IMG/VR virus record: IMGVR_UViG_640753059_000001
DNA: 64,000 bases
Source: a virus
Lineage: Duplodnaviria > Caudoviricetes
Reading direction: 5' to 3' (one strand)
The position numbers were made by a program, and so were the translations under genes. The notes under the pieces were generated by a model, which was not told where the DNA came from, ran no database searches, and saw nothing but the letters and a program-made list of their open reading frames with translations. Below, piece after piece: positions 1-64,000 of the stretch. Every line of letters begins with the position of its first letter. Within the stretch, counting starts at the first letter, position 1.

Positions 1-1057
1 AAATGACTTCAACGATACGGCGAATGCGGGTGGGACTGGAGGGAACACCGTCCCAACTAAGCCATTTGCTTTGATGTCCTATGGCGGAAAGAGCTATCTG
101 GGCGCAATTCATAACACCTCGTGGACCTATGACGCGACGAGCAAGACCTACTCGATGACGCGTTCTGCCGTCGCAACTGTGGTGGATATCAGTTCCTTGA
201 GCAACTGGGGAGTGTTCAAGCGCCTGACCAAGATCACGGCTGGTGCCGACCTCGCGGCCACGCGTACGCTGGTGGGCGCGGCCCCTGGCTCCTATGCGGT
301 TACGGCGGCGAACGATGTTGTTGTCCGCCTTGAGACTGATGCCGTGGTTTCAGATGCCACGGTGCGTGTGGTACTGTCCAATGATGCCTTCAAGCCTGGG
401 GCGGTCTCCGCTTACGTATCGGACTTCAACTTCGTTGGTGGGGTGAACGGGGTTGTCAATGCGACCGCTACGGCCACGCGGAACCTTGCCTTCGACGGGT
501 GCAGCGCTGGATTCGGAGGGATTGACCTCGGGGCGAAAGCCAACAGTTGGGGGTTCAACAATTCGACCGGCCTCATCGTTCTCCGGAAGTGCTCGGCGGC
601 TTCCGGTCAGAACGATCTGTTCAACTTCCACCAGACTGCTGGTTCTGTGAATGCTCTGATGATTGACTGCTCCGGCATCGATGCCGGCCGAGCCGGCTCC
701 TCCCCAGTCTCTCTCTCAAACCAGATCGTAACCGCGCATGAAAACGTCAGGCTTCTGACAATCAATACGGATGGATCTTATTCATCCGGCGGGTGTGTGC
801 GGAGTATCGGAACATCTCAGCACTGGGACCTTGGGTCAACCTACTCTTATGACCGCGGTGATGTCAGGTACGCCGGGGGATCGGTGAACTCGATAGGCGT
901 AGGCATGAATGAAAGCACCAAATACTGGGGTGACAGTATTACGGTTCAGGGGTGCATGAACACGTTCTATGCCGAGAGCGGTGCGCAGATTTACCTTCGT
1001 GCCCCAATCGAAATTGGCGGCGTCCGCGCGGGAGCGGGTCTGATCACGTCCTACTGA
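1..1057 (+). CDS. Tail spike/fibre-like protein, C-terminal part (5' end outside window)
   Basis: Frame is open from position 2. Gly/Ser/Asn/Thr-rich beta-helix-like sequence directly upstream of an endolysin. Confidence 0.55.
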   Translation, partial: NDFNDTANAGGTGGNTVPTKPFALMSYGGKSYLGAIHNTSWTYDATSKTYSMTRSAVATVVDISSLSNWGVFKRLTKITAGADLAATRTLVGAAPGSYAVTAANDVVVRLETDAVVSDATVRVVLSNDAFKPGAVSAYVSDFNFVGGVNGVVNATATATRNLAFDGCSAGFGGIDLGAKANSWGFNNSTGLIVLRKCSAASGQNDLFNFHQTAGSVNALMIDCSGIDAGRAGSSPVSLSNQIVTAHENVRLLTINTDGSYSSGGCVRSIGTSQHWDLGSTYSYDRGDVRYAGGSVNSIGVGMNESTKYWGDSITVQGCMNTFYAESGAQIYLRAPIEIGGVRAGAGLITSY

Positions 1058-1098
1058 TCGCCCGCGTCCGTTCTTCCCCTACAATCTGAGGTGACCCC

Positions 1099-1761
1099 AT
1101 GGTCCGCTCAATCGATATCGTGCGCCGCATCGCGACGCGCGCTGTGCCCCCTTATGTCGAAGCGCTGGACAAGTACGCTGACGACCTGTTCGTTCAGTTC
1201 GATGTGACGACCGATCTTCGGCTTGCTCACTTCATGGCCCGGAGCCTATCGGAGACGGGCGGCTTCCGCGTGCTGGTGGAAAGCGCCGGTTACACGGCCA
1301 AGAACCTTGCGACCCAGTGGGACCGGGGCAACTGGCACCGCTATTTCAGCAGCAAGGCCGACCTTGTGGCTCTGGCAGGGCAGGGCGAAAAGCTCTTCAA
1401 CATCGTCTATGGCAATCGCATGGGCAATGGCGGCCCTGAGACTGGCGATGGCTTCCGGTATCGAGGGCGTGGCCCGCTCCAGACGACAGGGAAGGAGGCC
1501 TATGCCAAGTATGGCGAACGCATGGGCGTGGACCTCGTGAGTAACCCTGATGCGCTTCTGGATCCGCAGAACATTCTACTGCCATCCCTCTATGAGTGGT
1601 CCGATGGTAACCTCAACCGCTATGCCGACAGGGACAATGCCCTCGCCATCGGCCAGATCATCAATTTCGGGTCGCTCAAGGGCGACAAGGAGCCCAACGG
1701 CTACGACGATCAGATGGAGTGGCTGGGCTACGTCAAGCGCGCCATCAAGGCCCTGAGCTGA
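1099..1761 (+). CDS. Endolysin, glycoside hydrolase family 19 (chitinase-like)
   Basis: RLAHFMA..ETGGF, YGNRMGN, DGFRYRGRGPLQTTGK motifs; RBS GAGG upstream. Confidence 0.9.
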   Translation: MVRSIDIVRRIATRAVPPYVEALDKYADDLFVQFDVTTDLRLAHFMARSLSETGGFRVLVESAGYTAKNLATQWDRGNWHRYFSSKADLVALAGQGEKLFNIVYGNRMGNGGPETGDGFRYRGRGPLQTTGKEAYAKYGERMGVDLVSNPDALLDPQNILLPSLYEWSDGNLNRYADRDNALAIGQIINFGSLKGDKEPNGYDDQMEWLGYVKRAIKALS

Positions 1762-1764
1762 TCG

Positions 1765-2109
1765 GTGGCCCGGAAAGTCCCGGAAGGGCCATCCTGGAAG
1801 GTCCGGCGCCGGATCATCGTCGCAACTCTGGTCTTCTGCGCTGGTGAAATCATCTACCTCACCGGGTGGGGGAAAGATCACGAGCTTTCCAGAACCATAG
1901 CGACTGGCGTTCTCTTGCTCGCCGGCTCGACCATCGGATCATACATCTTCGGCGCTGTGTGGGACAGCCGGAACGTGATGGTGAACCTCCCCCCGGAGGG
2001 TGCTGAAGAGCCCACGTCCTACGGGCCTTCTTATCGCAGGCGTGGCCCTCGCGGCTTCTCTCCCGGCGATGATGGGGACGACGGCCCGCCTCCACCTCGC
2101 GGCTCCTGA
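1765..2109 (+). CDS. Holin-like membrane protein
   Basis: Two hydrophobic segments and a charged C-terminal tail; follows the endolysin. Confidence 0.6.
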   Translation: MARKVPEGPSWKVRRRIIVATLVFCAGEIIYLTGWGKDHELSRTIATGVLLLAGSTIGSYIFGAVWDSRNVMVNLPPEGAEEPTSYGPSYRRRGPRGFSPGDDGDDGPPPPRGS

Positions 2110-2120
2110 AAGATCTGAAC

Positions 2121-2273
2121 ATGAAACAGACGCTCATCGTGGGCGCACTGGCGCTCGTCCTCTCAGGCTGCGCCACCAACGGCAACGGCCTCATTGGCTC
2201 CGGAGGCCATGTCTCCGGCTCCTACACCGTCTACGAGCCCGGCAAGGCGCCTATCGTCGTCCTCCTCAAGTGA
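2121..2273 (+). CDS. Small lipoprotein (50 aa, not in ORF track)
   Basis: MKQTLIVGALALVLSG-C lipobox; ATG at 2121, TGA at 2271-2273. Confidence 0.7.
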   Translation: MKQTLIVGALALVLSGCATNGNGLIGSGGHVSGSYTVYEPGKAPIVVLLK

Positions 2274-2276
2274 GGA

Positions 2277-2528
2277 TTACGCAAGGATCCCCGCCGCACG
2301 GATGGTGAGCGCCATCTGGGTGCGCCTTGCCTTGAAATGTTCGCGGGTCATTTGAGTATCCGGCTGCCCGTCGAATTCCATCCTCAATTGATTCTCCACT
2401 CCGGTGAGAATTATTGTCATTTTATTGAAAAGGTCTGGCTCGTCCTTCGCAATTTTCATGGCGAAATCGAAATAGATTTCTTCTCTTGGTTCAATGCGGG
2501 TAGTCGCCGTTGTTGGCATGTGAACCAT
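2277..2528 (-). CDS. Moron-like hypothetical protein
   Basis: Opposite strand, visibly more AT-rich, own RBS (GGAG), inside the lysis cassette. Confidence 0.55.
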   Translation of the reverse strand: MVHMPTTATTRIEPREEIYFDFAMKIAKDEPDLFNKMTIILTGVENQLRMEFDGQPDTQMTREHFKARRTQMALTIRAAGILA

Positions 2529-2663
2529 GACGCCGTCTCCTTCCGCTATTCGGGTCCCATCCTAGCGGCTGCCGAGGCCGATGTTAATCGCACTACCCGG
2601 TCCTCAGCATCTGATTGTCCCGGATATACCTCTCACTCCATCACCGTCAAATAGGAGGCCTCT

Positions 2664-3098
2664 GTGGGCTCTCTCATCGCGTCCTATGCCTCAGGGGCGG
2701 TCAACTGGCTGCTTGTGTTCCTGACGGGCTCTGCCTTGATCGTTGGCGTTGGAGGGATGATCTATTCACGCCTCCCAGTGCTGCCCTACCGGACTATTGT
2801 CGCGGCTGTCTCTGGCGTCCTCCTGTTCGTTGCGGGATGGACCGGGCATGCCGTGGATCAGCGGGGCAAGATGGAGCGCCAGGCCCTCCTTGAGGCTAAC
2901 CGCAAGCTGGTGGTGGAAATCACAGCCGAACGGCACAAGGCGGAATCGCTAGAGGCGGATCGAGCCACAGCCCAGCGGCAGGCGACCGAGGCCGAGGACC
3001 GCGCACGCAAGGCCGAGGAAGTTGCCGTTTCCATCCCCGATTCCGGCGGGGTGTCGCAGCCCACATCCGACAAAATCCGCGATCTGTGGGGGAAGTGA
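2664..3098 (+). CDS. Inner-membrane spanin-like (Rz-like) protein
   Basis: N-terminal TM segments followed by coiled coil; strong AGGAGG RBS. Confidence 0.6.
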   Translation: MGSLIASYASGAVNWLLVFLTGSALIVGVGGMIYSRLPVLPYRTIVAAVSGVLLFVAGWTGHAVDQRGKMERQALLEANRKLVVEITAERHKAESLEADRATAQRQATEAEDRARKAEEVAVSIPDSGGVSQPTSDKIRDLWGK

Positions 3099-3100
3099 CC

Positions 3101-3376
3101 ATGCGAGCGACCTACTTCGACGATATCACAGGGCCAGATGCCCCGGCGGGCGCGTTCAAATTCTATCAAGAGGGCGATAGGAAGGCCGCCGGGATGCTTT
3201 ATGTGTGCCCTTGTGGGTGTGGAGCAACTGGCCGTCTACGCTTCCGCCCGGATACCTCAGGGAAACCGTCGTGGGAGTGGGATGGGAACCGCGACGCCCC
3301 GACCCTTAACCCAAGCGTCAATCATGTCGGGCACTGGCACGGCTGGCTCCGCAGCGGGGAGTGGGTGTCATGCTGA
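3101..3376 (+). CDS. DUF6527-like small Cys/His protein
   Basis: YVCPCGCG...WEWDGN..PTLNPSV..HWHGW pattern. Confidence 0.65.
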   Translation: MRATYFDDITGPDAPAGAFKFYQEGDRKAAGMLYVCPCGCGATGRLRFRPDTSGKPSWEWDGNRDAPTLNPSVNHVGHWHGWLRSGEWVSC

Positions 3377-3660
3377 TGCGCCTCGCCACCCCCATTCTCT
3401 TCGCACTGGCCCTCGCCGGCTGCGCCACGGGGCAGGCCCCACGAGTGCAGGTGTCCCTTCCTCCCGTCCCGGAGGATATCCGGGCCTGTGCCCAGCGCCA
3501 CGTTCCAAAGCCCTCAGGCGATAAGCCCCTTACCGAACGGGAAGTGTACGTGCTCATCTCCAAGCTCAAGGCCAGTGAGACGGCAAAATCAGGGTGCCTT
3601 GCCCGGTTGATCAGTCTCTATGAGGCTCAGGCCGCTATCGTTGTGGAGGCGCTTAAATGA
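3370..3660 (+). CDS. Outer-membrane spanin-like lipoprotein (Rz1-like)
   Basis: LALAG-C lipobox and Pro-rich body. Confidence 0.65.
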   Translation: MLMRLATPILFALALAGCATGQAPRVQVSLPPVPEDIRACAQRHVPKPSGDKPLTEREVYVLISKLKASETAKSGCLARLISLYEAQAAIVVEALK

Positions 3661-3911
3661 GCCCGCCGGCCGGATACGCGGTCGAGCGCATCGACGACAC
3701 GAGAGACAAAGTCATCGCCCTTGAGGTGGAAGTGAAGCACCTCAACGACAAAATGGACAGCATGGTCTCCAAGTTGGACGAAATCCATGCCGCCTTCCAG
3801 CAGGCCAAGGGCGTTAAGCTGGCGATGCTCGTTGGCTTCACAATCTTCGGCGGCGCAATCGGGGCATTCATCACAAAGATGCTCGCCTATTTTGGCATTG
3901 TGATGAAGTAG
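3657..3911 (+). CDS. Coiled-coil protein with C-terminal TM (XhlA/holin-accessory-like)
   Basis: Heptad region plus one C-terminal TM; ATGA coupling to the previous gene. Confidence 0.55.
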   Translation: MSPPAGYAVERIDDTRDKVIALEVEVKHLNDKMDSMVSKLDEIHAAFQQAKGVKLAMLVGFTIFGGAIGAFITKMLAYFGIVMK

Positions 3912-3961
3912 CTGCGGGCCGGATTCTACACACCATCCCTCCCATAATCTAGGGGCACCAT

Positions 3962-5221
3962 ATGGCGATGCCGCAGCCGTCAGACGACGAGCTTGCGCGC
4001 CTTGTCGCTGCGCTCGATGCAGCTCAGGGCGTTCTATCCCACGCAGCAAAAGCATTGGAGCTTCCGGACACCACGGCACGCAGATGGCGGGATATGGCGG
4101 CCCGTAGGGGGATGCTCGGCACCAAGCCCATCCTCCCCGGCTTTGAAATCTCCCGCGCCTCTGCCGAGCTTGACGAAGCCGGGAACGTGCATCGCCAGTG
4201 GGTGACGCAGAAGCCGGAAAGGGGCGGGCCTTTTACCCTTCCCGAAGGCCATGTGGTCAAGGGCGTGTCGGCGCTCATAGATGCTGATGGCAGGGTATCG
4301 GCACAGTGGGTGAAAACGCGAGAGGGCATCGAACCACTTGATGTTGTCGAAGCGCTCAAGGCCGGACTGGAAAGCTACTCTGGCCCCAAGAAGCCATCGG
4401 CAGCGCCTCGCGGCTGTAACGACGACCTCCTCACGCTCCTGCCCCTAGCCGACTGGCACCTGGGGCTCTACACATGGAGGCGAGAGGTCGGAGAAAACTG
4501 GGATCTGAATATAGCGGAACAGCTATATACCGAGACCATCGAAGACCTCATGTCGCGCACCCCTCGCGCGGGAACCGCCATTGTGCTTGGGGGTGGTGAT
4601 CTTGTCCACTCGGACAACTTCGACAACCGCACCGCGCGCTCTGGCAATTCGCTGGACGTGGACGGGCGATACCCCAAGGTTGTCGAGACGGCCGGCCGGA
4701 TGGTCGTGCGCACCGTAGACACCTGCCTCCGCACCCACGCCCATGTAGTGGTGCGCATCCTCCCCGGAAATCACGACGAACACACCTCTGTCGCCATCGC
4801 CTACTTCCTGAGCGCATGGTTTCGGCATGAGCCTCGCGTGACGGTGGACACAGACCCCTCCCTCTTTTTCTGGCACCGCTTCGGCAAGGTGTTCCTTGGG
4901 GCTACCCACGGCCACACCGTCAAGGCCCGGCAGATGCCGGCTATCATGGCGGCACGTCGTCCTGAAGATTGGGGCGCCTCCCGCTTCCGCCATATCCATT
5001 GCTTCCACGTTCATCATACCGAGAAGCTGACAGACGAAGCCGGCGGGGCCACAGTCCATGTGCACCGCTCGCCAGCCCCTCAGGACGCATGGCACTTCGG
5101 TGCGGGGTTCGTCTCTGGCCGGTCCATGGAAACGACCACCTATCACCAGTCCAAGGGCGAGCATGGCAGCTCGTTTTCCCCGGTTCGCTCGCATGACGCG
5201 GGCGTGGATGTCCCCGCATAG
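3962..5221 (+). CDS. HTH + calcineurin-like metallophosphoesterase
   Basis: DWH, GGD, GNHD, HGH, HVHH motifs; N-terminal AAKALEL..TARRW HTH. Confidence 0.8.
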   Translation: MAMPQPSDDELARLVAALDAAQGVLSHAAKALELPDTTARRWRDMAARRGMLGTKPILPGFEISRASAELDEAGNVHRQWVTQKPERGGPFTLPEGHVVKGVSALIDADGRVSAQWVKTREGIEPLDVVEALKAGLESYSGPKKPSAAPRGCNDDLLTLLPLADWHLGLYTWRREVGENWDLNIAEQLYTETIEDLMSRTPRAGTAIVLGGGDLVHSDNFDNRTARSGNSLDVDGRYPKVVETAGRMVVRTVDTCLRTHAHVVVRILPGNHDEHTSVAIAYFLSAWFRHEPRVTVDTDPSLFFWHRFGKVFLGATHGHTVKARQMPAIMAARRPEDWGASRFRHIHCFHVHHTEKLTDEAGGATVHVHRSPAPQDAWHFGAGFVSGRSMETTTYHQSKGEHGSSFSPVRSHDAGVDVPA

Positions 5222-5230
5222 GAGCGCGCC

Positions 5231-5458
5231 ATGGAAGACGACGATGATTTCGGGGCGGTACCGTGCGATGTCGTTTACGAGCGTGTGCAGGCGATTAGAA
5301 ATATCGCCATGGATCTAGAGACGATCACAGACCGTAAGGCGCGCGATCTACTCTTGAGGGCGGGTGAATTGGCCCTCCAACACCTCACCCTTAAATCTGC
5401 CGTCCCTGTTGAACTCGTGGCGGAGGATGGTAGAATTGTGAGCAGGAGGCCGCTGTGA
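5231..5458 (+). CDS. Hypothetical protein
   Basis: AGGAG RBS; coupled to neighbours. Confidence 0.55.
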   Translation: MEDDDDFGAVPCDVVYERVQAIRNIAMDLETITDRKARDLLLRAGELALQHLTLKSAVPVELVAEDGRIVSRRPL

Positions 5459-5817
5459 ACCTTGAAGAGCTTCGCGATATCGGTGGCATCACCTACGTCT
5501 CCGTGCCTTATACGGCTCATCTATACGGCCTGTCCGCCGCGGCCTACGATGCCGACCGGCACGCCGCCCACCTGATCAAGATGGGCTTCATCCCGTTCTC
5601 CCCCATCTCGCACTCCCACCCCATCGCCCGCGTCGGGGGCATCGACCCTCGCTCCCACGAAATCTGGATGGCGCAGAACGACGCTTTCATGGAAGCCTGC
5701 TCAGCCATGGTCGCAGTCCATATCCCAGGTTGGGAAGACAGCATTGGCATGAAAATGGAGCGGGAGGCGTTCGCCCGGATGGGGAAGCCTGTTGTGGAAA
5801 TGGAGATGCTGCCTTGA
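5455..5817 (+). CDS. DUF1937 / nucleoside deoxyribosyltransferase-like protein
   Basis: YVSVPYT, FSPISHSH, GWEDSIGMKMERE motifs. Confidence 0.75.
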   Translation: MNLEELRDIGGITYVSVPYTAHLYGLSAAAYDADRHAAHLIKMGFIPFSPISHSHPIARVGGIDPRSHEIWMAQNDAFMEACSAMVAVHIPGWEDSIGMKMEREAFARMGKPVVEMEMLP

Positions 5818-6104
5818 GCGACGGGTACGAAACCCTGAAGGACATTCTTGACGCGGCCTATGCTCAGGCGTCCAAGGGAAAAGGCAAGGAACGCCACGCG
5901 AACGACAAGCCTTTCCACGATCAACCCATCATGCACATCGCCCGCAAGCGCGGCATCGGCTTCCCGCTAGGCCAAGCCGACAAGAAGTCGGAAGAGGCCC
6001 AAGGCATGCTGGAGCGCGGCCAGAAAGACGCCGCGATCCGGGAATTGCTCGGGAGCATCGTCTACCTCTCAGCGGCGATTTTGCTCATTCGGGAGAGGGA
6101 GTGA
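5814..6104 (+). CDS. Conserved phage all-alpha protein
   Basis: TTG start overlapping the previous stop; QASKGKGKERHA..GQADKK..ELLGSIVY pattern. Confidence 0.65.
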   Translation: MSDGYETLKDILDAAYAQASKGKGKERHANDKPFHDQPIMHIARKRGIGFPLGQADKKSEEAQGMLERGQKDAAIRELLGSIVYLSAAILLIRERE

Positions 6105-6118
6105 CGGCTACATACTGC

Positions 6119-6460
6119 TCAGACTAGATTGTCTGTATAGAAGCGCTCGTGCAGCGCACCGCCCAATTCCATTCCTGGCTCAAACCAGTTTTCCCCCTCG
6201 GAGCGGCGGAACCCCTTGTCATCCGGGTGGGGGGCCAGCTTGAGCGTGATGGCAGGCATACCCGAGCCGCCGTCTAATAGGATCAAGATAGAATAGGCCA
6301 CGCCCTCGCACCTGTCCTTGATCGTAAGGACATCCCCTGTGGCGGGGTCAACATCCGGTAGCTTAGCCCAATAATTGGCGGCCCTCCGCACATGCGCCAG
6401 GATCATGTCCAGCACCTCTTCCTCGGTGTAGGCTCGCGGCCCGCTCATTCGGATCTCCAT
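6119..6460 (-). CDS. Hypothetical phage protein, last gene of the leftward arm
   Basis: Plausible ORF (RCEGVAYSILILLDG) flanked by a 14-bp direct repeat. Confidence 0.65.
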   Translation of the reverse strand: MEIRMSGPRAYTEEEVLDMILAHVRRAANYWAKLPDVDPATGDVLTIKDRCEGVAYSILILLDGGSGMPAITLKLAPHPDDKGFRRSEGENWFEPGMELGGALHERFYTDNLV

Positions 6461-6477
6461 AAGCTAGATTGTCTGTA
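6124..6477. repeat. 14-bp direct repeat CTAGATTGTCTGTA (6124-6137 and 6464-6477)
   Basis: Exact match read from the sequence. Confidence 0.85.
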
Positions 6478-6640
6478 GCGGGATTAGCCTTCTGGCGACA
6501 GAGCTGCCGCAAGCGCCCTGTCCGCCTTATCGGCCAAGTCCGGACGATCCTCATAGTGGTAGCGCCAAATCCAGTCCCGGCACTCTCTTAGCGCCTCAGC
6601 CAGACGCCTTTCGCTATCGGTTGTCATCGGGGCCGTCCTC

Positions 6641-6996
6641 TCAGGATGAGTGCTGCTTGCGGGCCATATCCCGCGCGTAGCGGATGTAGCGGTCTGAAAG
6701 CTCGGTCTGAGCGGCGACCTCTCGACTGCTGCCTGGCATCGCAATGATCTGGGCGACGCGGCCGGGGTCATAGCGCTGGCTCGCACGCCGCGCCTCATCA
6801 ATGCGAGAGCTGCGGCCCTTCTCATCCATGTCGTTGACGTTCGCCTTCTGATCCCCAAGCCTAAGGTGGCGGGGGTTGCGTACGACAGTATGCTAGCGTA
6901 CACCACAAGGTCTCCCGACCCACAGAAGGGGCACCCCACCGGGTGTAGCCCGAGCATATTCGGCGATACATGACGTGATGTCAGAAAATATCTCAT
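6641..6996 (-). pseudogene. Composite remnant: Lar-like Zn-ribbon start joined to an HNH endonuclease C-terminus
   Basis: CPFCGS in one frame; NPRHLRLGDQKANVNDMDEKGR in another frame behind a TAG stop. Confidence 0.5.
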
Positions 6997-6998
6997 TT

Positions 6999-7364
6999 TT
7001 ACTTATCCAGTTCCATAATGCGGGCGCGGATGGCGGCCTCTATAAAGACCGTCGCGTCCGTGAATCCGGCCTCCCATCCGTCCTTGCATGTCGCGCTGGG
7101 GCCGCCGAAGTCAGGGGCTACGTGATAACGCTCCAAGTTGCTGCCCAAAATCGACTGCGCCTCCTTCAGCCCGGCGAGCATGCCGGCGCGGTGGGCCTCT
7201 GCACGGGCGATTTCAACAAGATCAGATCGGATATATTCGGTAGGCTCCCCATCCTCTTTATCGGCCGGCCAAACTTTATCCGAGCACCACATCCGCCCTT
7301 CCATGGCGTGGAATGCATCCTCTGCGTTTTGGAGCCAAATGCTCTTGTGATCTTCTGTGCTCAC
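6999..7364 (-). CDS. Hypothetical early protein
   Basis: SIWLQ..RMWCSDKVW..TEYIRSDL, a phage-type module; coupled start/stop. Confidence 0.65.
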   Translation of the reverse strand: MSTEDHKSIWLQNAEDAFHAMEGRMWCSDKVWPADKEDGEPTEYIRSDLVEIARAEAHRAGMLAGLKEAQSILGSNLERYHVAPDFGGPSATCKDGWEAGFTDATVFIEAAIRARIMELDK

Positions 7365-7615
7365 GGCTTCGGCCCCCCGATCCTCGCCATGATGGCGTTG
7401 GCCGCGTCAACACGGGAGCGGCAGTAGATTGAGACAAATGCTTCGCTCTTGCCGGCAAGAATTTCCGGGTCGATGCCGTTTGCGGCATCCGCCGCTTCTT
7501 CCAGCGCCTCGCGGCGAGCTTCTGCGTGAGCGCTGGCGATAGCTTTTTGCAACGCCTTGTTGTAGCTGCGAACTATGTCATCAACAGCCACATCTATCGG
7601 GTCCTTCTGGGTCAC
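7361..7615 (-). CDS. Hypothetical early protein
   Basis: GTGA-coupled start; ARREALEEAA motif. Confidence 0.55.
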   Translation of the reverse strand: MTQKDPIDVAVDDIVRSYNKALQKAIASAHAEARREALEEAADAANGIDPEILAGKSEAFVSIYCRSRVDAANAIMARIGGPKP

Positions 7616-8271
7616 GGCTTCGGCTCCTGGTTCTTGAGGGCGGTGCGGGCAATCCCCTGCACGTTGAAAAACGCCCAGCCGACTGCGTATGAACCAGTTC
7701 TGCAACTGCTCTTCTCCGGGTGCTCTGCGATATCGTGCAGCGCCTCCCGCAGCCTCCCCACCTCTTCCCTGAGCGAGGCGTTCTCTCTCGCGATATGCAA
7801 GATATCGTCTTCGCGGCGCCCGATAAACTCTTCCAGTTGCCTGATTTCTCGCCGCGCTGCGTCCCGCTCACACATCATTTCTCCAATGCGCTCGGCGTAC
7901 TTCGTGATGCGCACCTCATGCTTATTCGTCAGATCTCTGACGTAGCTTGCGTGACCCTCTCCGTCCAAGCGGAACAGTTCGCGCTGCCGCTCGATCTCAG
8001 CGGCCCCGGTCTCCACCTGCCCAGTCAGGGCCGCGCATCGCTCTTCAAGGCGGGCGATGTGGACGGCATAGTGCGCGTGGATGGCGTCGAGCGTGGCGGT
8101 GCACATGCTGACGGCGCTGGATCCCCAACCCATTTCGTCGTCCACCTCTTCGTCCGGATCGTCGAATGCGGCGCAGAGCGTGATCGCGAGATTGTCGCCA
8201 TGCATCGCGTCGATCTGCACGCCAGCAAGGTTTGCCCGCAGCCGCGCCTTGATATCGTCAGTCTCGGTCAT
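7612..8271 (-). CDS. Coiled-coil early protein (Ead/Ea22-like)
   Basis: Start MTETDDIK with GGAGG RBS; long heptad region. Confidence 0.6.
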   Translation of the reverse strand: MTETDDIKARLRANLAGVQIDAMHGDNLAITLCAAFDDPDEEVDDEMGWGSSAVSMCTATLDAIHAHYAVHIARLEERCAALTGQVETGAAEIERQRELFRLDGEGHASYVRDLTNKHEVRITKYAERIGEMMCERDAARREIRQLEEFIGRREDDILHIARENASLREEVGRLREALHDIAEHPEKSSCRTGSYAVGWAFFNVQGIARTALKNQEPKP

Positions 8272-8554
8272 GGCTGGGGTCCTCCGTGGTCGTAAGGGGA
8301 ATGTGCTCGAAACGACATGCACGTCCCCACGCTTCATCCGTCGAGAGCCCTCGCCACGCTTCGAACCGGCTCTCGCTACTGCAATTGCCGATGTTCGCGA
8401 GCAGGATGAAGGTGAGCGGTCCGAGATCAAGCCGCCACTCGCCGCCGTAAACGTCCGCATCGCGGCCGGCGCGCAGCTTCCACATGAGCGGCCAGAACTG
8501 GACGCCGATCCCGATTTCTCGGCAGTTCCGCCAATGCCAACGCGGTTCTCTCAT
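8258..8554 (-). CDS. Hypothetical early protein
   Basis: Start MREPRWHW; fits the operon packing. Confidence 0.5.
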   Translation of the reverse strand: MREPRWHWRNCREIGIGVQFWPLMWKLRAGRDADVYGGEWRLDLGPLTFILLANIGNCSSESRFEAWRGLSTDEAWGRACRFEHIPLTTTEDPSHDRD

Positions 8555-8558
8555 CGCC

Positions 8559-8810
8559 TCAGCCCTCCCGCCCTTCGCGCTCGGCGAGGGCCGCGTACTT
8601 GGCTTGCCAGTCTGCTTCGGCCGTAGCCTTGGCGTGGTCGATGTTGTCGCACTGCACCCAGACGAACGGGTCATGTGCCCACCAGAGCAGCCCATCAGGC
8701 GCGATCGCGTAGATCCCGCCGATGCCATCAGCGAGCCATTCGGCATCATCGTGCCCGTAGTCCTGGCCGTCATCCTTCGGGCGGCGCCACGTGAGCGGTT
8801 TTGCTACCAT
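8559..8810 (-). CDS. Hypothetical early protein (KPLxW module)
   Basis: MVAKPLTW...AKATAEAD, similar to a segment of the upstream gene. Confidence 0.55.
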   Translation of the reverse strand: MVAKPLTWRRPKDDGQDYGHDDAEWLADGIGGIYAIAPDGLLWWAHDPFVWVQCDNIDHAKATAEADWQAKYAALAEREGREG

Positions 8811-8812
8811 CG

Positions 8813-10216
8813 TCACGCCTCCTCGCCGGGGAGAGGAAGGGCGCGCGCCCCATGATCTGCTCGGATTTGGGCAAGCAGAGCGGCATCTTCGTCCTGAAGG
8901 GACTCGCCCGTGCACTCGGCCAGCCAGTCGATTTGCGCAATGAGGATGCCGATATCGCGATCTAGCTCCGCCGCGCTCCGGGCCGCCGCAGGGGCGGTGG
9001 GTGGGGTGGCGAGGGTGGAGAGGATGCCGATCTCTTCCGCTTTCAGCAGCACCAGCCGGCGATGATCTGCCTCGGCCGCGTCTTTCGCGGTCATCGCATC
9101 CGCATGGTCTGCGCCGCGTCCCGCAGCCTGATGATAGGCGACCCCGTTGCGATCGACGCCATAGGTGAAGAAGCCGACAGCAGAGCTTGCGGTGAAGAGG
9201 ACATAATCGTCCGCGCTCTCGTCCATCCACTCCAGCGGCTTGACCACCACCTCGGCCTTCGCGGGCTCCGGGGGCGGGGCGGGGATCTTGAAGTCAGCTT
9301 CGATTTCCCGGAGCGCCTGCTTCGCGGCCACTGCCCCCGCATCACTGCCAACGCGGAATGCCATGGCGCGCTCGATACGGGCGACCATTTCATCGAGCGA
9401 CGGAGCACCGTTCGTGAAGCCGATGTGATGGTTTACGGCCTCGCCCTGGATGACCTCGACTTCGAGGCAGAAGTCGATTGCCGGATCGGGATGATGGCCG
9501 AAGCGGCCAAGCACTTCCCCGCTCTCGGCGGGAGGGGCGGCACGATAGAGCGGCGTTTGGAAATTTCCTTCCGGCGCCAGCCGGAAGGGGAGATAGGCGC
9601 TGGGCAACCCGGCGGCATTGTCGAGCTGGCTTGCACTGACGTAGATCGCCGGCGCCGCCACCGGCCACTCCTGCGGCATGGCGGAGCCGGTGGGCTTGGC
9701 GGCCTGCTTGGCGCGGATCTTCTCAACCTTCGTCCAGATACGCGCCAGCTCGGTCTCGCCCGCCTCGTGCATATCAACCCCATGGGCAAGGCAGTAGGCG
9801 GCGAGGGTCACCATGACGCCGCCAACTTCTTGCGACGGCTCTCCGGCCGGGCGGCTCCAGACGTAGCCGGTGAGGGCGCTGACGCGCTCGGCGGGGTAGC
9901 CACCAGATTGCAGAAGCTCCAGAACCTCTTCAAGCAGGCGGTCGCCACGCTCCAGCCTGTCGGCCGAAATCGCAGGGCCGAAGCACGCCTTCATCCAAGG
10001 ATCAACGCGGGATTGAAAGCTTTCACCCGGCACCGCCGCCGGATCGCTATGCGCGCGGGCGCGCTCGTGGGCGAGGGCGGCTTGCCAGCCCTGCCACATC
10101 CACTGCGTGTCGCTGTCGTCGTACATGCTGGTCTCGTCGTCCCACGTTCCTGGGGCGAGTCCGTCTTCGCGAGCTTCGGCCTCGAAGTCCTCGCGGTCCT
10201 GGTCACGCTGGGTCAT
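8813..10216 (-). CDS. Multi-module early protein with a MazG-like NTP pyrophosphohydrolase domain
   Basis: Start MTQRDQ; FQSRV..W..RLLEEVLEL..QEVGGVMVTLAA helical acidic motif. Confidence 0.6.
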   Translation of the reverse strand: MTQRDQDREDFEAEAREDGLAPGTWDDETSMYDDSDTQWMWQGWQAALAHERARAHSDPAAVPGESFQSRVDPWMKACFGPAISADRLERGDRLLEEVLELLQSGGYPAERVSALTGYVWSRPAGEPSQEVGGVMVTLAAYCLAHGVDMHEAGETELARIWTKVEKIRAKQAAKPTGSAMPQEWPVAAPAIYVSASQLDNAAGLPSAYLPFRLAPEGNFQTPLYRAAPPAESGEVLGRFGHHPDPAIDFCLEVEVIQGEAVNHHIGFTNGAPSLDEMVARIERAMAFRVGSDAGAVAAKQALREIEADFKIPAPPPEPAKAEVVVKPLEWMDESADDYVLFTASSAVGFFTYGVDRNGVAYHQAAGRGADHADAMTAKDAAEADHRRLVLLKAEEIGILSTLATPPTAPAAARSAAELDRDIGILIAQIDWLAECTGESLQDEDAALLAQIRADHGARALPLPGEEA

Positions 10217-10535
10217 TGTGCGGCTCCTCTGCGGCTGCGATTTCGTGGGAGAGCATGGCGCGGAATAGCTCGCGCGCGCCGGTCTCGCGGCCTTTGATAT
10301 TCCACGGCGGTCCACGGTCTTCGGTGTGCATGCAGTCAATGCCGCCGACTTCCAACACATATTCCCCGCCTGCCGTGGTCATGACGGATGTCGGCTCCAG
10401 CATCTCCTTCATCGCGGCGAGGGCTCTCTCTCTGAGGATGTCCTTCTGGAACCGAGAAAGTATCTTCCACGGTCTATTCCGTGGCGTCGCCTCATAGATC
10501 GCCCGCGCGATCCGCTCCTGCATTTCGCTGGCCAT
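10203..10535 (-). CDS. Hypothetical early protein
   Basis: ERIARAI...AAMKEMLEPT..M phage-type motif. Confidence 0.6.
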   Translation of the reverse strand: MASEMQERIARAIYEATPRNRPWKILSRFQKDILRERALAAMKEMLEPTSVMTTAGGEYVLEVGGIDCMHTEDRGPPWNIKGRETGARELFRAMLSHEIAAAEEPHNDPA

Positions 10536-10538
10536 CCC

Positions 10539-11135
10539 TCAGCCCTCCTTCGTGGTGGAGAGAGGTGGGGCGGGGAGAAGCATCCAGTGGGTGGGCGACA
10601 GCTCTGTGAACTCCTCGTAGCCCCAAGACGCGACCGTGAAATCCGACCACGCCCCGCGGTACAGAGGCCCGTCGTCCGGGTAGGAAGCGATTTCGAACTC
10701 CGGAACCCACTGCCCCACGGATATGGTCCACTCGGCCGGCTTGCCAGCCTCCGAGACCGCACTGGACGCGAGCAAGATGCGTGTCCCGTCCTTCGGCGCG
10801 GTCTCGATAGGCTGCCACACCACCCCACGCAGGAGCGTGGTGAGCGCGTCCCTTAAGTCGCGCAGCTGGCGCGCTTCAGTGATGACACCGTCTTCGGCTT
10901 GCTCGTCATGCCACTTAGTGGCTGCGGCCAGCAGCATCCCTTGGCCATATTGGTCAGGGGCGGACTGCTGCCACTGCCATTCGACCCCCATCTCGCGGGG
11001 CTCCGTGTACCCATCCCCGCCGCTGTATAAGCAGGCATTGAGCAAGTACTCGCCGACTTCGGCGAGGCGAATAGCCTCTTCCAAGTCGTCCACCCGCTTC
11101 GCCAGCGCGGCGGTGTCGATGGTCTCATTCGTCAT
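10539..11135 (-). CDS. DUF551 (Eaa-like) domain protein
   Basis: WQPIETAPKDGTRILL...PTHWMLLPAPP. Confidence 0.8.
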   Translation of the reverse strand: MTNETIDTAALAKRVDDLEEAIRLAEVGEYLLNACLYSGGDGYTEPREMGVEWQWQQSAPDQYGQGMLLAAATKWHDEQAEDGVITEARQLRDLRDALTTLLRGVVWQPIETAPKDGTRILLASSAVSEAGKPAEWTISVGQWVPEFEIASYPDDGPLYRGAWSDFTVASWGYEEFTELSPTHWMLLPAPPLSTTKEG

Positions 11136-11349
11136 GGGTCTCTTCCCGCGCCTTGAGTAGAGCATCGGCCACCTGATAGGAGCGTCCGGCAATATCGTCG
11201 GGGCCGAAGCTGACACCTGCCGTTCCAGAATGGGCGGCCATGCCGGCCGCAATCTGACCGGCGAACCAGTCGCGCAGGGTCATCCCTGCCGAACCCCAGC
11301 CCTGCCCTTCATCCGGGACCGGGAAGGCGAAACCGCCGTCATTCGTCAT
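11125..11349 (-). CDS. Conserved small phage protein
   Basis: GGFAFP...GMTLRDWFA...YQVADALLKAR signature. Confidence 0.75.
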   Translation of the reverse strand: MTNDGGFAFPVPDEGQGWGSAGMTLRDWFAGQIAAGMAAHSGTAGVSFGPDDIAGRSYQVADALLKAREETHDE

Positions 11350-11557
11350 CGGGATATTCCCTTTCCATCCGCTGGCGCTCGTGAGCGTCGTCGCGAAGAA
11401 GATCCGGGTCAGGCTCGCTATCTTCCCAAGGGCACGACCCCATTTCTTCCTCAAGCTCACAGGAGCGCGAGGAATAGGCGCCGCAGAACGGGCAGATCGT
11501 GTTTGGCGCTGCGACACGATACGGAGCGGCGGTGTCGATGGTCTCGGTCATGGTCAT
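11339..11557 (-). CDS. Small Cys-containing protein
   Basis: CPFCG..C..C pattern; coupled to neighbours. Confidence 0.55.
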   Translation of the reverse strand: MTMTETIDTAAPYRVAAPNTICPFCGAYSSRSCELEEEMGSCPWEDSEPDPDLLRDDAHERQRMEREYPDDE

Positions 11558-12045
11558 TTTCCCGCCTCAGCTCTGGCTTTGTTCACGATGGCGGTGAGCG
11601 CATGCACGATTTCCGCTTCCGGCCGGCCTAGCCCACGAAGGGCCTCAGACAGGTCATAGAGTCGCTCCGCGACCCGAAGGGGGTCGATGCCGATGATTGA
11701 CCACCAAAGCTCCTCCCCGTTGGCGTGCTGGGAATACTTGTCGCCCTGGTGGACATCGGGGGCCAACGGCACGGTCCATCTGTCGTCCGGCTTCGCGCTT
11801 CCAGGGCCTGCCTTCCCCATGGCCGCGCTCGAATAGCGGATATGAGCCGCATCATTCCTCCGGGATGCAGTCGGGAGCGCGCCGGTGGCAAGGCACGGCA
11901 AGTTCCGGATGAGGTCGAGGTGGCCCGCATCCTTCTGCCGGCCGCGCTCGCGCTTAGGCTTCCGCCCCTGCCTCTCTAGAGGATGATCAGGCTTCAGGCG
12001 GTTTGTGTTCCAGCCGCCATCCGGCTCAATGCGGGCGGCCATCAC
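11554..12045 (-). CDS. DUF968-like (HNH-related) protein
   Basis: HLDLIRNLPC..DAAHIR..KPDDRWTVPL..H..QH. Confidence 0.7.
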   Translation of the reverse strand: MMAARIEPDGGWNTNRLKPDHPLERQGRKPKRERGRQKDAGHLDLIRNLPCLATGALPTASRRNDAAHIRYSSAAMGKAGPGSAKPDDRWTVPLAPDVHQGDKYSQHANGEELWWSIIGIDPLRVAERLYDLSEALRGLGRPEAEIVHALTAIVNKARAEAGK

Positions 12046-12209
12046 GCGCGCTCCATCTCTACGACAGGCTCTTCAGGAACCGATCCGTTGTTGATGTAGA
12101 TTGCGACATTCACCCCAGTCTTGTAGACGCATAGGCATCGGCCCATGCGCACGACGCGGTAGCCGGAGCGGATGAGGCGGGCGCGGGCGTCGTGGATTTC
12201 GAGGCGCAT
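12042..12209 (-). CDS. Hypothetical small protein
   Basis: Start MRLEIH; coupled stop/start. Confidence 0.45.
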   Translation of the reverse strand: MRLEIHDARARLIRSGYRVVRMGRCLCVYKTGVNVAIYINNGSVPEEPVVEMERA

Positions 12210-12211
12210 GG

Positions 12212-12538
12212 TCACTTCCCCTCCTTCAGGAGGCGGCGGCCGGCGTCGGTGATACCCACCGTGTGGTACCGGTACGCAAATGGGCGGGATGACGTGATGA
12301 GCCCAGCATGCCGCAGGCGATCGAGCAGCGCCGTAGTGGTGCAAATCTTCGCCCGGTCCCATGTGCCGCCGGCAAGCACTTCATCAATCGCCTGCAAGAC
12401 ACGGTACTGTGCGGGCGTCAGCTTCCCCCTCCCAGCGGGCGGCACAGCCACTTCGACTGCACCGCCCGCGTCCGCCGGGCTGGGGGAGGAGGGGGCTTCC
12501 AGAGGCCCCGGCGGATTGGTGTTCGTGTGATCGGTCAT
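12212..12538 (-). CDS. Putative winged-helix small protein
   Basis: KLTPAQYRVL..LRHAGLI..ITDAGRRLL. Confidence 0.55.
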   Translation of the reverse strand: MTDHTNTNPPGPLEAPSSPSPADAGGAVEVAVPPAGRGKLTPAQYRVLQAIDEVLAGGTWDRAKICTTTALLDRLRHAGLITSSRPFAYRYHTVGITDAGRRLLKEGK

Positions 12539-12978
12539 GCTGCCCTCTCGGTGAGGCGGGCCTTGCCAAGCGCGAGGATGTCCTCAACGGTCAGGCCCGG
12601 CAGAATTTCAGTGGTGATCGTCAGCATTGCTGCATCGAAATATTCGCGGAACTTGGCGGCATCCATCCGGTCGAACGCCGTCGATTGCGCGCGGGTATCA
12701 ACCTCTCCATGGACAGACGCATAGCTCTCGAAATATCCGAGGTGCATCTTCAGGGCGTGGTGCAGGACCTCGCTGGACGACCACTTCCCGGTTGCCGCGC
12801 ACACGGCCGACAGGACGGACCAGTAGAGGCGATTGACGCCACCAGATCGCGGCTCGGTAAGTTCGGCGCGGAGCGTCACGCCCTCCCTGTAGCGGGTGAG
12901 CGCTTCGGCATCGAACCGGGCGCGGGGCAAGAGCAGTTCACCCTTGCGCACCAGCCATATGGAGGGCTTGTCGCTCAT
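12535..12978 (-). CDS. DUF1367/NinB-like recombination accessory protein
   Basis: EPRS...RLYW...STAFDRMD..F.EYFD; lies beside the exonuclease. Confidence 0.7.
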   Translation of the reverse strand: MSDKPSIWLVRKGELLLPRARFDAEALTRYREGVTLRAELTEPRSGGVNRLYWSVLSAVCAATGKWSSSEVLHHALKMHLGYFESYASVHGEVDTRAQSTAFDRMDAAKFREYFDAAMLTITTEILPGLTVEDILALGKARLTERAA

Positions 12979-13604
12979 GCCGCGGCCTTCCCGCCGCCGT
13001 AGGCGCGGATCTGCTCCACCACCTCCTGCAGCTCGGCGTTGAAGTCGGAGACGGCCTTGGACAGGGCCGCGATGTAGAGTTCATCGCGATGGGTGCGCTT
13101 GATGAAGGGCGGGAGCTTCGGCCAATAGACGCAGATGTCCAGCCATTCGCGCTCGGCCACCCATAGCGCGCCCTGGCATTGGGCGACGTGCTCGCTCGGG
13201 AACTCATCCTTCAACAAGCATTCGATCAGAAGTGATGGGATCTTCGTCTTGATCTCCAGCATGCCATCAGTTCCGATGAGGCTGTCCGGGCTGCACCCCT
13301 TCTGCCCATTGCGGATGAAGCCGACCAATTCCGGCTCAACATCGCGCTGGAAGGCATAGAAATTCCGCGCCTCTGGCTCCATGATGTGCCCGCGCTCCAT
13401 ATGCGCGTTGCTGTAGGTTTCTGCCGGCTCTCCGGTCAAAATTTCGCCCGCCAACTGAAGCATGTACTTCCGGCGCGTGACGCTTTCTCCGCCGCCCTTG
13501 CCTTTTGCCATGACGGTGGAGAACATGCTGGCGGTCGGGATACCGGCCCTGGCCTGCATCCACTCAGGCGAGTTCTGCGGAACGTCGATTATCTCTAGGC
13601 TCAT
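12975..13604 (-). CDS. YqaJ/lambda-exonuclease family protein
   Basis: QNSPEWMQAR.GIPTAS, MERGH..E, SPD, EIK, Q.Q motifs. Confidence 0.92.
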   Translation of the reverse strand: MSLEIIDVPQNSPEWMQARAGIPTASMFSTVMAKGKGGGESVTRRKYMLQLAGEILTGEPAETYSNAHMERGHIMEPEARNFYAFQRDVEPELVGFIRNGQKGCSPDSLIGTDGMLEIKTKIPSLLIECLLKDEFPSEHVAQCQGALWVAEREWLDICVYWPKLPPFIKRTHRDELYIAALSKAVSDFNAELQEVVEQIRAYGGGKAAA

Positions 13605-14161
13605 TCTACATGGCTCCAGTGCTTGCCGCTTCGGATGAACCAAATGGCACCTGGGTGAACTCCAAATGAGGCCGCTATGGCCGTATCTGGCTCTCCGTCT
13701 GCAATACGGAGTTTGATCGTGCGTACGTCCTGTTCCGTGAGCTTCGCCTTATTATTCTCGGCGCCGCATTTGTGGCTCTTGACGATGTTGCAGCGCGCTA
13801 CGGCTGCGGCGCGCTCAGGGTCACGCTTCGTCCAGTGATTCTGCCCACGTGGAAGATTGTGGTCTTGGCGATAGCCTCCTTTGTTTCGCTGTTGCTCAGA
13901 ACGAGTTGCCCATCGACAGTTAGAAGGCTCGTAGTGCCCATCGTTGTCGATGCGATCAATCGAATGTTCACTGGATGGGCGCGGACCCATATCATCGAAG
14001 AACGCGGAAAAGTCTTGCCATCTCTCGCAAATCACAATCCCACGCGCACCGTACCGCGCGTAACGAACGCTGTTAGGGTTCTCACAACGCTGGATCATGC
14101 TTGCCCACGCCCGGTACTCTGGCGTCTTCGTCATGCCGTGAGTAACGACCCCTCTACGCAT
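13601..14161 (-). CDS. HNH homing endonuclease with C-terminal HTH
   Basis: True start ATG 14161 (MRRGVVTHG); SIDRIDNDGHYEPSNCRWAT..Q..N; KLTEQDV..IAASFGV. Confidence 0.88.
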   Translation of the reverse strand: MRRGVVTHGMTKTPEYRAWASMIQRCENPNSVRYARYGARGIVICERWQDFSAFFDDMGPRPSSEHSIDRIDNDGHYEPSNCRWATRSEQQRNKGGYRQDHNLPRGQNHWTKRDPERAAAVARCNIVKSHKCGAENNKAKLTEQDVRTIKLRIADGEPDTAIAASFGVHPGAIWFIRSGKHWSHVE

Positions 14162-14756
14162 TATCCGCCTCCATGCTTTTGAGGTGGAAGTAGACGCGGC
14201 GGCAGGCGGCCACATCAACCATCGCGTCGTGGGCGCCATCCAGGTCCTCTCCGAAGAAGTGCCGGATGCATTCTTCCAGCTTCGGCGGCTTCGGCTTGTT
14301 GAACCCGGCGGCGCGCATCCGATCGGTCGGCGGAAGGTTGATGATGGGGGTGGCGGACTCCATCGTGCAGAAGACCGGCTTGCGAAGCGGCATGACGCGG
14401 CCGTAGTGCCGGGAGATCGCCGTCTCAGTGACGCCCTTGTCGAACTTGGCGTTGTGGGCGCACACCATGTCCGCGCGCTGGTAGAGATGGGTGAAAGCCG
14501 ACAGGGCGAACTCGGTCGAAACCCCGAACTGCACGGCCCTCTCGTTGGTGATCCCATGCACAGCGGCGGCGCGCTCCGGAATATTGATGCCGTCGCCAAT
14601 GCCGGGATCGATGATGAAGGAAAAACCGGCGATGGGCCGTCCATCGTCTTCGCAGAGTTGGGCCGCCAACTGCACGATATAGGGCTGGGCTTTATGGTCG
14701 ACTGGCAGGCGATCATCGAAGAAGCCAGTAGTTTCCGTATCCCAAAAGAGGATCAT
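14154..14756 (-). CDS. DnaQ-like (DEDDh) 3'-5' exonuclease
   Basis: DTETTG, AHNAKFD, AHDAMVD. Confidence 0.92.
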   Translation of the reverse strand: MILFWDTETTGFFDDRLPVDHKAQPYIVQLAAQLCEDDGRPIAGFSFIIDPGIGDGINIPERAAAVHGITNERAVQFGVSTEFALSAFTHLYQRADMVCAHNAKFDKGVTETAISRHYGRVMPLRKPVFCTMESATPIINLPPTDRMRAAGFNKPKPPKLEECIRHFFGEDLDGAHDAMVDVAACRRVYFHLKSMEADNA

Positions 14757-14764
14757 GGCGCGCC

Positions 14765-15778
14765 TCAATATTTGATCGAGATGTTGGGGATTTCGCCCGC
14801 GATGATCCGCCTGAGGGCCGTCTTCGCAGCCCCTTCCGGCACGCCGCCAGCGACGAGCGCGTTCAGGGCGGCGACGTTGACCGCGCGACGGTGTTCCTTG
14901 TCCTGCTCTCGGCGCTTGGCCTCGGCCGTTTCGGCGGCCTTCTCCTGCTCCTGCCGGAGACGCGCGTTCTCTTCCGCCTCGGCGGCCCGGCGCTCCGCAT
15001 CCTCGGCAGCGCGCTTCAGATCCTGCTCGCGGCGTTCTGCGGCTTCCCGTTCGCGCTGGGCAGCTTCCTCCGCACGGCGGACGGCGGCTTGGGCCTGCTC
15101 TTCGGCGACGCGCTTGGCACGCTCCGCCGCCTCACGGGCGATCTGCTCCTCACGGTCCTTCTTGGCGCGCTCTTCCGCCAGGCGCCGCAGCTCGGCGAGT
15201 TCGGCCTGTTCCGCCTCATAGCGCTGGCGCGCTGCGATGCCGGTAGTCAGCGCCTGAACGGCCGAGTCCTTGGCCTTGGCGTAAGCGGCCTCATATTCCT
15301 CGCACTTTGGCCCGACTACGACGGCCTCGACCTCGGCAAGGGCGAGCTGAAGCGCATCGACGGCCACATTTTGCTTGCCCATATCGGCGAGCTGATCAAG
15401 CCGCAGGATTGCGCGCTCATGGGCTTGGACGCGCTCTTTCTCCGCATTCTCCCAGCCGGTAAGGGGCTTGCGGACTTCGTCCCGCCATGTTTCCAGCGTG
15501 TCGCGGACATGCTTCCGGCACGCGTCAATCTTCTTCGGGATCTCCTTTTGCTCGGCGGCAAGGGTCTTCCCGACCTCATCATCAAGGTAGACCTTCACCT
15601 TGCTGATTTTGGCAGCAAAGGACGCGATATCTTTCCGCCCCTTGGCGGTGGATACATCGGCAGTAAACGCATCGATCTCCCCACGCACCTTGGAAAGGAA
15701 CGGGTCAATGGCGCCGGCCGTGGTGAATACGGAAAGGGCATCGGCCTTCGGGATAGTGACAAGATCAAGGTTCATCAC
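14765..15778 (-). CDS. Conserved phage coiled-coil protein (often mis-annotated TolA)
   Basis: KGRKDIASFA.K..K.K N-terminus and long EARK-rich coiled coil. Confidence 0.75.
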   Translation of the reverse strand: MMNLDLVTIPKADALSVFTTAGAIDPFLSKVRGEIDAFTADVSTAKGRKDIASFAAKISKVKVYLDDEVGKTLAAEQKEIPKKIDACRKHVRDTLETWRDEVRKPLTGWENAEKERVQAHERAILRLDQLADMGKQNVAVDALQLALAEVEAVVVGPKCEEYEAAYAKAKDSAVQALTTGIAARQRYEAEQAELAELRRLAEERAKKDREEQIAREAAERAKRVAEEQAQAAVRRAEEAAQREREAAERREQDLKRAAEDAERRAAEAEENARLRQEQEKAAETAEAKRREQDKEHRRAVNVAALNALVAGGVPEGAAKTALRRIIAGEIPNISIKY

Positions 15779-16632
15779 TTCGTCCTCTTGCGTTCGAGGG
15801 CAGTTTTCGCGTCATTGAAGCGGGCCGCTGGAAGGTCGCTGAGGCGGTCAACCCTCATGAAGGTACAGAAACGCTTTTCATCGGCTTCGACGCTGGCGGC
15901 GAGGTCGCGCAGCACTAGCACTTGGTCTTCGGTGATCGTCTCGACACCTCCGGCTGCGCGGCCGTCGTCGTCCCGGTCTTCGCGCGCCCGGCTCTGGAAA
16001 TTCAGAAGGGCGCGCGCCGTGTAGCGCTGGCCGTAGCTGATCGTGCTGCCGACGGCCTGAACCGAGTTCTTGGACCCGGTACTGTCGTGCATCAGCGTGA
16101 TGGTGGTTTCTTCCTGGTGCCCTTCGTTGTGGCTCAGGACGGCAGTGGTGTTCTGCTTCCCATCGGCGGCGACGCCCAGGCGGAAGGAGAGCCCGAAGCC
16201 ATGGGCGCGGAGCACCGGCTGGATCGCCTCGTTGATGTCCTCCCACTTGGCGTAGCGGGTGGATTGGATGACCTTCGTGCCGCCCTTCTCGCGGATCTCA
16301 ATCTGCCCGTTCTGGTTGATCACTGGAAGTTCGGCCTGCATCTCCGGGAACGCGGCGAGATAGGCGCGCTTCGCTTCATCCGCTCGGATCGTCCGGTACA
16401 TCGCCATGAGCCGCTCGACCTTGTCGGCGTCGATCTCCGGGTTGCTGGCGGCCTGCATAATGGCGCCGAGGATCGAGCCGGCGTCGGATTTGGCCGAAGA
16501 CCGGGGCGCGGGGCGGCGGGCGGGCGCCTGCCGCGCCTGGCGCGTGGCCGGGACATTCAACTTCGGCGCCGGCTTCGGTACGGTGATGTCCAGATCGTCG
16601 ATTTCGTCGGCATATGCGATTTCAGACATCAC
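15775..16632 (-). CDS. ERF family ssDNA-annealing protein
   Basis: YAKWEDI...Q.VGSTISYGQRY...DDDG signature. Confidence 0.88.
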   Translation of the reverse strand: MMSEIAYADEIDDLDITVPKPAPKLNVPATRQARQAPARRPAPRSSAKSDAGSILGAIMQAASNPEIDADKVERLMAMYRTIRADEAKRAYLAAFPEMQAELPVINQNGQIEIREKGGTKVIQSTRYAKWEDINEAIQPVLRAHGFGLSFRLGVAADGKQNTTAVLSHNEGHQEETTITLMHDSTGSKNSVQAVGSTISYGQRYTARALLNFQSRAREDRDDDGRAAGGVETITEDQVLVLRDLAASVEADEKRFCTFMRVDRLSDLPAARFNDAKTALERKRTK

Positions 16633-16910
16633 TTATCTCCCACGGCATAGACCGGGATTTCAGGGCGAATGGAGAAGTCGCCTACAATTTCGTCATCCGC
16701 CGCGCTCTCCAGAGCCACACGGCAGGTATTCGCGAGCTTCCAGCGCGCCTCTTGCGTCTCCATCCCGTGCAGGACTGCACGGACTACAGCTTCAAGCACA
16801 GCGGCCCGGAACTTCGCCTCAGCGATCTTCCCAGAGCACACCACGCATCCAATGATGCAGCCCATGCCAGCAGAGGCAAAGAAGAGGGGGATGACGATGT
16901 AGGTGGGCAT
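16629..16910 (-). CDS. Hypothetical membrane-anchored protein
   Basis: N-terminal hydrophobic segment; coupled to the ERF gene. Confidence 0.5.
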   Translation of the reverse strand: MPTYIVIPLFFASAGMGCIIGCVVCSGKIAEAKFRAAVLEAVVRAVLHGMETQEARWKLANTCRVALESAADDEIVGDFSIRPEIPVYAVGDK

Positions 16911-16913
16911 GGG

Positions 16914-17132
16914 TTATGCCCCCGCCTTGGCCGCGGCGTTCTGGCGGGCGGCCTTCCTTCCAAAGATGTCACAGCGCCGAATTTCTTGCGCTCCGACAAG
17001 CTTCTTCAAGCGACCAACTGTAGTGTTGTGCCAATCGCTCTCAATGACCTTCCCGTCAGCCACATAGAGATATCCGGCGTAGACAGGATAATCATCGGAA
17101 AGGATCGGCTCGTTCAATTTAGCTTCGCTCAT
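16914..17132 (-). CDS. Hypothetical early protein
   Basis: Likely start MSEAKLNEP. Confidence 0.55.
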   Translation of the reverse strand: MSEAKLNEPILSDDYPVYAGYLYVADGKVIESDWHNTTVGRLKKLVGAQEIRRCDIFGRKAARQNAAAKAGA

Positions 17133-17210
17133 CTCACCACCCCATCCAGTCAAAAGCAGAGTTGCGAACGAAAGCGCGGACAAGGCGCCAGAAGAGATAA
17201 GCAAGGATCA

Positions 17211-17432
17211 TCACTCAGCCGCCTCCCGCACCACACCGGCCTCGGAAATGACAGCCCCGGTCCACTCATGGATGGCGCGGATATCATCCATGGATAGATC
17301 CCGCCAAGAAACGGACTGCACAGAGACTATCTTGATGGCGTACCCGTCTTCCCACTTCCGGTCTGGGGACACAAACTTGAGAACGGGCTGACGGTCTGAG
17401 CCATCCAAGCGAAGATCCTCGACCATGATCAC
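17211..17432 (-). CDS. Hypothetical early protein
   Basis: GGAGG RBS; coupled start. Confidence 0.55.
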   Translation of the reverse strand: MIMVEDLRLDGSDRQPVLKFVSPDRKWEDGYAIKIVSVQSVSWRDLSMDDIRAIHEWTGAVISEAGVVREAAE

Positions 17433-17695
17433 CTCCGATATGCGATGTAATCGCGCCGGGCCTGCGCCATGCGGGCAATCATCTGCTCTTCGGCGTGGGC
17501 GTCCGCTGCCCGTATGGCGGCTGCACGGAAAGCAGCGGCGATGTCCGCGAACGCATCATTGAGCGCGTCGCTGTAGTCCTTGAGCGCGAAGGGATTGATC
17601 GGCGTCCCGCCCTCGCGTTGCACCGTGATCGCGTCGGCCACGGCTTTTAGGTGTCTGTCGCGATCTGCCGCCAGCGCGGCGATGATGTCTTGCAT
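17429..17695 (-). CDS. Hypothetical early protein
   Basis: GGGAGG RBS; plausible helical protein. Confidence 0.55.
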   Translation of the reverse strand: MQDIIAALAADRDRHLKAVADAITVQREGGTPINPFALKDYSDALNDAFADIAAAFRAAAIRAADAHAEEQMIARMAQARRDYIAYRR

Positions 17696-17745
17696 GATCC
17701 CCTCCCGGTGAAGAGGGCCAGCCGATGCCGGCCCTCCGGTCGTCG

Positions 17746-18117
17746 TCAGTCCATCTGCTGGCGGGCCAGCTTCTCGTAAGGGTCGTATTCGCGGGTCACG
17801 CGGATTTCGTATTCGCCCGGCCCGAACATGATCGGCTCATGCGTGTCGTGGTCCCGCAGATGCACCAGCGGCGTATCGCTCTCCACGACGGCGCGGAGGA
17901 TGCGCATGCCCTCCGGCGGCCGGTCCATGACCGCGACCGAGCATGCAGGTCCATCGAGAACATGGTAGTGACCCGTCCCGGAATGGCCGACGATCAGCTT
18001 CCCGTCTTCCCGAGAAAGCTCGGTGTATCCCGAGGGAATGCCCCGGTTCTTCGGCAGATCTCCGACGCGGCGGATATAGAGCTCGCCCTGCGCCGCACGG
18101 ATCTTGAACGTCTTCAT
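17746..18117 (-). CDS. Small His-rich beta protein, partner of the DUF6745-like gene
   Basis: AQGELY, GHSGTGHYH, HLRDHDTHE, GEYEIR..REY motifs. Confidence 0.75.
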   Translation of the reverse strand: MKTFKIRAAQGELYIRRVGDLPKNRGIPSGYTELSREDGKLIVGHSGTGHYHVLDGPACSVAVMDRPPEGMRILRAVVESDTPLVHLRDHDTHEPIMFGPGEYEIRVTREYDPYEKLARQQMD

Positions 18118-18119
18118 AT

Positions 18120-19541
18120 TCAGCTCCTCACTTCAGGTTTCATGAAATCCTTCGTCGAGAGACCGGCAATCCACGCCTGACCTTCGAGCGCTGACGTGAT
18201 GGTGGGTGGAACCCCGATGGCGAACTCTCGCCCTGTCCCGCAGCGGACCCTCACGAAGCGGGCTTCTCCAACATCAGGAAGCTTCACTTCTACGAGCGTT
18301 CCGATTTCCGGGTCCCCGTCTTCGTCGATTGTTTTTGCGTCAAGATCCTGGAGCATCTTCGCCCAGCCGATGATTTCGACGCCGGCCTGGCGCTGCTCCA
18401 TATTTTCATGCCGGAGGATATCTGCCGGGCCCACAGAGCCCTTGTCTTCGATCCATTGGGCCGGGATCCTTGTCCCGTGCCATGCATGGCATCCCCAGCC
18501 ATCTGAATACCTTACCGCTGGCCCCGTTTCACAATGCAGGCGCCGCTCTCCGTCGAAGTGCACTTCGCGAGGGCGGTCACTCACGAAGCAGATCCCGTCC
18601 CAAGGAGCCCACCACCCGACGCTTTTCGAAAGTCGAGCCCATTCGAGCAGCAGGGCGATATTCTCGGGCTCATACCGAACCCCGATTTCATGCCCGAACA
18701 GATAGAACGCCTCCCATGCACACCAATGTTGGGATCCCCAACGATTGGTGAGAAAATAGGATCGTAGGCCGTCGAGCTGGCTGTCGAGCTGGCTGCGGAG
18801 CTGGCTGTAGAGCTGGCTGTCGAGCTGGCTGCCGAGCTGGCTGTAGAGCTGGCTGCCGAGCTGGCTGCGGAGCTGGCTGCGGAGCTGGCCGCCGAGCTGG
18901 CTGTAGAGCTGGCTGTCGAGCTGGCTGCCGAGCTGGCTGTAGAGCTGGCTGCCGAGCTGGCTGCCGAGCTGGCTGCCGAGCTGGCTGTAGAGCTGGCTGC
19001 CGAGCTGGCTGCCGAGCTGGCTGCCGAGCTGGCTGCGGAGCTGGCCGTCGAGCTGGCTGTAGAGCTGGCTGCCGAGCTGGCTGTAGAGCTGGCTGCCGAG
19101 CTGGCTGCCGAGCTGGCTGCCGAGCTGGCTGCGGAGCTGGCCGTCGAGCTGGCTGTAGAGCTGGCTGCCGAGCTGGCTGTAGAGCTGGCTGCCGAGCTGG
19201 CTGCGGAGCTGGCTGCGGAGCTGGCCGCCGAGCTGGCTGTAGAGCTGGCTGCCGAGCTGGCTGCGGAGCTGGCTGCCGAGCTGGCTGCCGAGCTGGCTGC
19301 CGAGCTGGCTGTCCTTGAGCATCAGAAAGACGAAGTTCACGGCCAGCTCGCACATCGCCGGAGATGAAAAGTGCAGGATCATAGGGGCCGGCTTGCCCAG
19401 CCGCTTGTAGAAACCCCTGATAACCTCATCCCCAGTCTCGAAATCAGCCGGGTCACAACAGAGGCCGACTTGCCGCCACTCTTCCCGGAACTCCTCCAGC
19501 CTGCGTTCCCGCGCGGCGGTGAGCTTGTTGATCTTCGCCAT
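18120..19541 (-). CDS. DUF6745-like protein with an internal (xSQL)45 repeat
   Basis: C-terminus GWWAPW..ICFVSDRP..RLHCETGPAVRYSDGW..AWHG; central tetrapeptide array. Confidence 0.8.
   Translation of the reverse strand: MAKINKLTAARERRLEEFREEWRQVGLCCDPADFETGDEVIRGFYKRLGKPAPMILHFSSPAMCELAVNFVFLMLKDSQLGSQLGSQLGSQLRSQLGSQLYSQLGGQLRSQLRSQLGSQLYSQLGSQLYSQLDGQLRSQLGSQLGSQLGSQLYSQLGSQLYSQLDGQLRSQLGSQLGSQLGSQLYSQLGSQLGSQLGSQLYSQLGSQLDSQLYSQLGGQLRSQLRSQLGSQLYSQLGSQLDSQLYSQLRSQLDSQLDGLRSYFLTNRWGSQHWCAWEAFYLFGHEIGVRYEPENIALLLEWARLSKSVGWWAPWDGICFVSDRPREVHFDGERRLHCETGPAVRYSDGWGCHAWHGTRIPAQWIEDKGSVGPADILRHENMEQRQAGVEIIGWAKMLQDLDAKTIDEDGDPEIGTLVEVKLPDVGEARFVRVRCGTGREFAIGVPPTITSALEGQAWIAGLSTKDFMKPEVRS
18774..19313. 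repeat. 45 tandem 12-bp units (GAGCTGGCTGNN on + strand)
   Basis: 540 bp; unit count taken from the translation. Confidence 0.95.
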
Positions 19542-19594
19542 GGTATCCCCTCGGATTGGATGTAGAGGAGCGGCCCGGAGGCCGCCCCGTTGGC

Positions 19595-19885
19595 TCAGCC
19601 CGGCCGCTTCACGTCATCGACGAGGTGGGCTTGTTTGCCGGTGATGCGGCGGGGGCGGGCGGGTTCAAGTGCGTCCAGTTCCGCCAGCAGATCTTCGACG
19701 GTCGGCTCGGAGACGACGACGCCGCGCGCGGCCAAGAATGCCAGTTCGTTTTCCCGCTCACGTTCGATCATCGAAACTTCGTGGGCGAAATACGCCTTCT
19801 GGTCAGGGCGAGAAGACCGGTCGCGCCTTCCCCTGGCGTGCGCCAAGCGCTCGGTGATCGCGTTGAGATGATCGGTGGTGGTCAT
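19595..19885 (-). CDS. First gene of the leftward early operon, hypothetical
   Basis: GAGGGG RBS just downstream of the predicted PL. Confidence 0.6.
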   Translation of the reverse strand: MTTTDHLNAITERLAHARGRRDRSSRPDQKAYFAHEVSMIERERENELAFLAARGVVVSEPTVEDLLAELDALEPARPRRITGKQAHLVDDVKRPG

Positions 19886-19914
19886 GTCGGTGTCCCCTCG
19901 TTTTCGATGGGGAG

Positions 19915-19959
19915 ACAGTAGGACTATTCCTATCGGGCGGTCAATAGGAAAATGCCTAT
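19915..19959 (-). promoter_or_regulatory. PL promoter with two operators
   Basis: Minus-strand TTGACC-18-TACTGT; palindromes GTAGGACTATTCCTAT (19918-19933) and ATAGGAAAATGCCTAT (19944-19959). Confidence 0.8.
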
Positions 19960-19993
19960 ACCAGAAAATTTTTCGTTCCTATTGGCCGGGCGC

Positions 19994-20018
19994 GAAAAAG
20001 CCCGGCATTTCGCCGGGC
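19994..20018 (-). terminator. Intrinsic terminator after the repressor gene
   Basis: AGCCCGGC-GAAAT-GCCGGGCT-TTTT on the minus strand. Confidence 0.8.
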
Positions 20019-20027
20019 TGTGAGTGC

Positions 20028-20711
20028 TTAATCGGCTCCGCGCAAACGGTGCCACTCATCGGCGGGAAGATGGAATCGATAGCGCGCCGCCCACTCGATA
20101 TCCACGTCCTCAATGTCTCTGGCATTGGCGCTAACCAGGGTATAGAGGCCCGGCTCGGTCCCGCGCTTGAGACGCTTAATATAGGTAGGGCCGTCAACGA
20201 CCTTCACGACGCAAATTTTGCCGATCAGTTGCTCCGGCCCGGATGCGTCTCGGATATAGCCGATCAGGTCGCCATCCTCGAACATCGGCAGCATCGAATC
20301 GCCGCGCACGATGACGCCAACGGTCCCGTGCTTTACGGGGAAGTCCACCTGCACCAGGTCAAGGCCGGCGCCCTTCTCGTGGTCATCGACGGTGTGGACC
20401 TCTGCGCCGGCGCCGATATAGCCGACGACGCGGACTTCCTGATCTGGCTTGCGTTTCTTCGATCGATCTACGAGCGACGCGACATCCATGCTGTCAATGT
20501 GCTCGACCGGGCGCGACCGGAGATGCTCATCGTTTACCTTCAAGATAATGGCGAGCTTTTTGCGGTCGCGCTCGCCTAGTTCGCCAGGCACCCCCCGCGA
20601 AATGAACTGTTGCAGATAGGCGTGGTTGCGCCCCAGCGCGAGGGACACGGCTTTCAGGTCCGTCCCAAGGTCTGCGATGCGGTCGAGGATCAGTTGGCGG
20701 GCTGCGTCCAT
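20028..20711 (-). CDS. CI-like repressor (HTH + S24 peptidase)
   Basis: N-terminal HTH, GAG cleavage region, VRGDSM catalytic Ser, YIKRL Lys. Confidence 0.92.
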   Translation of the reverse strand: MDAARQLILDRIADLGTDLKAVSLALGRNHAYLQQFISRGVPGELGERDRKKLAIILKVNDEHLRSRPVEHIDSMDVASLVDRSKKRKPDQEVRVVGYIGAGAEVHTVDDHEKGAGLDLVQVDFPVKHGTVGVIVRGDSMLPMFEDGDLIGYIRDASGPEQLIGKICVVKVVDGPTYIKRLKRGTEPGLYTLVSANARDIEDVDIEWAARYRFHLPADEWHRLRGAD

Positions 20712-20720
20712 GACACCTTT

Positions 20721-20790
20721 ATAGGAAATCCCCTACGCTAGGGGCGAATAGGAAATTGCCTCTTGCGCGGTAGGCAAATTCCTATAGATT
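20721..20790. promoter_or_regulatory. OR region with three operators (PR/PRM)
   Basis: ATAGGAAATCCCCTAC (20721-36), ATAGGAAATTGCCTCT (20748-63), GTAGGCAAATTCCTAT (20770-85); consensus RTAGG-N6-CCTAY. Confidence 0.85.
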
Positions 20791-20796
20791 GGCGGC

Positions 20797-21006
20797 ATGA
20801 TCGAGCCGAACGCATTCAAGGCCGAAATTGAGGCCTTCATCAAAAAGCACGGGATCGCCGCAACGCGCTTCGGCAAGGAAGCCGTGGGTGATCCGAAATT
20901 TGTGTTCGACATCCGCGAGGGCCGCTCGCCCAGCTGGCGCACAGCGGAACGCGTGAAGGCGTTCATGTCGGACTTCCAGCCCGGACCGACTGAGGCATCG
21001 CAATGA
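20797..21006 (+). CDS. Cro-like HTH protein
   Basis: Divergent from cI; IEAFIKKHGIAATRFG..AVGDP.FV..R.GR.P. Confidence 0.85.
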   Translation: MIEPNAFKAEIEAFIKKHGIAATRFGKEAVGDPKFVFDIREGRSPSWRTAERVKAFMSDFQPGPTEASQ

Positions 21007-21503
21007 CAGGCTACGTATATGCGATCCGCAGCGAATGCGGACTGGTGAAGATCGGCTGGTCTTCCGACCCCATCCGCCGTCTTAGCAAGATCCAGTCCGA
21101 TACGCCTAACAGGTGCGTTCTCGTAGGGGCTTATGTCGGCGGCCGGGATCTTGAGGCAGAAATCCATGACCAGTTGCGCCCTTGGCGCGTGCGAGGGGAG
21201 TGGTTCCGTAATGACGGCGGGGTGTCCCGCATGCTTTCCTCAATGCCGCGATACATTCCGCCTGTTAAGTCAGAGGCCGCGCGTAATTCAATGGAGTACA
21301 TCCGGAAGAACGTGCTTCAAATTTCCCAAGCGCAGATGGCTTCCATTGCACAAACATCGCAGGCCAACGTGTCGCGATGGGAGTGCGGAAAAGTTTTCCC
21401 GTATTTGAACCAACTGGAGCATATCCGGGAAGAGGCGCAGGCGCGTGGCATAGAATGGAACGATAGTCTCTTTTTCGGGGACAGATCGGAGGCGGCCCAA
21501 TGA
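21003..21503 (+). CDS. T5orf172/GIY-YIG-like domain fused to an XRE HTH
   Basis: YVYAI..VKIG.S..P.RRL..RVRGEWF; SQAQMA..SQANVSRWE. Confidence 0.8.
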   Translation: MTGYVYAIRSECGLVKIGWSSDPIRRLSKIQSDTPNRCVLVGAYVGGRDLEAEIHDQLRPWRVRGEWFRNDGGVSRMLSSMPRYIPPVKSEAARNSMEYIRKNVLQISQAQMASIAQTSQANVSRWECGKVFPYLNQLEHIREEAQARGIEWNDSLFFGDRSEAAQ

Positions 21504-21646
21504 ACCGGTCGCCCCGCATCTATTTCATTCGCCCCATCGCGCTTCCCGGCCCGGTAAAGATCGGGTTTTCCGAATGCCCGCAGGCGAGGCTCGAAGTGTT
21601 GATGACGTGGTCTCCTTCCTTGGACGTGGAAGGTGCGGATTTCTGA
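21500..21646 (+). pseudogene. Truncated second T5orf172-like gene (48 aa)
   Basis: IYFIR...PVKIGFS..PQARL..L.TWSP followed by an early stop. Confidence 0.6.
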
Positions 21647-21710
21647 ATTCTACTCGGCGTCTGCCGACTACCGCGAACGTTTGTCAAGATGGTTGATCGG
21701 GAGATGAGAG

Positions 21711-22813
21711 ATGGGCAGCGTCAGGGCGAACCCGTGCTTTCAGGCTCTGAAAGAGGTCTGTGATGAATACGGCCTCGCCTTTGAAGTCGAAGACGGCGGG
21801 AAGCATCCGAAGCTCGTCGTGCACGCTGGCGAACACCCGCTGCGCATGACGTTCCCGAGCACCCCATCCGATGTGCGGTCGCCAATCAACAGCGCGGCCC
21901 AGCTCCGCCGGAAGATCGAAGCCGCTACCGCCCTAAACCGTGAGGCACACATGCACCATGAAGTCGTGACCGTCCTCGGTAAGGACGTGGTGAAGGTGGA
22001 ATACAAGGGTTTGCGCGTCGTGACGCTGAAGCAGATCGACGCCATCCACGGGAAGCCAGAGGACGCGGCATACAAGCAGTTTGCCCGCCACGAACAGCGC
22101 TATGTCGATGGCACCGACTTCATCACGGTGAACGCCTCCGAATTCCGGAACCGTTTCCCCGAACTGATCGGGGCGCGAGGTGGCACCGCGATCAAACTCT
22201 TCACCGAGCGCGGCTACGGCAAGATCGTCAAGGGCTGGAACGACGACCTCGCGTGGTCGCTGCACGACGCGATGCAGGATGCCTACTTCGTCGTCCGTGA
22301 GATTGCCAAGGCTGTCTCGGATGGCGAGGTGACCCTTCCGGAATCCGTCTGGCGCCGCATTGGCGGTGTCGTGAAGTCCGTGACGCACAAGAGCACTGAG
22401 GATTTGCGGGCCGGGTCGAATTGGTTTTGGACGAAGTGTCCCGTCTGAGCCGCGAGCTGGACAAGGTGAAAGCCGCCCCGATTGTCCCTGCATTTGACCT
22501 CTCCGGCACGGTCACCTCGCGCGACATCATGGATATGGCCGGCATCCCCCGCGACGGGCGCGTCAGGGGCACCACTGGCGGCATCATCACCCGCGCCATG
22601 AAGGACTATTGCCTGGGGCATGGCTTCTGCGCTCAGCGTGCTCCGGAAGCGATTGATCCTGACCGACGCTGGCGCTTTCCCCGTCAGGCGGCCTTGGACT
22701 GGCTCACCGGCCCGACGATGGGCGGCGAGATCATCCGCAATCACATCACCCGAGCAAATGCGCGGCGCGCGGCTAAGGGCCAGCGCCAGTTCACGCTCGT
22801 TCCCACTATCTGA
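21711..22813 (+). pseudogene. HicA-like + ORF6N antirepressor fusion, frameshifted near 22412
   Basis: GGKHPKL..TPSDVR; VEYKGLRVVTLKQID..YVDGTDF; the coiled coil continues in the 22421-22813 frame. Confidence 0.65.
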
Positions 22814-22836
22814 CCGTCAACCACAGGAGAACCACC

Positions 22837-23133
22837 ATGTTTGCCGACACCTATACCGAGGCTTCTACGCATTCCTCCGACGTGTCCGATGCTCCGGCCG
22901 GCTTCGCCAAGGAACAGCTCAAGTCCTTCATTGAGAGGGTGGAGCGGCTTGAGGACGAGAAGAAGGCCATTGCCGAGGATATTAAGGAAGTGTTCGCGGA
23001 AGCCAAGGCCAATGGCTTTGATGTCGCCGCGCTGAAGGAAATCCTGAAGATCCGCAAGGCCGATGCCGACGAGCGGAAGGAGCATGAGGCCATCGTGGAG
23101 CTTTACGCTCAGGCCCTCGGCATCTTCCTCTGA
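22837..23133 (+). CDS. DUF2312 / GapR-like nucleoid-associated protein
   Basis: EQLKSFIERVERLEDEKKAIAEDIKEVFAEAKANGFD signature. Confidence 0.92.
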   Translation: MFADTYTEASTHSSDVSDAPAGFAKEQLKSFIERVERLEDEKKAIAEDIKEVFAEAKANGFDVAALKEILKIRKADADERKEHEAIVELYAQALGIFL

Positions 23134-23144
23134 GATCCTCCGGC

Positions 23145-23552
23145 ATGAGCGCGCCCATCACCATCATCCTCGCAGGTGAGCCTCGCGGAAAGGGCCGGCC
23201 ACGCTTTGGCAACGGCCGATCCTACACTGACGAGAAAACTGAGAATTACGAGGCAGCGCTTCGTATTGCCGCAATGGGTGCGATGGGCGCGCGCCGACCA
23301 ATTGAAGGGCCGGTAGCCGTGGACATAGAAGCCCGCGTCCCGGTGCCTGCGTCGTGGTCGCAGAAGAAGCGCCTTTCTGCTCTCGCCGGAGATGTTCTGC
23401 CGACGACAAAGCCGGACATCGACAACATCGTGAAGACATGGGACGCGCTTAACCACGTAGTGTTCAACGATGACCGCCAGATCGTGCAGGCATCAGTACG
23501 CAAAGTGTACCACGAAAAGCCCGCTCTCATCATCACCGTTTCCGAGGTTTGA
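23145..23552 (+). CDS. rusA: RusA family Holliday junction resolvase
   Basis: GEPRGKGRPR, KPDIDN..K..DALN..DDRQI. Confidence 0.92.
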   Translation: MSAPITIILAGEPRGKGRPRFGNGRSYTDEKTENYEAALRIAAMGAMGARRPIEGPVAVDIEARVPVPASWSQKKRLSALAGDVLPTTKPDIDNIVKTWDALNHVVFNDDRQIVQASVRKVYHEKPALIITVSEV

Positions 23553-24076
23553 TAATGAGCACCATTTACAGCGCCGAAGAAGACCGGCTTATCGCCAAGC
23601 TCTTTCATGCTGGTCTACGTGACAATGAGATCGCCAGCGAGATGCTGAAGTCCGGCTATTCCCGGACTGTGACGGCTATTCAGTGCCGGCGCTCCGACCT
23701 GAATATGCTGCGCAAGCGCGGTAGTGGCGGGCCAGGCTCGGCGTGGATCGATGCCGAGAAGGACATTGCGAAGGCCGGGCTGGATAGTGGGAAGGCTGCT
23801 TCCGAAATCGCCAAAGACCTTCGTGAAGCTGGATACATGAGGGGCAGCCATTCTGTCCGCCGCCTGCTTGAAGTTCTGCGTCTGGATGAGCCTCAAGGCG
23901 CAAGGAAGGCTGCGGAAAAGCGGATGGCGATGAAGGCAGATGAAGCGTTCCGCGCGGCCATGAAAGCCGCTCATCCCAATATCAAGGACGGCTTTGCCGC
24001 TACAGAGCCCAGCCGCTCTGTCCCGCTTCGCTCTCTTCCGGCCACTATCTTCTCTTCTACGGGGGTGATGTCGTGA
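23549..24076 (+). CDS. Protein with two GcrA/Myb-like HTH repeats
   Basis: YSAEED..L..G..EIA..R and WIDAEK..G..SEIA..R repeats. Confidence 0.55.
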   Translation: MIMSTIYSAEEDRLIAKLFHAGLRDNEIASEMLKSGYSRTVTAIQCRRSDLNMLRKRGSGGPGSAWIDAEKDIAKAGLDSGKAASEIAKDLREAGYMRGSHSVRRLLEVLRLDEPQGARKAAEKRMAMKADEAFRAAMKAAHPNIKDGFAATEPSRSVPLRSLPATIFSSTGVMS

Positions 24077-24660
24077 ACATGCACATTAACCGGGAAGAAC
24101 CTCAGAGGCAGCATCGGGAACACAAGCTGAGGCAAGAGCGTCTTGGCGGTATGGCGCGCCGGAAGGAATGGCTTCGTTTGCTCGATGAGCCCGCTGACGT
24201 TCCTGCCCCGACTCCCGCTCCCGTCCCCGTTGCAGCTATCGCGCCCGCACCTGAGCCTGAGCCGGTATCCTACCATGATCACGGCTTCGACCTTCACGTC
24301 TCCGCATGGCGCGAAGCTATGTGGGAAAAGCCGCAGGTCGATATGAGGCCGACGGTAGGCAAGATCATTGCCACGGTATGCGAGTTCTACGGCATCCCGA
24401 AGGTCGAGTTGCTTGCTCACCGCCGCCTCAAGTCATTCGCGAAAGCGCGTCAGGTTGCGATGTACCTGTCGCGGGAGCTTACGACGAAGTCTCTTCCTGT
24501 GATCGGGGCAGCAATTGGCGGCCGAGACCATACCACGATACTACACGGGGTCGGAAAGATTTCGGCGGAGATTGAGACTAACGCGCGCCTCGCCTCCGAA
24601 GTCGAAACCATCCGCCTTAAGCTGATCGGAGGCGACGATGCCGACGCCACAGGAGCTTGA
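24073..24660 (+). CDS. DnaA C-terminal (domain IV) HTH protein
   Basis: ARQVAMYLSRELTTKSLPVIG..GGRDHTTILHG. Confidence 0.9.
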   Translation: MNMHINREEPQRQHREHKLRQERLGGMARRKEWLRLLDEPADVPAPTPAPVPVAAIAPAPEPEPVSYHDHGFDLHVSAWREAMWEKPQVDMRPTVGKIIATVCEFYGIPKVELLAHRRLKSFAKARQVAMYLSRELTTKSLPVIGAAIGGRDHTTILHGVGKISAEIETNARLASEVETIRLKLIGGDDADATGA

Positions 24661-24823
24661 GAGCGCAGCCAAAGCTATCGAGGACGCATGGCGCCTTCTG
24701 GAGCGCGGCGAGAAGCTGAAGAAGTCAGCGAAGGACTACCTCGGGCCTCGTGTCGTTGATGGCATCCGCTATCTGGAGACTGGCGCGAGGAACATGCGGA
24801 CAAAGCAAGGGCGCTCAGAATGA
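24638..24823 (+). CDS. Hypothetical small protein
   Basis: GGAGG RBS; coupled to neighbours. Confidence 0.5.
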   Translation: MPTPQELESAAKAIEDAWRLLERGEKLKKSAKDYLGPRVVDGIRYLETGARNMRTKQGRSE

Positions 24824-26169
24824 ATGCGCATATCCTCACCGGCGGCGAGGTCACCACCGGCCGGCGGAAGCCGTCGGACCTGGTGGCCGAGTACGAGATG
24901 AAGGTGGCCAGCGTGCCGGCGGCTCTGGCCGAGTTCAACGCCGCACGGGACGCCGTGAAGATGGCGGCGACGGTCGGCGGCGAGTGGGGGCACCGCACGC
25001 TGGACACCGGGCGGCTGGACGAGCGGGACATGGTGGCGAGTTTGCTCGGCTCGGCGTGGCGCCACTGCTACCGGCTGTATGCGCTGGAGAACTTCGCATC
25101 GGCGGCCGACAAGAAGCGCATCGAGCAGATGTTCGCGGCCCCGCCGCCATTCACCGTTGAGAACATCCGCGAGCACTTCGGCGCCTACATCAAGGACCCC
25201 TGGGGATCGATCCTGCGGGGGCTGGCCGAGCAATTCGCGGACCTGGACCCTGCGTTCAAGTCCCACGAGAAGATGAAGATCGGGGTCAAGGGCCTGCCGA
25301 AGCGGGTCATCCTGCACGGCTTCAACGGCTATTCCTCGTGCTACGGGATGGAGCGGACACGCGACATCGTCAACGCGCTGGCGGCCTATCAGGGCAAACC
25401 GCTCCTCACCTGGCCGGAACTGGCGTTGCTGGAGAAGAACGGCGATGCGCTGAACGCCGGGGGGACATTCCCAAGCCCCTTCAACGGCCGCCATGACGAT
25501 AAGACCATCGACGTGATCGGCCGCGGCGTCTGGCTGAAGCGCTTCAAGAACGGACGCGGGCACCTGTTCTTCGGCCCCGAGGCTCTACGCGACGTGAACC
25601 GCGCGCTGGCGGAGTTCTACGGGGAGGTCCTTCCGGATGCGGCGGAGGAGCGCCCCGCCACCCCACGCGCCAGCACCGCGGTGGCGAAGGACCTGCAGTA
25701 TTATCCGACGCCGGCGACGGTGGTGGAGCGGGTGCTGGGCGACCTATACGTCAAGCCCGGCGACCGGGTTCTTGAGCCATCCTGCGGCTGCGGACGGTTC
25801 ATGGACGCGCTGCGTGCACGCGGCGCCCGCGCGCTCGGGATTGAGGTGGACCCAGGCCGGGCGGCGCAATGCCGGGCGCGTGGCCACAGCGTGCTCACGG
25901 CCAATTTTCTTGAGACCGAACCGACCGGCGACTTCGACCACGTGGTGATGAACCCGCCCTTCTACGGGCGGCACTATGCGAAGCACGTCGAGCACGCTCT
26001 CCGCTTCCTGAAGCCGGGCGGCTGGCTCACCGCCATCCTTCCTGCGACGGCCCGCTATGACCACGGGCTGCTCGAGGGCCGGTGGGACGACCTCCCGGTG
26101 GGCTCGTTCTCCGAGAGCGGCACCAACATCAACACGACCGTGCTGACCATTTGGCGGGGGCGGGAATGA
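24820..26169 (+). CDS. DUF4942 + amino (N6-adenine type) DNA methyltransferase
   Basis: FKNGRGHLFF; YYPTP, VLEPSCGCG, MNPPF motifs. Confidence 0.85.
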   Translation: MNAHILTGGEVTTGRRKPSDLVAEYEMKVASVPAALAEFNAARDAVKMAATVGGEWGHRTLDTGRLDERDMVASLLGSAWRHCYRLYALENFASAADKKRIEQMFAAPPPFTVENIREHFGAYIKDPWGSILRGLAEQFADLDPAFKSHEKMKIGVKGLPKRVILHGFNGYSSCYGMERTRDIVNALAAYQGKPLLTWPELALLEKNGDALNAGGTFPSPFNGRHDDKTIDVIGRGVWLKRFKNGRGHLFFGPEALRDVNRALAEFYGEVLPDAAEERPATPRASTAVAKDLQYYPTPATVVERVLGDLYVKPGDRVLEPSCGCGRFMDALRARGARALGIEVDPGRAAQCRARGHSVLTANFLETEPTGDFDHVVMNPPFYGRHYAKHVEHALRFLKPGGWLTAILPATARYDHGLLEGRWDDLPVGSFSESGTNINTTVLTIWRGRE

Positions 26170-26381
26170 ACCGATCGAAACGCCCCGGTCCCCGCCACCT
26201 CTGCCCGGTCTGCGGCAGCGCCGCCGTGCACCCTCGCGGCCGTGACTTCGCCTGCGGCAGATGCGGCCACGCGGCCCGCAAGTTCCCACTCTCCACTGAT
26301 CCTGTCCCGGCCATTGAGGAATGGGACAGCCGCCCTCGCTGCGCCGGTCAGGTGCTGCCGGTCCGGAGCAACGACGAATGA
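26166..26381 (+). CDS. Small Zn-ribbon (Lar-like) protein
   Basis: CPVCG...CGRCG; ATGA coupling at both ends. Confidence 0.55.
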   Translation: MNRSKRPGPRHLCPVCGSAAVHPRGRDFACGRCGHAARKFPLSTDPVPAIEEWDSRPRCAGQVLPVRSNDE

Positions 26382-28117
26382 AAACGCCCTTCCTGCTCGA
26401 CAACCGCATCACGGTCGTCCTGTTCGCCGGCATGGGCGGCGGGTGCGATGGGCTGGAGGAGGCCGGCTTCCACGTTCATGTTGCGATCAACCATGACCCG
26501 GTGGCTGTGGCGGTTCACGAGCGCCGGCACCCTCACACCAAGCATCTACGTTGTGACGTGTTCGAAGCGGACCCACGGGAGGTTTGCCGCGGGCGCGGCG
26601 TGCGCGCGCTCCACGCATCTCCCGACTGCACCCACTTTTCGGTGGCCAAGGGCAGCAAGCCCGTCTCGTCGAGGCGCCGGTCTCTCGCATGGGTGATCTG
26701 TCGGTGGGCGGGCACGGTGCGCCCTGAGACGATCACCCTGGAGAACGTGCAGGAGATCACCACCTGGTGTCCGCTGATCGCGAAGCGCGACCCCGCGACC
26801 GGCCGGGTGCTTCGGCTGGATGGCACGGTGGCGGCCAAGGGCGAGCGGGTGCCGGTGCAGGAGCAATGGCTCATCCCGGATCCGAAGCACAAGGGGCGCA
26901 TCTGGCGCGCCTGGCTGAAGCACCTGCGTGGGCTCGGCTACAGCTTTGAACACCGCGTGCTGGTCTGCGCTGACTATGGCGTGCCCACGATCCGGAAGCG
27001 GCTCTTCGGTGTCGCCCAGGCCGACGGCCGACCGATCGTCTGGCCGGCGCGCACCCACGCGCCGCGCAAGGATGCCAAGCGGCTGGGCCTGAAGCCTTGG
27101 GTCGGCGCCCACACCATCATCGACTGGTCGCTGCCGGTGAAGAGCATCTTCGACCGGGCCAAGGCCCTGGCGGATGCCAGCCACCGGCGGATCGCGCATG
27201 GCGTCGTTCGGCACGTCCTGGAGGCGGTCCAACCGTTCATCGTGCCGATTACCCACACGCAGGGCGGCAACAGCGCCCGCTCCACCTCCGAGCCTCTGTG
27301 CACCATCACCACGGCCAAGGGCGGCGAGAACATGGTGGCAGTCCCCACCCTGATCCAGAGCGGCTACGGCGAGCGGGAGGGACAGGCGCCGCGCGTCCTG
27401 GACCTGATGGAGCCTGCCGCCACGCAGGTGGGTGGCAGCAAGGCGGCGCTGGTTGCGGCGTTCCTCGCTCAACACAACGCAGGCCCCCGGCCCGGGGCTC
27501 CGGCGCGCGCTGCGATAGAGCCCGTCTCGACGATCACCACCACTGGCGCGCAGCAGTCCATCGCCGCCATCAGCCTCATGCGCCAGTTCGGGACCGGCCT
27601 TTCACGCGACGCCCGAGAGCCAGTGCCAACCATCACGGTAGAGGGGCAGACCAAGACCGGCTTGGTGGCGGCCACGCTGGGCGAGATGCGCGGGCGAAGC
27701 CGTGGTGGGCGGGACGTCCGCGAGCCGCTCGCGGCGGTCTCGGCCAAAAGCCACGCCCACCTGATCTTGCCCTTCCTTCAGCACTACTACAGTAACGGGA
27801 AGACCGATGACGACGTGCAGAGCCCGCTGGGCGCGCTCACCAGCAAGGCTCGATACGGCATCGTCGAGGTCAAGGTGCGCGGCGAGACCTTCATCATCGA
27901 CGACATCGGCACACGCATGCTGGAGCCGGAGGAGGGGGCCGCAGCCCACGGCTTCAAGCCCGGCGCCCTCCCAGACGAGGTCACCGTCGACGGCGAGACC
28001 CGCCGCCTGACGAAGACCCAGAAATATCACCTCGTCGGCAACAGCGTGCCGCCGCGAATGATCCAGTTGCTCGCCGAATGCAACGTGCGGCGTGCCTTAG
28101 CAGAGGCCGCAGAGTGA
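26378..28117 (+). CDS. DNA (cytosine-5) methyltransferase with an expanded variable region
   Basis: FAGMGG, SPDCTHFS, ENV, R.RLF, GNSV motifs. Confidence 0.92.
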   Translation: MKTPFLLDNRITVVLFAGMGGGCDGLEEAGFHVHVAINHDPVAVAVHERRHPHTKHLRCDVFEADPREVCRGRGVRALHASPDCTHFSVAKGSKPVSSRRRSLAWVICRWAGTVRPETITLENVQEITTWCPLIAKRDPATGRVLRLDGTVAAKGERVPVQEQWLIPDPKHKGRIWRAWLKHLRGLGYSFEHRVLVCADYGVPTIRKRLFGVAQADGRPIVWPARTHAPRKDAKRLGLKPWVGAHTIIDWSLPVKSIFDRAKALADASHRRIAHGVVRHVLEAVQPFIVPITHTQGGNSARSTSEPLCTITTAKGGENMVAVPTLIQSGYGEREGQAPRVLDLMEPAATQVGGSKAALVAAFLAQHNAGPRPGAPARAAIEPVSTITTTGAQQSIAAISLMRQFGTGLSRDAREPVPTITVEGQTKTGLVAATLGEMRGRSRGGRDVREPLAAVSAKSHAHLILPFLQHYYSNGKTDDDVQSPLGALTSKARYGIVEVKVRGETFIIDDIGTRMLEPEEGAAAHGFKPGALPDEVTVDGETRRLTKTQKYHLVGNSVPPRMIQLLAECNVRRALAEAAE

Positions 28118-28151
28118 TATTAAAATGGAAATTACACGATATACAATATTC

Positions 28152-28796
28152 TTAAAAAGACAGCGGGCGACGCTCAATGAACGTCGTCGCTCTGATTTTA
28201 TCGACGGGGGTGCCGCTCTCAAGGAGCCGTATTCTTTTCAAGATGCTGTCTGCAATATCAAAGTAAGGGTTAAATGCATCCGGGGGGCCGTTTCGTGCCC
28301 ACTGAGGATTTGTGTAGTATCCTGCTATTGCAACCAAATCCATTACCCAAGAGCCGACGGCATCTCCGTCCCCACCAAGAAGAGTATCGTTTTGCAGGAC
28401 TATAAGCTCTGGGGCAGATGTGCTTTCTATGAGGGAGCGGAAGCGCTCCCTTCTGGCTTCAGGGCGCCCGTCTTCCTGATCTCCGATGGCTTCGACGAGC
28501 TGTCGGAACAAGCGCCTGAGTTGAATGTCATAGTTCTTAAGACGTTCCACAGCATTTATGTTTTCGGAAGTGAGAATTTGCCTCTGCGCGGCGAGCCATG
28601 CAATGCCGCCGGCTGCTATGGTCGCCGCCGCGCCAATGATTGCTCCCCAGAACCCAAGCCAGTCGCTGCGGCCATCCGCTTTGATCCAGTTAACTGGGGT
28701 GTCCCCCGCGACAAACGCTATCGAGACGCCAAGGATACCTCCGAAAATCAAGCAGGCTGCGCCCAGCACGAGCGAGTTTCGATTCTCCGTATTCAT
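28152..28796 (-). CDS. Moron-like membrane protein
   Basis: Antisense to the operon, lower GC, two N-terminal TM segments plus a helical domain. Confidence 0.65.
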   Translation of the reverse strand: MNTENRNSLVLGAACLIFGGILGVSIAFVAGDTPVNWIKADGRSDWLGFWGAIIGAAATIAAGGIAWLAAQRQILTSENINAVERLKNYDIQLRRLFRQLVEAIGDQEDGRPEARRERFRSLIESTSAPELIVLQNDTLLGGDGDAVGSWVMDLVAIAGYYTNPQWARNGPPDAFNPYFDIADSILKRIRLLESGTPVDKIRATTFIERRPLSF

Positions 28797-28840
28797 ATCG
28801 CAACGCTGCCCGCTCTCGCTCAAGTTGTCGAGAGGGCAGC

Positions 28841-29869
28841 ATGACCGTTGATGTCCGCTGCCTACCCTATATGCCGCTGCACATCGAACGCCTGCGCCGG
28901 TCCAAGGCGTGGCTCCGATGCAAGCGCAGGCCCGAACTTGCCTTCTACCTCATGAACCTCTGGATGCGCGCCTGGCACGAGGTGCCGGCCGGCTCGATCG
29001 AGGCCGATGACGATGTGCTCGCCGACGCTGCCATGTGCTCGCCGGAGGCATGGGAGCGGATCAAGGGCGACGTGCTGCAGGGCTGGGAGGAACGCGACGG
29101 CCGTTGGCACCACCACGTCGTCACAGAACTTGCCGCAGAAGGCTTGGAGAAGGTTGAGGCGAGCCGGCGTCGCACGGAAGCGGCGCGACAGGCACGGTCA
29201 CAGCAGCGCGCCGTGTCTGCCACTTCGAATGCGACATCGTCTGTAACAGAGAATGTGACAGAGCGTGTCGCTGACGATGTAACAGGCTCCAAAGAGAAGA
29301 AGAAGGGAAGGGAAGAGGTTTCTGATGCTGCCGCATCAGACGCGGGCGAGATACAGCCGGAGGTGGAAACTACGCCCCGGTTGCAGCCTGCATCTGTCAG
29401 CATGTCGCCGTCTCCCGCGATCCGCTCTCATGCCGATGACTTCGCGCGCTTCTGGCAGGCCTACCCCCACAAGGTCGGCAAGCAAGACGCTGAGAAGGCA
29501 TTCATTTCCGTGATGAAGCGCGGCGCCGTTCCGCTCGATCAGATGCTGGCGGCGCTCGATCGCTACGTTCGCACCAAGCCGCCCGACCGGTCTTGGTGCA
29601 ACCCGGGAACGTGGCTTCGACAAGGACGATGGGACGATGAGCCAGGAACTGATCCAGCACCGAGAGGACCAATCCCGCCAGCGCCTCCGGGCTCTTCTGG
29701 ACCCTCTCACCGCCTCGCCGCCGTGGCTGATTGGGTGCGTGAAAGCACTGGGGGAGGGCCTGCGCCCGAAGATCCCGAAGGCCTTCGCTTTGACGACAGA
29801 GCAGCGGGCCACCGTGATGGAGATGTCCTCCCGCTTGGCCCAGCACCTCGCGCCCGCTTCACCGGCTGA
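28841..29869 (+). CDS. DUF1376 (YdaU-like) replication initiator
   Basis: LPYMPLHIERL..LW..AW; C-terminal FARFWQAYP.K.GK..A..NPGTWLRQGRW.DE. Confidence 0.85.
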   Translation: MTVDVRCLPYMPLHIERLRRSKAWLRCKRRPELAFYLMNLWMRAWHEVPAGSIEADDDVLADAAMCSPEAWERIKGDVLQGWEERDGRWHHHVVTELAAEGLEKVEASRRRTEAARQARSQQRAVSATSNATSSVTENVTERVADDVTGSKEKKKGREEVSDAAASDAGEIQPEVETTPRLQPASVSMSPSPAIRSHADDFARFWQAYPHKVGKQDAEKAFISVMKRGAVPLDQMLAALDRYVRTKPPDRSWCNPGTWLRQGRWDDEPGTDPAPRGPIPPAPPGSSGPSHRLAAVADWVRESTGGGPAPEDPEGLRFDDRAAGHRDGDVLPLGPAPRARFTG

Positions 29870-30233
29870 CATCGGTGCCGCGCTGGCTCTCCTGCAGTGC
29901 GCCTTCCCTGCTGCCCCGATGGACGCTGTCACGGCCAAGGCGAACGTTCGGGCATATGCACTGGCACTCGAGGGCATTCCTGCGTTTGCCTTGGACGAAG
30001 CGGCTCGGCGGATTCTGAGGGGCGAGGCTGGGCTGAAGCACGCCTTCATGCCGACCCCGCCGCAATTGCGGGATATCGCCAATGAGGCTTCCCGTCCGGC
30101 GCGCTGGCACGCGGTGCAACTGCGGCGGCTCCTTGATGCAGAGGTAGAGCGAGAGATCTCCGAGGAGGAGCGCGCCAGGGTGGCGGAACGGTTCCGCGCG
30201 ATCGTCTGGCCGGAAGCGGAGGAGCGCCGGTGA
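29817..30233 (+). CDS. Putative helicase loader / replication accessory protein
   Basis: Y..AL.G.P..A..EA..R...FMPTPPQLR; follows the initiator; start uncertain. Confidence 0.6.
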   Translation: MEMSSRLAQHLAPASPADIGAALALLQCAFPAAPMDAVTAKANVRAYALALEGIPAFALDEAARRILRGEAGLKHAFMPTPPQLRDIANEASRPARWHAVQLRRLLDAEVEREISEEERARVAERFRAIVWPEAEERR

Positions 30234-30520
30234 CTGGCAGCATTTTCGAGCGCTTCGGCTGGCACGTCGACGCTGATGGGATCATCCGCCACGACGATCG
30301 GCCGTGCTCCTGGGAGCGCGGTGACGAACTGGCCGGCCGGCACCTGGATCGGAGGCGGTCCTATGCCGTCATCGAGGGAGCAATCTGCGAACTCGCATCT
30401 TGGTCGTATGCCTGCAGCGGTTGCTACGAGGGAATGTACGGCCACACCGAGCGTGGATGCGGCTGTTCCGAATGCGGGTTCACCGGCCGGCGGCGCAACC
30501 GCGAGTTCGTGCCGGTCTGA
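30230..30520 (+). CDS. Small Cys-rich protein
   Basis: CSGC...GCSECGFTG; GTGA coupling. Confidence 0.6.
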   Translation: MTGSIFERFGWHVDADGIIRHDDRPCSWERGDELAGRHLDRRRSYAVIEGAICELASWSYACSGCYEGMYGHTERGCGCSECGFTGRRRNREFVPV

Positions 30521-30585
30521 ACCACCACGCGCCGAGGCCAGCGACACCCCGGCGGCATCCACACCACACGACCAATGGGGCTCCA

Positions 30586-31242
30586 ATGGCAGGGCGTAAG
30601 CGTAAGGCAGGGCGGCGGACGGCGGACGGTCGGTTAGCGAAGAAGCCGCGCCCGCAGCGCGTCAGGGACATCACCGACGTGGCAACCAGCCAGCCGCACC
30701 GCAGCTGGCTCAAGGAAGGCCAGCGCCGCGATCAGCGCGCCGAGAGCACCCTTGGCAGGATGTTCCTCGCCGACCTGATCACGGAGCCCGAGTGCTGGGC
30801 GGGTGAGCGGCTCCGCTCCATCATCCGGGAATTCCATGTCGTGATCGCCGCACCGATCACAGCGTCAACGGCGGCAATCATGGTCGCCGAGGGGATGGAG
30901 ATCCCGGCCGAGGCCGACCACCTGGCGGCGGAGCGCCCGGAAACCGAGGAAGAGAAACGGGATCGGGTTCTCGCGCAGCACGCTGGCGCCATGGCGGTCC
31001 TCGATCGGCTCGAATGGGGGCGGCAAATCACCAGTGAACTGGACGCCCTGCTTATGCGGGACGCCGAGCCCGAGCACCTCCGCCTGGTGAAGGCGGGCCT
31101 GCACGCCCTCGCCGCCTTCTGGCGCATGGCCGAGCCTCCGGAAAACCCCAACGATCGCGAGGTCAAGGTGAAGGGGGTCCGCTATGGCGAGGAGGCCGAA
31201 TGGCCTCACGAAGAGAAGGTGGTGAGCATCGTCTATAAGTAA
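30586..31242 (+). CDS. Putative late-gene regulator (DUF6456-like)
   Basis: MAGRKRK.G.R..GRL N-terminus, LG.M..I...AG, L..GL.ALA.FW; last gene before packaging. Confidence 0.6.
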   Translation: MAGRKRKAGRRTADGRLAKKPRPQRVRDITDVATSQPHRSWLKEGQRRDQRAESTLGRMFLADLITEPECWAGERLRSIIREFHVVIAAPITASTAAIMVAEGMEIPAEADHLAAERPETEEEKRDRVLAQHAGAMAVLDRLEWGRQITSELDALLMRDAEPEHLRLVKAGLHALAAFWRMAEPPENPNDREVKVKGVRYGEEAEWPHEEKVVSIVYK

Positions 31243-31335
31243 AATTTCGGCTCCCTGCGCCATAGGCGCAAATCAGCCATGGTGTGCCCGAAATGCAGGG
31301 TGAAGTGTTGCGCCCTGATTTGGCATAGCAGTTTA

Positions 31336-32150
31336 CGGCTCCGGCCCCTTCGGGCAAGTCGTTCCAAGTCCTACCGGCCGGATACGTCGGACTTGGTAGA
31401 AGCGGGGATCGGTCACAAACGCGTAGCTTGCCGGGGGCGAACAGAAGCCCCGTAGAAATTCCCGGCACCCATTCGCGCTTCGGCGCGCAACCAGGTGCGG
31501 ACCGACCAGCAGGCCTCCGGGCGCAAAGGCGGCGAGCACGGCGCTAAAGGCAAGCATCTGGCCCGCGCCGGCTGAGAGGCCGGCAACTGTGATCCCTGAG
31601 CGAAAGCTCGTGTTGAAGCAAGGCGCGCGATAGTGCCGAGTGGAGCGGGTGAGTAGGTGGCGCGGCACGGCCCCGCGATGGACCGCCGGGAAGCTACGGC
31701 GACAGGGTGAGGACGGCGCAAGCCGGTGGCCCAGGCCTTTGCCTCTCCCAAGTTTCGCGCTTCGGCGCGCACGAGTTCGACGCGGCAGCTTGTTGCTGTG
31801 AAGGTTGGGGCGGCCCGGCCGTCCCGCGTCGATCAGCTTCGAGAGGGCAAGCCAGCTCGCGCCTTGTGTGCCCCGGTAGGAAACGGCTTCCGTTCGAAGG
31901 GGAAAGCAACGATTGCCCAGCGGTGCGTAGGCGTTCGGCAAGCCGGCGCTTTGGCATTCGCTCTAGGGACCGCACAACGCGGGGATGGCGCCCCGCCCGC
32001 AGGGCGGCTGGGGTCGCGCCCGGCCTCTCACGAAAGCAACTCTCCGCCACGGCAGGCTTGAAGTCCGTGGCACGTCCACTGCCGCGGGGCTAGCCTCCGG
32101 GGCCCGTGTTCATCATCCGCCCGCCCGGTTCTGCCGAGGCGGGTTTTTCA
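31336..32150 (+). ncRNA. Candidate large structured RNA or RNA array
   Basis: No credible ORF; multiple UUCG/GNRA-capped stems, a duplicated 18-mer hairpin and a terminator at the end. Confidence 0.6.
32120..32150 (+). terminator. Intrinsic terminator upstream of terS
   Basis: CCCGCC...GGCGGG followed by TTTTT. Confidence 0.7.
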
Positions 32151-32186
32151 TTGGGCGAGTGAGCCCTTATTGAGGCGGGCTCAGGC

Positions 32187-32804
32187 GTGACCGAGAAGCG
32201 AAAGACGGATTGGGAGGCGATCGAGCGCGAATACCGCGCGGGCCAGCATTCCATCCGCGAAATTGCCAAGAAACACGGCGTCAGCGATACCGCCATTCGC
32301 AAGGAGGCCAAGGCCAAGGGCTGGGAACGGGCCCTTGCCGATCAGGTCCGCAAGGCAGTTCGCGAGAAGCTGGTTCGCAGTGATGGTTCGCAGTCAGGTT
32401 CGCACCCTCAACGTGCGAACGACCGGGAGATCATCGAAGGGGCTTCGCTCCTCGGTTTCGAGGTCGTCCAGTCGCACCGGCGCGATATCTCGCAGCTCAC
32501 CGCCATCTCCAACATCCTCGCCACGAGGCTCGCAGCGGTCCTGAACAGCGACCCTGTGGAAGGCCGTTGCCTTGGTGACAAGGAAAGCCCCGGCGACCTT
32601 CTGGAGAAGCTGACGCGGGTTCGTGCGCGGCTGATCCCCCTGGAGCGGCAGGCCTACAACCTTGACGCCGAGGAGCGCGACCCCAGCGACCCTGATAGCC
32701 ATGACGGTTCCGCAATCGACCTTCTCGCTCGCCGCCTCGATCGCATCGCTTCCCGTAGCGGAGAGGGCCCGGGTTCTGGCGGGACTGACGAAGAAGCAGG
32801 CTGA
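32187..32804 (+). CDS. terS: Terminase small subunit
   Basis: DWEAIEREYRAG..SIREIAKKHGVSDTAIRK HTH; upstream of terL. Confidence 0.8.
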   Translation: MTEKRKTDWEAIEREYRAGQHSIREIAKKHGVSDTAIRKEAKAKGWERALADQVRKAVREKLVRSDGSQSGSHPQRANDREIIEGASLLGFEVVQSHRRDISQLTAISNILATRLAAVLNSDPVEGRCLGDKESPGDLLEKLTRVRARLIPLERQAYNLDAEERDPSDPDSHDGSAIDLLARRLDRIASRSGEGPGSGGTDEEAG

Positions 32805-34041
32805 ACAGCTCCTTTGGGACTGGAAGTTCTGGGCACGGCCCAATCAGCTGCCGCCGCCAGGGGACTGGCTCACGTGGCTCATCCTCGCTGGGCGGGGATA
32901 TGGCAAGACCCGCACTGGGGCCGAGTGGGTTCGCTCCGTCGTTTGCGGGGCAACACCGCTATCGCGGGGCATCCTGGGGCGGATTGCCCTTGTGGCCGAG
33001 ACCGCTGCCGATGCCCGCGACGTGATGGTCGAAGGCGAGAGCGGCATTCTCTCGGTGCATCCGAAAGCCTTCAGGCCGCTCTATGAGCCGTCGAAGCGGC
33101 GTCTGACTTGGCCGAATGGCGCCGTGGCGACGCTCTACAATGCGGTTGAGCCTGATCAGCTTCGTGGGCCGCAGCACGATGGCGCCTGGTGCGACGAGCT
33201 TGCGAAATGGCGTTACGCGGGCGAGACGTGGGATCAGCTGCAGTTCGGTCTGCGCCTCGGCGACAAGCCCCGCCAAGTGGTGACGACGACGCCCCGGCCG
33301 ATCCCGGTGCTGAAGCAGATCATCGCGGCTGGAACGAGCCGGGTCACGCGCGGATCGACCCATGAAAACCGGGCGAACCTCGCCTCCACCTTCCTCGCGG
33401 AAGTGGTGAAAAAATACGAGGGCACCAGACTCGGAAGGCAGGAACTGAACGCCGAGATCCTCGACGATGTGCCTGGCGCGCTTTGGACGCGGGACATGCT
33501 GGATATGTCGAGGGTCGGGTTTCCTCCCGATCTGGTCCGGGTCGTCGTCGCCGTTGACCCATCTGGCACCAAGGGCGCCGAGGACGACGGCGACGCCATC
33601 GGAATCGTCGCCGCTGGCTGCGGGGTGGATGGACGGGCCTACTTGCTTGAAGACGCGAGTTGCAAGCTGCCGCCTGCCGGCTGGGGCCGCCGAGCCATCG
33701 AAGTTTTCAAGAGATGGGACGCCGATCGTCTGATCGCCGAGCGCAATTTCGGCGGCGCCATGGTGGAGCACGTCATCAGGTCCATCGACCCCGACGTCTC
33801 GTTTCGAGAAGTGACCGCGAGCCGCGGGAAGGTGGCGCGCGCGGAGCCGATCGCCGCTCTTTACGAGCAGAAGAAGGTGTCCCACGTCGGGTCGTTCCCT
33901 GATCTGGAAGACCAGATGTGCTCGTTCACCCCGAGTGGATACATCGGCGCGGGTTCGCCGGATCGAGCTGATGCGGCGGTGTGGGCGCTCACCGAATTGA
34001 TGCTCGGGCCGTCCCCCTTCACCTGGTTCGTCGGAAACTGA
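32701..34041 (+). CDS. terL: Terminase large subunit
   Basis: AGRGYGKT Walker A, WCDE Walker B, TTTP, VAVDP and DRADA nuclease motifs. Confidence 0.95.
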   Translation: MTVPQSTFSLAASIASLPVAERARVLAGLTKKQAEQLLWDWKFWARPNQLPPPGDWLTWLILAGRGYGKTRTGAEWVRSVVCGATPLSRGILGRIALVAETAADARDVMVEGESGILSVHPKAFRPLYEPSKRRLTWPNGAVATLYNAVEPDQLRGPQHDGAWCDELAKWRYAGETWDQLQFGLRLGDKPRQVVTTTPRPIPVLKQIIAAGTSRVTRGSTHENRANLASTFLAEVVKKYEGTRLGRQELNAEILDDVPGALWTRDMLDMSRVGFPPDLVRVVVAVDPSGTKGAEDDGDAIGIVAAGCGVDGRAYLLEDASCKLPPAGWGRRAIEVFKRWDADRLIAERNFGGAMVEHVIRSIDPDVSFREVTASRGKVARAEPIAALYEQKKVSHVGSFPDLEDQMCSFTPSGYIGAGSPDRADAAVWALTELMLGPSPFTWFVGN

Positions 34042-34052
34042 AGGGCCACTAC

Positions 34053-35486
34053 ATGGCATCCTGGTGGCCCTTCGGCCGGCGTTCGCAAACCAAGGCGAGC
34101 GCCGCCGGCTCGGTGATTTCGGCGTGGAATGTCGGCCAGCCCGTCTGGACTGATCGCCGCTACGACCGGATCGCCGATGAGGCCTATGTCAGGAACGCGG
34201 TCGCGCACCGCTGCGTGAAGATGATCGCCTCCGCCGCCGCGACGATCCCCTGGCTCCTGGCGGACACCAAGGGGCGGGAGGTGGAGGAAAGCCCCCTTCT
34301 CGACCTGCTCAGGCGCCCGGCGCCCGGCATCGGCGGGCATTCGCTGTTCGAGGCGTTCTACGCCTACCTGCTGCTCGCCGGGAACACCTACCTCGAGGCG
34401 GTCGCTCCCGCCGACGGCAAACCGCCGCGCGAGCTTTGGACGCTCCGCCCTGATCGGACACGGGTGATCCCCGGCGCCTATGGCCGCCCGGAGGCCTACG
34501 AATACGAGGCCAACGGCCAGAAGATGACGTGGCAGGTGGACCCGCTGACCGGAGAGGGCCCGATCCTGCATCTGAAGGAGTTCCACCCGATCAACGACTG
34601 GTATGGCCTGTCGCGGGTGGACCCGGCCGCCTATGCGGTGGACCGCCATAACGCCGCGAGCGCCCACAACATGGCGCTCCTGCAGAACGGCGCCCGGCCG
34701 AGCGGTGCGCTGATCTTCAAGCCGGTGGTGGTGAACGGCTCGGCACAGTCCGCGCCCAAGGAGGCGGTGGAGGCGGCCGAGGCGAGGCTGAAGGAGCGAC
34801 ATGGCGGCTTCGAGAACGCCGGCCGGCCCATGGTGCTGGGCGGGAACGTAGACTGGCAGGAAATGGGGATCACGCCCAAGGACATGGACTTCGGCGCCGG
34901 CAAGGACGATGCGGCGCGGGACATCTGCACCGCCTTTGGGGTGCCCCACATCCTGATCGTGCCGGGGGCGAGCACCTACAACAACGTCCGCGAGGCAACT
35001 TTGGGCCTCTACGAGGACACGGTCCTGCCCCTGGTGGACAAGGCCGTGGACGCGCTCGATGCCTGGCTCACCCCGCGGTTCGACGACCGCCTGCGTCTCG
35101 GCGTGGACCTCGACGAGGTGCCGGCGCTGGAGCCTCGGCGAGAGTCGAAGCGGAAGGCGACAATCGAACTGTTTGAGAAGCGCCTCATCACCCGCGACGA
35201 GGCGCGGGACGCGCTGCAATACGAGCCGCTCCCAGACGCCACGCAGTTCGACCCCGACGCGCAAGTGCTCTCTGCCCTCGTTGACGCCTACACGAAGGAC
35301 GCGCTGCCGATCGAGATGCTCTGGCGCTATGCCAGATCCATCGGCCTGAGCGTCCAGACGGACGAGGAGCTTCTCGCCGCCCTCACGGCTGAGCGCGATC
35401 TGCGCGCCGCCGAGGAAGCCGGCGCGTCCTTGGGCGACACCGGGCAACCGGCGGCCGATACCCAGGCCGATCCGGCCGCTCCCTGA
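34053..35486 (+). CDS. HK97-family portal protein with a C-terminal extension
   Basis: LLAGNTY, ILHLK..YGLS, NGARPSG, ICTAFGVP, TYNN. Confidence 0.93.
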   Translation: MASWWPFGRRSQTKASAAGSVISAWNVGQPVWTDRRYDRIADEAYVRNAVAHRCVKMIASAAATIPWLLADTKGREVEESPLLDLLRRPAPGIGGHSLFEAFYAYLLLAGNTYLEAVAPADGKPPRELWTLRPDRTRVIPGAYGRPEAYEYEANGQKMTWQVDPLTGEGPILHLKEFHPINDWYGLSRVDPAAYAVDRHNAASAHNMALLQNGARPSGALIFKPVVVNGSAQSAPKEAVEAAEARLKERHGGFENAGRPMVLGGNVDWQEMGITPKDMDFGAGKDDAARDICTAFGVPHILIVPGASTYNNVREATLGLYEDTVLPLVDKAVDALDAWLTPRFDDRLRLGVDLDEVPALEPRRESKRKATIELFEKRLITRDEARDALQYEPLPDATQFDPDAQVLSALVDAYTKDALPIEMLWRYARSIGLSVQTDEELLAALTAERDLRAAEEAGASLGDTGQPAADTQADPAAP

Positions 35487-37357
35487 TGGCGAAGCCGACC
35501 AAGAAGTACCTGCTCGAGCTGGTGGCGCAGCACGGGCCCGAGATCGCAAAGGCGTTCAAGGCATCCATCACGTCGATCAAGGGCTCGGCGCAGGTCGGCG
35601 CCCTGACCACGATGTTGGAGAAGGGAGACATCAACGGCGCCCTGCTGGCCATCGGTCTCGATCCGGCGGCGTTCCGGAAGCTGGACCAGTCGATTTCCGA
35701 TGCCTTTGAGGATGGGGGTGGGAAGACGGCCCAGACCATCCCGCCGGTGAAAACCCCGGACGGGCTGCGCATGGTGGTGCAGTTCAATGCCCGGAACGAC
35801 CGCGCCGAGCAGTGGCTGAAGGACCAATCCTCGACGTTGATCCGCGAGATCATTGAAGACCAGCGGCAGGTGATCCGGGCCGTTCTCGCCGACGGCATGG
35901 CCCGCGGGCTTAACCCGCGCGACGTTGCCCTGGACCTGGTCGGGCGTCTCGACCCCGTGACGAGGACGCGCCAGGGCGGCGTGATCGGGCTGACCTCACA
36001 GCAACTGGATTATGTCCAGCGCTACCGGTCCGAACTGCTTTCCGGAGATCCGGCCCAGCTTCGCAAAGCGCTGGCGCGGGTGCGGCGCGACCGCAAGTTC
36101 GACGGTGCGATCCGCAAGGCCATCGCCGCCGGCAAGCCGATCGACGCCGCCGCGGCGGAGAAGATGGTCGGCCGATATTCCGACCGGCTGCTGCTCCTGC
36201 GCGGCGAGACCATCGGCCGGACCGAGGCAATGACGGCCCTGCACCAGTCGCAGGAGGAGGCATACCAGCAGGCGATCGACAAGGGAGCCCTGCAGAGCAA
36301 CCACGTCCGCTATTTCTGGCGAACGGCGGCGGACGAGCGGGTGCGCCACTCGCACGCGATGATCCCCGGCATGAACGAGAAGGGGGCACCGCACGGCACG
36401 CCGTTCTCGTCCCCGCTGGGCCCGATCCGCTTTCCCGGCGATCCCAACGCCTCTGCGGCCAACAGGATCGGATGCCGCTGCTGGCGCGAGGCAAAGGTTG
36501 ACTTCCTCGCCCAGGCCGTGGAGGCAGAGCAGAAGCCGAAGCCAGCACCTAAGCCGAAGGCGCCGCCCAAACCGAAGAAGCCGCTGCCACCGGAACCGGT
36601 CCTGCTGCCTCAGCGCTATGGCCCGGACGGGGCGGCGTGGCCCCGTGTGCCGTCGGAACTTGCAGATCGCGTCGCTGATGAACTGCTCACTCCGACCCAT
36701 CCGGCTTGGCGCAAGGAGATCGAGACCATCCTCAAGAGTGCGCCCGCGCCGTACAAGCGGCTTTCGATTGGGCAGGCTGGGCTCATCAACTGGTACACCG
36801 GCAGTGGCTACCGCCGGCTGAACAAGGATCTGCGGGAAGGGACGGGGAATTGGCTCACCCCGATGATCTCCGATGCGCTGAATGGCGCGCTGGACGCCGT
36901 CACCCGGAAGGCAACCGGCCTCGTGACCAGAGGTCTCAACGTCTACAGCGATGCCGAAATCACGTCGACCTATGCTGTCGGCGCCGCTGTCGAGTTCCCG
37001 GCCTTCACGTCGACGGGCCGAGGGTTTTCCTTCGGTGGCAATGTCCGGATGATCATCGATGGATCGTCCGGCGTGGACGTGAAGCCCCTGTCTCGCTTTC
37101 GTAATGAGAACGAGGTGTTGTTCAAGGCGGGCACGCGGTTTATCGTGACCGGCATGGCAAAGCGCGGGAACGTCTACGAGATCACGCTCAAGGAGGTCGC
37201 GGACGACAAAAAGTCCGACGATCGCGTCATGCTGGGCGGAGGGTTCTCGGACGAGGCGAAGCGGATCTTCGATCAGTGGCGTGAGCCGCAATCGGACGCG
37301 GAACACCGACTGGCGGACAAGATGCAGTCTGGTGGCGCCGGGCGGCGCATTCGCTGA
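35486..37357 (+). CDS. MuF-like head morphogenesis protein fused to an ADP-ribosyltransferase domain
   Basis: IGRTE, W.TAADERVRHSH, PGDP..IGCRC; KP-rich linker; YTGSGYRRLN..LR, TRG, FTST, ENEVL. Confidence 0.88.
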   Translation: MAKPTKKYLLELVAQHGPEIAKAFKASITSIKGSAQVGALTTMLEKGDINGALLAIGLDPAAFRKLDQSISDAFEDGGGKTAQTIPPVKTPDGLRMVVQFNARNDRAEQWLKDQSSTLIREIIEDQRQVIRAVLADGMARGLNPRDVALDLVGRLDPVTRTRQGGVIGLTSQQLDYVQRYRSELLSGDPAQLRKALARVRRDRKFDGAIRKAIAAGKPIDAAAAEKMVGRYSDRLLLLRGETIGRTEAMTALHQSQEEAYQQAIDKGALQSNHVRYFWRTAADERVRHSHAMIPGMNEKGAPHGTPFSSPLGPIRFPGDPNASAANRIGCRCWREAKVDFLAQAVEAEQKPKPAPKPKAPPKPKKPLPPEPVLLPQRYGPDGAAWPRVPSELADRVADELLTPTHPAWRKEIETILKSAPAPYKRLSIGQAGLINWYTGSGYRRLNKDLREGTGNWLTPMISDALNGALDAVTRKATGLVTRGLNVYSDAEITSTYAVGAAVEFPAFTSTGRGFSFGGNVRMIIDGSSGVDVKPLSRFRNENEVLFKAGTRFIVTGMAKRGNVYEITLKEVADDKKSDDRVMLGGGFSDEAKRIFDQWREPQSDAEHRLADKMQSGGAGRRIR

Positions 37358-37382
37358 CTGGACCGGAAATCGCTGAGAAATG

Positions 37383-37404
37383 GCCCGCTTCGGCGGGCTT
37401 TTTC
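37383..37404 (+). terminator. Intrinsic terminator after MuF-ART
   Basis: GCCCGC-TTCG-GCGGGC-TTTTT. Confidence 0.85.
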
Positions 37405-37419
37405 ATTGGGGAGGCGGGT

Positions 37420-37899
37420 GTGGCTGACCAGAACCTCAGCTTCGCAGCCCAGGTCGATGCTTGGGCGAAAAAGGTGAAGACGCGTCAGGTTGCAGTCTTC
37501 CGCGAGAGCGCGCAACGGGTGATCGGCGACATGCAGACGCCGGAGGGCGCGGGTGGCCGGATGCCGGTCGACACGGGCTTCATGCGCGCCAGCCTTCAGG
37601 CGACGCTCGGCACCCCAGCATCGGGCACTCTGAAGCCCCCACTTGAGGGCGCCGTCCAGGCCTTCGATGCCGGGCAGGTTGCCCTGGTGATCGCGGGTGC
37701 TGAACTGGGCGATACGATCTATGCGACCTACGGCGCCGCCTATGCCCGCCGGTTGGAATATGGCTTCGTTGGGCAGGACAGCCTCGGGCGGACCTACAAT
37801 CAGGCCGGGAAAGCCTTCGTGCGCTCGGCGGCCCAGAAGTGGGGGCAGATCGTCGGCGAGGTGACCGGCGAGCTCAAGGCCCGCCTCGGTCAGTCCTGA
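37420..37899 (+). CDS. HK97 gp10-like neck/tail-completion protein
   Basis: MPVDTGFMRAS, YARRLEYG, FVRSAAQKW. Confidence 0.8.
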   Translation: MADQNLSFAAQVDAWAKKVKTRQVAVFRESAQRVIGDMQTPEGAGGRMPVDTGFMRASLQATLGTPASGTLKPPLEGAVQAFDAGQVALVIAGAELGDTIYATYGAAYARRLEYGFVGQDSLGRTYNQAGKAFVRSAAQKWGQIVGEVTGELKARLGQS

Positions 37900-38102
37900 T
37901 TTCGCACGCCGTCCAGTTTGTCGGTGCTCTCTTCCATCGCCTTGACGAGGCTGAGCTGGAGCATCACGAGCGCTCGCCGCGCCGTCGCGATGGCGGTGTT
38001 TCCGCGCGTGGTCTCCCCCGGAGCGTCCCCGAGGGCTTCAGCAGCGGCGACCAGACGGTCGTGAACCTCGGTGTCGCTGAGGGGGCGGTGTTTTCGTGCC
38101 AT
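37890..38102 (-). CDS. Small antisense hypothetical protein
   Basis: 70-aa amphipathic ORF filling the gap between the gp10-like and protease genes. Confidence 0.5.
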   Translation of the reverse strand: MARKHRPLSDTEVHDRLVAAAEALGDAPGETTRGNTAIATARRALVMLQLSLVKAMEESTDKLDGVRNQD

Positions 38103-38131
38103 CGGCCCAGACCATAGCGGAGATCGCAGCC

Positions 38132-39247
38132 ATGGGGGACCCCCGGACGCTCTATGTCAGCCGGCCCCTGCTGAACGGCGCGGAACTGATCGATTGGGCG
38201 AAGGGGCAGGGGTTTACCAAGACGGTCCCCGCCGACGATCTGCATGTGACCATCGCCTACAGCCGCGATCCCGTGGACTGGGCGGCAGCCGGTGACCACT
38301 TCGACCAGGTGCGGGCCCGGGCTGACGGGCCGCGTTCAGTGGAGCAACTCGGCGACAAGGGCGCGGTCGTGCTGCGGTTCGAGCATGCTGAACTCGCCCA
38401 GCGCTGGCAGGCCTTCCGCGACATTGGGGCGTCCTGGGACCACGACGGGTACCGCCCGCACGTGACGATCACCTACGACGCGGCGGGTGTCGACCTGAGC
38501 AAGGTCCAGCCGTTCAGCGGCGAGCTGGTCTTCGGACCCGAAGAGTTCGCGGAGATCGATGAGGATCGGGCCGACCGGGTCCGGGCGAGTGAGAAGGGGC
38601 GGCGCGCCATGGAGATCAAGAGCTTCGCTCTGGAACTGAAGGAGGTTGGCGACGCCGGCACCTTCACCGGCTACGGGGCAGCGTTCGGCAACGTCGACCA
38701 GGGGCGAGACCTCATCGCGCGCGGAGCCTTCGCGGATAGCCTGTCGGCGTGGCGTTCGAAGGGCAAGTTGCCCAAGCTCCTGTGGCAGCACGACGCGCGC
38801 AAGCCGATCGGCGTGTGGACCGAGATGCGCGAGGACGACTACGGGCTCTTCGTGAAGGGCCGGTTCACCGCCGGCGTGAAGCAGGCGGATGAGGCGTACG
38901 CGCTGCTCAAGGATGGTGCTCTGGATGGCCTTTCCATCGGCTACGCCACCATCGAGGACGAGATCGACCGGGCCGCAGGGATCCGGAAGCTGGTCAAGCT
39001 CGACCTGATGGAGGTCAGCCTGGTCACCTTCGCGATGAACCCGGCCGCCGGCGTCACCGGCGTGAAGGCGGGCCCGCCGCGCACCATTCGAGAATTCGAG
39101 GCCGGGCTTCGGGAGAAGTTCGGTTTCTCGCACGCCCAGGCGAAGTCGATCGCTTCGTCCGGGTTCAAGTCGCTGGAGCCTCGGGATGAGGACGGCGCGA
39201 TGAACGACCTGCTGCGGACCATCAAGGGCATCCGGGCCGGTCTCTGA
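38132..39247 (+). CDS. Acb1-like 2H phosphoesterase fused to an HK97 prohead protease
   Basis: LHVTIAYS and YRPHVTITY (two HxT motifs); from Met 38609: FTGYG.F, LLWQH, PIG.W, GLSIGY, EVSLVTFAMN. Confidence 0.88.
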   Translation: MGDPRTLYVSRPLLNGAELIDWAKGQGFTKTVPADDLHVTIAYSRDPVDWAAAGDHFDQVRARADGPRSVEQLGDKGAVVLRFEHAELAQRWQAFRDIGASWDHDGYRPHVTITYDAAGVDLSKVQPFSGELVFGPEEFAEIDEDRADRVRASEKGRRAMEIKSFALELKEVGDAGTFTGYGAAFGNVDQGRDLIARGAFADSLSAWRSKGKLPKLLWQHDARKPIGVWTEMREDDYGLFVKGRFTAGVKQADEAYALLKDGALDGLSIGYATIEDEIDRAAGIRKLVKLDLMEVSLVTFAMNPAAGVTGVKAGPPRTIREFEAGLREKFGFSHAQAKSIASSGFKSLEPRDEDGAMNDLLRTIKGIRAGL

Positions 39248-39276
39248 CATCACACCGCCGAAACAGGAGCACCCCT

Positions 39277-40629
39277 ATGGCTGGTGAAAACGACGTGCTG
39301 GAGCAGATCCAGCGCGAGGTGAAGGGCTTTGGCGACAACGTCTCCGGGCTGAAGTCCTCGATGGAGAAGGACCTCGCCGACGTGCGCAAGCTCGCCGAGG
39401 AGGCGAAGAAGTCCGCCGATCGTCCGGAGGTGAAGGCGCAGATCGACGCGCTCACCACCTCCGTTTCCGAGAAGCACGCCGCGATCGAGAAGACCGTCGC
39501 CGAGCTGAAGGCCCAGGCCGACCAGGTCGCGACCGCCATGCGCCGGGCGCCCCTCGGCGATCCCAAGGAGCAGGGCGAGGAGCAGAAGCACGCCCTGGCC
39601 TATTTCGAGACCAAGGCGGCCGCCGCCGGCTCGCTGAAGGTGGGCAGCCCCATCGACCCGGCCGGCCTCGACATGGACGGCTATCGGGCGTGGACCAAGT
39701 CGTTCCCGCTCTACCTGCGCCGGGATGACAAGCCGATCGAGGCGAAGGCCCTCTCCGTGGGCTCCGACCCGAACGGCGGCTATCTCGTGCCGACCGCGAC
39801 CTCGGCGCGGATCCTGACCCGCATCTGGGAGACCTCCCCGCTGCGCCAGCTTTCGACCGTCGAGACGATCGGGACCGACAAGATCGAAATCCCGATCGAT
39901 GACGACGAGGCCTCGGCGGGCTGGGTCGGGGAGACCGAGGGCCGACCGGAGACCGGAACCCCGGCGATCGGCGTCCAGACGATCCCGGTCTTCGAGATCT
40001 ATGCGAAGCCCCGGGCGACGCAGTCGATGCTCGAGGATGCCTCGATCAACATCGAGGGATGGCTCGCCACCAAGATCTCGGACAAGTTCGCCCGGATCGA
40101 GGCCTCCGCCTTCATCGTCGGCAACGGGGTCAAGAAGCCCCGCGGCATCCTGACCTATCCGGCTGCGCCGGCCGGAACTTACGCGCGGGGCAAGATCCTG
40201 CAGGTGAACTCCGGTCATGCGACCAACATCACCGCCGACGGCCTCGTGAACATGACCTTCTCGCTGAAGGAGGCCTACCTCGCCAACGGGTCCTGGCTGA
40301 TGAAGCGTGGAACCGTAGGCTCGGTGGCGCTGCTCAAGGATGCTCAGGGCCAGTACCTGTGGCGCCCGGGGCTGGAGGCGGGCAAGCCGTCCATCCTGCT
40401 CGGCTATCCGGTGCGGCAGGCCGACGACATGCCGGTGGTGGGCGCCGGCGCGCTCCCGATCGCCTTCGGTGACTTCCGGGCCGGCTACACCGTCGTGGAC
40501 CGTCTCGGCATCACCACCCTGCGCGACCCCTACAGCGCCAAGCCGTTCGTGGAGTTCTACTCCCGCCGGCGCGTGGGCGGCGACGTGACGAACTTCGAGG
40601 CCTTCGCCCTCATGGTCGTGAGCGCCTGA
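39277..40629 (+). CDS. HK97-fold major capsid protein with delta domain
   Basis: Coiled-coil N-terminus, GGYLVP, AGWVGE, GNG..KPRG, FGDF, RRVGG. Confidence 0.95.
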   Translation: MAGENDVLEQIQREVKGFGDNVSGLKSSMEKDLADVRKLAEEAKKSADRPEVKAQIDALTTSVSEKHAAIEKTVAELKAQADQVATAMRRAPLGDPKEQGEEQKHALAYFETKAAAAGSLKVGSPIDPAGLDMDGYRAWTKSFPLYLRRDDKPIEAKALSVGSDPNGGYLVPTATSARILTRIWETSPLRQLSTVETIGTDKIEIPIDDDEASAGWVGETEGRPETGTPAIGVQTIPVFEIYAKPRATQSMLEDASINIEGWLATKISDKFARIEASAFIVGNGVKKPRGILTYPAAPAGTYARGKILQVNSGHATNITADGLVNMTFSLKEAYLANGSWLMKRGTVGSVALLKDAQGQYLWRPGLEAGKPSILLGYPVRQADDMPVVGAGALPIAFGDFRAGYTVVDRLGITTLRDPYSAKPFVEFYSRRRVGGDVTNFEAFALMVVSA

Positions 40630-40644
40630 TCCTGAGCTGACCGG

Positions 40645-40672
40645 GGGCCGCCGCGAGCGGCCCTCTCTCTTC
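40645..40672 (+). terminator. Hairpin/terminator after the capsid gene
   Basis: GGGCCGC-CGCGA-GCGGCCC followed by a pyrimidine tract. Confidence 0.55.
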
Positions 40673-40698
40673 ATTCCCGCCCGGAGGAGGGCTTCCCA

Positions 40699-41133
40699 AT
40701 GCATGGTCTTCTCAACAACGCCGAAGTGCGGTGGGTCAAGGCGGCCGTCGCCGCGGCGAACAACACCGACACCAACTCGGCCATCATCGACACCCAGGGC
40801 TATGAAAGCGTGATGTTCGTGGTGCCCGTCACCGCGAGCGTCGCGACTGGCGTGGCGAAGATCCAGCTCGAGGAAAACGACGCCAACGCCGATGCCGGCA
40901 TGACTGTGGTCGATGGGGCGGTGGCCTCGGCCGTATCGGGCGCCACCAACGACCTCGCCAGCAAGGTGCTGGTGGTCGAGTATTTCAAGCCCCGGAAGCG
41001 CTACGTGCAGGCGGTCATCACCAGCACGGTGGCCAACATCGCCTTCGGCGAGATGGTCGCGATCCTCGTCCCGCTCCAGCGCCCGGCGCAGCAGGGCTCC
41101 ACGGTGCTCGCCAAGGGCTTCGGCCAGAGCTGA
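40699..41133 (+). CDS. Putative capsid decoration protein
   Basis: IDTQGYE...KRYV beta-sandwich-type protein directly after the capsid gene. Confidence 0.6.
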   Translation: MHGLLNNAEVRWVKAAVAAANNTDTNSAIIDTQGYESVMFVVPVTASVATGVAKIQLEENDANADAGMTVVDGAVASAVSGATNDLASKVLVVEYFKPRKRYVQAVITSTVANIAFGEMVAILVPLQRPAQQGSTVLAKGFGQS

Positions 41134-41188
41134 CCGGATCCGGCGGGGGCTCGCAGGCCCCTGCCGATCGACGAGAGGAGCGTGAGCC

Positions 41189-41698
41189 ATGCGCGGTGTC
41201 GTTCTGAAGCCTTTCCCGTGGCTCGAAGACGGGATCAGGGCCGAGTATCTCTCCGGCGGCGAAGAGCGTGAGTTCGGGCCGCACTTCATGGGGCTGTACG
41301 CCAGCGGATTTGTGGCGGAGGTCAAGGCGCTGCCGGGCGCCCCCGAGATCCAGGCCTTCGAGGGTGCTCCGGAGAACAAGGCGAGTTCCGCCGAAGGCGC
41401 TGCTGGCACCGAACTCCAGACGGAGCCGGAGGCCGCTGCCGATGGGGCAGCATCGGTGGAGAGCACCTCCATTCCGGCTGATGTCGCTCAAGATCTGGAC
41501 GCCATCGGCCAGGGCGGCGAGGCCGGTCCGGCGGAGGACGCCGAAGGCGCTGCCGGCGCAGAGACCAACGCCGCGGAACTTTCTATCCGCCACGTCGGGC
41601 GCGGCAAGTGGGCGGTCTACCGTGGTGATGAGCGTCTCACCGAGGACGCACTGACCAAGGAAGAGGCTACGGCCAAGCTCGCCGAGATGCAGGGCTGA
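41189..41698 (+). CDS. Acidic linker-rich hypothetical protein
   Basis: APENK motif, acidic Ala/Glu linker, short HVGRGKW C-domain. Confidence 0.6.
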   Translation: MRGVVLKPFPWLEDGIRAEYLSGGEEREFGPHFMGLYASGFVAEVKALPGAPEIQAFEGAPENKASSAEGAAGTELQTEPEAAADGAASVESTSIPADVAQDLDAIGQGGEAGPAEDAEGAAGAETNAAELSIRHVGRGKWAVYRGDERLTEDALTKEEATAKLAEMQG

Positions 41699-41702
41699 TG
41701 CG

Positions 41703-42248
41703 ATGCTGATCGTCGAAGACGGCACGGGCATCGCTGGCGCGGAGAGCTATGCCACAGTGGCCGACACCGATGCGTATTGGGCCGCACAGCCGCAGGATGC
41801 GCTGGCGGCGGCTTGGGCGGCGGCAACCGAGGCCAGCAAGGAAGGCGCGCTCCGCGCCGCGTCGGCATATCTGGACGCGATTTACGGGGCATCCTACCGG
41901 GGCATCCGGAAGGGCTGGGAGCAGGGGCTCGAATGGCCCCGCACCGGAGGGCTGGATGCCGCCGGCGACCCGCTCGCCGTCTTGGGGCCGGGGAACGTGC
42001 CGCTCCCCGCCCTGCCGCCGATGCTGAAGAGGGGCGCGGCGGAACTGGCGCCGCGGGCACTCTCGGGCCCCTTGGCACAGGACGCCGACCGCGGCGGCCG
42101 CGTGAAGCGGGAGAAGATCGAAGGCGCGGTCGAGGTCGAATATTTCGACGGTGCCCCGGCCGAAACGAGCTATGGCGTCGTCGCCGGGATTCTCGGCCCG
42201 ATCCTCGATGGTTCGCAGGGCGGCCAGGCGACCTGGTACTGGGCATGA
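41703..42248 (+). CDS. Head-tail adaptor (DnaT-like family)
   Basis: MLIVEDGTG..AESY..AD.Y, Q.LEWPR, REK...VEVEY. Confidence 0.85.
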   Translation: MLIVEDGTGIAGAESYATVADTDAYWAAQPQDALAAAWAAATEASKEGALRAASAYLDAIYGASYRGIRKGWEQGLEWPRTGGLDAAGDPLAVLGPGNVPLPALPPMLKRGAAELAPRALSGPLAQDADRGGRVKREKIEGAVEVEYFDGAPAETSYGVVAGILGPILDGSQGGQATWYWA

Positions 42249-42601
42249 CGATCTACGATCGGGCGCGCCAGACCGCGTCGAAGCTCTTCACCAAGTTCGG
42301 CCAGGGCGTCGTCAGCCTGCAGCGCGACGTGCCGGGCGAGGGCGGCGACGCCTGGAACCCGCCCGTTGCGGTCCCGGTCAACTACGGCCTCAATGCCACG
42401 GTCAGCGGCGTGACGGCGCGCTATGTGGACGGAACGCTGGTCACGGCGAGCGACCTGATGCTCCGCTGCGCGGTGCCCGAGGTCGAGCCCCTCATCACGG
42501 ACCGGATCGTGATCGACGGCACGCCGCGGGTCATCATGAAGATCCAACCCCTCCCCGCAGCCGGCACGCCGGCGGCCTACCTCATCTTCGTGAAGGGCTG
42601 A
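42245..42601 (+). CDS. Head closure / head-tail joining protein
   Basis: Start MTIYDRAR (ATGA coupling); KFGQ..L.R, YVDGTLV..D. Confidence 0.75.
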   Translation: MTIYDRARQTASKLFTKFGQGVVSLQRDVPGEGGDAWNPPVAVPVNYGLNATVSGVTARYVDGTLVTASDLMLRCAVPEVEPLITDRIVIDGTPRVIMKIQPLPAAGTPAAYLIFVKG

Positions 42602-42602
42602 C

Positions 42603-43028
42603 ATGGCCATTTCACATCCTGAGGCCCAGATCGCCGACGCTCTGATCTGGCACCTGTCGCAGCTCGTGCTGACGCCGGCCCGCCCGATCTCCTATCCCGG
42701 CATGATCTTCTCGCCGACCGTGGGCGTGCCCTACCTGGCCGCCACGCACCTGCCCAACACGACTGGGGCGACGGGCCTTGCCTTCGACTCCGACCGTGAG
42801 TTTCGCGGCCTCTTCCAGGTTTCGGTCTTCTGGCCGGCGAGGAAGGGGATCATCGAGCCCTTCGACCTTGCAGGCGCTTTGGCAGTCCATTTCGCCAGCG
42901 GCACGCGGATCCTGCGGCACGGTCGCGTCGTCGAGGTGAACCGCCCGCCCACGGTCGCGCCGGCAATCGAACAGCCGGATTGGGTGCAGGTGCCGGTCAC
43001 CATCCGTTGGCGCTGCGTCGCGCCTTGA
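42603..43028 (+). CDS. Tail terminator-like protein (DUF4128-like)
   Basis: GLFQVSVFWP..G, A..HF..GT, VPVTIRW. Confidence 0.8.
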   Translation: MAISHPEAQIADALIWHLSQLVLTPARPISYPGMIFSPTVGVPYLAATHLPNTTGATGLAFDSDREFRGLFQVSVFWPARKGIIEPFDLAGALAVHFASGTRILRHGRVVEVNRPPTVAPAIEQPDWVQVPVTIRWRCVAP

Positions 43029-43084
43029 TATCCCGCCTGCGGACCAGAGCAGGCGCTTCCCTCCACCCAACCAGAGAGGCTCCC

Positions 43085-43426
43085 ATGCCGGCGAACCCGG
43101 GCGAAGTCGAGGTCACCCTCGACGGAAAAGCATTTGTTCTGCGGTCCACATTGAGGGCCGCCAAGGAGGTCAGCGCTTCGGCGGGAGGCTTCATCGGAGC
43201 CTACCAGCGCCTGGCCGCCTTCGACTTCTCGACCTATGTCGCGATCGTCGCGGCCGGCCTCGGCAAGAGATCTTCCGACGTGGAGGATGCGGTCTACGCA
43301 ACTGGCATCGCCCCGCTTTCGGCTCCGCTCTCGCGCTTCGTTCAGCTCCTCGCGAACGGCGGTAAGGAGCCCGAGGAGCCGAAGGGGCTCGATGACGAGG
43401 AGGGCACCTCTTCGGGGGAAGCCTGA
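43085..43426 (+). CDS. Tail assembly chaperone (G-like)
   Basis: V.LDGK.FVLR.TL.A; ends at GGGGGAAGCCTGA. Confidence 0.7.
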   Translation: MPANPGEVEVTLDGKAFVLRSTLRAAKEVSASAGGFIGAYQRLAAFDFSTYVAIVAAGLGKRSSDVEDAVYATGIAPLSAPLSRFVQLLANGGKEPEEPKGLDDEEGTSSGEA

Positions 43427-43659
43427 GCCAGTCGGAATACCACGACTGGCTCTTCAAGATCGGTACGGGATGGCTCGGCTGGACTGAGGCCGAAACGCTC
43501 GACGCGTCGATGCAGGGCATCGTCCTCGCCTACGAGGGCCGCCTTGACATGCTGAAGGCGATCTTCGGCGGGGCTGACAAGCCAAAGCCCATCGCAAACC
43601 TGACCCCGGCGGCCTTCGACGCGGTGTTCGGCACGATGGCTCACGCAAATCGAACCTGA
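43414..43659 (+). CDS. Tail assembly chaperone extension (GT-like), reached by a putative -1 frameshift
   Basis: The -1 frame reads SLSQSEYHDWLFKIGTGWLGWTEAETLDA... with no start of its own; not in ORF track. Confidence 0.65.
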   Translation, partial: GGSLSQSEYHDWLFKIGTGWLGWTEAETLDASMQGIVLAYEGRLDMLKAIFGGADKPKPIANLTPAAFDAVFGTMAHANRT

Positions 43660-43669
43660 GGAAAATCAA

Positions 43670-44161
43670 ATGTCTATCTATGGGATCAGCGGATCGAAGA
43701 TCTACATCGGCGGCGCCAAGGAGCCGGCCAACGGCGCGGACATGATCGCTACCGACTTCACGTCGCAGACCTGGACGGAAATCACGCCCGTCGAAAGCAT
43801 CGGCGCCCTGGGCGATTCCGCGGAGGTCTCCTCGTTCAATGCCATCGGCATCGGCCGGACCCTGAAACGGAAGGGTGTTGCGAATGCCGGCTCCATGCAG
43901 GTGGTCATGGGTTGCGACTATGCCGACGCCGGCCAGCTCGCGCTCCGCGCGGCTGCTATTGCGAAGGGCGCCTATGCCTTCAAGATCGAATTCGCCGACA
44001 AGCCGGCGACGGGCGCCTCGCCCAAGAACTCGCTTCGCTATTTCACCGCCTTGGTGATGAGCGCGTCGGAGCAGCTCGACGACGCCAACGGCACCCTCAA
44101 GCTCAATTCGACGCTGGAGATCAACTCCAACGTGGTGGTGGTCCACGCCTCGGCGACCTGA
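43670..44161 (+). CDS. Major tail tube protein
   Basis: GSKIYIG, WTEI..V..IG.LGD, K.KG..NAG, D.GQ, YF.ALV. Confidence 0.85.
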   Translation: MSIYGISGSKIYIGGAKEPANGADMIATDFTSQTWTEITPVESIGALGDSAEVSSFNAIGIGRTLKRKGVANAGSMQVVMGCDYADAGQLALRAAAIAKGAYAFKIEFADKPATGASPKNSLRYFTALVMSASEQLDDANGTLKLNSTLEINSNVVVVHASAT

Positions 44162-44207
44162 CGAGGGCGGCGTGCGCCGCCGCCTCCCCATCACCGTGTG
44201 ATCCGTA

Positions 44208-44236
44208 AAGCCGCCCGTCCATCGTGCGGCTTTTTT
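44208..44236 (+). terminator. Intrinsic terminator before the tape measure gene
   Basis: AAGCCGC...GCGGCTT-TTTT. Confidence 0.65.
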
Positions 44237-44249
44237 CATGGGAGCTTCC

Positions 44250-47200
44250 ATGGCCGACGATATCGCCCGCCTCGGGCTTGCGATCGATTCCGGGCCGGCG
44301 GCCAAGGCCTCCCAGGAGCTGGACAAGCTCGCCAACTCGTCGAAACGGGCCCAGGCGGCGAACGATGACCTCGCCACTGCTGCGCAAGCGGCCGGCCGCG
44401 GTATCGACCAGATCACGCGGGAGACGAAGGGCGCGCGGGCCGCGCTTGAACAGGCCGCCACGGCGGCACGGTCCGTCGAAGCGGCCGCGGTGGCGCTCGG
44501 CCGCAACGCGATTGCCCCGACCGTGGCCTATGTCCGGGCGATCGACCAGGTCAACAATGCGCTGCGCGTCCAGCAGCAGATCAATCGAACCGTGGGTGTC
44601 AGGCCCCTGGCTGATACGGCCGGCCGGGCCTCGGACATCGCGGCCTTCGGTGATGCACTCGATGACCTGCGGGCGAAATTCAACCCGCTGTTCGCGGCGG
44701 AGCGCCAGCACCGCGAGACCATTGGGGAGATTGCGGAAGCCGCGCGCGTCGGCGCGATCTCGGAGAAGGAGCGGGCGGACGCGATCACCCGGACGACGGC
44801 GGTCTATGAGGCCCAGGTCGCCCAGATCCGCAAGCTTGAAGGCGCGTTGTACAATCAGGCGGCAGCGGCCAAGGCCGCGGCGCAGGCGGCCGTGTCGCGC
44901 CAGACCGTCATGCCCGACCGTGGGGCCGATGTTGCAGCCTATGGCTCTGAACTCGATCGGCTGCGCGCCAAGTACAATCCGCTCTATGCCGCCGGCCAGC
45001 AGTACCGCCAAACCCTGTTGGAGATCAGTGAAGCGGCGAAGGTGGGCGCGATCAGCGAGCGCGAACGCGTAGCAGCGTTGGACCGGACGAAGACGGCATT
45101 CGCGCAACACGTCGTGAGCCTGAATGGAGTGGCTAAAGGGGCTGGGCTTGCCGGCTACCAGATGATGAATCTGTCTCGGCAGATGAACGACGTCGCCACC
45201 ATGGCGCTCATGGGCGCCTCGCCGTTCCAAATCATCACGTCGCAGGCCGGACAGGTCTACCAGGTGCTGCAGGAGGGGCAGGGCGGCGTTACCGGGTCGC
45301 TGAAGTACCTCGGCGAGCGGCTCATGGGGCTGGTGACGCCGGCCCGTGCTGTCGTCGCCGGCCTGGCCGGTATCGGAATTGCGGCTGGCTTGGCCTATTC
45401 GAGCTATCTCGACGGTCAGTACCAGCTCCAGAGGTCGCTTCAGGGTCTCGGTGGCTCCACGAATGCGACAGTCTCGCAGCTTGAGGCGATCGCCGAAGCG
45501 GGAGCCGCGGCGAGCAAGATCTCAGTGAGTGCTTCCCGCGACCTCACCGCGGCTTTCGCTTCGACCGGCAAGATCGGGAAGGAGACCTATACTGGCCTGA
45601 TCGAGGTAACGACGCGCTATGCCGCACTCACCCAGAAGGACCTCGCTGAGGCTGGAGCGGACTTGGCATCTGCATTCGCCGATCCGGCAAAGGGCGCGCA
45701 GGACCTAGACCAGAAGCTCAACTTTTTGAACGTCGAGACCCTCCGGTACATTCGCAACCTGGCTGACACAAACCAGAAGGCACAGGCCCAGAAGATCCTA
45801 CTGGATGAACTCACCAAGGCGCTTCCGAGTGCGACGACCTATGTGACCGCGCTCGGCCGTGCGTGGCAGGGTGTCGCCGGTTTCGCCGATGGCGCTTATG
45901 TCGCCATGGGTAAGGCCATCAATTCCCTGTTCGAGGGACCGGACCTCGATGCGCAGATCAAGGCGCTTGAGAAGCTGGTCGCTGACCAGCGCATTGCCGC
46001 AGCGGGTCCTAGCGGGCGCGCCTCCGGAGTGGCAGCAGCCTCGCTGCAGGTGAACGAGCAGAAGCTGGCGGAACTCTACAAGAAGCAGGCCGACGAGAAG
46101 ACGCGCGCAGTAAAGAAGCAGGATGAGCTTGCTGCCAAGGCTGCGCAGATCATCGCCCAGGAGCGCGACCCGCGCATCGATGAATTGGCGAACCTGACGA
46201 AACAGGCATCGGCCCTGCAGGCGGCCATCGACAAGGGAACCGGCAACACCCAGCTCTATCGCGAAACCTTGGAGGGGGTGAACAACCAAATCCAGGCGCT
46301 CACTGGGAACGACGGGCAACTGCTTTCCGTCGCTGAAAAGCTGCGCCGAGAGCGCGAGATGGAGCTGGCGGTCATCCGGGCCGCGACGCCGACCCAGCGC
46401 GCAGAAGCTCAGGCAGCATTGGACGCCTATCGCGCGAAGGAGCGCGGCGCGACCAACGCGGCGGCTGCGGCCGAAGCCGAGGACGGCAAGATCAAGGCGC
46501 TGGCGCAGGTCTATGCCGGTATGTCCCAGGCTGCGCGTCAGCGCGTGCAGGCAGCGCAGGAGGCCATCGCCCAGCAGCAGCTTGAAACCCAGCTCATCGG
46601 AAAGACGGCCGAAGAGACGGCCCTGCTGCGGGCGAACTTCCAGACCTATTGGGAACTCCGGAAGGAGGCCGCACAGAACGGGACAGCGTTCAATGAGGCC
46701 GAATATGAGGCATTGAAGAAGAAGAACGAGGAGATCGCGCGCTCTGTTGGTCTAAGCGCCCAGCTGAAAGTGCTCAACGACGCGGCCTTCGAGCGCGACC
46801 AAATTGGTCGATCGACCGGCGACCAGCAGATCGCATCTACCCTGCGCTCGGCGGGGCTGGCCGTTGATTTGAACTCGCCGACCGCGCAGGTCCTGCGCCT
46901 CAACCAAGCCTTGAGCGAGACCAAGAGCCTTTCGGAAAGCGCCCTGACGGGGTTCCTCTCGGATATTCGCAGCGGTACCAGCCTATCCGATGCGTTCACG
47001 AACGCCGTGAACAAGTTTTACAACAAGCTGATGGAAATGGCCGCGAACCAAGCGATATCCAGCCTCTTCGCTGGGTTGACCGGCGGGTCGTCCGGCAGCG
47101 GTTTGCTCGGTGCGATCGCTTCCGTGCTTACCGGCTTCGGTGGCGCAGTCTCCGGCTCGGGAGGGATCGGGCATGCTGCGGCGGGTGGTTCGATTTATGG

Positions 47201-47633
47201 TCCTGGCACCGGCACATCGGACAGCATCCCGGTCATGCTCTCAAATGGGGAATTCGTTGTCCGAGCGGAGCAGGCACAGAAGTTCCGCCCCCTTCTGGAG
47301 GGGATCAATGACAATCGCATCCCGCATTTTGCCGGCGGGGGAATGGTTGGGGGTGCGCTCGGCATGCGGATGTCGATGGACCGGGTGAGGCGGCCTGACT
47401 TCGGTGCATTCTCTGGCGGTCCATCGGTAAGCGTCACCACCCCGCCGACGCAGGTCACGTTCCACGGCGCGCCCGCCGGAACGCGGGCCGAAGAACGGGA
47501 CGACGGAAACGGCGGGCGCCGTCTCGACGTGTTCTTCGACGAGCAGGTGGCATCCACCATGCGCAAGCGCGGCTCGCGGACCGAGCAGGCCATGGGCGGC
47601 TATGGCGTGCGGCCATCTCTGGTGCGGCGATGA
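44250..47633 (+). CDS. Tail tape measure protein (lambda H-like domains)
   Basis: Long Ala-rich helical protein; Q.ND..T....G.SP....Q.GQ, F.DP..G; C-terminal GPGTGTSDSIP..LSNGEFV. Confidence 0.93.
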   Translation: MADDIARLGLAIDSGPAAKASQELDKLANSSKRAQAANDDLATAAQAAGRGIDQITRETKGARAALEQAATAARSVEAAAVALGRNAIAPTVAYVRAIDQVNNALRVQQQINRTVGVRPLADTAGRASDIAAFGDALDDLRAKFNPLFAAERQHRETIGEIAEAARVGAISEKERADAITRTTAVYEAQVAQIRKLEGALYNQAAAAKAAAQAAVSRQTVMPDRGADVAAYGSELDRLRAKYNPLYAAGQQYRQTLLEISEAAKVGAISERERVAALDRTKTAFAQHVVSLNGVAKGAGLAGYQMMNLSRQMNDVATMALMGASPFQIITSQAGQVYQVLQEGQGGVTGSLKYLGERLMGLVTPARAVVAGLAGIGIAAGLAYSSYLDGQYQLQRSLQGLGGSTNATVSQLEAIAEAGAAASKISVSASRDLTAAFASTGKIGKETYTGLIEVTTRYAALTQKDLAEAGADLASAFADPAKGAQDLDQKLNFLNVETLRYIRNLADTNQKAQAQKILLDELTKALPSATTYVTALGRAWQGVAGFADGAYVAMGKAINSLFEGPDLDAQIKALEKLVADQRIAAAGPSGRASGVAAASLQVNEQKLAELYKKQADEKTRAVKKQDELAAKAAQIIAQERDPRIDELANLTKQASALQAAIDKGTGNTQLYRETLEGVNNQIQALTGNDGQLLSVAEKLRREREMELAVIRAATPTQRAEAQAALDAYRAKERGATNAAAAAEAEDGKIKALAQVYAGMSQAARQRVQAAQEAIAQQQLETQLIGKTAEETALLRANFQTYWELRKEAAQNGTAFNEAEYEALKKKNEEIARSVGLSAQLKVLNDAAFERDQIGRSTGDQQIASTLRSAGLAVDLNSPTAQVLRLNQALSETKSLSESALTGFLSDIRSGTSLSDAFTNAVNKFYNKLMEMAANQAISSLFAGLTGGSSGSGLLGAIASVLTGFGGAVSGSGGIGHAAAGGSIYGPGTGTSDSIPVMLSNGEFVVRAEQAQKFRPLLEGINDNRIPHFAGGGMVGGALGMRMSMDRVRRPDFGAFSGGPSVSVTTPPTQVTFHGAPAGTRAEERDDGNGGRRLDVFFDEQVASTMRKRGSRTEQAMGGYGVRPSLVRR

Positions 47634-48058
47634 CGGTCGCGTTCTGGCCCACTGATCTGCCCCAGCGCGTCCTGGTGGAGGGCTATTCCGAGGGCGTCGG
47701 GGATGGGCGTCTCCGCCAGGCTATGGATGCCGGACCACCGAAGATGCGCCGTCGTTCTTCGGCTGCGACGCGCCCTGTCCGCGCCCGCCTGTGGGTCGAC
47801 TTTGACGGGATGGCGCGGCTCAAGCGGTTCTGGGCTGAGGGCGTTGCCGGCGGGTCTCTGCCCTTCTTGTTCCCGGACCAGACCGTGGACGGGCTGGCTT
47901 TGCTGACGGACGATAGCTCCCAGCTGCTAACGGAGAGCGGAGCGCCTCTCATCATCACCTCCTGGTGGCTGGTGATGTTCGGGCAGGAGGGTCTCGCCTT
48001 TGATGCGCAAGGCCCTGCGTTGTTCGGTGCTTCCTTCGGCCTGGACATCCTGCCGTGA
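47630..48058 (+). CDS. Distal tail protein-like
   Basis: WP..LP, M..GPPK.RRR, GGSLPF.FPD; follows the tape measure gene. Confidence 0.7.
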   Translation: MTVAFWPTDLPQRVLVEGYSEGVGDGRLRQAMDAGPPKMRRRSSAATRPVRARLWVDFDGMARLKRFWAEGVAGGSLPFLFPDQTVDGLALLTDDSSQLLTESGAPLIITSWWLVMFGQEGLAFDAQGPALFGASFGLDILP

Positions 48059-48555
48059 GGTCGCTGTCGCTCACACTTCGGCAGGCGCTGACGGGGCAGG
48101 CGACGGACGTGGTGCCGGTGGTGCTCGCCACCATCACCCATCCGATGCTTGATGAGCCGGTGCGGTTGTCCACGGACCCGACGCAGCGGCTTTCTGTGGA
48201 CCCGCTGCAATACGGCACCGTGAGCCGGGGCGAGACCTATCTGTTTGCCCTCATACGGGCGGCATGGCCCGACGACAAGCAGGACGAGGCGCCGGCCTCG
48301 CAACTGGTGTTCGAGAACGTGGCCGCCGATCAGGTGGCGCTGGTACGCAAGATGCGCGGCCCGGCCACGGTGCTGTTGGAAATCGTCACGTCCGCCGCGC
48401 CCGACCATGTGGAGGCGCCCTTCGACGGGCTGCTCACGGTCGATGTGAGCTACGACGCCAACCAGATCACGCTCACGCTGTCCCGTGAGGCCTACATGAG
48501 CGAGCCGTGGCCCTGCGACCGCATGACCAAGGATCGCTTTCCGGGGTTGTTCTGA
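48055..48555 (+). CDS. DUF1833-like minor tail protein
   Basis: TITHP.L..P.R, EP.P.....FPGLF. Confidence 0.8.
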   Translation: MRSLSLTLRQALTGQATDVVPVVLATITHPMLDEPVRLSTDPTQRLSVDPLQYGTVSRGETYLFALIRAAWPDDKQDEAPASQLVFENVAADQVALVRKMRGPATVLLEIVTSAAPDHVEAPFDGLLTVDVSYDANQITLTLSREAYMSEPWPCDRMTKDRFPGLF

Positions 48556-48974
48556 TGCACTGGTCCGGGGGCTATCTCGGTCTGCCATTCGTGGCGCTCG
48601 GCCGGGATCGGGTCGGCCTCGACTGCTATGGGCTGGTGCGCCTGGTACTCGCCGAAGAGCGGGGTGTCGCGCTGCCCAGCCTCACCGAGGCCTATGCCTC
48701 GATGGAGGAGCGGGCGGAGATCGCGGCGGCCCTATCCGGCATCAGCGCGCAGAGCCCGTGGACGCCCGTCGCGCGCGGGAGCGAACAGCCATTCGACATT
48801 GCCATGTTCTCGGTCTTCGGCCGCCCGCTCCATCTCGGGATCGTGGTGCAGCCCGGCTTGATGCTCCACGTCTCGGACGGCCACGACAGCCGGATCGAGG
48901 ACTATCGCGGCGCCGTCTGGTCGCGCCGTCTGATCGCCATCTATCGCCATGAGGCCCTATGTCCATCATCGTGA
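48555..48974 (+). CDS. NlpC/P60 tail-associated peptidase
   Basis: YLGLPF..GRD..GLDCYGLV, HLGI..MLH. Confidence 0.9.
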   Translation: MHWSGGYLGLPFVALGRDRVGLDCYGLVRLVLAEERGVALPSLTEAYASMEERAEIAAALSGISAQSPWTPVARGSEQPFDIAMFSVFGRPLHLGIVVQPGLMLHVSDGHDSRIEDYRGAVWSRRLIAIYRHEALCPSS

Positions 48975-51283
48975 TGCAGCGCCTGGACCCGGCCGACCGT
49001 CTGTCGATGACGGCGCCGGCCGGGGCGAGCCTCGCCGAGATCGTGGGCCTGGCGCTGCCCACCGCGCCGGTGGAACATGTGCGGGTTCTGATCGGCGGCC
49101 ATGTGATCGAGCGGGCCAACTGGCACGTGGTGCGCCCCAAGCCCGGCGCCGAGGTGCTGGTGCGCCTGCTGCCCGGCAACTCGGGCGCGCTGCGGGCGGT
49201 GCTCACCATCGCGGTGGCCATCGCCGCCATCACGATCAGCGGCGGCCTGCTGGGGCCGCTCGCTCCCGGACTGCTCGCCGCCGGCACCCTTGGTGCCAGC
49301 CTTGCCGGTGCGGCGACGCTGGCAGTGGGCACGCTGCTGATCAACGCGCTGGTTCCGGTTCGGAAGGAACAGGCGGCCAGCGGCGACACCAGCCCGACCT
49401 ATTCGATTTCCGGGATGCAAAATTCGCTCAACCCGGACGGCACCGTGCCGCGCCTTCTCGGCGAAATGCGCTGGGCGCCGGTCTATGCCGCCAAGCCCTA
49501 CACGGAGGCGAGCGGGAACGACCGCTATATCATCGCCTTGTTCAACTGCGGCTACGGTCCCCTGGAGTTGCCGACCTCAGAGATGCGCATCGGCACCACG
49601 CCCATATCCCAATATGACGGTGTGACGGTCGAGGTGCGCGAGGGCTATGCCACCGACAGCCCGGTGACGATCTACCCCAACCAGGTGTCCGAGGACGCCA
49701 TCTCGATCCAGCTCCTCTACAATGAGGCGCATGTGCAGGTGACCGCGCCGGACGTGGACCGCGCCTCCATCGACATTGCCTTTGCCCAGGGCCTTTATGC
49801 GGTCAGCAAGGGCAGCACGACAGCCAAATATACCTGGGGTGTCAATTTCCAGCTGCGCTATCGCAAGGTCGGTGCCGTTGCGTGGACATCTACGGGCTTC
49901 AACATCAGCGACAATCATGTGCAGCCGCTGTTGCGCACATACTATTTCAGCTTTCCGGAGCGGGGGCAGTATGAAGTCGAGGTGAAGCGGGTGGACATCA
50001 ACTATGATGATTTCACCGCCGATCCCAACTTTGCTTACACCACCCGCTCGGATTGGGTCGCTCTGCGCGGATACCGGCCGGAATACCCGCTTAATTTTGG
50101 TAAGCCGCTCGCGCTCGTGGCCGTCAAGATCAAGGCGACGGACCAGCTGAACGGCACCCTCGACAGCTTTTCGGTGCTCGGGCGCAGCGTGCTCCCGGAC
50201 TGGGATCGCGCGAGCGGGGCGTGGATCGCGCGGGCGACCCGCAATCCCGCCAGCCATTTCCGCCACGTGCTCACCGGCAACGCGACGACCTATCCGGTCT
50301 CGACGGATGAGATGGAGGCAATCGAGGACTGGCACGAGTGGTGCGCGCTCAAGGGTCTCACCTATGACCGGGTCCACGACGCGGCAGGGTCCATGGCGGA
50401 GGTGCTGGCCGACATCGCCGCGGCGGGCCGGGCCTCGCCGCAGGACCGGGGCGGCCGGTGGGGCGTTGTGATCGACCGCATCATGGATGTGGTGCGCGGC
50501 CATATCTCGCCCCGCAACTCGTGGGGGTTCTCCGGCCGGCGCCCGCTGGCGCGCCTGCCCGATGCCTTCCGGATCAAGTTCCGGGATGAGACCAACGATT
50601 ACGAGGAAGCCCAGCGTGTGGTGCCGCTGCCCGGCTTTTACGGCGAACCGGGGGTGGTGGAGGATTTGGCGCTGCCGGGCATCACGGATCCGGACCTGAT
50701 CTATCGCGAGGCGCGCCGCCGCGGCTACGAACTGCTGCACCGCCCCGACACCTATGAGGTGCAGATGGATTGGGAGCACCTCGCCAACACCCGCGGCGAC
50801 CTGGTGCGGCTCTCCCATGACGTGCTGGACCGCACGCAGGTCTCGGCGCGGGTGCGCACCGTCAGCGGCTTCACCGTGACCCTCGACGAGGTCGTCACCA
50901 TGGAGGCGGGCAAGGCCTATGCCTGCCGCTTCCGGGCGGAGGATGGCACATCGATCCTGCGCAGCGTGCACACCGTTCCCGGTGAGACGCGAGCCATCTC
51001 GCTGACCGGCGCCGGCCCCATGCCCGCGCCGGGCGACCTCGCCATGTTCGGGCATGCGGCCGAGGAATCGCTGGAGTGCATCGTGAAGGGGGTGGAGATC
51101 GGCGACGACCTCACCGCCAAGCTGATCCTCATCGACCACGCGCCGCAGATCGAGGTCGAGACGGATGCAGAGACGCCGCCGGCCTGGAGCGGGCGCGTCG
51201 GCGCCGAGGCCGGCGTGAGCCTGATCACCCCGGCCGTGCCGGTGATCTTCGAGGTGCTCTCGGGCTCGATCATCGGCGGATAG
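48959..51283 (+). CDS. Tail tip / host-specificity protein (lambda I/J-like)
   Basis: Ubiquitin-like N-terminus, VP.LLG, GQYEVEV.R, TRNPA, GD.V..HD. Confidence 0.85.
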   Translation: MSIIVMQRLDPADRLSMTAPAGASLAEIVGLALPTAPVEHVRVLIGGHVIERANWHVVRPKPGAEVLVRLLPGNSGALRAVLTIAVAIAAITISGGLLGPLAPGLLAAGTLGASLAGAATLAVGTLLINALVPVRKEQAASGDTSPTYSISGMQNSLNPDGTVPRLLGEMRWAPVYAAKPYTEASGNDRYIIALFNCGYGPLELPTSEMRIGTTPISQYDGVTVEVREGYATDSPVTIYPNQVSEDAISIQLLYNEAHVQVTAPDVDRASIDIAFAQGLYAVSKGSTTAKYTWGVNFQLRYRKVGAVAWTSTGFNISDNHVQPLLRTYYFSFPERGQYEVEVKRVDINYDDFTADPNFAYTTRSDWVALRGYRPEYPLNFGKPLALVAVKIKATDQLNGTLDSFSVLGRSVLPDWDRASGAWIARATRNPASHFRHVLTGNATTYPVSTDEMEAIEDWHEWCALKGLTYDRVHDAAGSMAEVLADIAAAGRASPQDRGGRWGVVIDRIMDVVRGHISPRNSWGFSGRRPLARLPDAFRIKFRDETNDYEEAQRVVPLPGFYGEPGVVEDLALPGITDPDLIYREARRRGYELLHRPDTYEVQMDWEHLANTRGDLVRLSHDVLDRTQVSARVRTVSGFTVTLDEVVTMEAGKAYACRFRAEDGTSILRSVHTVPGETRAISLTGAGPMPAPGDLAMFGHAAEESLECIVKGVEIGDDLTAKLILIDHAPQIEVETDAETPPAWSGRVGAEAGVSLITPAVPVIFEVLSGSIIGG

Positions 51284-51322
51284 CAGCCTGCTAGCCCAAA
51301 AATCTCAAATAGTAGGTGCGAT

Positions 51323-51742
51323 ATGGCAACATTCGTAAAATTCAACAGCTTTGTCGAAGCTGTGATGAAGGAAAAGCATAACTTTGGAACGGATACGCTC
51401 AAGGTCATGCTGACCAACACGTCGCCGTCGCCATCGAATGCCGTCAAGGCGGATATCACCGAGATCGCGGCAGGCAATGGATACCCTGCCGGCGGATTAG
51501 CCATCACGACGACTTCGGCGGTTCAGACCAGTGGCGTTTTCAAGCTGGTGCTGGTGGATTCGACCTTCATGGCTTCCGGCGGGTCGTTTGCGGCGGCGCG
51601 CTGGGCAGTTGTTTACAACGACAGCGCACCCAGCAAGGAATTGATCTCCTATTTCGACTACGGATCGTCGTTCACTCTTCCGGATGGCGAGCCCTTGGTA
51701 GTCGATTACAACGAGTCCGCTGGCTTCTTCACTCTGGCCTGA
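51323..51742 (+). CDS. Tail fibre-associated protein
   Basis: KFNSF, DTLKVML, GNGY.AGG, LI.Y.DYG; AT-rich 5' region. Confidence 0.65.
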   Translation: MATFVKFNSFVEAVMKEKHNFGTDTLKVMLTNTSPSPSNAVKADITEIAAGNGYPAGGLAITTTSAVQTSGVFKLVLVDSTFMASGGSFAAARWAVVYNDSAPSKELISYFDYGSSFTLPDGEPLVVDYNESAGFFTLA

Positions 51743-51754
51743 CGGAGTCGTAGC

Positions 51755-53158
51755 GTGCCGACTTACACGCTCACTGTCGGTACCGGAGACGGGTACATGA
51801 TAGGGTACTACGGCCTCGTTCCAGCCGCCCCGGGCTTTTGGAGCGCGATGGGGAGCGTGTCGCCAAGTGGATCAGCCGTCGACACGTTTTTCTGGGCGCC
51901 GGACGGGTCGGGGGTCTCCATCGTTGCGACCACACCAGGTGGTGACCTCTCCGTCGTTTGGAACGGCCAGACATATAGCCTGACGGACAATCTCGACGGC
52001 ACGGCGGCGTACAACGATGTGGGGTTGGGCGGCCCCTATCCGACATCCGGAACGACGGCCTTCGATAGTGATGCGGCGAGCGGGGGCGGTGGCATCACGC
52101 TGGTTGCGAGCCGCGGTTCATTCGAGCTTACCGGATCGCCGGTCACGTTCGTCCGCAACCGCACCATCTTCGCCGAGACCGGTGTTTTCACCCTTACGGG
52201 CAATGATATCGGCTTCGGCGGAGGCTACCGGGCAACGATCACGGTCGGCAATTTTTCCGGCATCACCTACGGCTACCAGAGCGGTACCTTTGGCTCCATC
52301 GCGTGGTCGGGATCACCGCCGCCGAACCCGCCGACGGCAATAAGCTGGACCTCTTCCGGCTTTTCCGTGCAGATGGCGGCGCCGGTCCCGGGTGATGTTG
52401 CCCTCAACGGACAGACGTACACCCTTGCCGGGAGCGACGGGTCTTACTCGTACAGCGCGGCCGGCAAGGGCGGCCCGTACCCGACTTCCGGGACCATCGA
52501 CATCCTGTTCACACCCGGCGGCAGCGGGTACGTCCTGTCTGCCGGCGCGGGATCATTTGCCCTCACGGGCGGCGATGCCGGGTTCGTTTTCCCGGGGCCC
52601 GAGCCTGTCACCCCAGCCATCGCGGTGACGATGCGGCCCGGCGGCGGCCCGGTGGCGCCGGTCTCCTACGAGGTCGGCCATCGCCTTGCCGGCGCGGCCG
52701 ATTGGAGTGTGAGGAGCCTTGCGGCCGTCACCGGCACGCTGTTTCTGCCTGGCTACACGGCGGGGCAATCGGTGGAGCTGCGGGCGCGGGCGGCCTCGGT
52801 GTCCGGCGCCTGGAGCGACTGGAGCGCGGTCACCACCCATGTGGTCGGCACCTCTGATCCGATGATCCGCGATGTGGCGACCTTCGCGGCCACCTGGACC
52901 GGCACCGCATGGCACTACGCCTGGGCGCTGGAGGTGGGGCCTGTCTCGGTGGAGCCGGCCGGCATCAAGATCCGTCACGGCCTCGGCGCCGGGCTGGGGT
53001 GGGACGATATGGACGATCTCCATACCGGCCTGCTGACTGTCTCCCCGTGGGACCTGAGCGCGCCGCCGGCGACGCCCGGCGCCCACACCTTCGGCGCCTG
53101 CGCCGTGACCGCGGCGGGTACCTACGGGACGCCGGTGCTGGTGACCGTGAGCGTCTGA
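51755..53158 (+). CDS. Tail fibre/receptor-binding protein with a duplicated domain and FN3-like C-terminus
   Basis: NGQTY.L...GGPYPTSGT occurs twice; SYEV.HR...W...VELRARA..G.WSDWS. Confidence 0.65.
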   Translation: MPTYTLTVGTGDGYMIGYYGLVPAAPGFWSAMGSVSPSGSAVDTFFWAPDGSGVSIVATTPGGDLSVVWNGQTYSLTDNLDGTAAYNDVGLGGPYPTSGTTAFDSDAASGGGGITLVASRGSFELTGSPVTFVRNRTIFAETGVFTLTGNDIGFGGGYRATITVGNFSGITYGYQSGTFGSIAWSGSPPPNPPTAISWTSSGFSVQMAAPVPGDVALNGQTYTLAGSDGSYSYSAAGKGGPYPTSGTIDILFTPGGSGYVLSAGAGSFALTGGDAGFVFPGPEPVTPAIAVTMRPGGGPVAPVSYEVGHRLAGAADWSVRSLAAVTGTLFLPGYTAGQSVELRARAASVSGAWSDWSAVTTHVVGTSDPMIRDVATFAATWTGTAWHYAWALEVGPVSVEPAGIKIRHGLGAGLGWDDMDDLHTGLLTVSPWDLSAPPATPGAHTFGACAVTAAGTYGTPVLVTVSV

Positions 53159-53184
53159 CCAATCCAGATTGAGGAGGGCCGATC

Positions 53185-53859
53185 ATGGCCGATGGAGTGC
53201 GCACGCCGAACCTGCCGGCGGCGTCGAACGCTGCTGCGTTCCTGGTCAATGAGGACACGGGTGGCGGGGTGCTGGTGACCAGGGCCTTGCCAGCCAATGC
53301 CGTCAAGACGGCGGCCGGCCTCGGCAACGTGGACAATACCAGCGATACCAGCAAGCCCGTGAGCACGGCCCAGGCAGCAGCCATCGGGGCGGCTGTAGCC
53401 GCTGGCGTCGCCGGGAATGTGGTGCAGGTGGTCAATGCCAGCACCGGCGCTGTCGCTACCACCACGTCGCTCATCCCTTACGACGACACGGCCCCGCAGA
53501 TCAACGAGGGCGCCGAAGTCCTGACGGCGGCCATCACGCCGAAGTCTGCGACCAACATCCTGCGGATCGACGTGTCGCTGCAGTTGAGCCCCTCAGTCCA
53601 GTCGGGCGTCATCGTCGCCTTGTTCAAGGATGCCGCCGCCAATGCGCTGGCGGCCGGTGTCAGCCAGGCGCCCGCCGGCAGCAACACGCAATTGACCATC
53701 TCGTGCTTCGTGGCGGCGGGCTCGACCGCTGCCCAGACGTTCCGGGTCCGCATGGGAATGGTTTCGGCCGGCACGCTCACCCTCAACGGGTCGGGAGGGG
53801 CCCGGCGCTTCGGCGGCGTCTCCGCATCGACGATCTCCATTGTCGAGATCAAGGGGTAG
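53185..53859 (+). CDS. Tail fibre protein
   Basis: GLGNVDNTSD..KPVSTAQ fibre motif; ITPKSA.N.L; SIVEI. Confidence 0.75.
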   Translation: MADGVRTPNLPAASNAAAFLVNEDTGGGVLVTRALPANAVKTAAGLGNVDNTSDTSKPVSTAQAAAIGAAVAAGVAGNVVQVVNASTGAVATTTSLIPYDDTAPQINEGAEVLTAAITPKSATNILRIDVSLQLSPSVQSGVIVALFKDAAANALAAGVSQAPAGSNTQLTISCFVAAGSTAAQTFRVRMGMVSAGTLTLNGSGGARRFGGVSASTISIVEIKG

Positions 53860-53909
53860 CCGGGCCTTTCATCTGAACCATCCCTCAAACATCACGTCAG
53901 GTGGAAGCC

Positions 53910-55385
53910 ATGCCCTTCAATCCTCTCACGTTCGTCCGGTTCGCGGCGGGCCAGTATTCCTACCGCACGTCCGACCTCGGCGGCGAGGTGCAGGAACCCA
54001 GCTATTTCAACCCGGCGCGGGGCATGTCCCTCAGCGTCGGCGACATGATCTTCGCGACGGTGGCGATCGGGGCCGGCGCGGAGACGCGGCGGATGGTCGT
54101 GACGCAGACCGATCCCATGGTGATCACCCGGCTGGCTGGCGATGTCGACACCGCTGTTGCCTCCTGTGCGCTCTTGGCGCCGATGGGCTTCAACCTCAAT
54201 ACGATGGTCCTGGCTGGGGACAGCCGATTCGCGGGGTTCTACAACGACCCCAGCACCAAGCTGATGCGCCAGGGCGGCAATTTCCTGCGCTACGGCCTCG
54301 CCCTCTCGGGACAGCGGATGCGGGTGGAGAAATCCTTTGCCGTGTCCGGGCAGAGGTCCGATCAGTACCTGTCGGCCGCAAACATGGCTGCGATCTTGGC
54401 ATGCAAGAGCAACTGGTTGCTTATCCCGGGCATTGTCAATGACATCGGCCTGAATGGAAACTCGATCGATTATTGGTCTGTGACTGTCAAGCCCGCCATT
54501 GAGCAGTGGATTGCCACGGGCCGGAGCGTCATCCTGTTTACGGAAACGGGGTCGAATACCTATACGACGGCTGCGCAGAAGGGCGCAGTCTTTAAGTACA
54601 ACCAGCAGGTCCGCGACTATTGCAGGGCCAACAAGAATGCGATCCTGTTCGACGTGGCGGCGATCGTCATGCAGCCCGGCGCCGATATGACCATCAACCC
54701 GGCATACTCCGGGGATGGTCTCCACATCGGTCTGGTCGCCGGCGCCTATGCGGTCGGCAGTAGGTTCGCCGACCTGGTCAAGCAGTTGGTTCCGCCGTGC
54801 GACACCCTTTCCTATTCCGTTGGGCAGGTGATCGCCAACGGCGGAGTGCAGATCTTTTCGAACCCGTTGTGGGCCAACACCGCCGGCGGCACCGGCAGTG
54901 GCATCATGACAGGTGTCATCCCGGCCGGGATCACCGGCATTTCCGCGCCCGCCGGCTCGTCCATCGTGGGCTCGGTGGCGGCGGGTGCCTATGGCAACGA
55001 CCTCCAGTTCGCGCTCACGGCGGGGGCGGCGGGGGTCTTCAAGGTCAAGTGCGACTTCATCACCGAGCAGGAGATCGTCGGCGAAACCTACTTCGCCAAC
55101 GGCGAGTTCGATGTGGCCGCGGGGGCGAGCAACTTCCAGTCCTGTGGCGTCCACTTGGAGTGCAACAGGGCCGGACTGACGACGCAGACCGAGGATGGCT
55201 TCGTCAGCACTGCCAACGGCAACCTGCCGTCTGGCGCCTATTCCTTTGTCTCCGAGACGGAGCGCATTGTCATCCCGTCCGGCGCCCGAGGCTGGCTCTC
55301 GGCCTGGCTGGTCTTCTACTTCTCGGCTGCCGGTAGTGCCACCATCAAGAACCGGCGCTTCGGCGTCTGGAAAATGCAGAGCTAA
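53910..55385 (+). CDS. SGNH/GDSL esterase-domain tail protein
   Basis: VLAGDS, VSG, G.VNDI, DGLH blocks; C-terminal beta-sandwich. Confidence 0.75.
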   Translation: MPFNPLTFVRFAAGQYSYRTSDLGGEVQEPSYFNPARGMSLSVGDMIFATVAIGAGAETRRMVVTQTDPMVITRLAGDVDTAVASCALLAPMGFNLNTMVLAGDSRFAGFYNDPSTKLMRQGGNFLRYGLALSGQRMRVEKSFAVSGQRSDQYLSAANMAAILACKSNWLLIPGIVNDIGLNGNSIDYWSVTVKPAIEQWIATGRSVILFTETGSNTYTTAAQKGAVFKYNQQVRDYCRANKNAILFDVAAIVMQPGADMTINPAYSGDGLHIGLVAGAYAVGSRFADLVKQLVPPCDTLSYSVGQVIANGGVQIFSNPLWANTAGGTGSGIMTGVIPAGITGISAPAGSSIVGSVAAGAYGNDLQFALTAGAAGVFKVKCDFITEQEIVGETYFANGEFDVAAGASNFQSCGVHLECNRAGLTTQTEDGFVSTANGNLPSGAYSFVSETERIVIPSGARGWLSAWLVFYFSAAGSATIKNRRFGVWKMQS

Positions 55386-55472
55386 CCGCCCTCCGCCCAT
55401 CCCCCATCACACTCTGCGCCGGCCCGCCTCTCGCCAGGGAGCGCGGCCGTGCGCGCATGCAAGGACCCATCC

Positions 55473-56654
55473 ATGGCAAAACCCACGTATCCCATCGAGA
55501 AGGTGGCGCCCACCTATCGCCCGCTGTGGGACCGCGCCAAGATCAATGCGGCCGGCTCCCGTGTCACCGCCGCCGCGAATCTGGTGCTCGCCGGCAAGTC
55601 CCGTTACCTCGCTGTGGAGGCCGCTACCGGCGCGCCCTGGTGGTGGGTGGGTGTCATCCACTACCGCGAGAGCGCCTGTGATTTCGCCGGCGTCTTGCAT
55701 AACGGCGAAGAGATCATCGGGACCGGACGGAAGACGACGCTGGTGCCCGAGGGCCGAGGCCCCTTCAAGACCTGGCAGGCCGGGGCGATCGACGCCCTCC
55801 TCATCAAGGGGATCAAGCCCGGCTCTCACGTCTGGACGCTCGGCACCGCCCTCTACAAGGGGGAGGAGTTCAACGGCTTCGGTTACCGGGCGCGCCGGAC
55901 GCCCAGCGCCTACCTGTGGAGCGGCACCACCATCTACATGGGCGGCAAGTACATCCGGGATCACGTCTGGTCTCCGACCGCCATGGACAAGCAGCTGGGG
56001 ATCGTCCCCATCATCATGAAGCTGATGGAATTGGACGACAGCGTGCGCTTCGCGGATGAGGCGGAGGTCATCCCGGCTGGTCCGGCAGCGGCGTCGGCTA
56101 CCGATGCTCCGGCGCCGGCGGAGATCAACCCTGATGACGGTCTATCCAAGGGCGAGATCGAGGCGCTCCAGCAGCGCCTGCGCGACCTCGGCTATTCCGA
56201 GGTGGGGCGGGTGGATGGCAAGTGGGGTCCGCGCACCATCGCGGCGGTGAGCGCCTTTCAGGCGACCTCGGGCCTGCCGGTCACCGGAGAGTTGGACAAG
56301 GCCACGGCCGCGGCGCTCACCACCTCCGGCCCGCGCCCCGTCTCGGCCGAGCGCAAGAGCACCACGGCGACGGACCTGCGCAAGGCGGGAGACCCGGTCG
56401 CCAAGGCCAGCTTCCTCAACAAGGTCTGTTCGGCGGTCGCGGGCTTCTTCGCGCTGATCTTCGGTGCGGCGCAGGAGAGCGGCACGGCGGTGGGCTACCT
56501 GTCGCCGGTGCGTGAGTTTGTCACCGACGTGCCGCCCATGGTCTGGTTCGGTGCCGTGGCGACTGTGGCGGCCGTCATCTGGTGGCAGGCCAACCGAGCC
56601 GAGCGCGCCGCCGTCGCCGATGTGCGCAGCGGGCGGGATGCGGGGCCGGCATGA
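55473..56654 (+). CDS. Endolysin: lysozyme-like domain + peptidoglycan-binding domain + C-terminal TM
   Basis: IHYRE..LHNG, E.FNGFGY..S.YLWSGT; LQQRL..LGY..VDG.WG..T..AV..FQ. Confidence 0.85.
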   Translation: MAKPTYPIEKVAPTYRPLWDRAKINAAGSRVTAAANLVLAGKSRYLAVEAATGAPWWWVGVIHYRESACDFAGVLHNGEEIIGTGRKTTLVPEGRGPFKTWQAGAIDALLIKGIKPGSHVWTLGTALYKGEEFNGFGYRARRTPSAYLWSGTTIYMGGKYIRDHVWSPTAMDKQLGIVPIIMKLMELDDSVRFADEAEVIPAGPAAASATDAPAPAEINPDDGLSKGEIEALQQRLRDLGYSEVGRVDGKWGPRTIAAVSAFQATSGLPVTGELDKATAAALTTSGPRPVSAERKSTTATDLRKAGDPVAKASFLNKVCSAVAGFFALIFGAAQESGTAVGYLSPVREFVTDVPPMVWFGAVATVAAVIWWQANRAERAAVADVRSGRDAGPA

Positions 56655-57028
56655 GCGCGCTGATCGCTGCCGCGCTTGCCTCGGTCTGGATCATCCCGGC
56701 CGTCTCGGGCCTCGCCGCCGGCATCGTCGCCGGCTGCTTCGGTGGGGATTGGGGGCTCGCCCTCATCGCCGCCCTGACGGTGGGCGCCGCCGTCCTCGCC
56801 TATCGCCTCCTCGGTCTCAAGGCCGCGCTCGCCGCGCTCGCCGCCGGGGCGGCCCTCTTCGCCTACCGATTTGGCGAGCGCAAAGGCGCTGCCAGCCAAT
56901 CCGCCAAGGAGAAAGCCGATGCCGACCGCCGTGCGACCGCGCGCGAGCGCACCATTGACGAGGTCCGCAACCTTCCTGATGCTGAGCTGCGTCGCCGTGC
57001 TCGCCGCTGGGTGCGCGACGACCGGTAG
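56651..57028 (+). CDS. Membrane lysis protein (i-spanin-like)
   Basis: Hydrophobic N-terminal half and charged C-terminus. Confidence 0.6.
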   Translation: MSALIAAALASVWIIPAVSGLAAGIVAGCFGGDWGLALIAALTVGAAVLAYRLLGLKAALAALAAGAALFAYRFGERKGAASQSAKEKADADRRATARERTIDEVRNLPDAELRRRARRWVRDDR

Positions 57029-57233
57029 CGGAACGGCGCCCAGGGTGGAGTGCCGGGGGCGCGAGCCGATCCCCATCACTGAAGAGCAGGCGGCGACGGA
57101 GCCTCCGGAAATCCTCGCCCCCAAGGTCTCGCACAATGAGATCCTTGCACGGGAATGCGGCACGAAGCCGCCGAACCCGAGTGGGCAGGCGAAGGCCAAG
57201 GCGGCGGTAAAGACGAAGGGAGGCGGCCGATGA
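56955..57233 (+). CDS. Overlapping lipoprotein (o-spanin-like)
   Basis: VLAAG-C lipobox in a frame overlapping the previous gene; start uncertain. Confidence 0.6.
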   Translation: MTRSATFLMLSCVAVLAAGCATTGSGTAPRVECRGREPIPITEEQAATEPPEILAPKVSHNEILARECGTKPPNPSGQAKAKAAVKTKGGGR

Positions 57234-57667
57234 CGGGCGCCTTCAACATCCTGCGCCACAACGCTGACCGCTCGATCGAGTGGTTCAGCTCCATCGTCAT
57301 GCTCAACTGGGCCTTCATCCTCAGCCTGCCGGGCGAGACGATGGCGGTGGAAGGCACCTTCTCCGAGTTCAACCACTATGGCATCGCTGAGGAACGGCTC
57401 GCCGTGGTCCTCGCTCTGGTGGGGGCCGTCCGGATCGTGGTCCTCTGGATCAACGGCCGGTGGCCGCGCGGCCCGCTCTTGCGAATCGGCGGTTGCGTGG
57501 TCGGCGCCATGATCTGGGGGCAGGTCGCGTGGCTCATGGCGCTGGGTACCATCGTTGACCGGGGGATCGTGGCAACGGGCACTGGCGTCTATGCCATGCT
57601 GGCCATCGCCGAAATCCTGTCCATCTACAAGGCCGCATTCGACGCGCGTTACGAACGGGGGCGGTAG
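57230..57667 (+). CDS. Four-TM membrane protein (holin-like)
   Basis: Four hydrophobic segments; ATGA coupling. Confidence 0.6.
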   Translation: MTGAFNILRHNADRSIEWFSSIVMLNWAFILSLPGETMAVEGTFSEFNHYGIAEERLAVVLALVGAVRIVVLWINGRWPRGPLLRIGGCVVGAMIWGQVAWLMALGTIVDRGIVATGTGVYAMLAIAEILSIYKAAFDARYERGR

Positions 57668-57670
57668 CAC

Positions 57671-57931
57671 ATGCTGGGGATCACGGTGGCCGACAGCGTT
57701 CTTGTCGGCACGCTCATCCTGGCGGTCCTCGCGGCCTGGCAGGGAAAGAAGGACGGGGCAACAGCCGCCAAGGCAGCCCCCAGCAGCGACGGGACTAAGG
57801 AACTGGCCGAGGCGGTGAAGGATCTGGCCGAGGCCATCCGCGACGGCATCCAGGCTCAGCATGGGGCAGTGCAGCGGGAGACAGCGGAGCTGCTCAAGCA
57901 GGTGTCCTCTAGGCTGGAGCGGCCGAGGTGA
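57671..57931 (+). CDS. Small membrane-anchored protein, last late gene
   Basis: N-terminal TM plus helical tail; GC drops immediately afterwards. Confidence 0.6.
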   Translation: MLGITVADSVLVGTLILAVLAAWQGKKDGATAAKAAPSSDGTKELAEAVKDLAEAIRDGIQAQHGAVQRETAELLKQVSSRLERPR

Positions 57932-58088
57932 GGCGCCGCGCAGCCTTAGATAAAGACACAGATGCCTCCAATTAACGTGACGAGAGGTCTTCGCCAAAGG
58001 GCTTAAAATGTAATTTGGTCCGAAAGCTGGAGTGGAGATAACGGTATGACTATATCCAAAATACTGGCAGTTAAACGTTCACTGCAAT

Positions 58089-58892
58089 TCATTGTTGCAG
58101 CCCTTCCTCGTACAAAAGCGCCTCTAGCTCTCTCCGAATAACCAGGCCCCTCGAATCTGGTGTCGTCCAAAGCCTTTTCATTTTTCTAAGCTGCTCTGGC
58201 ACTTCGCTAAATTTTTGTTCGAGCATCAAATCGTAAATTGCTACCATTTCGGCACGCCTTGGAGATTTTCGCTCCATGGAGCTACCTCTATTATAAATCA
58301 AAGACGCAAGTGCCCCAAGGCTATCGTCGCTGAGCATTTTCGTATTTGGAAAAGCTCGCTCCGTCTCAGCAACGAGATAGGGTATATACCGGCTAAATTG
58401 AGTAAGGGCTGACTGCCAAGGAATCTCAACACCTTGTACTTCGGAAAGTCGCTTCTCTGCGTTCTGACCGCCAGCTCCTAGAGCAGTAGAAAGTATAATC
58501 AAATTTTCCTGTGAAATGATGTCCTTCCAATCTCTATAAAGGATATCCTGATTCGAAAATCGCAGGTCATATCCGATACCTATCGTTACACCAGACTCAC
58601 CGCGCGGCCAAATTGGTTTCGTATACTTTGCGTCGTAACGCTTCTGCCCGCCTACTTCCAATTGGATAATCAAATCGATGGCGCGGCGCGAGATCGCTCG
58701 CGTTGAAGGCGTTCCACGGCCGACACCGCGAAAAGCACCTTGCTCGCGAAATCTCCACGCATTCTCTAGAACGCCAGGGGTTTGTTCATATTCAACAATA
58801 AGATCAGAAAATTGATTAGCGTTTGCAGGTCTATTCATACAAAAGCCAAATATTAAAAATGTCAGAGCTCCGATCGCCGACCTTCTATCCAT
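58089..58892 (-). CDS. Exported muramidase (pesticin C-terminal / GH24-like)
   Basis: Start MDRRSAIG with AGGAG RBS; LEVGG..WP.GESGVTIGIGYDL, ALASLIYNRG, GLVIRRELEA. Confidence 0.85.
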   Translation of the reverse strand: MDRRSAIGALTFLIFGFCMNRPANANQFSDLIVEYEQTPGVLENAWRFREQGAFRGVGRGTPSTRAISRRAIDLIIQLEVGGQKRYDAKYTKPIWPRGESGVTIGIGYDLRFSNQDILYRDWKDIISQENLIILSTALGAGGQNAEKRLSEVQGVEIPWQSALTQFSRYIPYLVAETERAFPNTKMLSDDSLGALASLIYNRGSSMERKSPRRAEMVAIYDLMLEQKFSEVPEQLRKMKRLWTTPDSRGLVIRRELEALLYEEGLQQ

Positions 58893-58936
58893 CGTCCTTG
58901 CTCCTAGATTTCCGATTATTTCGAATTTTAAAGCAC

Positions 58937-60877
58937 CTATTGCCTCACAAAAGATGCGTACTTTTTTGACAATCGAGGAACGAAAGCCTTTATGTTCATC
59001 CATTCGGATTCAAATAACCGCATGCCGCCGTTGCCGATTAATGAGAATTTTAGGACGTGATCCGAGGTTTGATCTGGGATCAATGGCATCAGAAATCTAT
59101 AAGTTTTAACGTCCGAATCTAAGAGATATTCAATATTCTTCCTAACTTGATAGTCCGCGCCGTCAGTTTTTAGTTTGATCGAGTTCACGGCATTGTACAT
59201 TAAAAAGCCGCCTCCAAGCCCTGCTGGCGCATAAATCGGTAGCTTTCCAACGACATCAATCGTTGAAACTCCCTGTGTTTCGTCGCTAGGCCGCAAGACC
59301 ATCTTTCCGATGATGTAGACAGCTAAAGCCGAGTCTTGCTTCTCGACGTCGAAAATATGCGGATTCCTCGACAGCCAGGCGCTGTATCCTTGAGGCGCCT
59401 TCCCGCGTTGCGGCCGCTCATCTGATGGGGAATTGTAAAATGCATACTTATAAAAGCTAAATTGCTTCAATTCCTTAGAAATATCCACCTCGAAATTGAT
59501 AGACCTGTACTCGCTAAAGCCGTCGATATTTTTAGTATATCTAAACTGCCCGTCCTTTTTATCGATAATTAGCTTTTCGATATCGTTATCGTCCTCAACA
59601 ACAAATACATCGAAATCTAAACGTGCAGACTTAACTGACGTCCATCCCTGATTGTATACGACAAGCTCACAGAATTTGTCTGATGGAGCAGCGAGTCCAA
59701 TATACAGTTGTCGATCAGGCTTGCTTCTCTTGACGTCCACAACTAGCTCAGAAATACTTATAGTCGTTTCACGGTTTCGGCGCGCAACTACATCGATCAA
59801 AGGAAATGAGATCCCCCAGCCGGTAGTCCCTTCTTCGAGATCAAAATAGCCGCAGTCCTGGGCTTCAACCCGCGGAGTTCGCCCCTCCGCAAGGGAGTCA
59901 AAGTACGGGTCGTCGGGGCGGATTATTCGCAGTCCATCTGCGTCTAGGCCAGAAAATTTATATGAAAAATCATACTCCACTAGATCTTTAACAGTAACAT
60001 CGTCATAGTCTGCAACTTGGAGATCGACAATTGTGTCTGCGGACAGCAGTGGCGATTTCCTGCTAGGATTTAAGGATAGCGTCTGATCAGATACGCTGCC
60101 GCTAAAATAAGGAGATTGAGTATTTGCTGTCTGACTCTGGACGTCCTTTATGACGTACTGCATTGACTGAACTACTGGGATGTCTTTTGAAGATAACGCC
60201 GACGCAAAAGATCTCGCAAATGGACTCGCTTCAGACCCGTTTCCATCTGACGCAACTTGACCGGGAGCGGCTGAGTATTGTATCAAAATATTTTTTGCTG
60301 GGATATATGGCGCTAACCCTACACTGAAATGCCTATTAACATTTCCGTCAGATTTCATCTGTTCAACAAACGGATTATTGCGGCAGGCGTCCAAAACAAC
60401 GACTCCAAAAGTCCTTGCGAATCCTACAGCCTGCATGATCATGGATAGCTCAATTGTAGTTGCGCTCGCAGAAAATCCGTCCTCCATATCTGCATCGACG
60501 GGCAGTACAAAATTTCGACCCTCAACCTCCACCGCGTGTCCGGCGTAATATATCATTGCTATATCTGCGAGGCGTGCATCTTTGCGAAACTCGCAAATTT
60601 CGCGGGTCATTTTGTCCCGATCTGCATTTAATAGTAATTCCTTTGTGGAAAAACCAATATTTTTTAGTGTCCTTTCGATTAATTTCGCGTCAAACGCGAC
60701 CCCGGACAATGGGCGTTCTTTAACGTATTGATCATTTGCGATTACTAGCGCGGCTCTAGACCGAATATTGCGTTCATCGATATTTTGAGCTAGGGCGGCC
60801 CAGTTTAATGCCGGCAGAAACAATGGTGTTCCTGTGAGAAATTGAACGACTCTCCGCCTTGTTATCCGAGTTTCCAT
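58937..60877 (-). CDS. Exported caspase-family (C14) peptidase with an unknown C-terminal region
   Basis: METRITRRRVV leader; ALVIAN..Y, YYAGHA (His), VLDACRNNP (Cys), SPF, Q.P. Confidence 0.9.
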   Translation of the reverse strand: METRITRRRVVQFLTGTPLFLPALNWAALAQNIDERNIRSRAALVIANDQYVKERPLSGVAFDAKLIERTLKNIGFSTKELLLNADRDKMTREICEFRKDARLADIAMIYYAGHAVEVEGRNFVLPVDADMEDGFSASATTIELSMIMQAVGFARTFGVVVLDACRNNPFVEQMKSDGNVNRHFSVGLAPYIPAKNILIQYSAAPGQVASDGNGSEASPFARSFASALSSKDIPVVQSMQYVIKDVQSQTANTQSPYFSGSVSDQTLSLNPSRKSPLLSADTIVDLQVADYDDVTVKDLVEYDFSYKFSGLDADGLRIIRPDDPYFDSLAEGRTPRVEAQDCGYFDLEEGTTGWGISFPLIDVVARRNRETTISISELVVDVKRSKPDRQLYIGLAAPSDKFCELVVYNQGWTSVKSARLDFDVFVVEDDNDIEKLIIDKKDGQFRYTKNIDGFSEYRSINFEVDISKELKQFSFYKYAFYNSPSDERPQRGKAPQGYSAWLSRNPHIFDVEKQDSALAVYIIGKMVLRPSDETQGVSTIDVVGKLPIYAPAGLGGGFLMYNAVNSIKLKTDGADYQVRKNIEYLLDSDVKTYRFLMPLIPDQTSDHVLKFSLIGNGGMRLFESEWMNIKAFVPRLSKKYASFVRQ

Positions 60878-60931
60878 CGAGACGTCCCCTTTCAAAGGTT
60901 GAACTATCGTCTCACATCAATCAAAAGATGA

Positions 60932-61515
60932 CTAGGCGGCGGGCCCACAAATTTGTGTGGTCGGACTTGTCGTGATTCAAGTTCCCGAACCGGGAGCCTG
61001 AGAGATGTGCCGCCACGAGCTGACCGGTCACGAATTGGCGATCATCGCGCCCCTGTTGCTGAACCAGGTGTGCGGTGTTTGCACGGCTATATGACCGTCG
61101 GGTGATCAACGGCGTTCTCTGGTGCTTCCGTCCCGGGGTACCGCCGCTGGATGTGCCGGAACACTAAGGTCTGCGCACAACCCTCTAAAATCGGATCGTG
61201 CACCAGCGGGGCGCGGGTTGCTCCCCCACCTCGGCTTGGGAGGCATCCTGCTCGCAGATTGGGCCTACAACCGACGCCATCCGCGCCGAGATGGCTGAAA
61301 GCGGTACCTTTGGCAATATCCCGTCCCGCGTCATCCGCAAGCGTCCCTTCGCCTTCTGGCCGTAGCTCTACCGCCAGAGGAGTGCCATCGAGCGCTTCTT
61401 CAACCGTATTGCGCCTTCGCGACGCGTTATAATCGCCGTCTGGACGACTTCCTCGTAATCCTCAAGCTCGCCGCAACAGGCGTCTAGATCGATGCGTTAG
61501 GAGCCCACCCACTGG
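60932..61515 (+). mobile_element. Decayed IS5-family element (internally deleted transposase pseudogene)
   Basis: From ATG 61005: RHELT..E.AIIAPLL, DRRVINGVLW; later LYRQRSAIERFFNR, ATRY; frameshifts and stops. Confidence 0.8.
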
Positions 61516-61544
61516 TGTAATCTCGGCGCGTTAGAGGGGATGGC

Positions 61545-61690
61545 CAACGGCTGGTCCTTCCTTTCGCCGCGCGCCACGATCTCCAGCGCGCCGTCCGGCA
61601 AGGGCCGCTGAAGCGCCTTCGCCTCGTCCCCACGGCGCCAGCATCCAAATCTCGAGCTCCTCCCGGTTCTGTCAGAACGACGGGCATAAA
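61545..61690 (-). pseudogene. SOS-response-associated peptidase (SRAP) 3' remnant
   Basis: [40 protein letters not shown] across two frameshifts. Confidence 0.75.
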
Positions 61691-61812
61691 CTGGCCAGCC
61701 GAGGAACTTAGCAGTTTACCTATTGGCAACGCTCCAGTCATCCCCGTGGTGGCGGATGACGAGAGTTTCTCCGCATCGCAGCATTAGCAATGTCCGCGGT
61801 GTGGGGGATGTA

Positions 61813-62022
61813 ATGACTCGGCCTGAGGTATCTGAATACATTTCTGAAATGGCGTGCGAACTCCGCCGCATAGCTGCGCGAGCGGTTCTGTCGTCGGTAG
61901 CCTATTTCTTGGAATTGGCGGAAGCGGTAGCGCGATCGTCTGGTCCCCATGAAGTCGTGCAGGCCGGCGACCTACGCTCAACGCGGGCATTAAAATGGGA
62001 CGCTCTGGTCCTGCCATCGTGA
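61813..62022 (+). CDS. Small alphaproteobacterial-type hypothetical protein
   Basis: YISEM..EL...A....AYFLELA helix pattern. Confidence 0.5.
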   Translation: MTRPEVSEYISEMACELRRIAARAVLSSVAYFLELAEAVARSSGPHEVVQAGDLRSTRALKWDALVLPS

Positions 62023-62089
62023 ACGGGGCGATTCAGGCCGTTCTGGCAGACGCTGCCCGGCTGTGCTTCATCGGGGTGTTGGCAGAGTT

Positions 62090-62303
62090 GACGCGCGCCG
62101 CCGCCGGCAAGCCGCGCGTGGTAGTGGACGATGTGCGATTCCCGAATGAGGTCGAGGCCATCCGTGTGCTCGGCGGCGTGGTGATCGAGGTCACGCCGGC
62201 GGCGGCCGCCAATCCGGCGACGCTGCAGCACGTTTCTGAGCAGGGCGGGCTCGACTGGGACTTCTCGATCATCAACCCGATGGGCCCGTCCTTCTTCGGC
62301 TAG
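62090..62303 (+). pseudogene. Phage dNMP kinase C-terminal remnant
   Basis: VVVDDVRFPNEVEAIR.LGG.VIEV..HVSE..D..I.N; the P-loop half is missing. Confidence 0.7.
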
Positions 62304-62785
62304 CTCGACCTGCTGGTGGGGGAGCCGAGGCGGCCAGCTGGTGCAAACCTCATTGGCGCGATGGGGGAGTGAGGGCTTTATGGTGGGGAGTGCTAAGAGC
62401 CGACATTAGCGTCCGGCGAAGAAGCAAACCTTCGCGTCATCGGGCGCTCTAAGCCCGAACTCGGCCCACTGCGCGCGCATGACAGCTCTGCCGACGGTTC
62501 TCGTGCGAGGTCCTACCGACCATCCATGTGGTTACCGTCGGAATCTAAAGGGTGCATCCAGGTGATCGCGGAACGGCTTGCCGAGTGGTAGGACGGCACG
62601 CCCCACGAGCCCAGGTGCGTTGCCGATCTCGAAGCGTGCGGTGAGTTGAGGCGTCTACCCTTTACCGGAAGAGGTTTGGATGCCACATGGAGGAAGGCGA
62701 TCAAACAGTTCGTCGAACCAGTCAGTTCCGGTTGCCTTGCCCGATACAAGCGTTAATGTTTGAGGGACAACTCATGAGATGAACC

Positions 62786-64000
62786 TTGGACGTTAAACTG
62801 CTGACCGGATCGGCTGTCGAAACTGAGCTCGAAGCCCTGCTCAAACGACACGACGAAGTGCACTGGGCTGTGGCCTGGGGGACCTGGACGCAGTTGGCCA
62901 AGGCCCTGCTCAGCCGACCCAAAAAGATCCGGGCTGTGACGTTCGGGCTGGCGTTCGCGCAAACCGATCCTGACCTGGTGAACGCGCTCGTTGGAAAGGC
63001 GGGCTGCAGGGTCGTCACGAACTTTCCCAAAGGCACCTATCACCCCAAGGTCTACGCGTTCCGGTCCGGAGACGTCGTCGAGGCGGTGGTGGGCAGCGCC
63101 AATTTCACGCACGGGGGGCTAGGTCAGAATCACGAAGCCTCACTTCATCTTAGCGGAACGATCAAGGACAAGGTCCTCGCGGACCTGCTGTCCTTCACCA
63201 AGAAAAGCGCGAAGCTCGGAGAGGCTGTCACCCAAACTCTCGCGGATCGATACCGCGTCAGCTGCAAGATCGCCGCCCGCAAACCCAAGGCGGCCCGCGA
63301 TCCGCTCGACGAGGCGCCGGCGAAGAACATCGCCGGCCTCACATCCCCGATAACGCGGATGAGCTGGGAGCAATACATCCGTGCTCTGGATCGCTCCGTC
63401 CATCACGACATCGACCAGAGCCTTGTCCTGCTGAGGACCGCCCAGGCCTGGCTGTCCGCCGGAGCGACCTTCCATGGGCTGTCGACGCCCCGGCGAAAGG
63501 CCATCGCCGGCTTCATCGGCACGACGGAACGCAGCCTCGACGCGGAGCTGAATCAGGACTGGGGGTGGTTCGGCTCAATGCGGGGAGCCGGCTGCTTCAT
63601 GAACCGCATTTCGGAAAACGACCACTATATCGCCAAGGCGGTCGACATCATTCCTCACAAGGGCGAGATCACGCGCGACCACTATGAGCGGTTCACGAAC
63701 CTCTTCCTGAAAGCGTTCAAGGATTCGGAGCGCGTCGGAAACGTGTCGACCGCATCCCGACTTCTGGCCATGAAGCGACCGGACGTCTTCCTCTGCATCT
63801 CCAAACCGAACCGGACCGAGGCTTCGGAGCAGATGTGTTTCGGCAAGACGACGCTACGCCTTGAGAACTACTGGGATCGAGTGGTGGAGGTGATCCGCGC
63901 ATCGGACTGGTACAATACGCAGAAACCGGACGGGCGTGAGGGCCAGATCTGGGAGTGTCGTGCAGCGATGCTCGATGCTCTGCTCTACCGTCCGGATTGA
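62786..64000 (+). CDS. PLD-superfamily (HKD) nuclease, restriction-endonuclease-like
   Basis: YHPKVY, VVGSANFT.GGL.QNHE; stop at the last base of the window. Confidence 0.85.
   Translation: MDVKLLTGSAVETELEALLKRHDEVHWAVAWGTWTQLAKALLSRPKKIRAVTFGLAFAQTDPDLVNALVGKAGCRVVTNFPKGTYHPKVYAFRSGDVVEAVVGSANFTHGGLGQNHEASLHLSGTIKDKVLADLLSFTKKSAKLGEAVTQTLADRYRVSCKIAARKPKAARDPLDEAPAKNIAGLTSPITRMSWEQYIRALDRSVHHDIDQSLVLLRTAQAWLSAGATFHGLSTPRRKAIAGFIGTTERSLDAELNQDWGWFGSMRGAGCFMNRISENDHYIAKAVDIIPHKGEITRDHYERFTNLFLKAFKDSERVGNVSTASRLLAMKRPDVFLCISKPNRTEASEQMCFGKTTLRLENYWDRVVEVIRASDWYNTQKPDGREGQIWECRAAMLDALLYRPD

Follow-up and report, generated by a model that had tools for sequence, protein, structure and literature searches.

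A probable late-operon leader in a Xanthobacter prophage filled with exchangeable non-coding RNA modules

Directly before the terminase genes of a Xanthobacter prophage lies a gene-free gap of about 940 bases, which raises the question of what, if anything, this DNA encodes. The gap comprises positions 31243-32186 of the window, i.e. the whole stretch of 64,000 nucleotides that was analyzed. The host genome of the window has a size of 5.6 Mb and a G+C content of 67.5%, and homologous prophage genes are found in relatives named as Xanthobacter and Azorhizobium. An earlier sequence-only reading interpreted the gap as a structured non-coding RNA of about 800 nt or, alternatively, as an RNA array divided by a repeated hairpin.

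The gap and the elements that frame it

On the 5' side, the gap is preceded by a replication-initiation gene (DUF1376 / phrog_9474), three small genes and a 218-aa open reading frame (orf218), and on the 3' side it is followed by terS (phrog_1206), terL (Terminase_6N/6C) and the portal gene. The elements that delimit the gap are the following:

30586..31242, plus strand: orf218, 218 aa, with an Arg/Lys-rich N-terminus; 24 homologues, all unnamed; last gene before the packaging module
31255..31315, plus strand: promoter-like block and the putative first transcribed bases, from the alignment of 8 loci plus 4 more
32119..32150, plus strand: intrinsic terminator, with homologues in 8 relatives, where they serve as predicted terminators of the leader
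32187..32804, plus strand: gene of the terminase small subunit, the first late gene (phrog_1206, E = 3e-41)

The gap is non-coding, because GC content by codon phase is flat over 31300-32150 (maximum minus minimum not above 0.16, compared with 0.3-0.48 in the flanking genes, both of which display the strong third-position bias typical of this genome), because none of its eight ORFs has a match in Pfam or PHROGs, and because comparison of the window with a relative of 77% identity reveals indels of 1, 2, 4 and 7 nt. The claim that the region contains no credible ORF is thus borne out, and a conserved coding signal in one frame, searched for by the same three criteria, is absent. The region also lacks matches among known RNA families. 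Comparison with Rfam 15 yields no match in the region at gathering scores, and at E <= 10 only weak, sub-threshold matches appear: the terminator hairpin is hit by an sRNA model, the opposite strand by two snoRNA models, and a riboswitch is matched as a fragment. ARAGORN identifies no tRNA or tmRNA in the window, and the tRNA model RF00005 of Rfam likewise finds none; the ARAGORN tRNA matches obtained at lowered thresholds were discarded as spurious. The earlier failure to match the region to a known family is borne out with both Rfam and ARAGORN.

The homologues of orf218 are 55-95% identical and are always encoded last before the packaging modules, which belong to quite different terminase families. 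The protein has no Pfam, PHROG or PDB-fold match, and its AlphaFold model has a pLDDT of 74. The label of a late regulator, which the sequence-only reading had attached to this gene, accordingly reflects position only, and orf218 is described here as a conserved unannotated family that is, by position only, a candidate late-gene regulator or antiterminator.

In all 12 loci examined, the stop codon of orf218 is directly followed by the promoter-like block. It comprises a -35-like hexamer that includes TTGC, a dyad (31256-31270), an 8-mer (31268-75) that does not vary, a -10-like hexamer near 31278-83 and, from 31290 onward, an invariant block. About where transcription would start, there is an 8-mer. 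The invariant segments persist even though the protein encoded upstream is only 55-74% identical. In 5 of 8 loci, changes in the dyad are compensated so that its symmetry is retained, with three different versions among the loci, which suggests a candidate binding site co-evolving with its protein. A simple sigma-70 scan finds no promoter, so that the promoter is called here from conservation alone.

In 9 of 11 relatives, an intrinsic terminator with a covarying stem is located about 50 nt after the promoter block. In the window, this canonical position is empty, and the hairpin at 32119-32150, which consists of a GC-rich stem followed by a U run and covaries among relatives, aligns with the terminators of the relatives, in agreement with the earlier claim that a terminator closes the region. 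Given the empty canonical position and the homology of the distant terminator, an insertion of about 800 nt of cargo appears to separate the start of the leader from its terminator. The whole is probably one transcription unit that extends from a late promoter to the terminator. Transcription would start near 31290 and end at about 32150, yielding a primary RNA of about 860 nt; continuation into terS would then depend on a factor, perhaps orf218.

A mosaic of modules that are interleaved with tRNA genes in relatives

Homology searches covering the own genome, 60 relatives and viral contigs matched different pieces of the gap in different places, with recurrent break points at about 31472, 31588, 31785, 31834 and 32054. 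The following modules were delineated:

31316..31471, plus strand: module A1, non-coding, with a hairpin at 31364-31396 inside; shared only with one Xanthobacter prophage (L004/L104)
31472..31489, plus strand: UUCG hairpin, copy 1, an exact 18-mer; the corresponding element of L006 begins 2 nt beyond the CCA of tRNA-Pro
31490..31587, plus strand: module A2, ending in the hairpin 31567-31584; located after a tRNA and the hairpin in L006 and before tRNA-Gly in L007
31600..31785, plus strand: module B, a closed unit of about 190 nt; 4 full copies and 1 partial copy
31754..31771, plus strand: UUCG hairpin, copy 2, an exact 18-mer within module B
31777..31832, plus strand: S stem-loop with a conserved closing helix of 9-10 bp; found in 12 loci after the hairpin, with inner pairs that covary
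31837..32036, plus strand: module C, a closed unit of about 200 nt with the closing helix 31838-46/32026-34; 4 copies
32037..32118, plus strand: 3' spacer with a hairpin at 32046-32071; the site at which L005 and L039 carry tRNA-Thr

The region is a mosaic of modules that are found separately in sister prophages, where they are interleaved with tRNA genes. Module B is present without C in L002 and L031, and C without B in L006 and L039. L002 is a second phage-like locus of the same genome, 31 kb upstream, in which B (96% identity) adjoins tRNA-Trp, and L031 is a viral contig. In the relatives, genes for tRNA-Pro, -Gly, -Thr, -Met and -Trp are located between the same pieces: tRNA-Pro directly 5' of the hairpin and A2 in L006, tRNA-Gly directly 3' of A2 in L007, tRNA-Thr directly 3' of C in L005 and L039, and tRNA-Met within a truncated B in L009, with arrays of two to four tRNAs in L075 and L088. 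A search of the phage GenBank collection returned no match to the region, and of two metagenome pattern scans, one found nothing and the other a single chance match inside a coding region.

Several further elements of these loci were recorded in passing. In L031 (1920-2395, minus strand), an ORF of the HNH/AP2 homing-endonuclease-like type, recognized by reading the sequence without a family search, is inserted in the corresponding leader, with the S stem on one side and tRNA-Thr on the other. In L002 (1385-1480, about 31.4 kb before the start of the window), there is a circularly permuted tRNA-like element with a perfect T-arm, a GNRA-capped acceptor-like stem, a canonical D-arm and an outer closing stem, which lies directly 5' of a variant of the hairpin, of module B in its second copy and of tRNA-Trp; its architecture resembles that of the tRNA-like domain found in bacterial Y RNAs (YrlA). 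The segment 31532-31583 is weakly similar to chromosomal sites, which was dismissed as a chance match inside a conserved ORF. The region was also considered as a mimic of a CRISPR repeat with anti-CRISPR activity; this idea was dropped because no CRISPR array emerged when the own genome was crudely scanned for repeats. A crude repeat scan revealed six copies of a 20-mer at 18784-19252 of the window, spaced by about 50-90 nt, probably within a repetitive coding segment.

The 18-mer hairpin is, as originally reported, present in two exact copies, at 31472-89 and 31754-71. The 5.6-Mb genome contains no further exact copy, and a copy with 2 mismatches is found in a sister locus. Among relatives, the stem is invariant and the loop reads UUCG, UACG, CUCG or UCCG; the hairpin is often preceded by a U-rich AGUUU segment, and the S stem usually comes next. 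Pattern scans for the hairpin that were extended to the genomes of the family and to viral contigs returned mostly chance matches with non-YNCG loops and were set aside. In L006, L039, L075, L088 and L096, a distance of 0-10 nt separates the start of the hairpin from the CCA of a tRNA and, because of this location directly 3' of tRNA CCA ends in relatives, the YNCG hairpin looks like the punctuation of a polycistronic RNA. The more specific proposal of CCA-ended units did not survive the comparison: the letters that precede the hairpins in the window are not tRNA ends, and the CCCA noted there is replaced by CCAA, CCCGA or CCGAT in relatives.

Structure of the modules and competing explanations

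The explanation that we consider somewhat more probable than all others taken together is that the gap is the leader of the late (packaging) operon, filled with about 800 nt of exchangeable, hairpin-punctuated non-coding RNA modules, of which B and C are most likely stand-alone structured RNAs. The cargo would be a chain of independently exchangeable modules, namely A1, hairpin, A2, B, S and C; the YNCG hairpin would separate the units, most likely as a signal for processing or end protection, and B and C would be released from the precursor as structured RNAs of about 190-200 nt.

Comparative support for RNA structure is modest in B, C and the S stem. In the RNAalifold prediction, module B is closed by a 9-bp helix (31605-13 with 31769-77), a second helix pairs 31615-19 with 31752-56, and copy 2 of the UUCG hairpin forms the third arm of a three-way junction. 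The core of B (31640-31735) is nearly invariant among copies, and 97% of cells pair across the 4 full copies and 1 partial copy. The closing helix of module C comprises 9-10 bp. Covariation, which for both modules is read from 4-5 closely related sequences, the same from which the structures were derived, amounts to 2 pairs changed on both sides in B (score reached by 34 of 500 shuffles) and to 4 such pairs in C, two of them in one helix (12 of 500 shuffles reach the pair count, and 3 of 500 the covariation score). In B, variable columns make up 14 of 104 paired and 44 of 99 unpaired columns, a difference exaggerated by one insertion and by how the structure was derived, and one hairpin is replaced by a longer one. 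The CGGC-GCAA-GCCG hairpin of the sequence-only reading is retained, with loop GCAA, GAAA or GCGA, all of the GNRA type, over a constant stem. The helix 31777-85/31824-32, also predicted there, is kept with compensatory changes in relatives: in this S stem, the 7 outermost base pairs never vary, covariation is seen in the inner pairs, and the length of the interior lies between 38 and 152 nt. The longest interior, of 152 nt, belongs to L109 (4255-4470; the same as L013), in which the hairpin and the S stem are located 3' of the leader terminator rather than before it; the insertion point of the cargo therefore varies. Closure of module A2 by the helix 31491-98/31554-61 was considered and rejected, this helix not being kept in L006. 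Rfam contains no family that matches module B or module C. Among sequencing runs, no RNA run was listed as containing the stretch. Three short contigs (152-375 nt), found among the contigs of four runs and stemming from runs whose RNA nature is only guessed, carry module B with other flanks, which shows that B occurs in other contexts and says nothing on expression.

The strongest of the competing explanations, which we nevertheless regard as unlikely, is that the modules are functionless remains of a decaying tRNA island, i.e. spacers, trailers and recombination scars, and owe their conservation to recent divergence or exchange. Such decay is consistent with the lack of an intact tRNA in the window and with the results of folding, in which minimum free energies of the whole region and of each part were compared with those of dinucleotide shuffles. 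Stability above such controls had been named beforehand as one of the properties on which the earlier claim could fail, and none was detected in the whole region (z = -0.19; +0.42 for the opposite strand) or in the single parts and modules (z = -0.33 to +0.65). Decay would also fit the fact that most of the pairs predicted in B and C never vary, as well as the identities of the modules (77-96%), which are similar to those of the neighboring genes and could reflect recent lateral exchange rather than selection, and the rarity of B and C, a covariance model of B, run against 32 genomes of the genus, having detected no additional copy. However, variation prefers loops and unpaired columns, the GNRA and YNCG identity of the loops is kept while the letters change, S, C and one of the hairpins of B show compensatory changes, and the helices abut with almost no spacer. 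The core of B (about 96 nt) is, moreover, 100% identical to that of L031, whereas the flanking genes are only 69-82% identical.

Less probable still is an action of these elements in cis or on DNA, in which an antitermination signal of the nut or put kind would reside in the hairpin, in the S stem or in the leader block, or in which the hairpin palindromes would serve as sites of protein binding or recombination for cassette exchange. The presence of two identical hairpins in a single phage is reminiscent of paired nut sites, terS is preceded by a terminator, and the invariant sequence of the hairpin stem would fit recognition by a protein; furthermore, the 5' edge of the hairpin is the exact insertion point of cassettes, namely the B core (L011/L122 compared with L031) and tRNA-Met (L009 and L012). 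Yet the hairpin is absent from most loci that contain orf218, the retained YNCG tetraloop signature points to RNA, and no recombinase or N-like gene is linked to the hairpin.

Among the long-range pairings that the sequence-only reading had proposed, the one between 31619 and 31866 has 4 of its 9 pairs broken in L005, its two partners being found apart in other phages, and the one between 31523 and 31742 is without a conserved partner. The GAGC-GAAA-GCTC hairpin is likewise broken in L005 and competes with the better-supported closing helix. Because tRNA genes and breaks separate the modules in relatives, the helices proposed between modules cannot be essential. The proposal of a single structure of about 800 nt with crossing long-range helices is therefore unsupported, the pairings failing in relatives and the modules occurring apart, and its alternative, an RNA array that the repeated hairpin divides into blocks, agrees with the mosaic, module-by-module homology. 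The roles suggested in the sequence-only reading, namely antiterminator, packaging RNA or defense decoy, are conjectural. One large RNA of the GOLLD or ROOL kind, with a single global fold of about 800 nt and, in relatives, tRNAs nested in variable linkers, can be considered very improbable, since for all that the prophage and tRNA-island context is that of GOLLD and ROOL (bioRxiv 10.1101/2024.12.08.627333; PMC5737381), the units are dense in helices and the terminator is single, no GOLLD or ROOL model matches even at E <= 10, the inter-module pairings are broken or partnerless in relatives, and B and C are each found without the other.

A further step from the leader with exchangeable modules is taken here only tentatively. 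Modules B and C, and perhaps the S family, may represent new families of structured RNAs associated with phage tRNA islands, which would be cut at the YNCG hairpins from a late-leader transcript that ends at its own terminator. Such RNAs could be made whenever the late promoter fires and could act in trans, for example, on the host machinery for tRNA processing or on tRNA-targeting defense systems.

Comparison with known systems

Four known systems invite comparison. The put element of phage HK022 is likewise a structured RNA just 3' of a phage promoter and 5' of terminators; it is set beside the region by description only, and it differs in being an RNA of about 65-70 nt with two stem-loops that acts directly on RNA polymerase. 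The tRNA cluster of phage T4 is presumably comparable as a polycistronic unit in which tRNAs and two stable non-tRNA RNAs (species 1 and 2) are co-transcribed and processed. In contrast to that cluster, the window contains no tRNA, and the likeness is one of layout, not of sequence.

The late leader of lambdoid phages is organized as Q, pR' and a terminator (PMC6266700), and in Stx phages this zone carries non-essential cargo, tRNA genes included (PMC7946995). With this leader (Q, pR' with qut, terminator and a short '6S' RNA, with cargo such as stx and tRNAs), the region shares the succession of a gene, a promoter block, a short conserved block that would be transcribed, a terminator and the late genes, and a promoter-like block and a predicted intrinsic terminator appear between the upstream gene and the late genes in 12 loci. 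The differences are that orf218 has no similarity to lambdoid Q (Pfam, PHROG and PDB fold; model pLDDT 74) and that the cargo here is located 5' of the terminator, inside the putative leader transcript. Together with the conserved promoter and terminator unit, orf218 looks like a new late-gene switch in prophages of the Xanthobacter and Azorhizobium type.

GOLLD and ROOL are encoded by prophages, often near tRNA islands, and tRNAs are sometimes found in the linker of GOLLD (bioRxiv 10.1101/2024.12.08.627333; PMC5737381). Like these RNAs (RF01998 and RF03087), the region is non-coding, dense in helices, encoded by a prophage or phage and next to or interleaved with tRNA islands, the relatives carrying tRNAs between the same modules. 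Unlike GOLLD and ROOL, each of which has one conserved fold of 580-800 nt, it consists of separable modules of about 100-200 nt, is known only from a few Xanthobacter-type prophages and matches neither model at the gathering score or at E <= 10. The region thus appears to be a previously undescribed form of non-coding RNA cargo of phage tRNA islands, with B, C and S matching no Rfam family. The locus would represent a small modular counterpart of the tRNA-island RNAs GOLLD and ROOL in a cultivable alphaproteobacterium, in which the units of about 190 nt, the punctuation hairpin and the promoter-to-terminator frame make tests of expression, processing and deletion straightforward.

Follow-up and report, generated by a model that had tools for sequence, protein, structure and literature searches.

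A siphovirus-like prophage within a 5.6 Mb Xanthobacter chromosome carries, in its head operon, a gene that joins an Acb1-family 2H phosphodiesterase domain to an S78 prohead protease. The gene occupies positions 38132..39247 (plus strand) of the window, the whole 64,000-nucleotide stretch of DNA analysed here, and encodes a protein of 371 aa (P0001) with an Acb1-like domain, a linker and the protease. In our view its product is an anti-CBASS enzyme, expressed late, that travels into the phage head and is released by the protease to which it is attached, a reading to which we give a probability of about 0.5. Counter-defence against cyclic-oligonucleotide signalling is the role suggested by three independent lines of evidence: the profile and fold match to Acb1, the presence of a CBASS operon in the host and an Acb2/Tad1-type gene upstream of related fusions in two lineages. 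Fusion of Acb1 to a protease is a rare case of a widespread arrangement in which an Acb1 enzyme is placed on proteins of the head interior.

The preliminary description of this DNA had reported a single ORF at 38132-39247 with an internal Met at 38609. Translation agrees on both counts, with zero internal stops over 371 codons and M160 at that position. The longest frame begins at a GTG at 38096, but the ATG at 38132 is preferred as the start because the 371-aa homologues match it and a GGAG lies 9 nt upstream. A weak terminator-like hairpin is seen at 38075-38090, and a promoter scan upstream of the fusion gene found none. The fusion is genuine and not an assembly error, as the same architecture is present in relatives from other assemblies and metagenome contigs bridge the junction. 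Four proteins of this architecture, at 95, 91, 89 and 78% identity, come from Xanthobacter genomes and other assemblies, and three further lineages have it at 42–49% identity. The junction is also crossed by contigs from two independent metagenomes, one from soil and one from drinking water (sequencing runs were used as contigs, and runs with small word shares were left out). These contigs (X3, 38466-38940; X5, 38400-38761) differ from the window by substitutions only, with neither an indel nor the stop between the two domains that the preliminary description had considered.

The N-terminal part of the protein is an Acb1-family 2H phosphodiesterase domain (aa 5-148; 38144..38575, plus strand). 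The Pfam Acb1 family (PF23474) matches it at E 1.4e-40, with 138.8 bits (cut-off 27) over positions 1-143 of the 144 in the model, whereas the generic 2H family scores 24.8 bits. When the predicted structure, mostly of pLDDT >90 in this domain, was compared with the PDB using Foldseek, the Acb1 of phage FBB1 took the first two ranks (7t26 and 7t27; E 8.4e-9, TM 0.70 normalised to the target), followed by a phosphodiesterase of Burkholderia phage BCSR5 (9q2y) and then LigT. A sequence search of the PDB likewise returned Acb1 7t26, at E 1.3e-9. The BCSR5 phosphodiesterase (2H PDE-9) has been grouped with T4 Acb1 as a broad-spectrum structural group (Doherty et al., 2025). The two HxT motifs lie where the preliminary description had placed them. 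The first, H38-V-T40 (38243..38251, plus strand; LHVTIAYS, His codon 38243), aligns with H44/T46 of T4 Acb1, and its His column is filled by His in 198 of 198 family domains. The second, H110-V-T112 (38459..38467, plus strand; YRPHVTITY, His codon 38459), aligns with T4 Acb1 H113/T115 and has the His in 196 of the 198. Both motifs are kept in 194 of 197 related domains whatever the fusion partner, and Y8 corresponds in the alignment to Y12 of T4 Acb1. The 2H fold and Acb1 identity that had been suggested from the letters are therefore upheld by profile, catalytic tetrad and fold, including the Foldseek comparison proposed at that time, which has Acb1 7t26 as its best match.

Two base contacts of T4 Acb1, the stacking aromatic W74 and the adenine contact E141, are not conserved in this Acb1 subfamily. 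In the fusion, W74 aligns with E71, E141 with A140 and a further stacking aromatic, F107, with H104, the last in a column where Y, F, H and W occur; the alignment is uncertain in the loops. Because the equivalents of W74 and E141 are not conserved, the substrate range is unreadable from the sequence. The lid tryptophan of T4 Acb1, W147, which stacks on a base, corresponds to codon 146, which is CGG (Arg; 38567..38569, plus strand) in the prophage and TGG (Trp) in relatives. Trp fills this column in 161 of 198 relatives, as it does in the closest homologues and in both metagenome contigs, and Arg146 was seen in this genome only; given how often the position is Trp, the Arg146 allele may be a weakened enzyme.

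Such differences at the W74, E141 and lid positions speak for another kind of substrate, with the domain acting either in RNA metabolism, as an end-healing/2′,3′-cyclic phosphodiesterase or an RNase, or on 2′-5′ oligoadenylates or other immune nucleotides such as type III CRISPR cA3 and Panoptes-type decoys. The weaker Pfam matches of the N-terminal domain, 2_5_RNA_ligase2 and LigT_PEase, agree with this, as does the name "RNA ligase" borne by many relatives in the databases (the PHROGs match of the N-terminal part, phrog_755, is an "RNA ligase" family). An RNase role was considered by Iyer et al. (2017; PMC5512222), and viral 2H enzymes vary widely in their substrates, some being narrow and some having no substrate in the panel used (Doherty et al., 2025). 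We regard another substrate as very unlikely nonetheless, since the Acb1 profile outscores the generic 2H family by the margin given above, the best fold matches, Acb1 and 2H PDE-9, are broad degraders of CBASS signals, and no RNA ligase partner is present within the window. It is also at odds with the neighbourhood of two related lineages (L009 and L010), in which a gene of the Acb2/Tad1-hairpin type, a known sponge family, is found directly upstream of the Acb1-S78 fusion (E 4e-15 and 2e-17).

The setting of the gene is consistent with an encounter between this phage and CBASS. The same chromosome carries, ~3.5 Mb from the prophage, a CBASS operon with genes for the regulators CapP and CapH, for a CD-NTase (E 4e-189 in PADLOC, as cyclase), for an E2 protein and for the effector, a patatin phospholipase, so that the prophage, once induced, faces CBASS in its own host. 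A search of the host for SAVED domains gave 0 matches, and the control genomes were without a match too, so that this absence carries no weight. Within the prophage, the large terminase (32662-34041) is followed by a portal protein that has no Acb1 domain (PF04860; 33981..35486, plus strand) and by a MuF head-morphogenesis protein fused to an ADP-ribosyltransferase (35486..37357, plus strand), a putative second capsid-borne effector two genes upstream of the fusion. The next gene (37420..37899, plus strand) encodes a Neck1/HK97 gp10-like connector (phrog_169, E 1.7e-32); this 159-aa ORF had been considered as a sponge, and the connector match led us to reject that assignment. A small ORF on the minus strand lies between the Neck1-like gene and the fusion gene. 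Downstream, an HK97-fold major capsid protein (MCP) with a long N-terminal delta region is encoded at 39277..40629 on the plus strand (PF05065, E 3.3e-87). Other genes of the prophage include those for an anti-repressor, methyltransferases, a replication initiator, a tape measure protein and tail protein J.

The C-terminal part of the fusion is the HK97-type prohead protease that the preliminary description had recognised, now with an S78 profile and a catalytic pair to its name. The Peptidase_S78 domain spans aa 168-309 (38633..39058, plus strand; PF04586, E 1.3e-27, 97.4 bits against a cut-off of 21), an assignment shared by Pfam, Foldseek and alignment, and the head maturation protease family phrog_80 matches at E 2.6e-58. 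The two Pfam matches, Acb1 and Peptidase_S78, are both much stronger than chance would give. H220 (38789-38791, plus strand) and S268 (38933-38935, plus strand) align with the catalytic H65 and S114 of HK97 gp4 and are invariant in 18 relatives, while Foldseek places the protease half with the herpesvirus proteases (assemblins) and T4 gp21 (5jbl). Judged by their residues, the Acb1-like and protease halves both look catalytically intact. The protein ends in a conserved helical tail (aa 318-371; 39083..39244, plus strand) that can be aligned with the C-terminal part of HK97 gp4 and that, by analogy with it, is presumed to be the capsid-targeting part.

Between the two domains lies a charged linker (aa 149-167; 38576..38632, plus strand). 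An AlphaFold2 model built from a 71-row alignment has a mean pLDDT of 88.7 and a pTM of 0.52; the two domains are mostly above 90, and aa 157-169 fall below 50 and are predicted to be disordered. As modelled, the Acb1-like and protease domains are two independent bodies on a flexible tether. The linker contains a candidate cleavage site for the protease, SEK155-G156 (cut between K155 and G156), which resembles the K103-S104 site of HK97 and the K157-A158 position of the MCP, a predicted maturation site that aligns with the HK97 one. This likeness is suggestive only, as it is drawn from two sites, one of them known (HK97) and one predicted (MCP).

The linker also contains traces of how the fusion may have arisen. 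The closest relatives of the protease are stand-alone proteins of 213-230 aa at 60–67% identity that begin exactly at M160, whose ATG (38609..38611, plus strand) equals their start codon, and a Met is conserved at this position in all fusion lineages. Stand-alone protease genes in two genomes (L006 and L007) have GAAGGGG 5-6 nt before their ATG, and this motif is retained inside the fusion linker: the Shine-Dalgarno-like GAGAAGGGG (38591..38599, plus strand) lies 9 nt upstream of the internal ATG and encodes E154-K155-G156. As GAAGGGG of the stand-alone genes now encodes linker residues, the linker appears to be a translated former ribosome-binding region. Furthermore, as relatives start at M160 and the ribosome-binding motif survives, unfused protease is probably also made by internal initiation at M160. 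In close relatives, the gap between portal and protease genes holds an HNH gene in one case and an unknown 131-aa ORF in another. A plausible course of events is that an Acb1 module in this variable slot became continuous with the protease gene by read-through, and that what had been the ribosome-binding region became the present linker.

The same observations suit a simpler view, in which the fusion is an accident of position: an Acb1 gene in the portal-protease slot lost its stop, nothing beyond co-expression was gained, and the product was tolerated since its linker is flexible or is cut. The unrelated genes in the slot of close relatives and the origin of the linker both favour it, and so does the orientation of the fusions: as expected when neighbours fuse, the upstream portal bears the domain at its C-terminus and the downstream protease bears it at its N-terminus. 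In the phages GBK2 and PSA-2T, the portal-borne domain stands immediately before the protease gene. The rarity of Acb1-S78 fusion, in about four of the best 150 clusters at 50% identity, is a further argument for chance. Against chance, the fusion has been retained among proteins of 78–95% identity and in lineages at 42–49%, and the catalytic motifs are kept in nearly all domains regardless of partner (194 of 197). Position alone could explain the portal and protease fusions, but not the MuF fusions and polyvalent proteins, in which the domain is in mid-protein and the fusion of neighbours does not apply. Fused forms also greatly outnumber short stand-alone ones in the subfamily (see below), and we find it doubtful that accident is the whole explanation. 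Recurrent selection through several independent origins is not claimed here either. The S78 fusions fall at four places in the tree of Acb1 domains and the protease tree needs three changes, but AU tests do not reject a single fusion clade (p 0.74 and 0.25).

To see where the domain occurs, the Acb1 part alone was used as a query, which returned 760 proteins of 204-650 aa, and the best 120 were classed by their precomputed Pfam architecture. Portals of three families account for 74 of these 120 (57 with Portal PF06381, 16 with Portal PF04860 and 1 Mu-type portal), and proteases or protease-like proteins, also of three families, for 28 (13 with Peptidase_S78_2, 9 with DUF2213, annotated as head maturation protease in phiPSA1-like phages, and 6 with Peptidase_S78). 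Two are joined to an ADP-ribosyltransferase and three to other domains, 13 have no second domain, and no tail, terminase or capsid protein is a partner among the best 120. The junction follows a rule: every portal bears the Acb1 domain at its C-terminus, and the proteases bear it at their N-terminus. Altogether ~760 fused forms stand against 89 short forms (<204 aa). When 1.84 billion cluster representatives were searched exhaustively and the best 150 clusters at 50% identity were listed, about four of these spanned both halves of the fusion (P0004, P0027, P0227 and P0229). Fifteen proteins in these 150 clusters are 1,000-3,900 aa long, and those giants that were checked are MuF fusions, portal fusions and polyvalent proteins with LPD domains (e.g., P0247, Acb1 + MuF; P0242, portal + Acb1; P0260, LPD5 + Acb1 + LPD1). 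Among 50,697 GenBank phage genomes, no record covers at least 80% of the Acb1-S78 fusion. A "prohead protease" of Edwardsiella phage ZHS_4, examined as a possible fusion, proved to be merely a 199-aa Acb1-like protein.

The preliminary description had warned that Acb1-like domains also occur on portals and had asked for a survey of architectures; the survey bears the warning out, with portals as the most frequent partner and fusion to S78 as a rare one. As the partners are portals, proteases, MuF proteins, ADP-ribosyltransferases and polyvalent proteins, their common denominator is a location in the procapsid interior, and not identity as a CBASS trigger.

This distinction matters for the idea with which the preliminary description had explained the fusion, that the phage tethers an antidote to the trigger. 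Its premise, that prohead proteases trigger CBASS, is supported by two preprints, which place the trigger at head assembly: prohead proteases cleave and switch on CD-NTases, those of clades A, D and G (Hobbs and Kranzusch, 2026), and mutations that allow escape from CBASS fall in prohead protease genes (Richmond-Buccola et al., 2023). If each protease molecule is a trigger, a fusion would supply one Acb1 per protease, and packaging would be irrelevant. The occurrence of Acb1 on three protease or protease-like families (28 of the nearest 120), the CBASS operon of the host and the sponge gene that adjoins two other fusions all accord with such coupling. The predominance of portals (74 of the nearest 120) does not, nor do the MuF, ADP-ribosyltransferase and polyvalent partners, and the searched literature contained no report of these partners as triggers of the protease type. 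In addition, tethering and co-localisation gain little for an enzyme with a small, diffusible substrate, a shared operon already gives co-timing, and the internal start that survives points to some protease being made unfused, which would break a strict 1:1 ratio. The triggering part of the idea is supported, the coupling to the trigger as such is not specifically so, and we judge it unlikely that such coupling is what the fusion is for.

We therefore return to carriage into the head as the preferred reading. The nuclease would enter the procapsid on the protease half, by way of the conserved C-terminal tail of that half. As the head matures, the protease would cut the linker, possibly at SEK155-G156, and then digest itself, leaving a free nuclease domain of ~17 kDa. 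This domain would degrade cyclic di- and trinucleotide signals such as 3′3′-cGAMP, at first in the cell in which heads are assembled, at the time when CBASS fires. If it is retained in the head, it could be ejected with the DNA and pre-arm the next infection. The internal start M160 with its retained ribosome-binding motif would probably supply unfused protease as well. Release by cleavage and packaging in the virion are both plausible, and a portal-fused domain would remain in the capsid unless cleaved off. Carriage into the head fits the earlier proposal of Iyer et al. (2017) and the MuF-ADP-ribosyltransferase encoded two genes upstream. An ejected enzyme is not obviously needed early, as CBASS fires late. 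A stronger version, in which the fusion is purpose-built against protease-sensing CBASS, so that the antidote rides on the protease, is packaged with it, is released by it and reaches the next cell by ejection, seems to us improbable. If it were true, this would be an anti-CBASS enzyme delivered by the virion, of which no description was found in the searched literature, and protection of the phage would cover head assembly as well as the next infection from its very start. The nuclease would then cooperate, in some lineages, with the neighbouring Acb2-type sponge.

It is important to separate what is already published from what is new. The literature already has the Acb1 family, fusions of 2H domains to portal and MuF proteins, and protease-triggered CBASS. 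The protease fusion has so far consisted of database architectures and one row of a supplementary table, with no discussion found in the searched literature: Acb1-protease fusion is unmentioned in Hobbs et al. (2022), in Hobbs and Kranzusch (2026) and in reviews of 2025-26, and Doherty et al. (2025) state that some 2H enzymes have extra domains, "proteases" included, with one table row. The new elements are the junction rule, the linker derived from a ribosome-binding region with a likely internal start and the adjacent Acb2-type genes, as well as the host CBASS operon and the Arg146 allele. The fusion offers an experimental handle on whether protease sensing extends beyond E. coli phages, whether an antidote is needed in cis and whether virions carry anti-CBASS enzymes. 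The portal-protease junction of tailed phages is a place to seek counter-defence genes. The pattern also accounts for some annotations that mislead, such as "RNA ligase", or "prohead protease" on a plain Acb1-like protein.

The best characterised relatives of the N-terminal half are the Acb1 proteins of T4 (gp57B) and Erwinia phage FBB1 (7t26, 7t27; Hobbs et al., 2022), with which it shares PF23474, the 2H fold, the HxT/HxT tetrad and the Y12 equivalent. T4 Acb1 is a free protein of 152 aa, whereas here, at an identity of ~28–33%, the domain is the N-terminal part of a protease; the equivalents of W74 and E141 differ, and the lid Trp is Arg. Closer in sequence are the portals with a C-terminal Acb1-like domain, found in cyanophage Pam3 (8hds), Rhizobium phage RHEph04 and its relatives, Pseudomonas phage phiPSA1 and Geobacillus phage GBK2. 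Residues 468-612 of the Pam3 portal are the best PDB sequence match of the fusion (E 2.3e-23) and belong to the same domain subfamily. The portal-protease junction of the genome is the site of the domain in phiPSA1/PSA-2T and GBK2 too, but there it ends the upstream portal gene, whereas in the prophage it begins the downstream protease gene.

2H domains fused to MuF or portal proteins were described by Iyer, Burroughs, Anand, de Souza and Aravind (2017; PMC5512222), who predicted that they are packaged, delivered with the DNA and degrade defence-related nucleotides. In that paper "prohead" occurs in the reference list only, and a prohead-protease fusion is not mentioned. The same subfamily occurs in the LPD-domain giants and MuF fusions of the present survey, while the protein studied here is a two-domain fusion and not a multi-effector giant. 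The nearest parallel in architecture is gp87 of Arthrobacter phage Kharcho, annotated "RNA ligase", for which Doherty et al. (2025) give a protease domain in their Supplementary Table 2. It has an N-terminal 2H domain and a C-terminal prohead protease in one ORF and lies downstream of the portal and MuF genes, the gene order of the prophage. Its 2H domain is LigT-like and without an Acb1 profile match, its protease is S78_2 (XkdF) and not S78, and it matches P0001 only marginally (E 0.001 and 23% identity in the best local alignment). Finally, HK97 gp4 shares with the C-terminal half its family, the catalytic His and Ser and an alignable C-terminal part; unlike the fusion it has no N-terminal extension, and in both cases the gene immediately precedes one for an HK97-fold capsid protein with a delta region.

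In two metagenomic phage contigs that carry other lineages of the Acb1-S78 fusion, L009 and L010, a gene of the Acb2/Tad1-hairpin sponge family lies directly upstream of the fusion gene (L009:5730-5990 and L010:1713-1967), and the two genes form an anti-CBASS pair within the head module. In the window, the head operon that holds the prophage's own fusion gene also encodes a MuF head-morphogenesis protein joined to an ADP-ribosyltransferase domain (35486-37357, plus strand; PF03496/PF01129 at aa 424-574), probably another effector carried in the capsid, after the fusion protein. The MuF gene is followed by a terminator-like hairpin at 37382-37399. The operon also contains a 70-aa ORF on the minus strand, antisense to the operon direction (37890-38102), which resembles a moron; its match is phrog_20321, a family whose function is unknown. 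In the early region of the prophage, two large DNA methyltransferase genes (window 24820-28117) are probably anti-restriction genes.

The host chromosome encodes a CBASS operon composed of CapP, CapH, a CD-NTase, an E2 protein and a patatin effector (G000:C1:622263-626431; 5263-9431 of locus L005). Since it is flanked by genes for a ResIII-like helicase-nuclease, a ParB-N protein and a HipA-like kinase, the operon may belong to a defence island.

Some existing annotations of related proteins in phages are misleading. ZHS_4 of Edwardsiella phage vB_EpM_ZHS (L012:2116-2715) is annotated as a 'prohead protease', but its 199 aa are Acb1-like only, with no protease domain; the label was probably inherited from fusion proteins. 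Likewise, gp87 of Arthrobacter phage Kharcho (L013:2918-4057), annotated as an 'RNA ligase', is actually a LigT-like 2H domain joined to a Peptidase_S78_2 prohead protease, and the gene order is portal gp84, MuF gp85, then gp87.

Codon 146 of the prophage's fusion gene (window 38567-38569, plus strand) is CGG (Arg), whereas TGG (Trp) stands there in its closest relatives and in contigs from two metagenomes, and this residue aligns with Trp147, the base-stacking lid residue of T4 Acb1. In phage T4 (L011:3592-4411), acb1 (57B) directly adjoins ipI, which encodes a packaged internal head protein.
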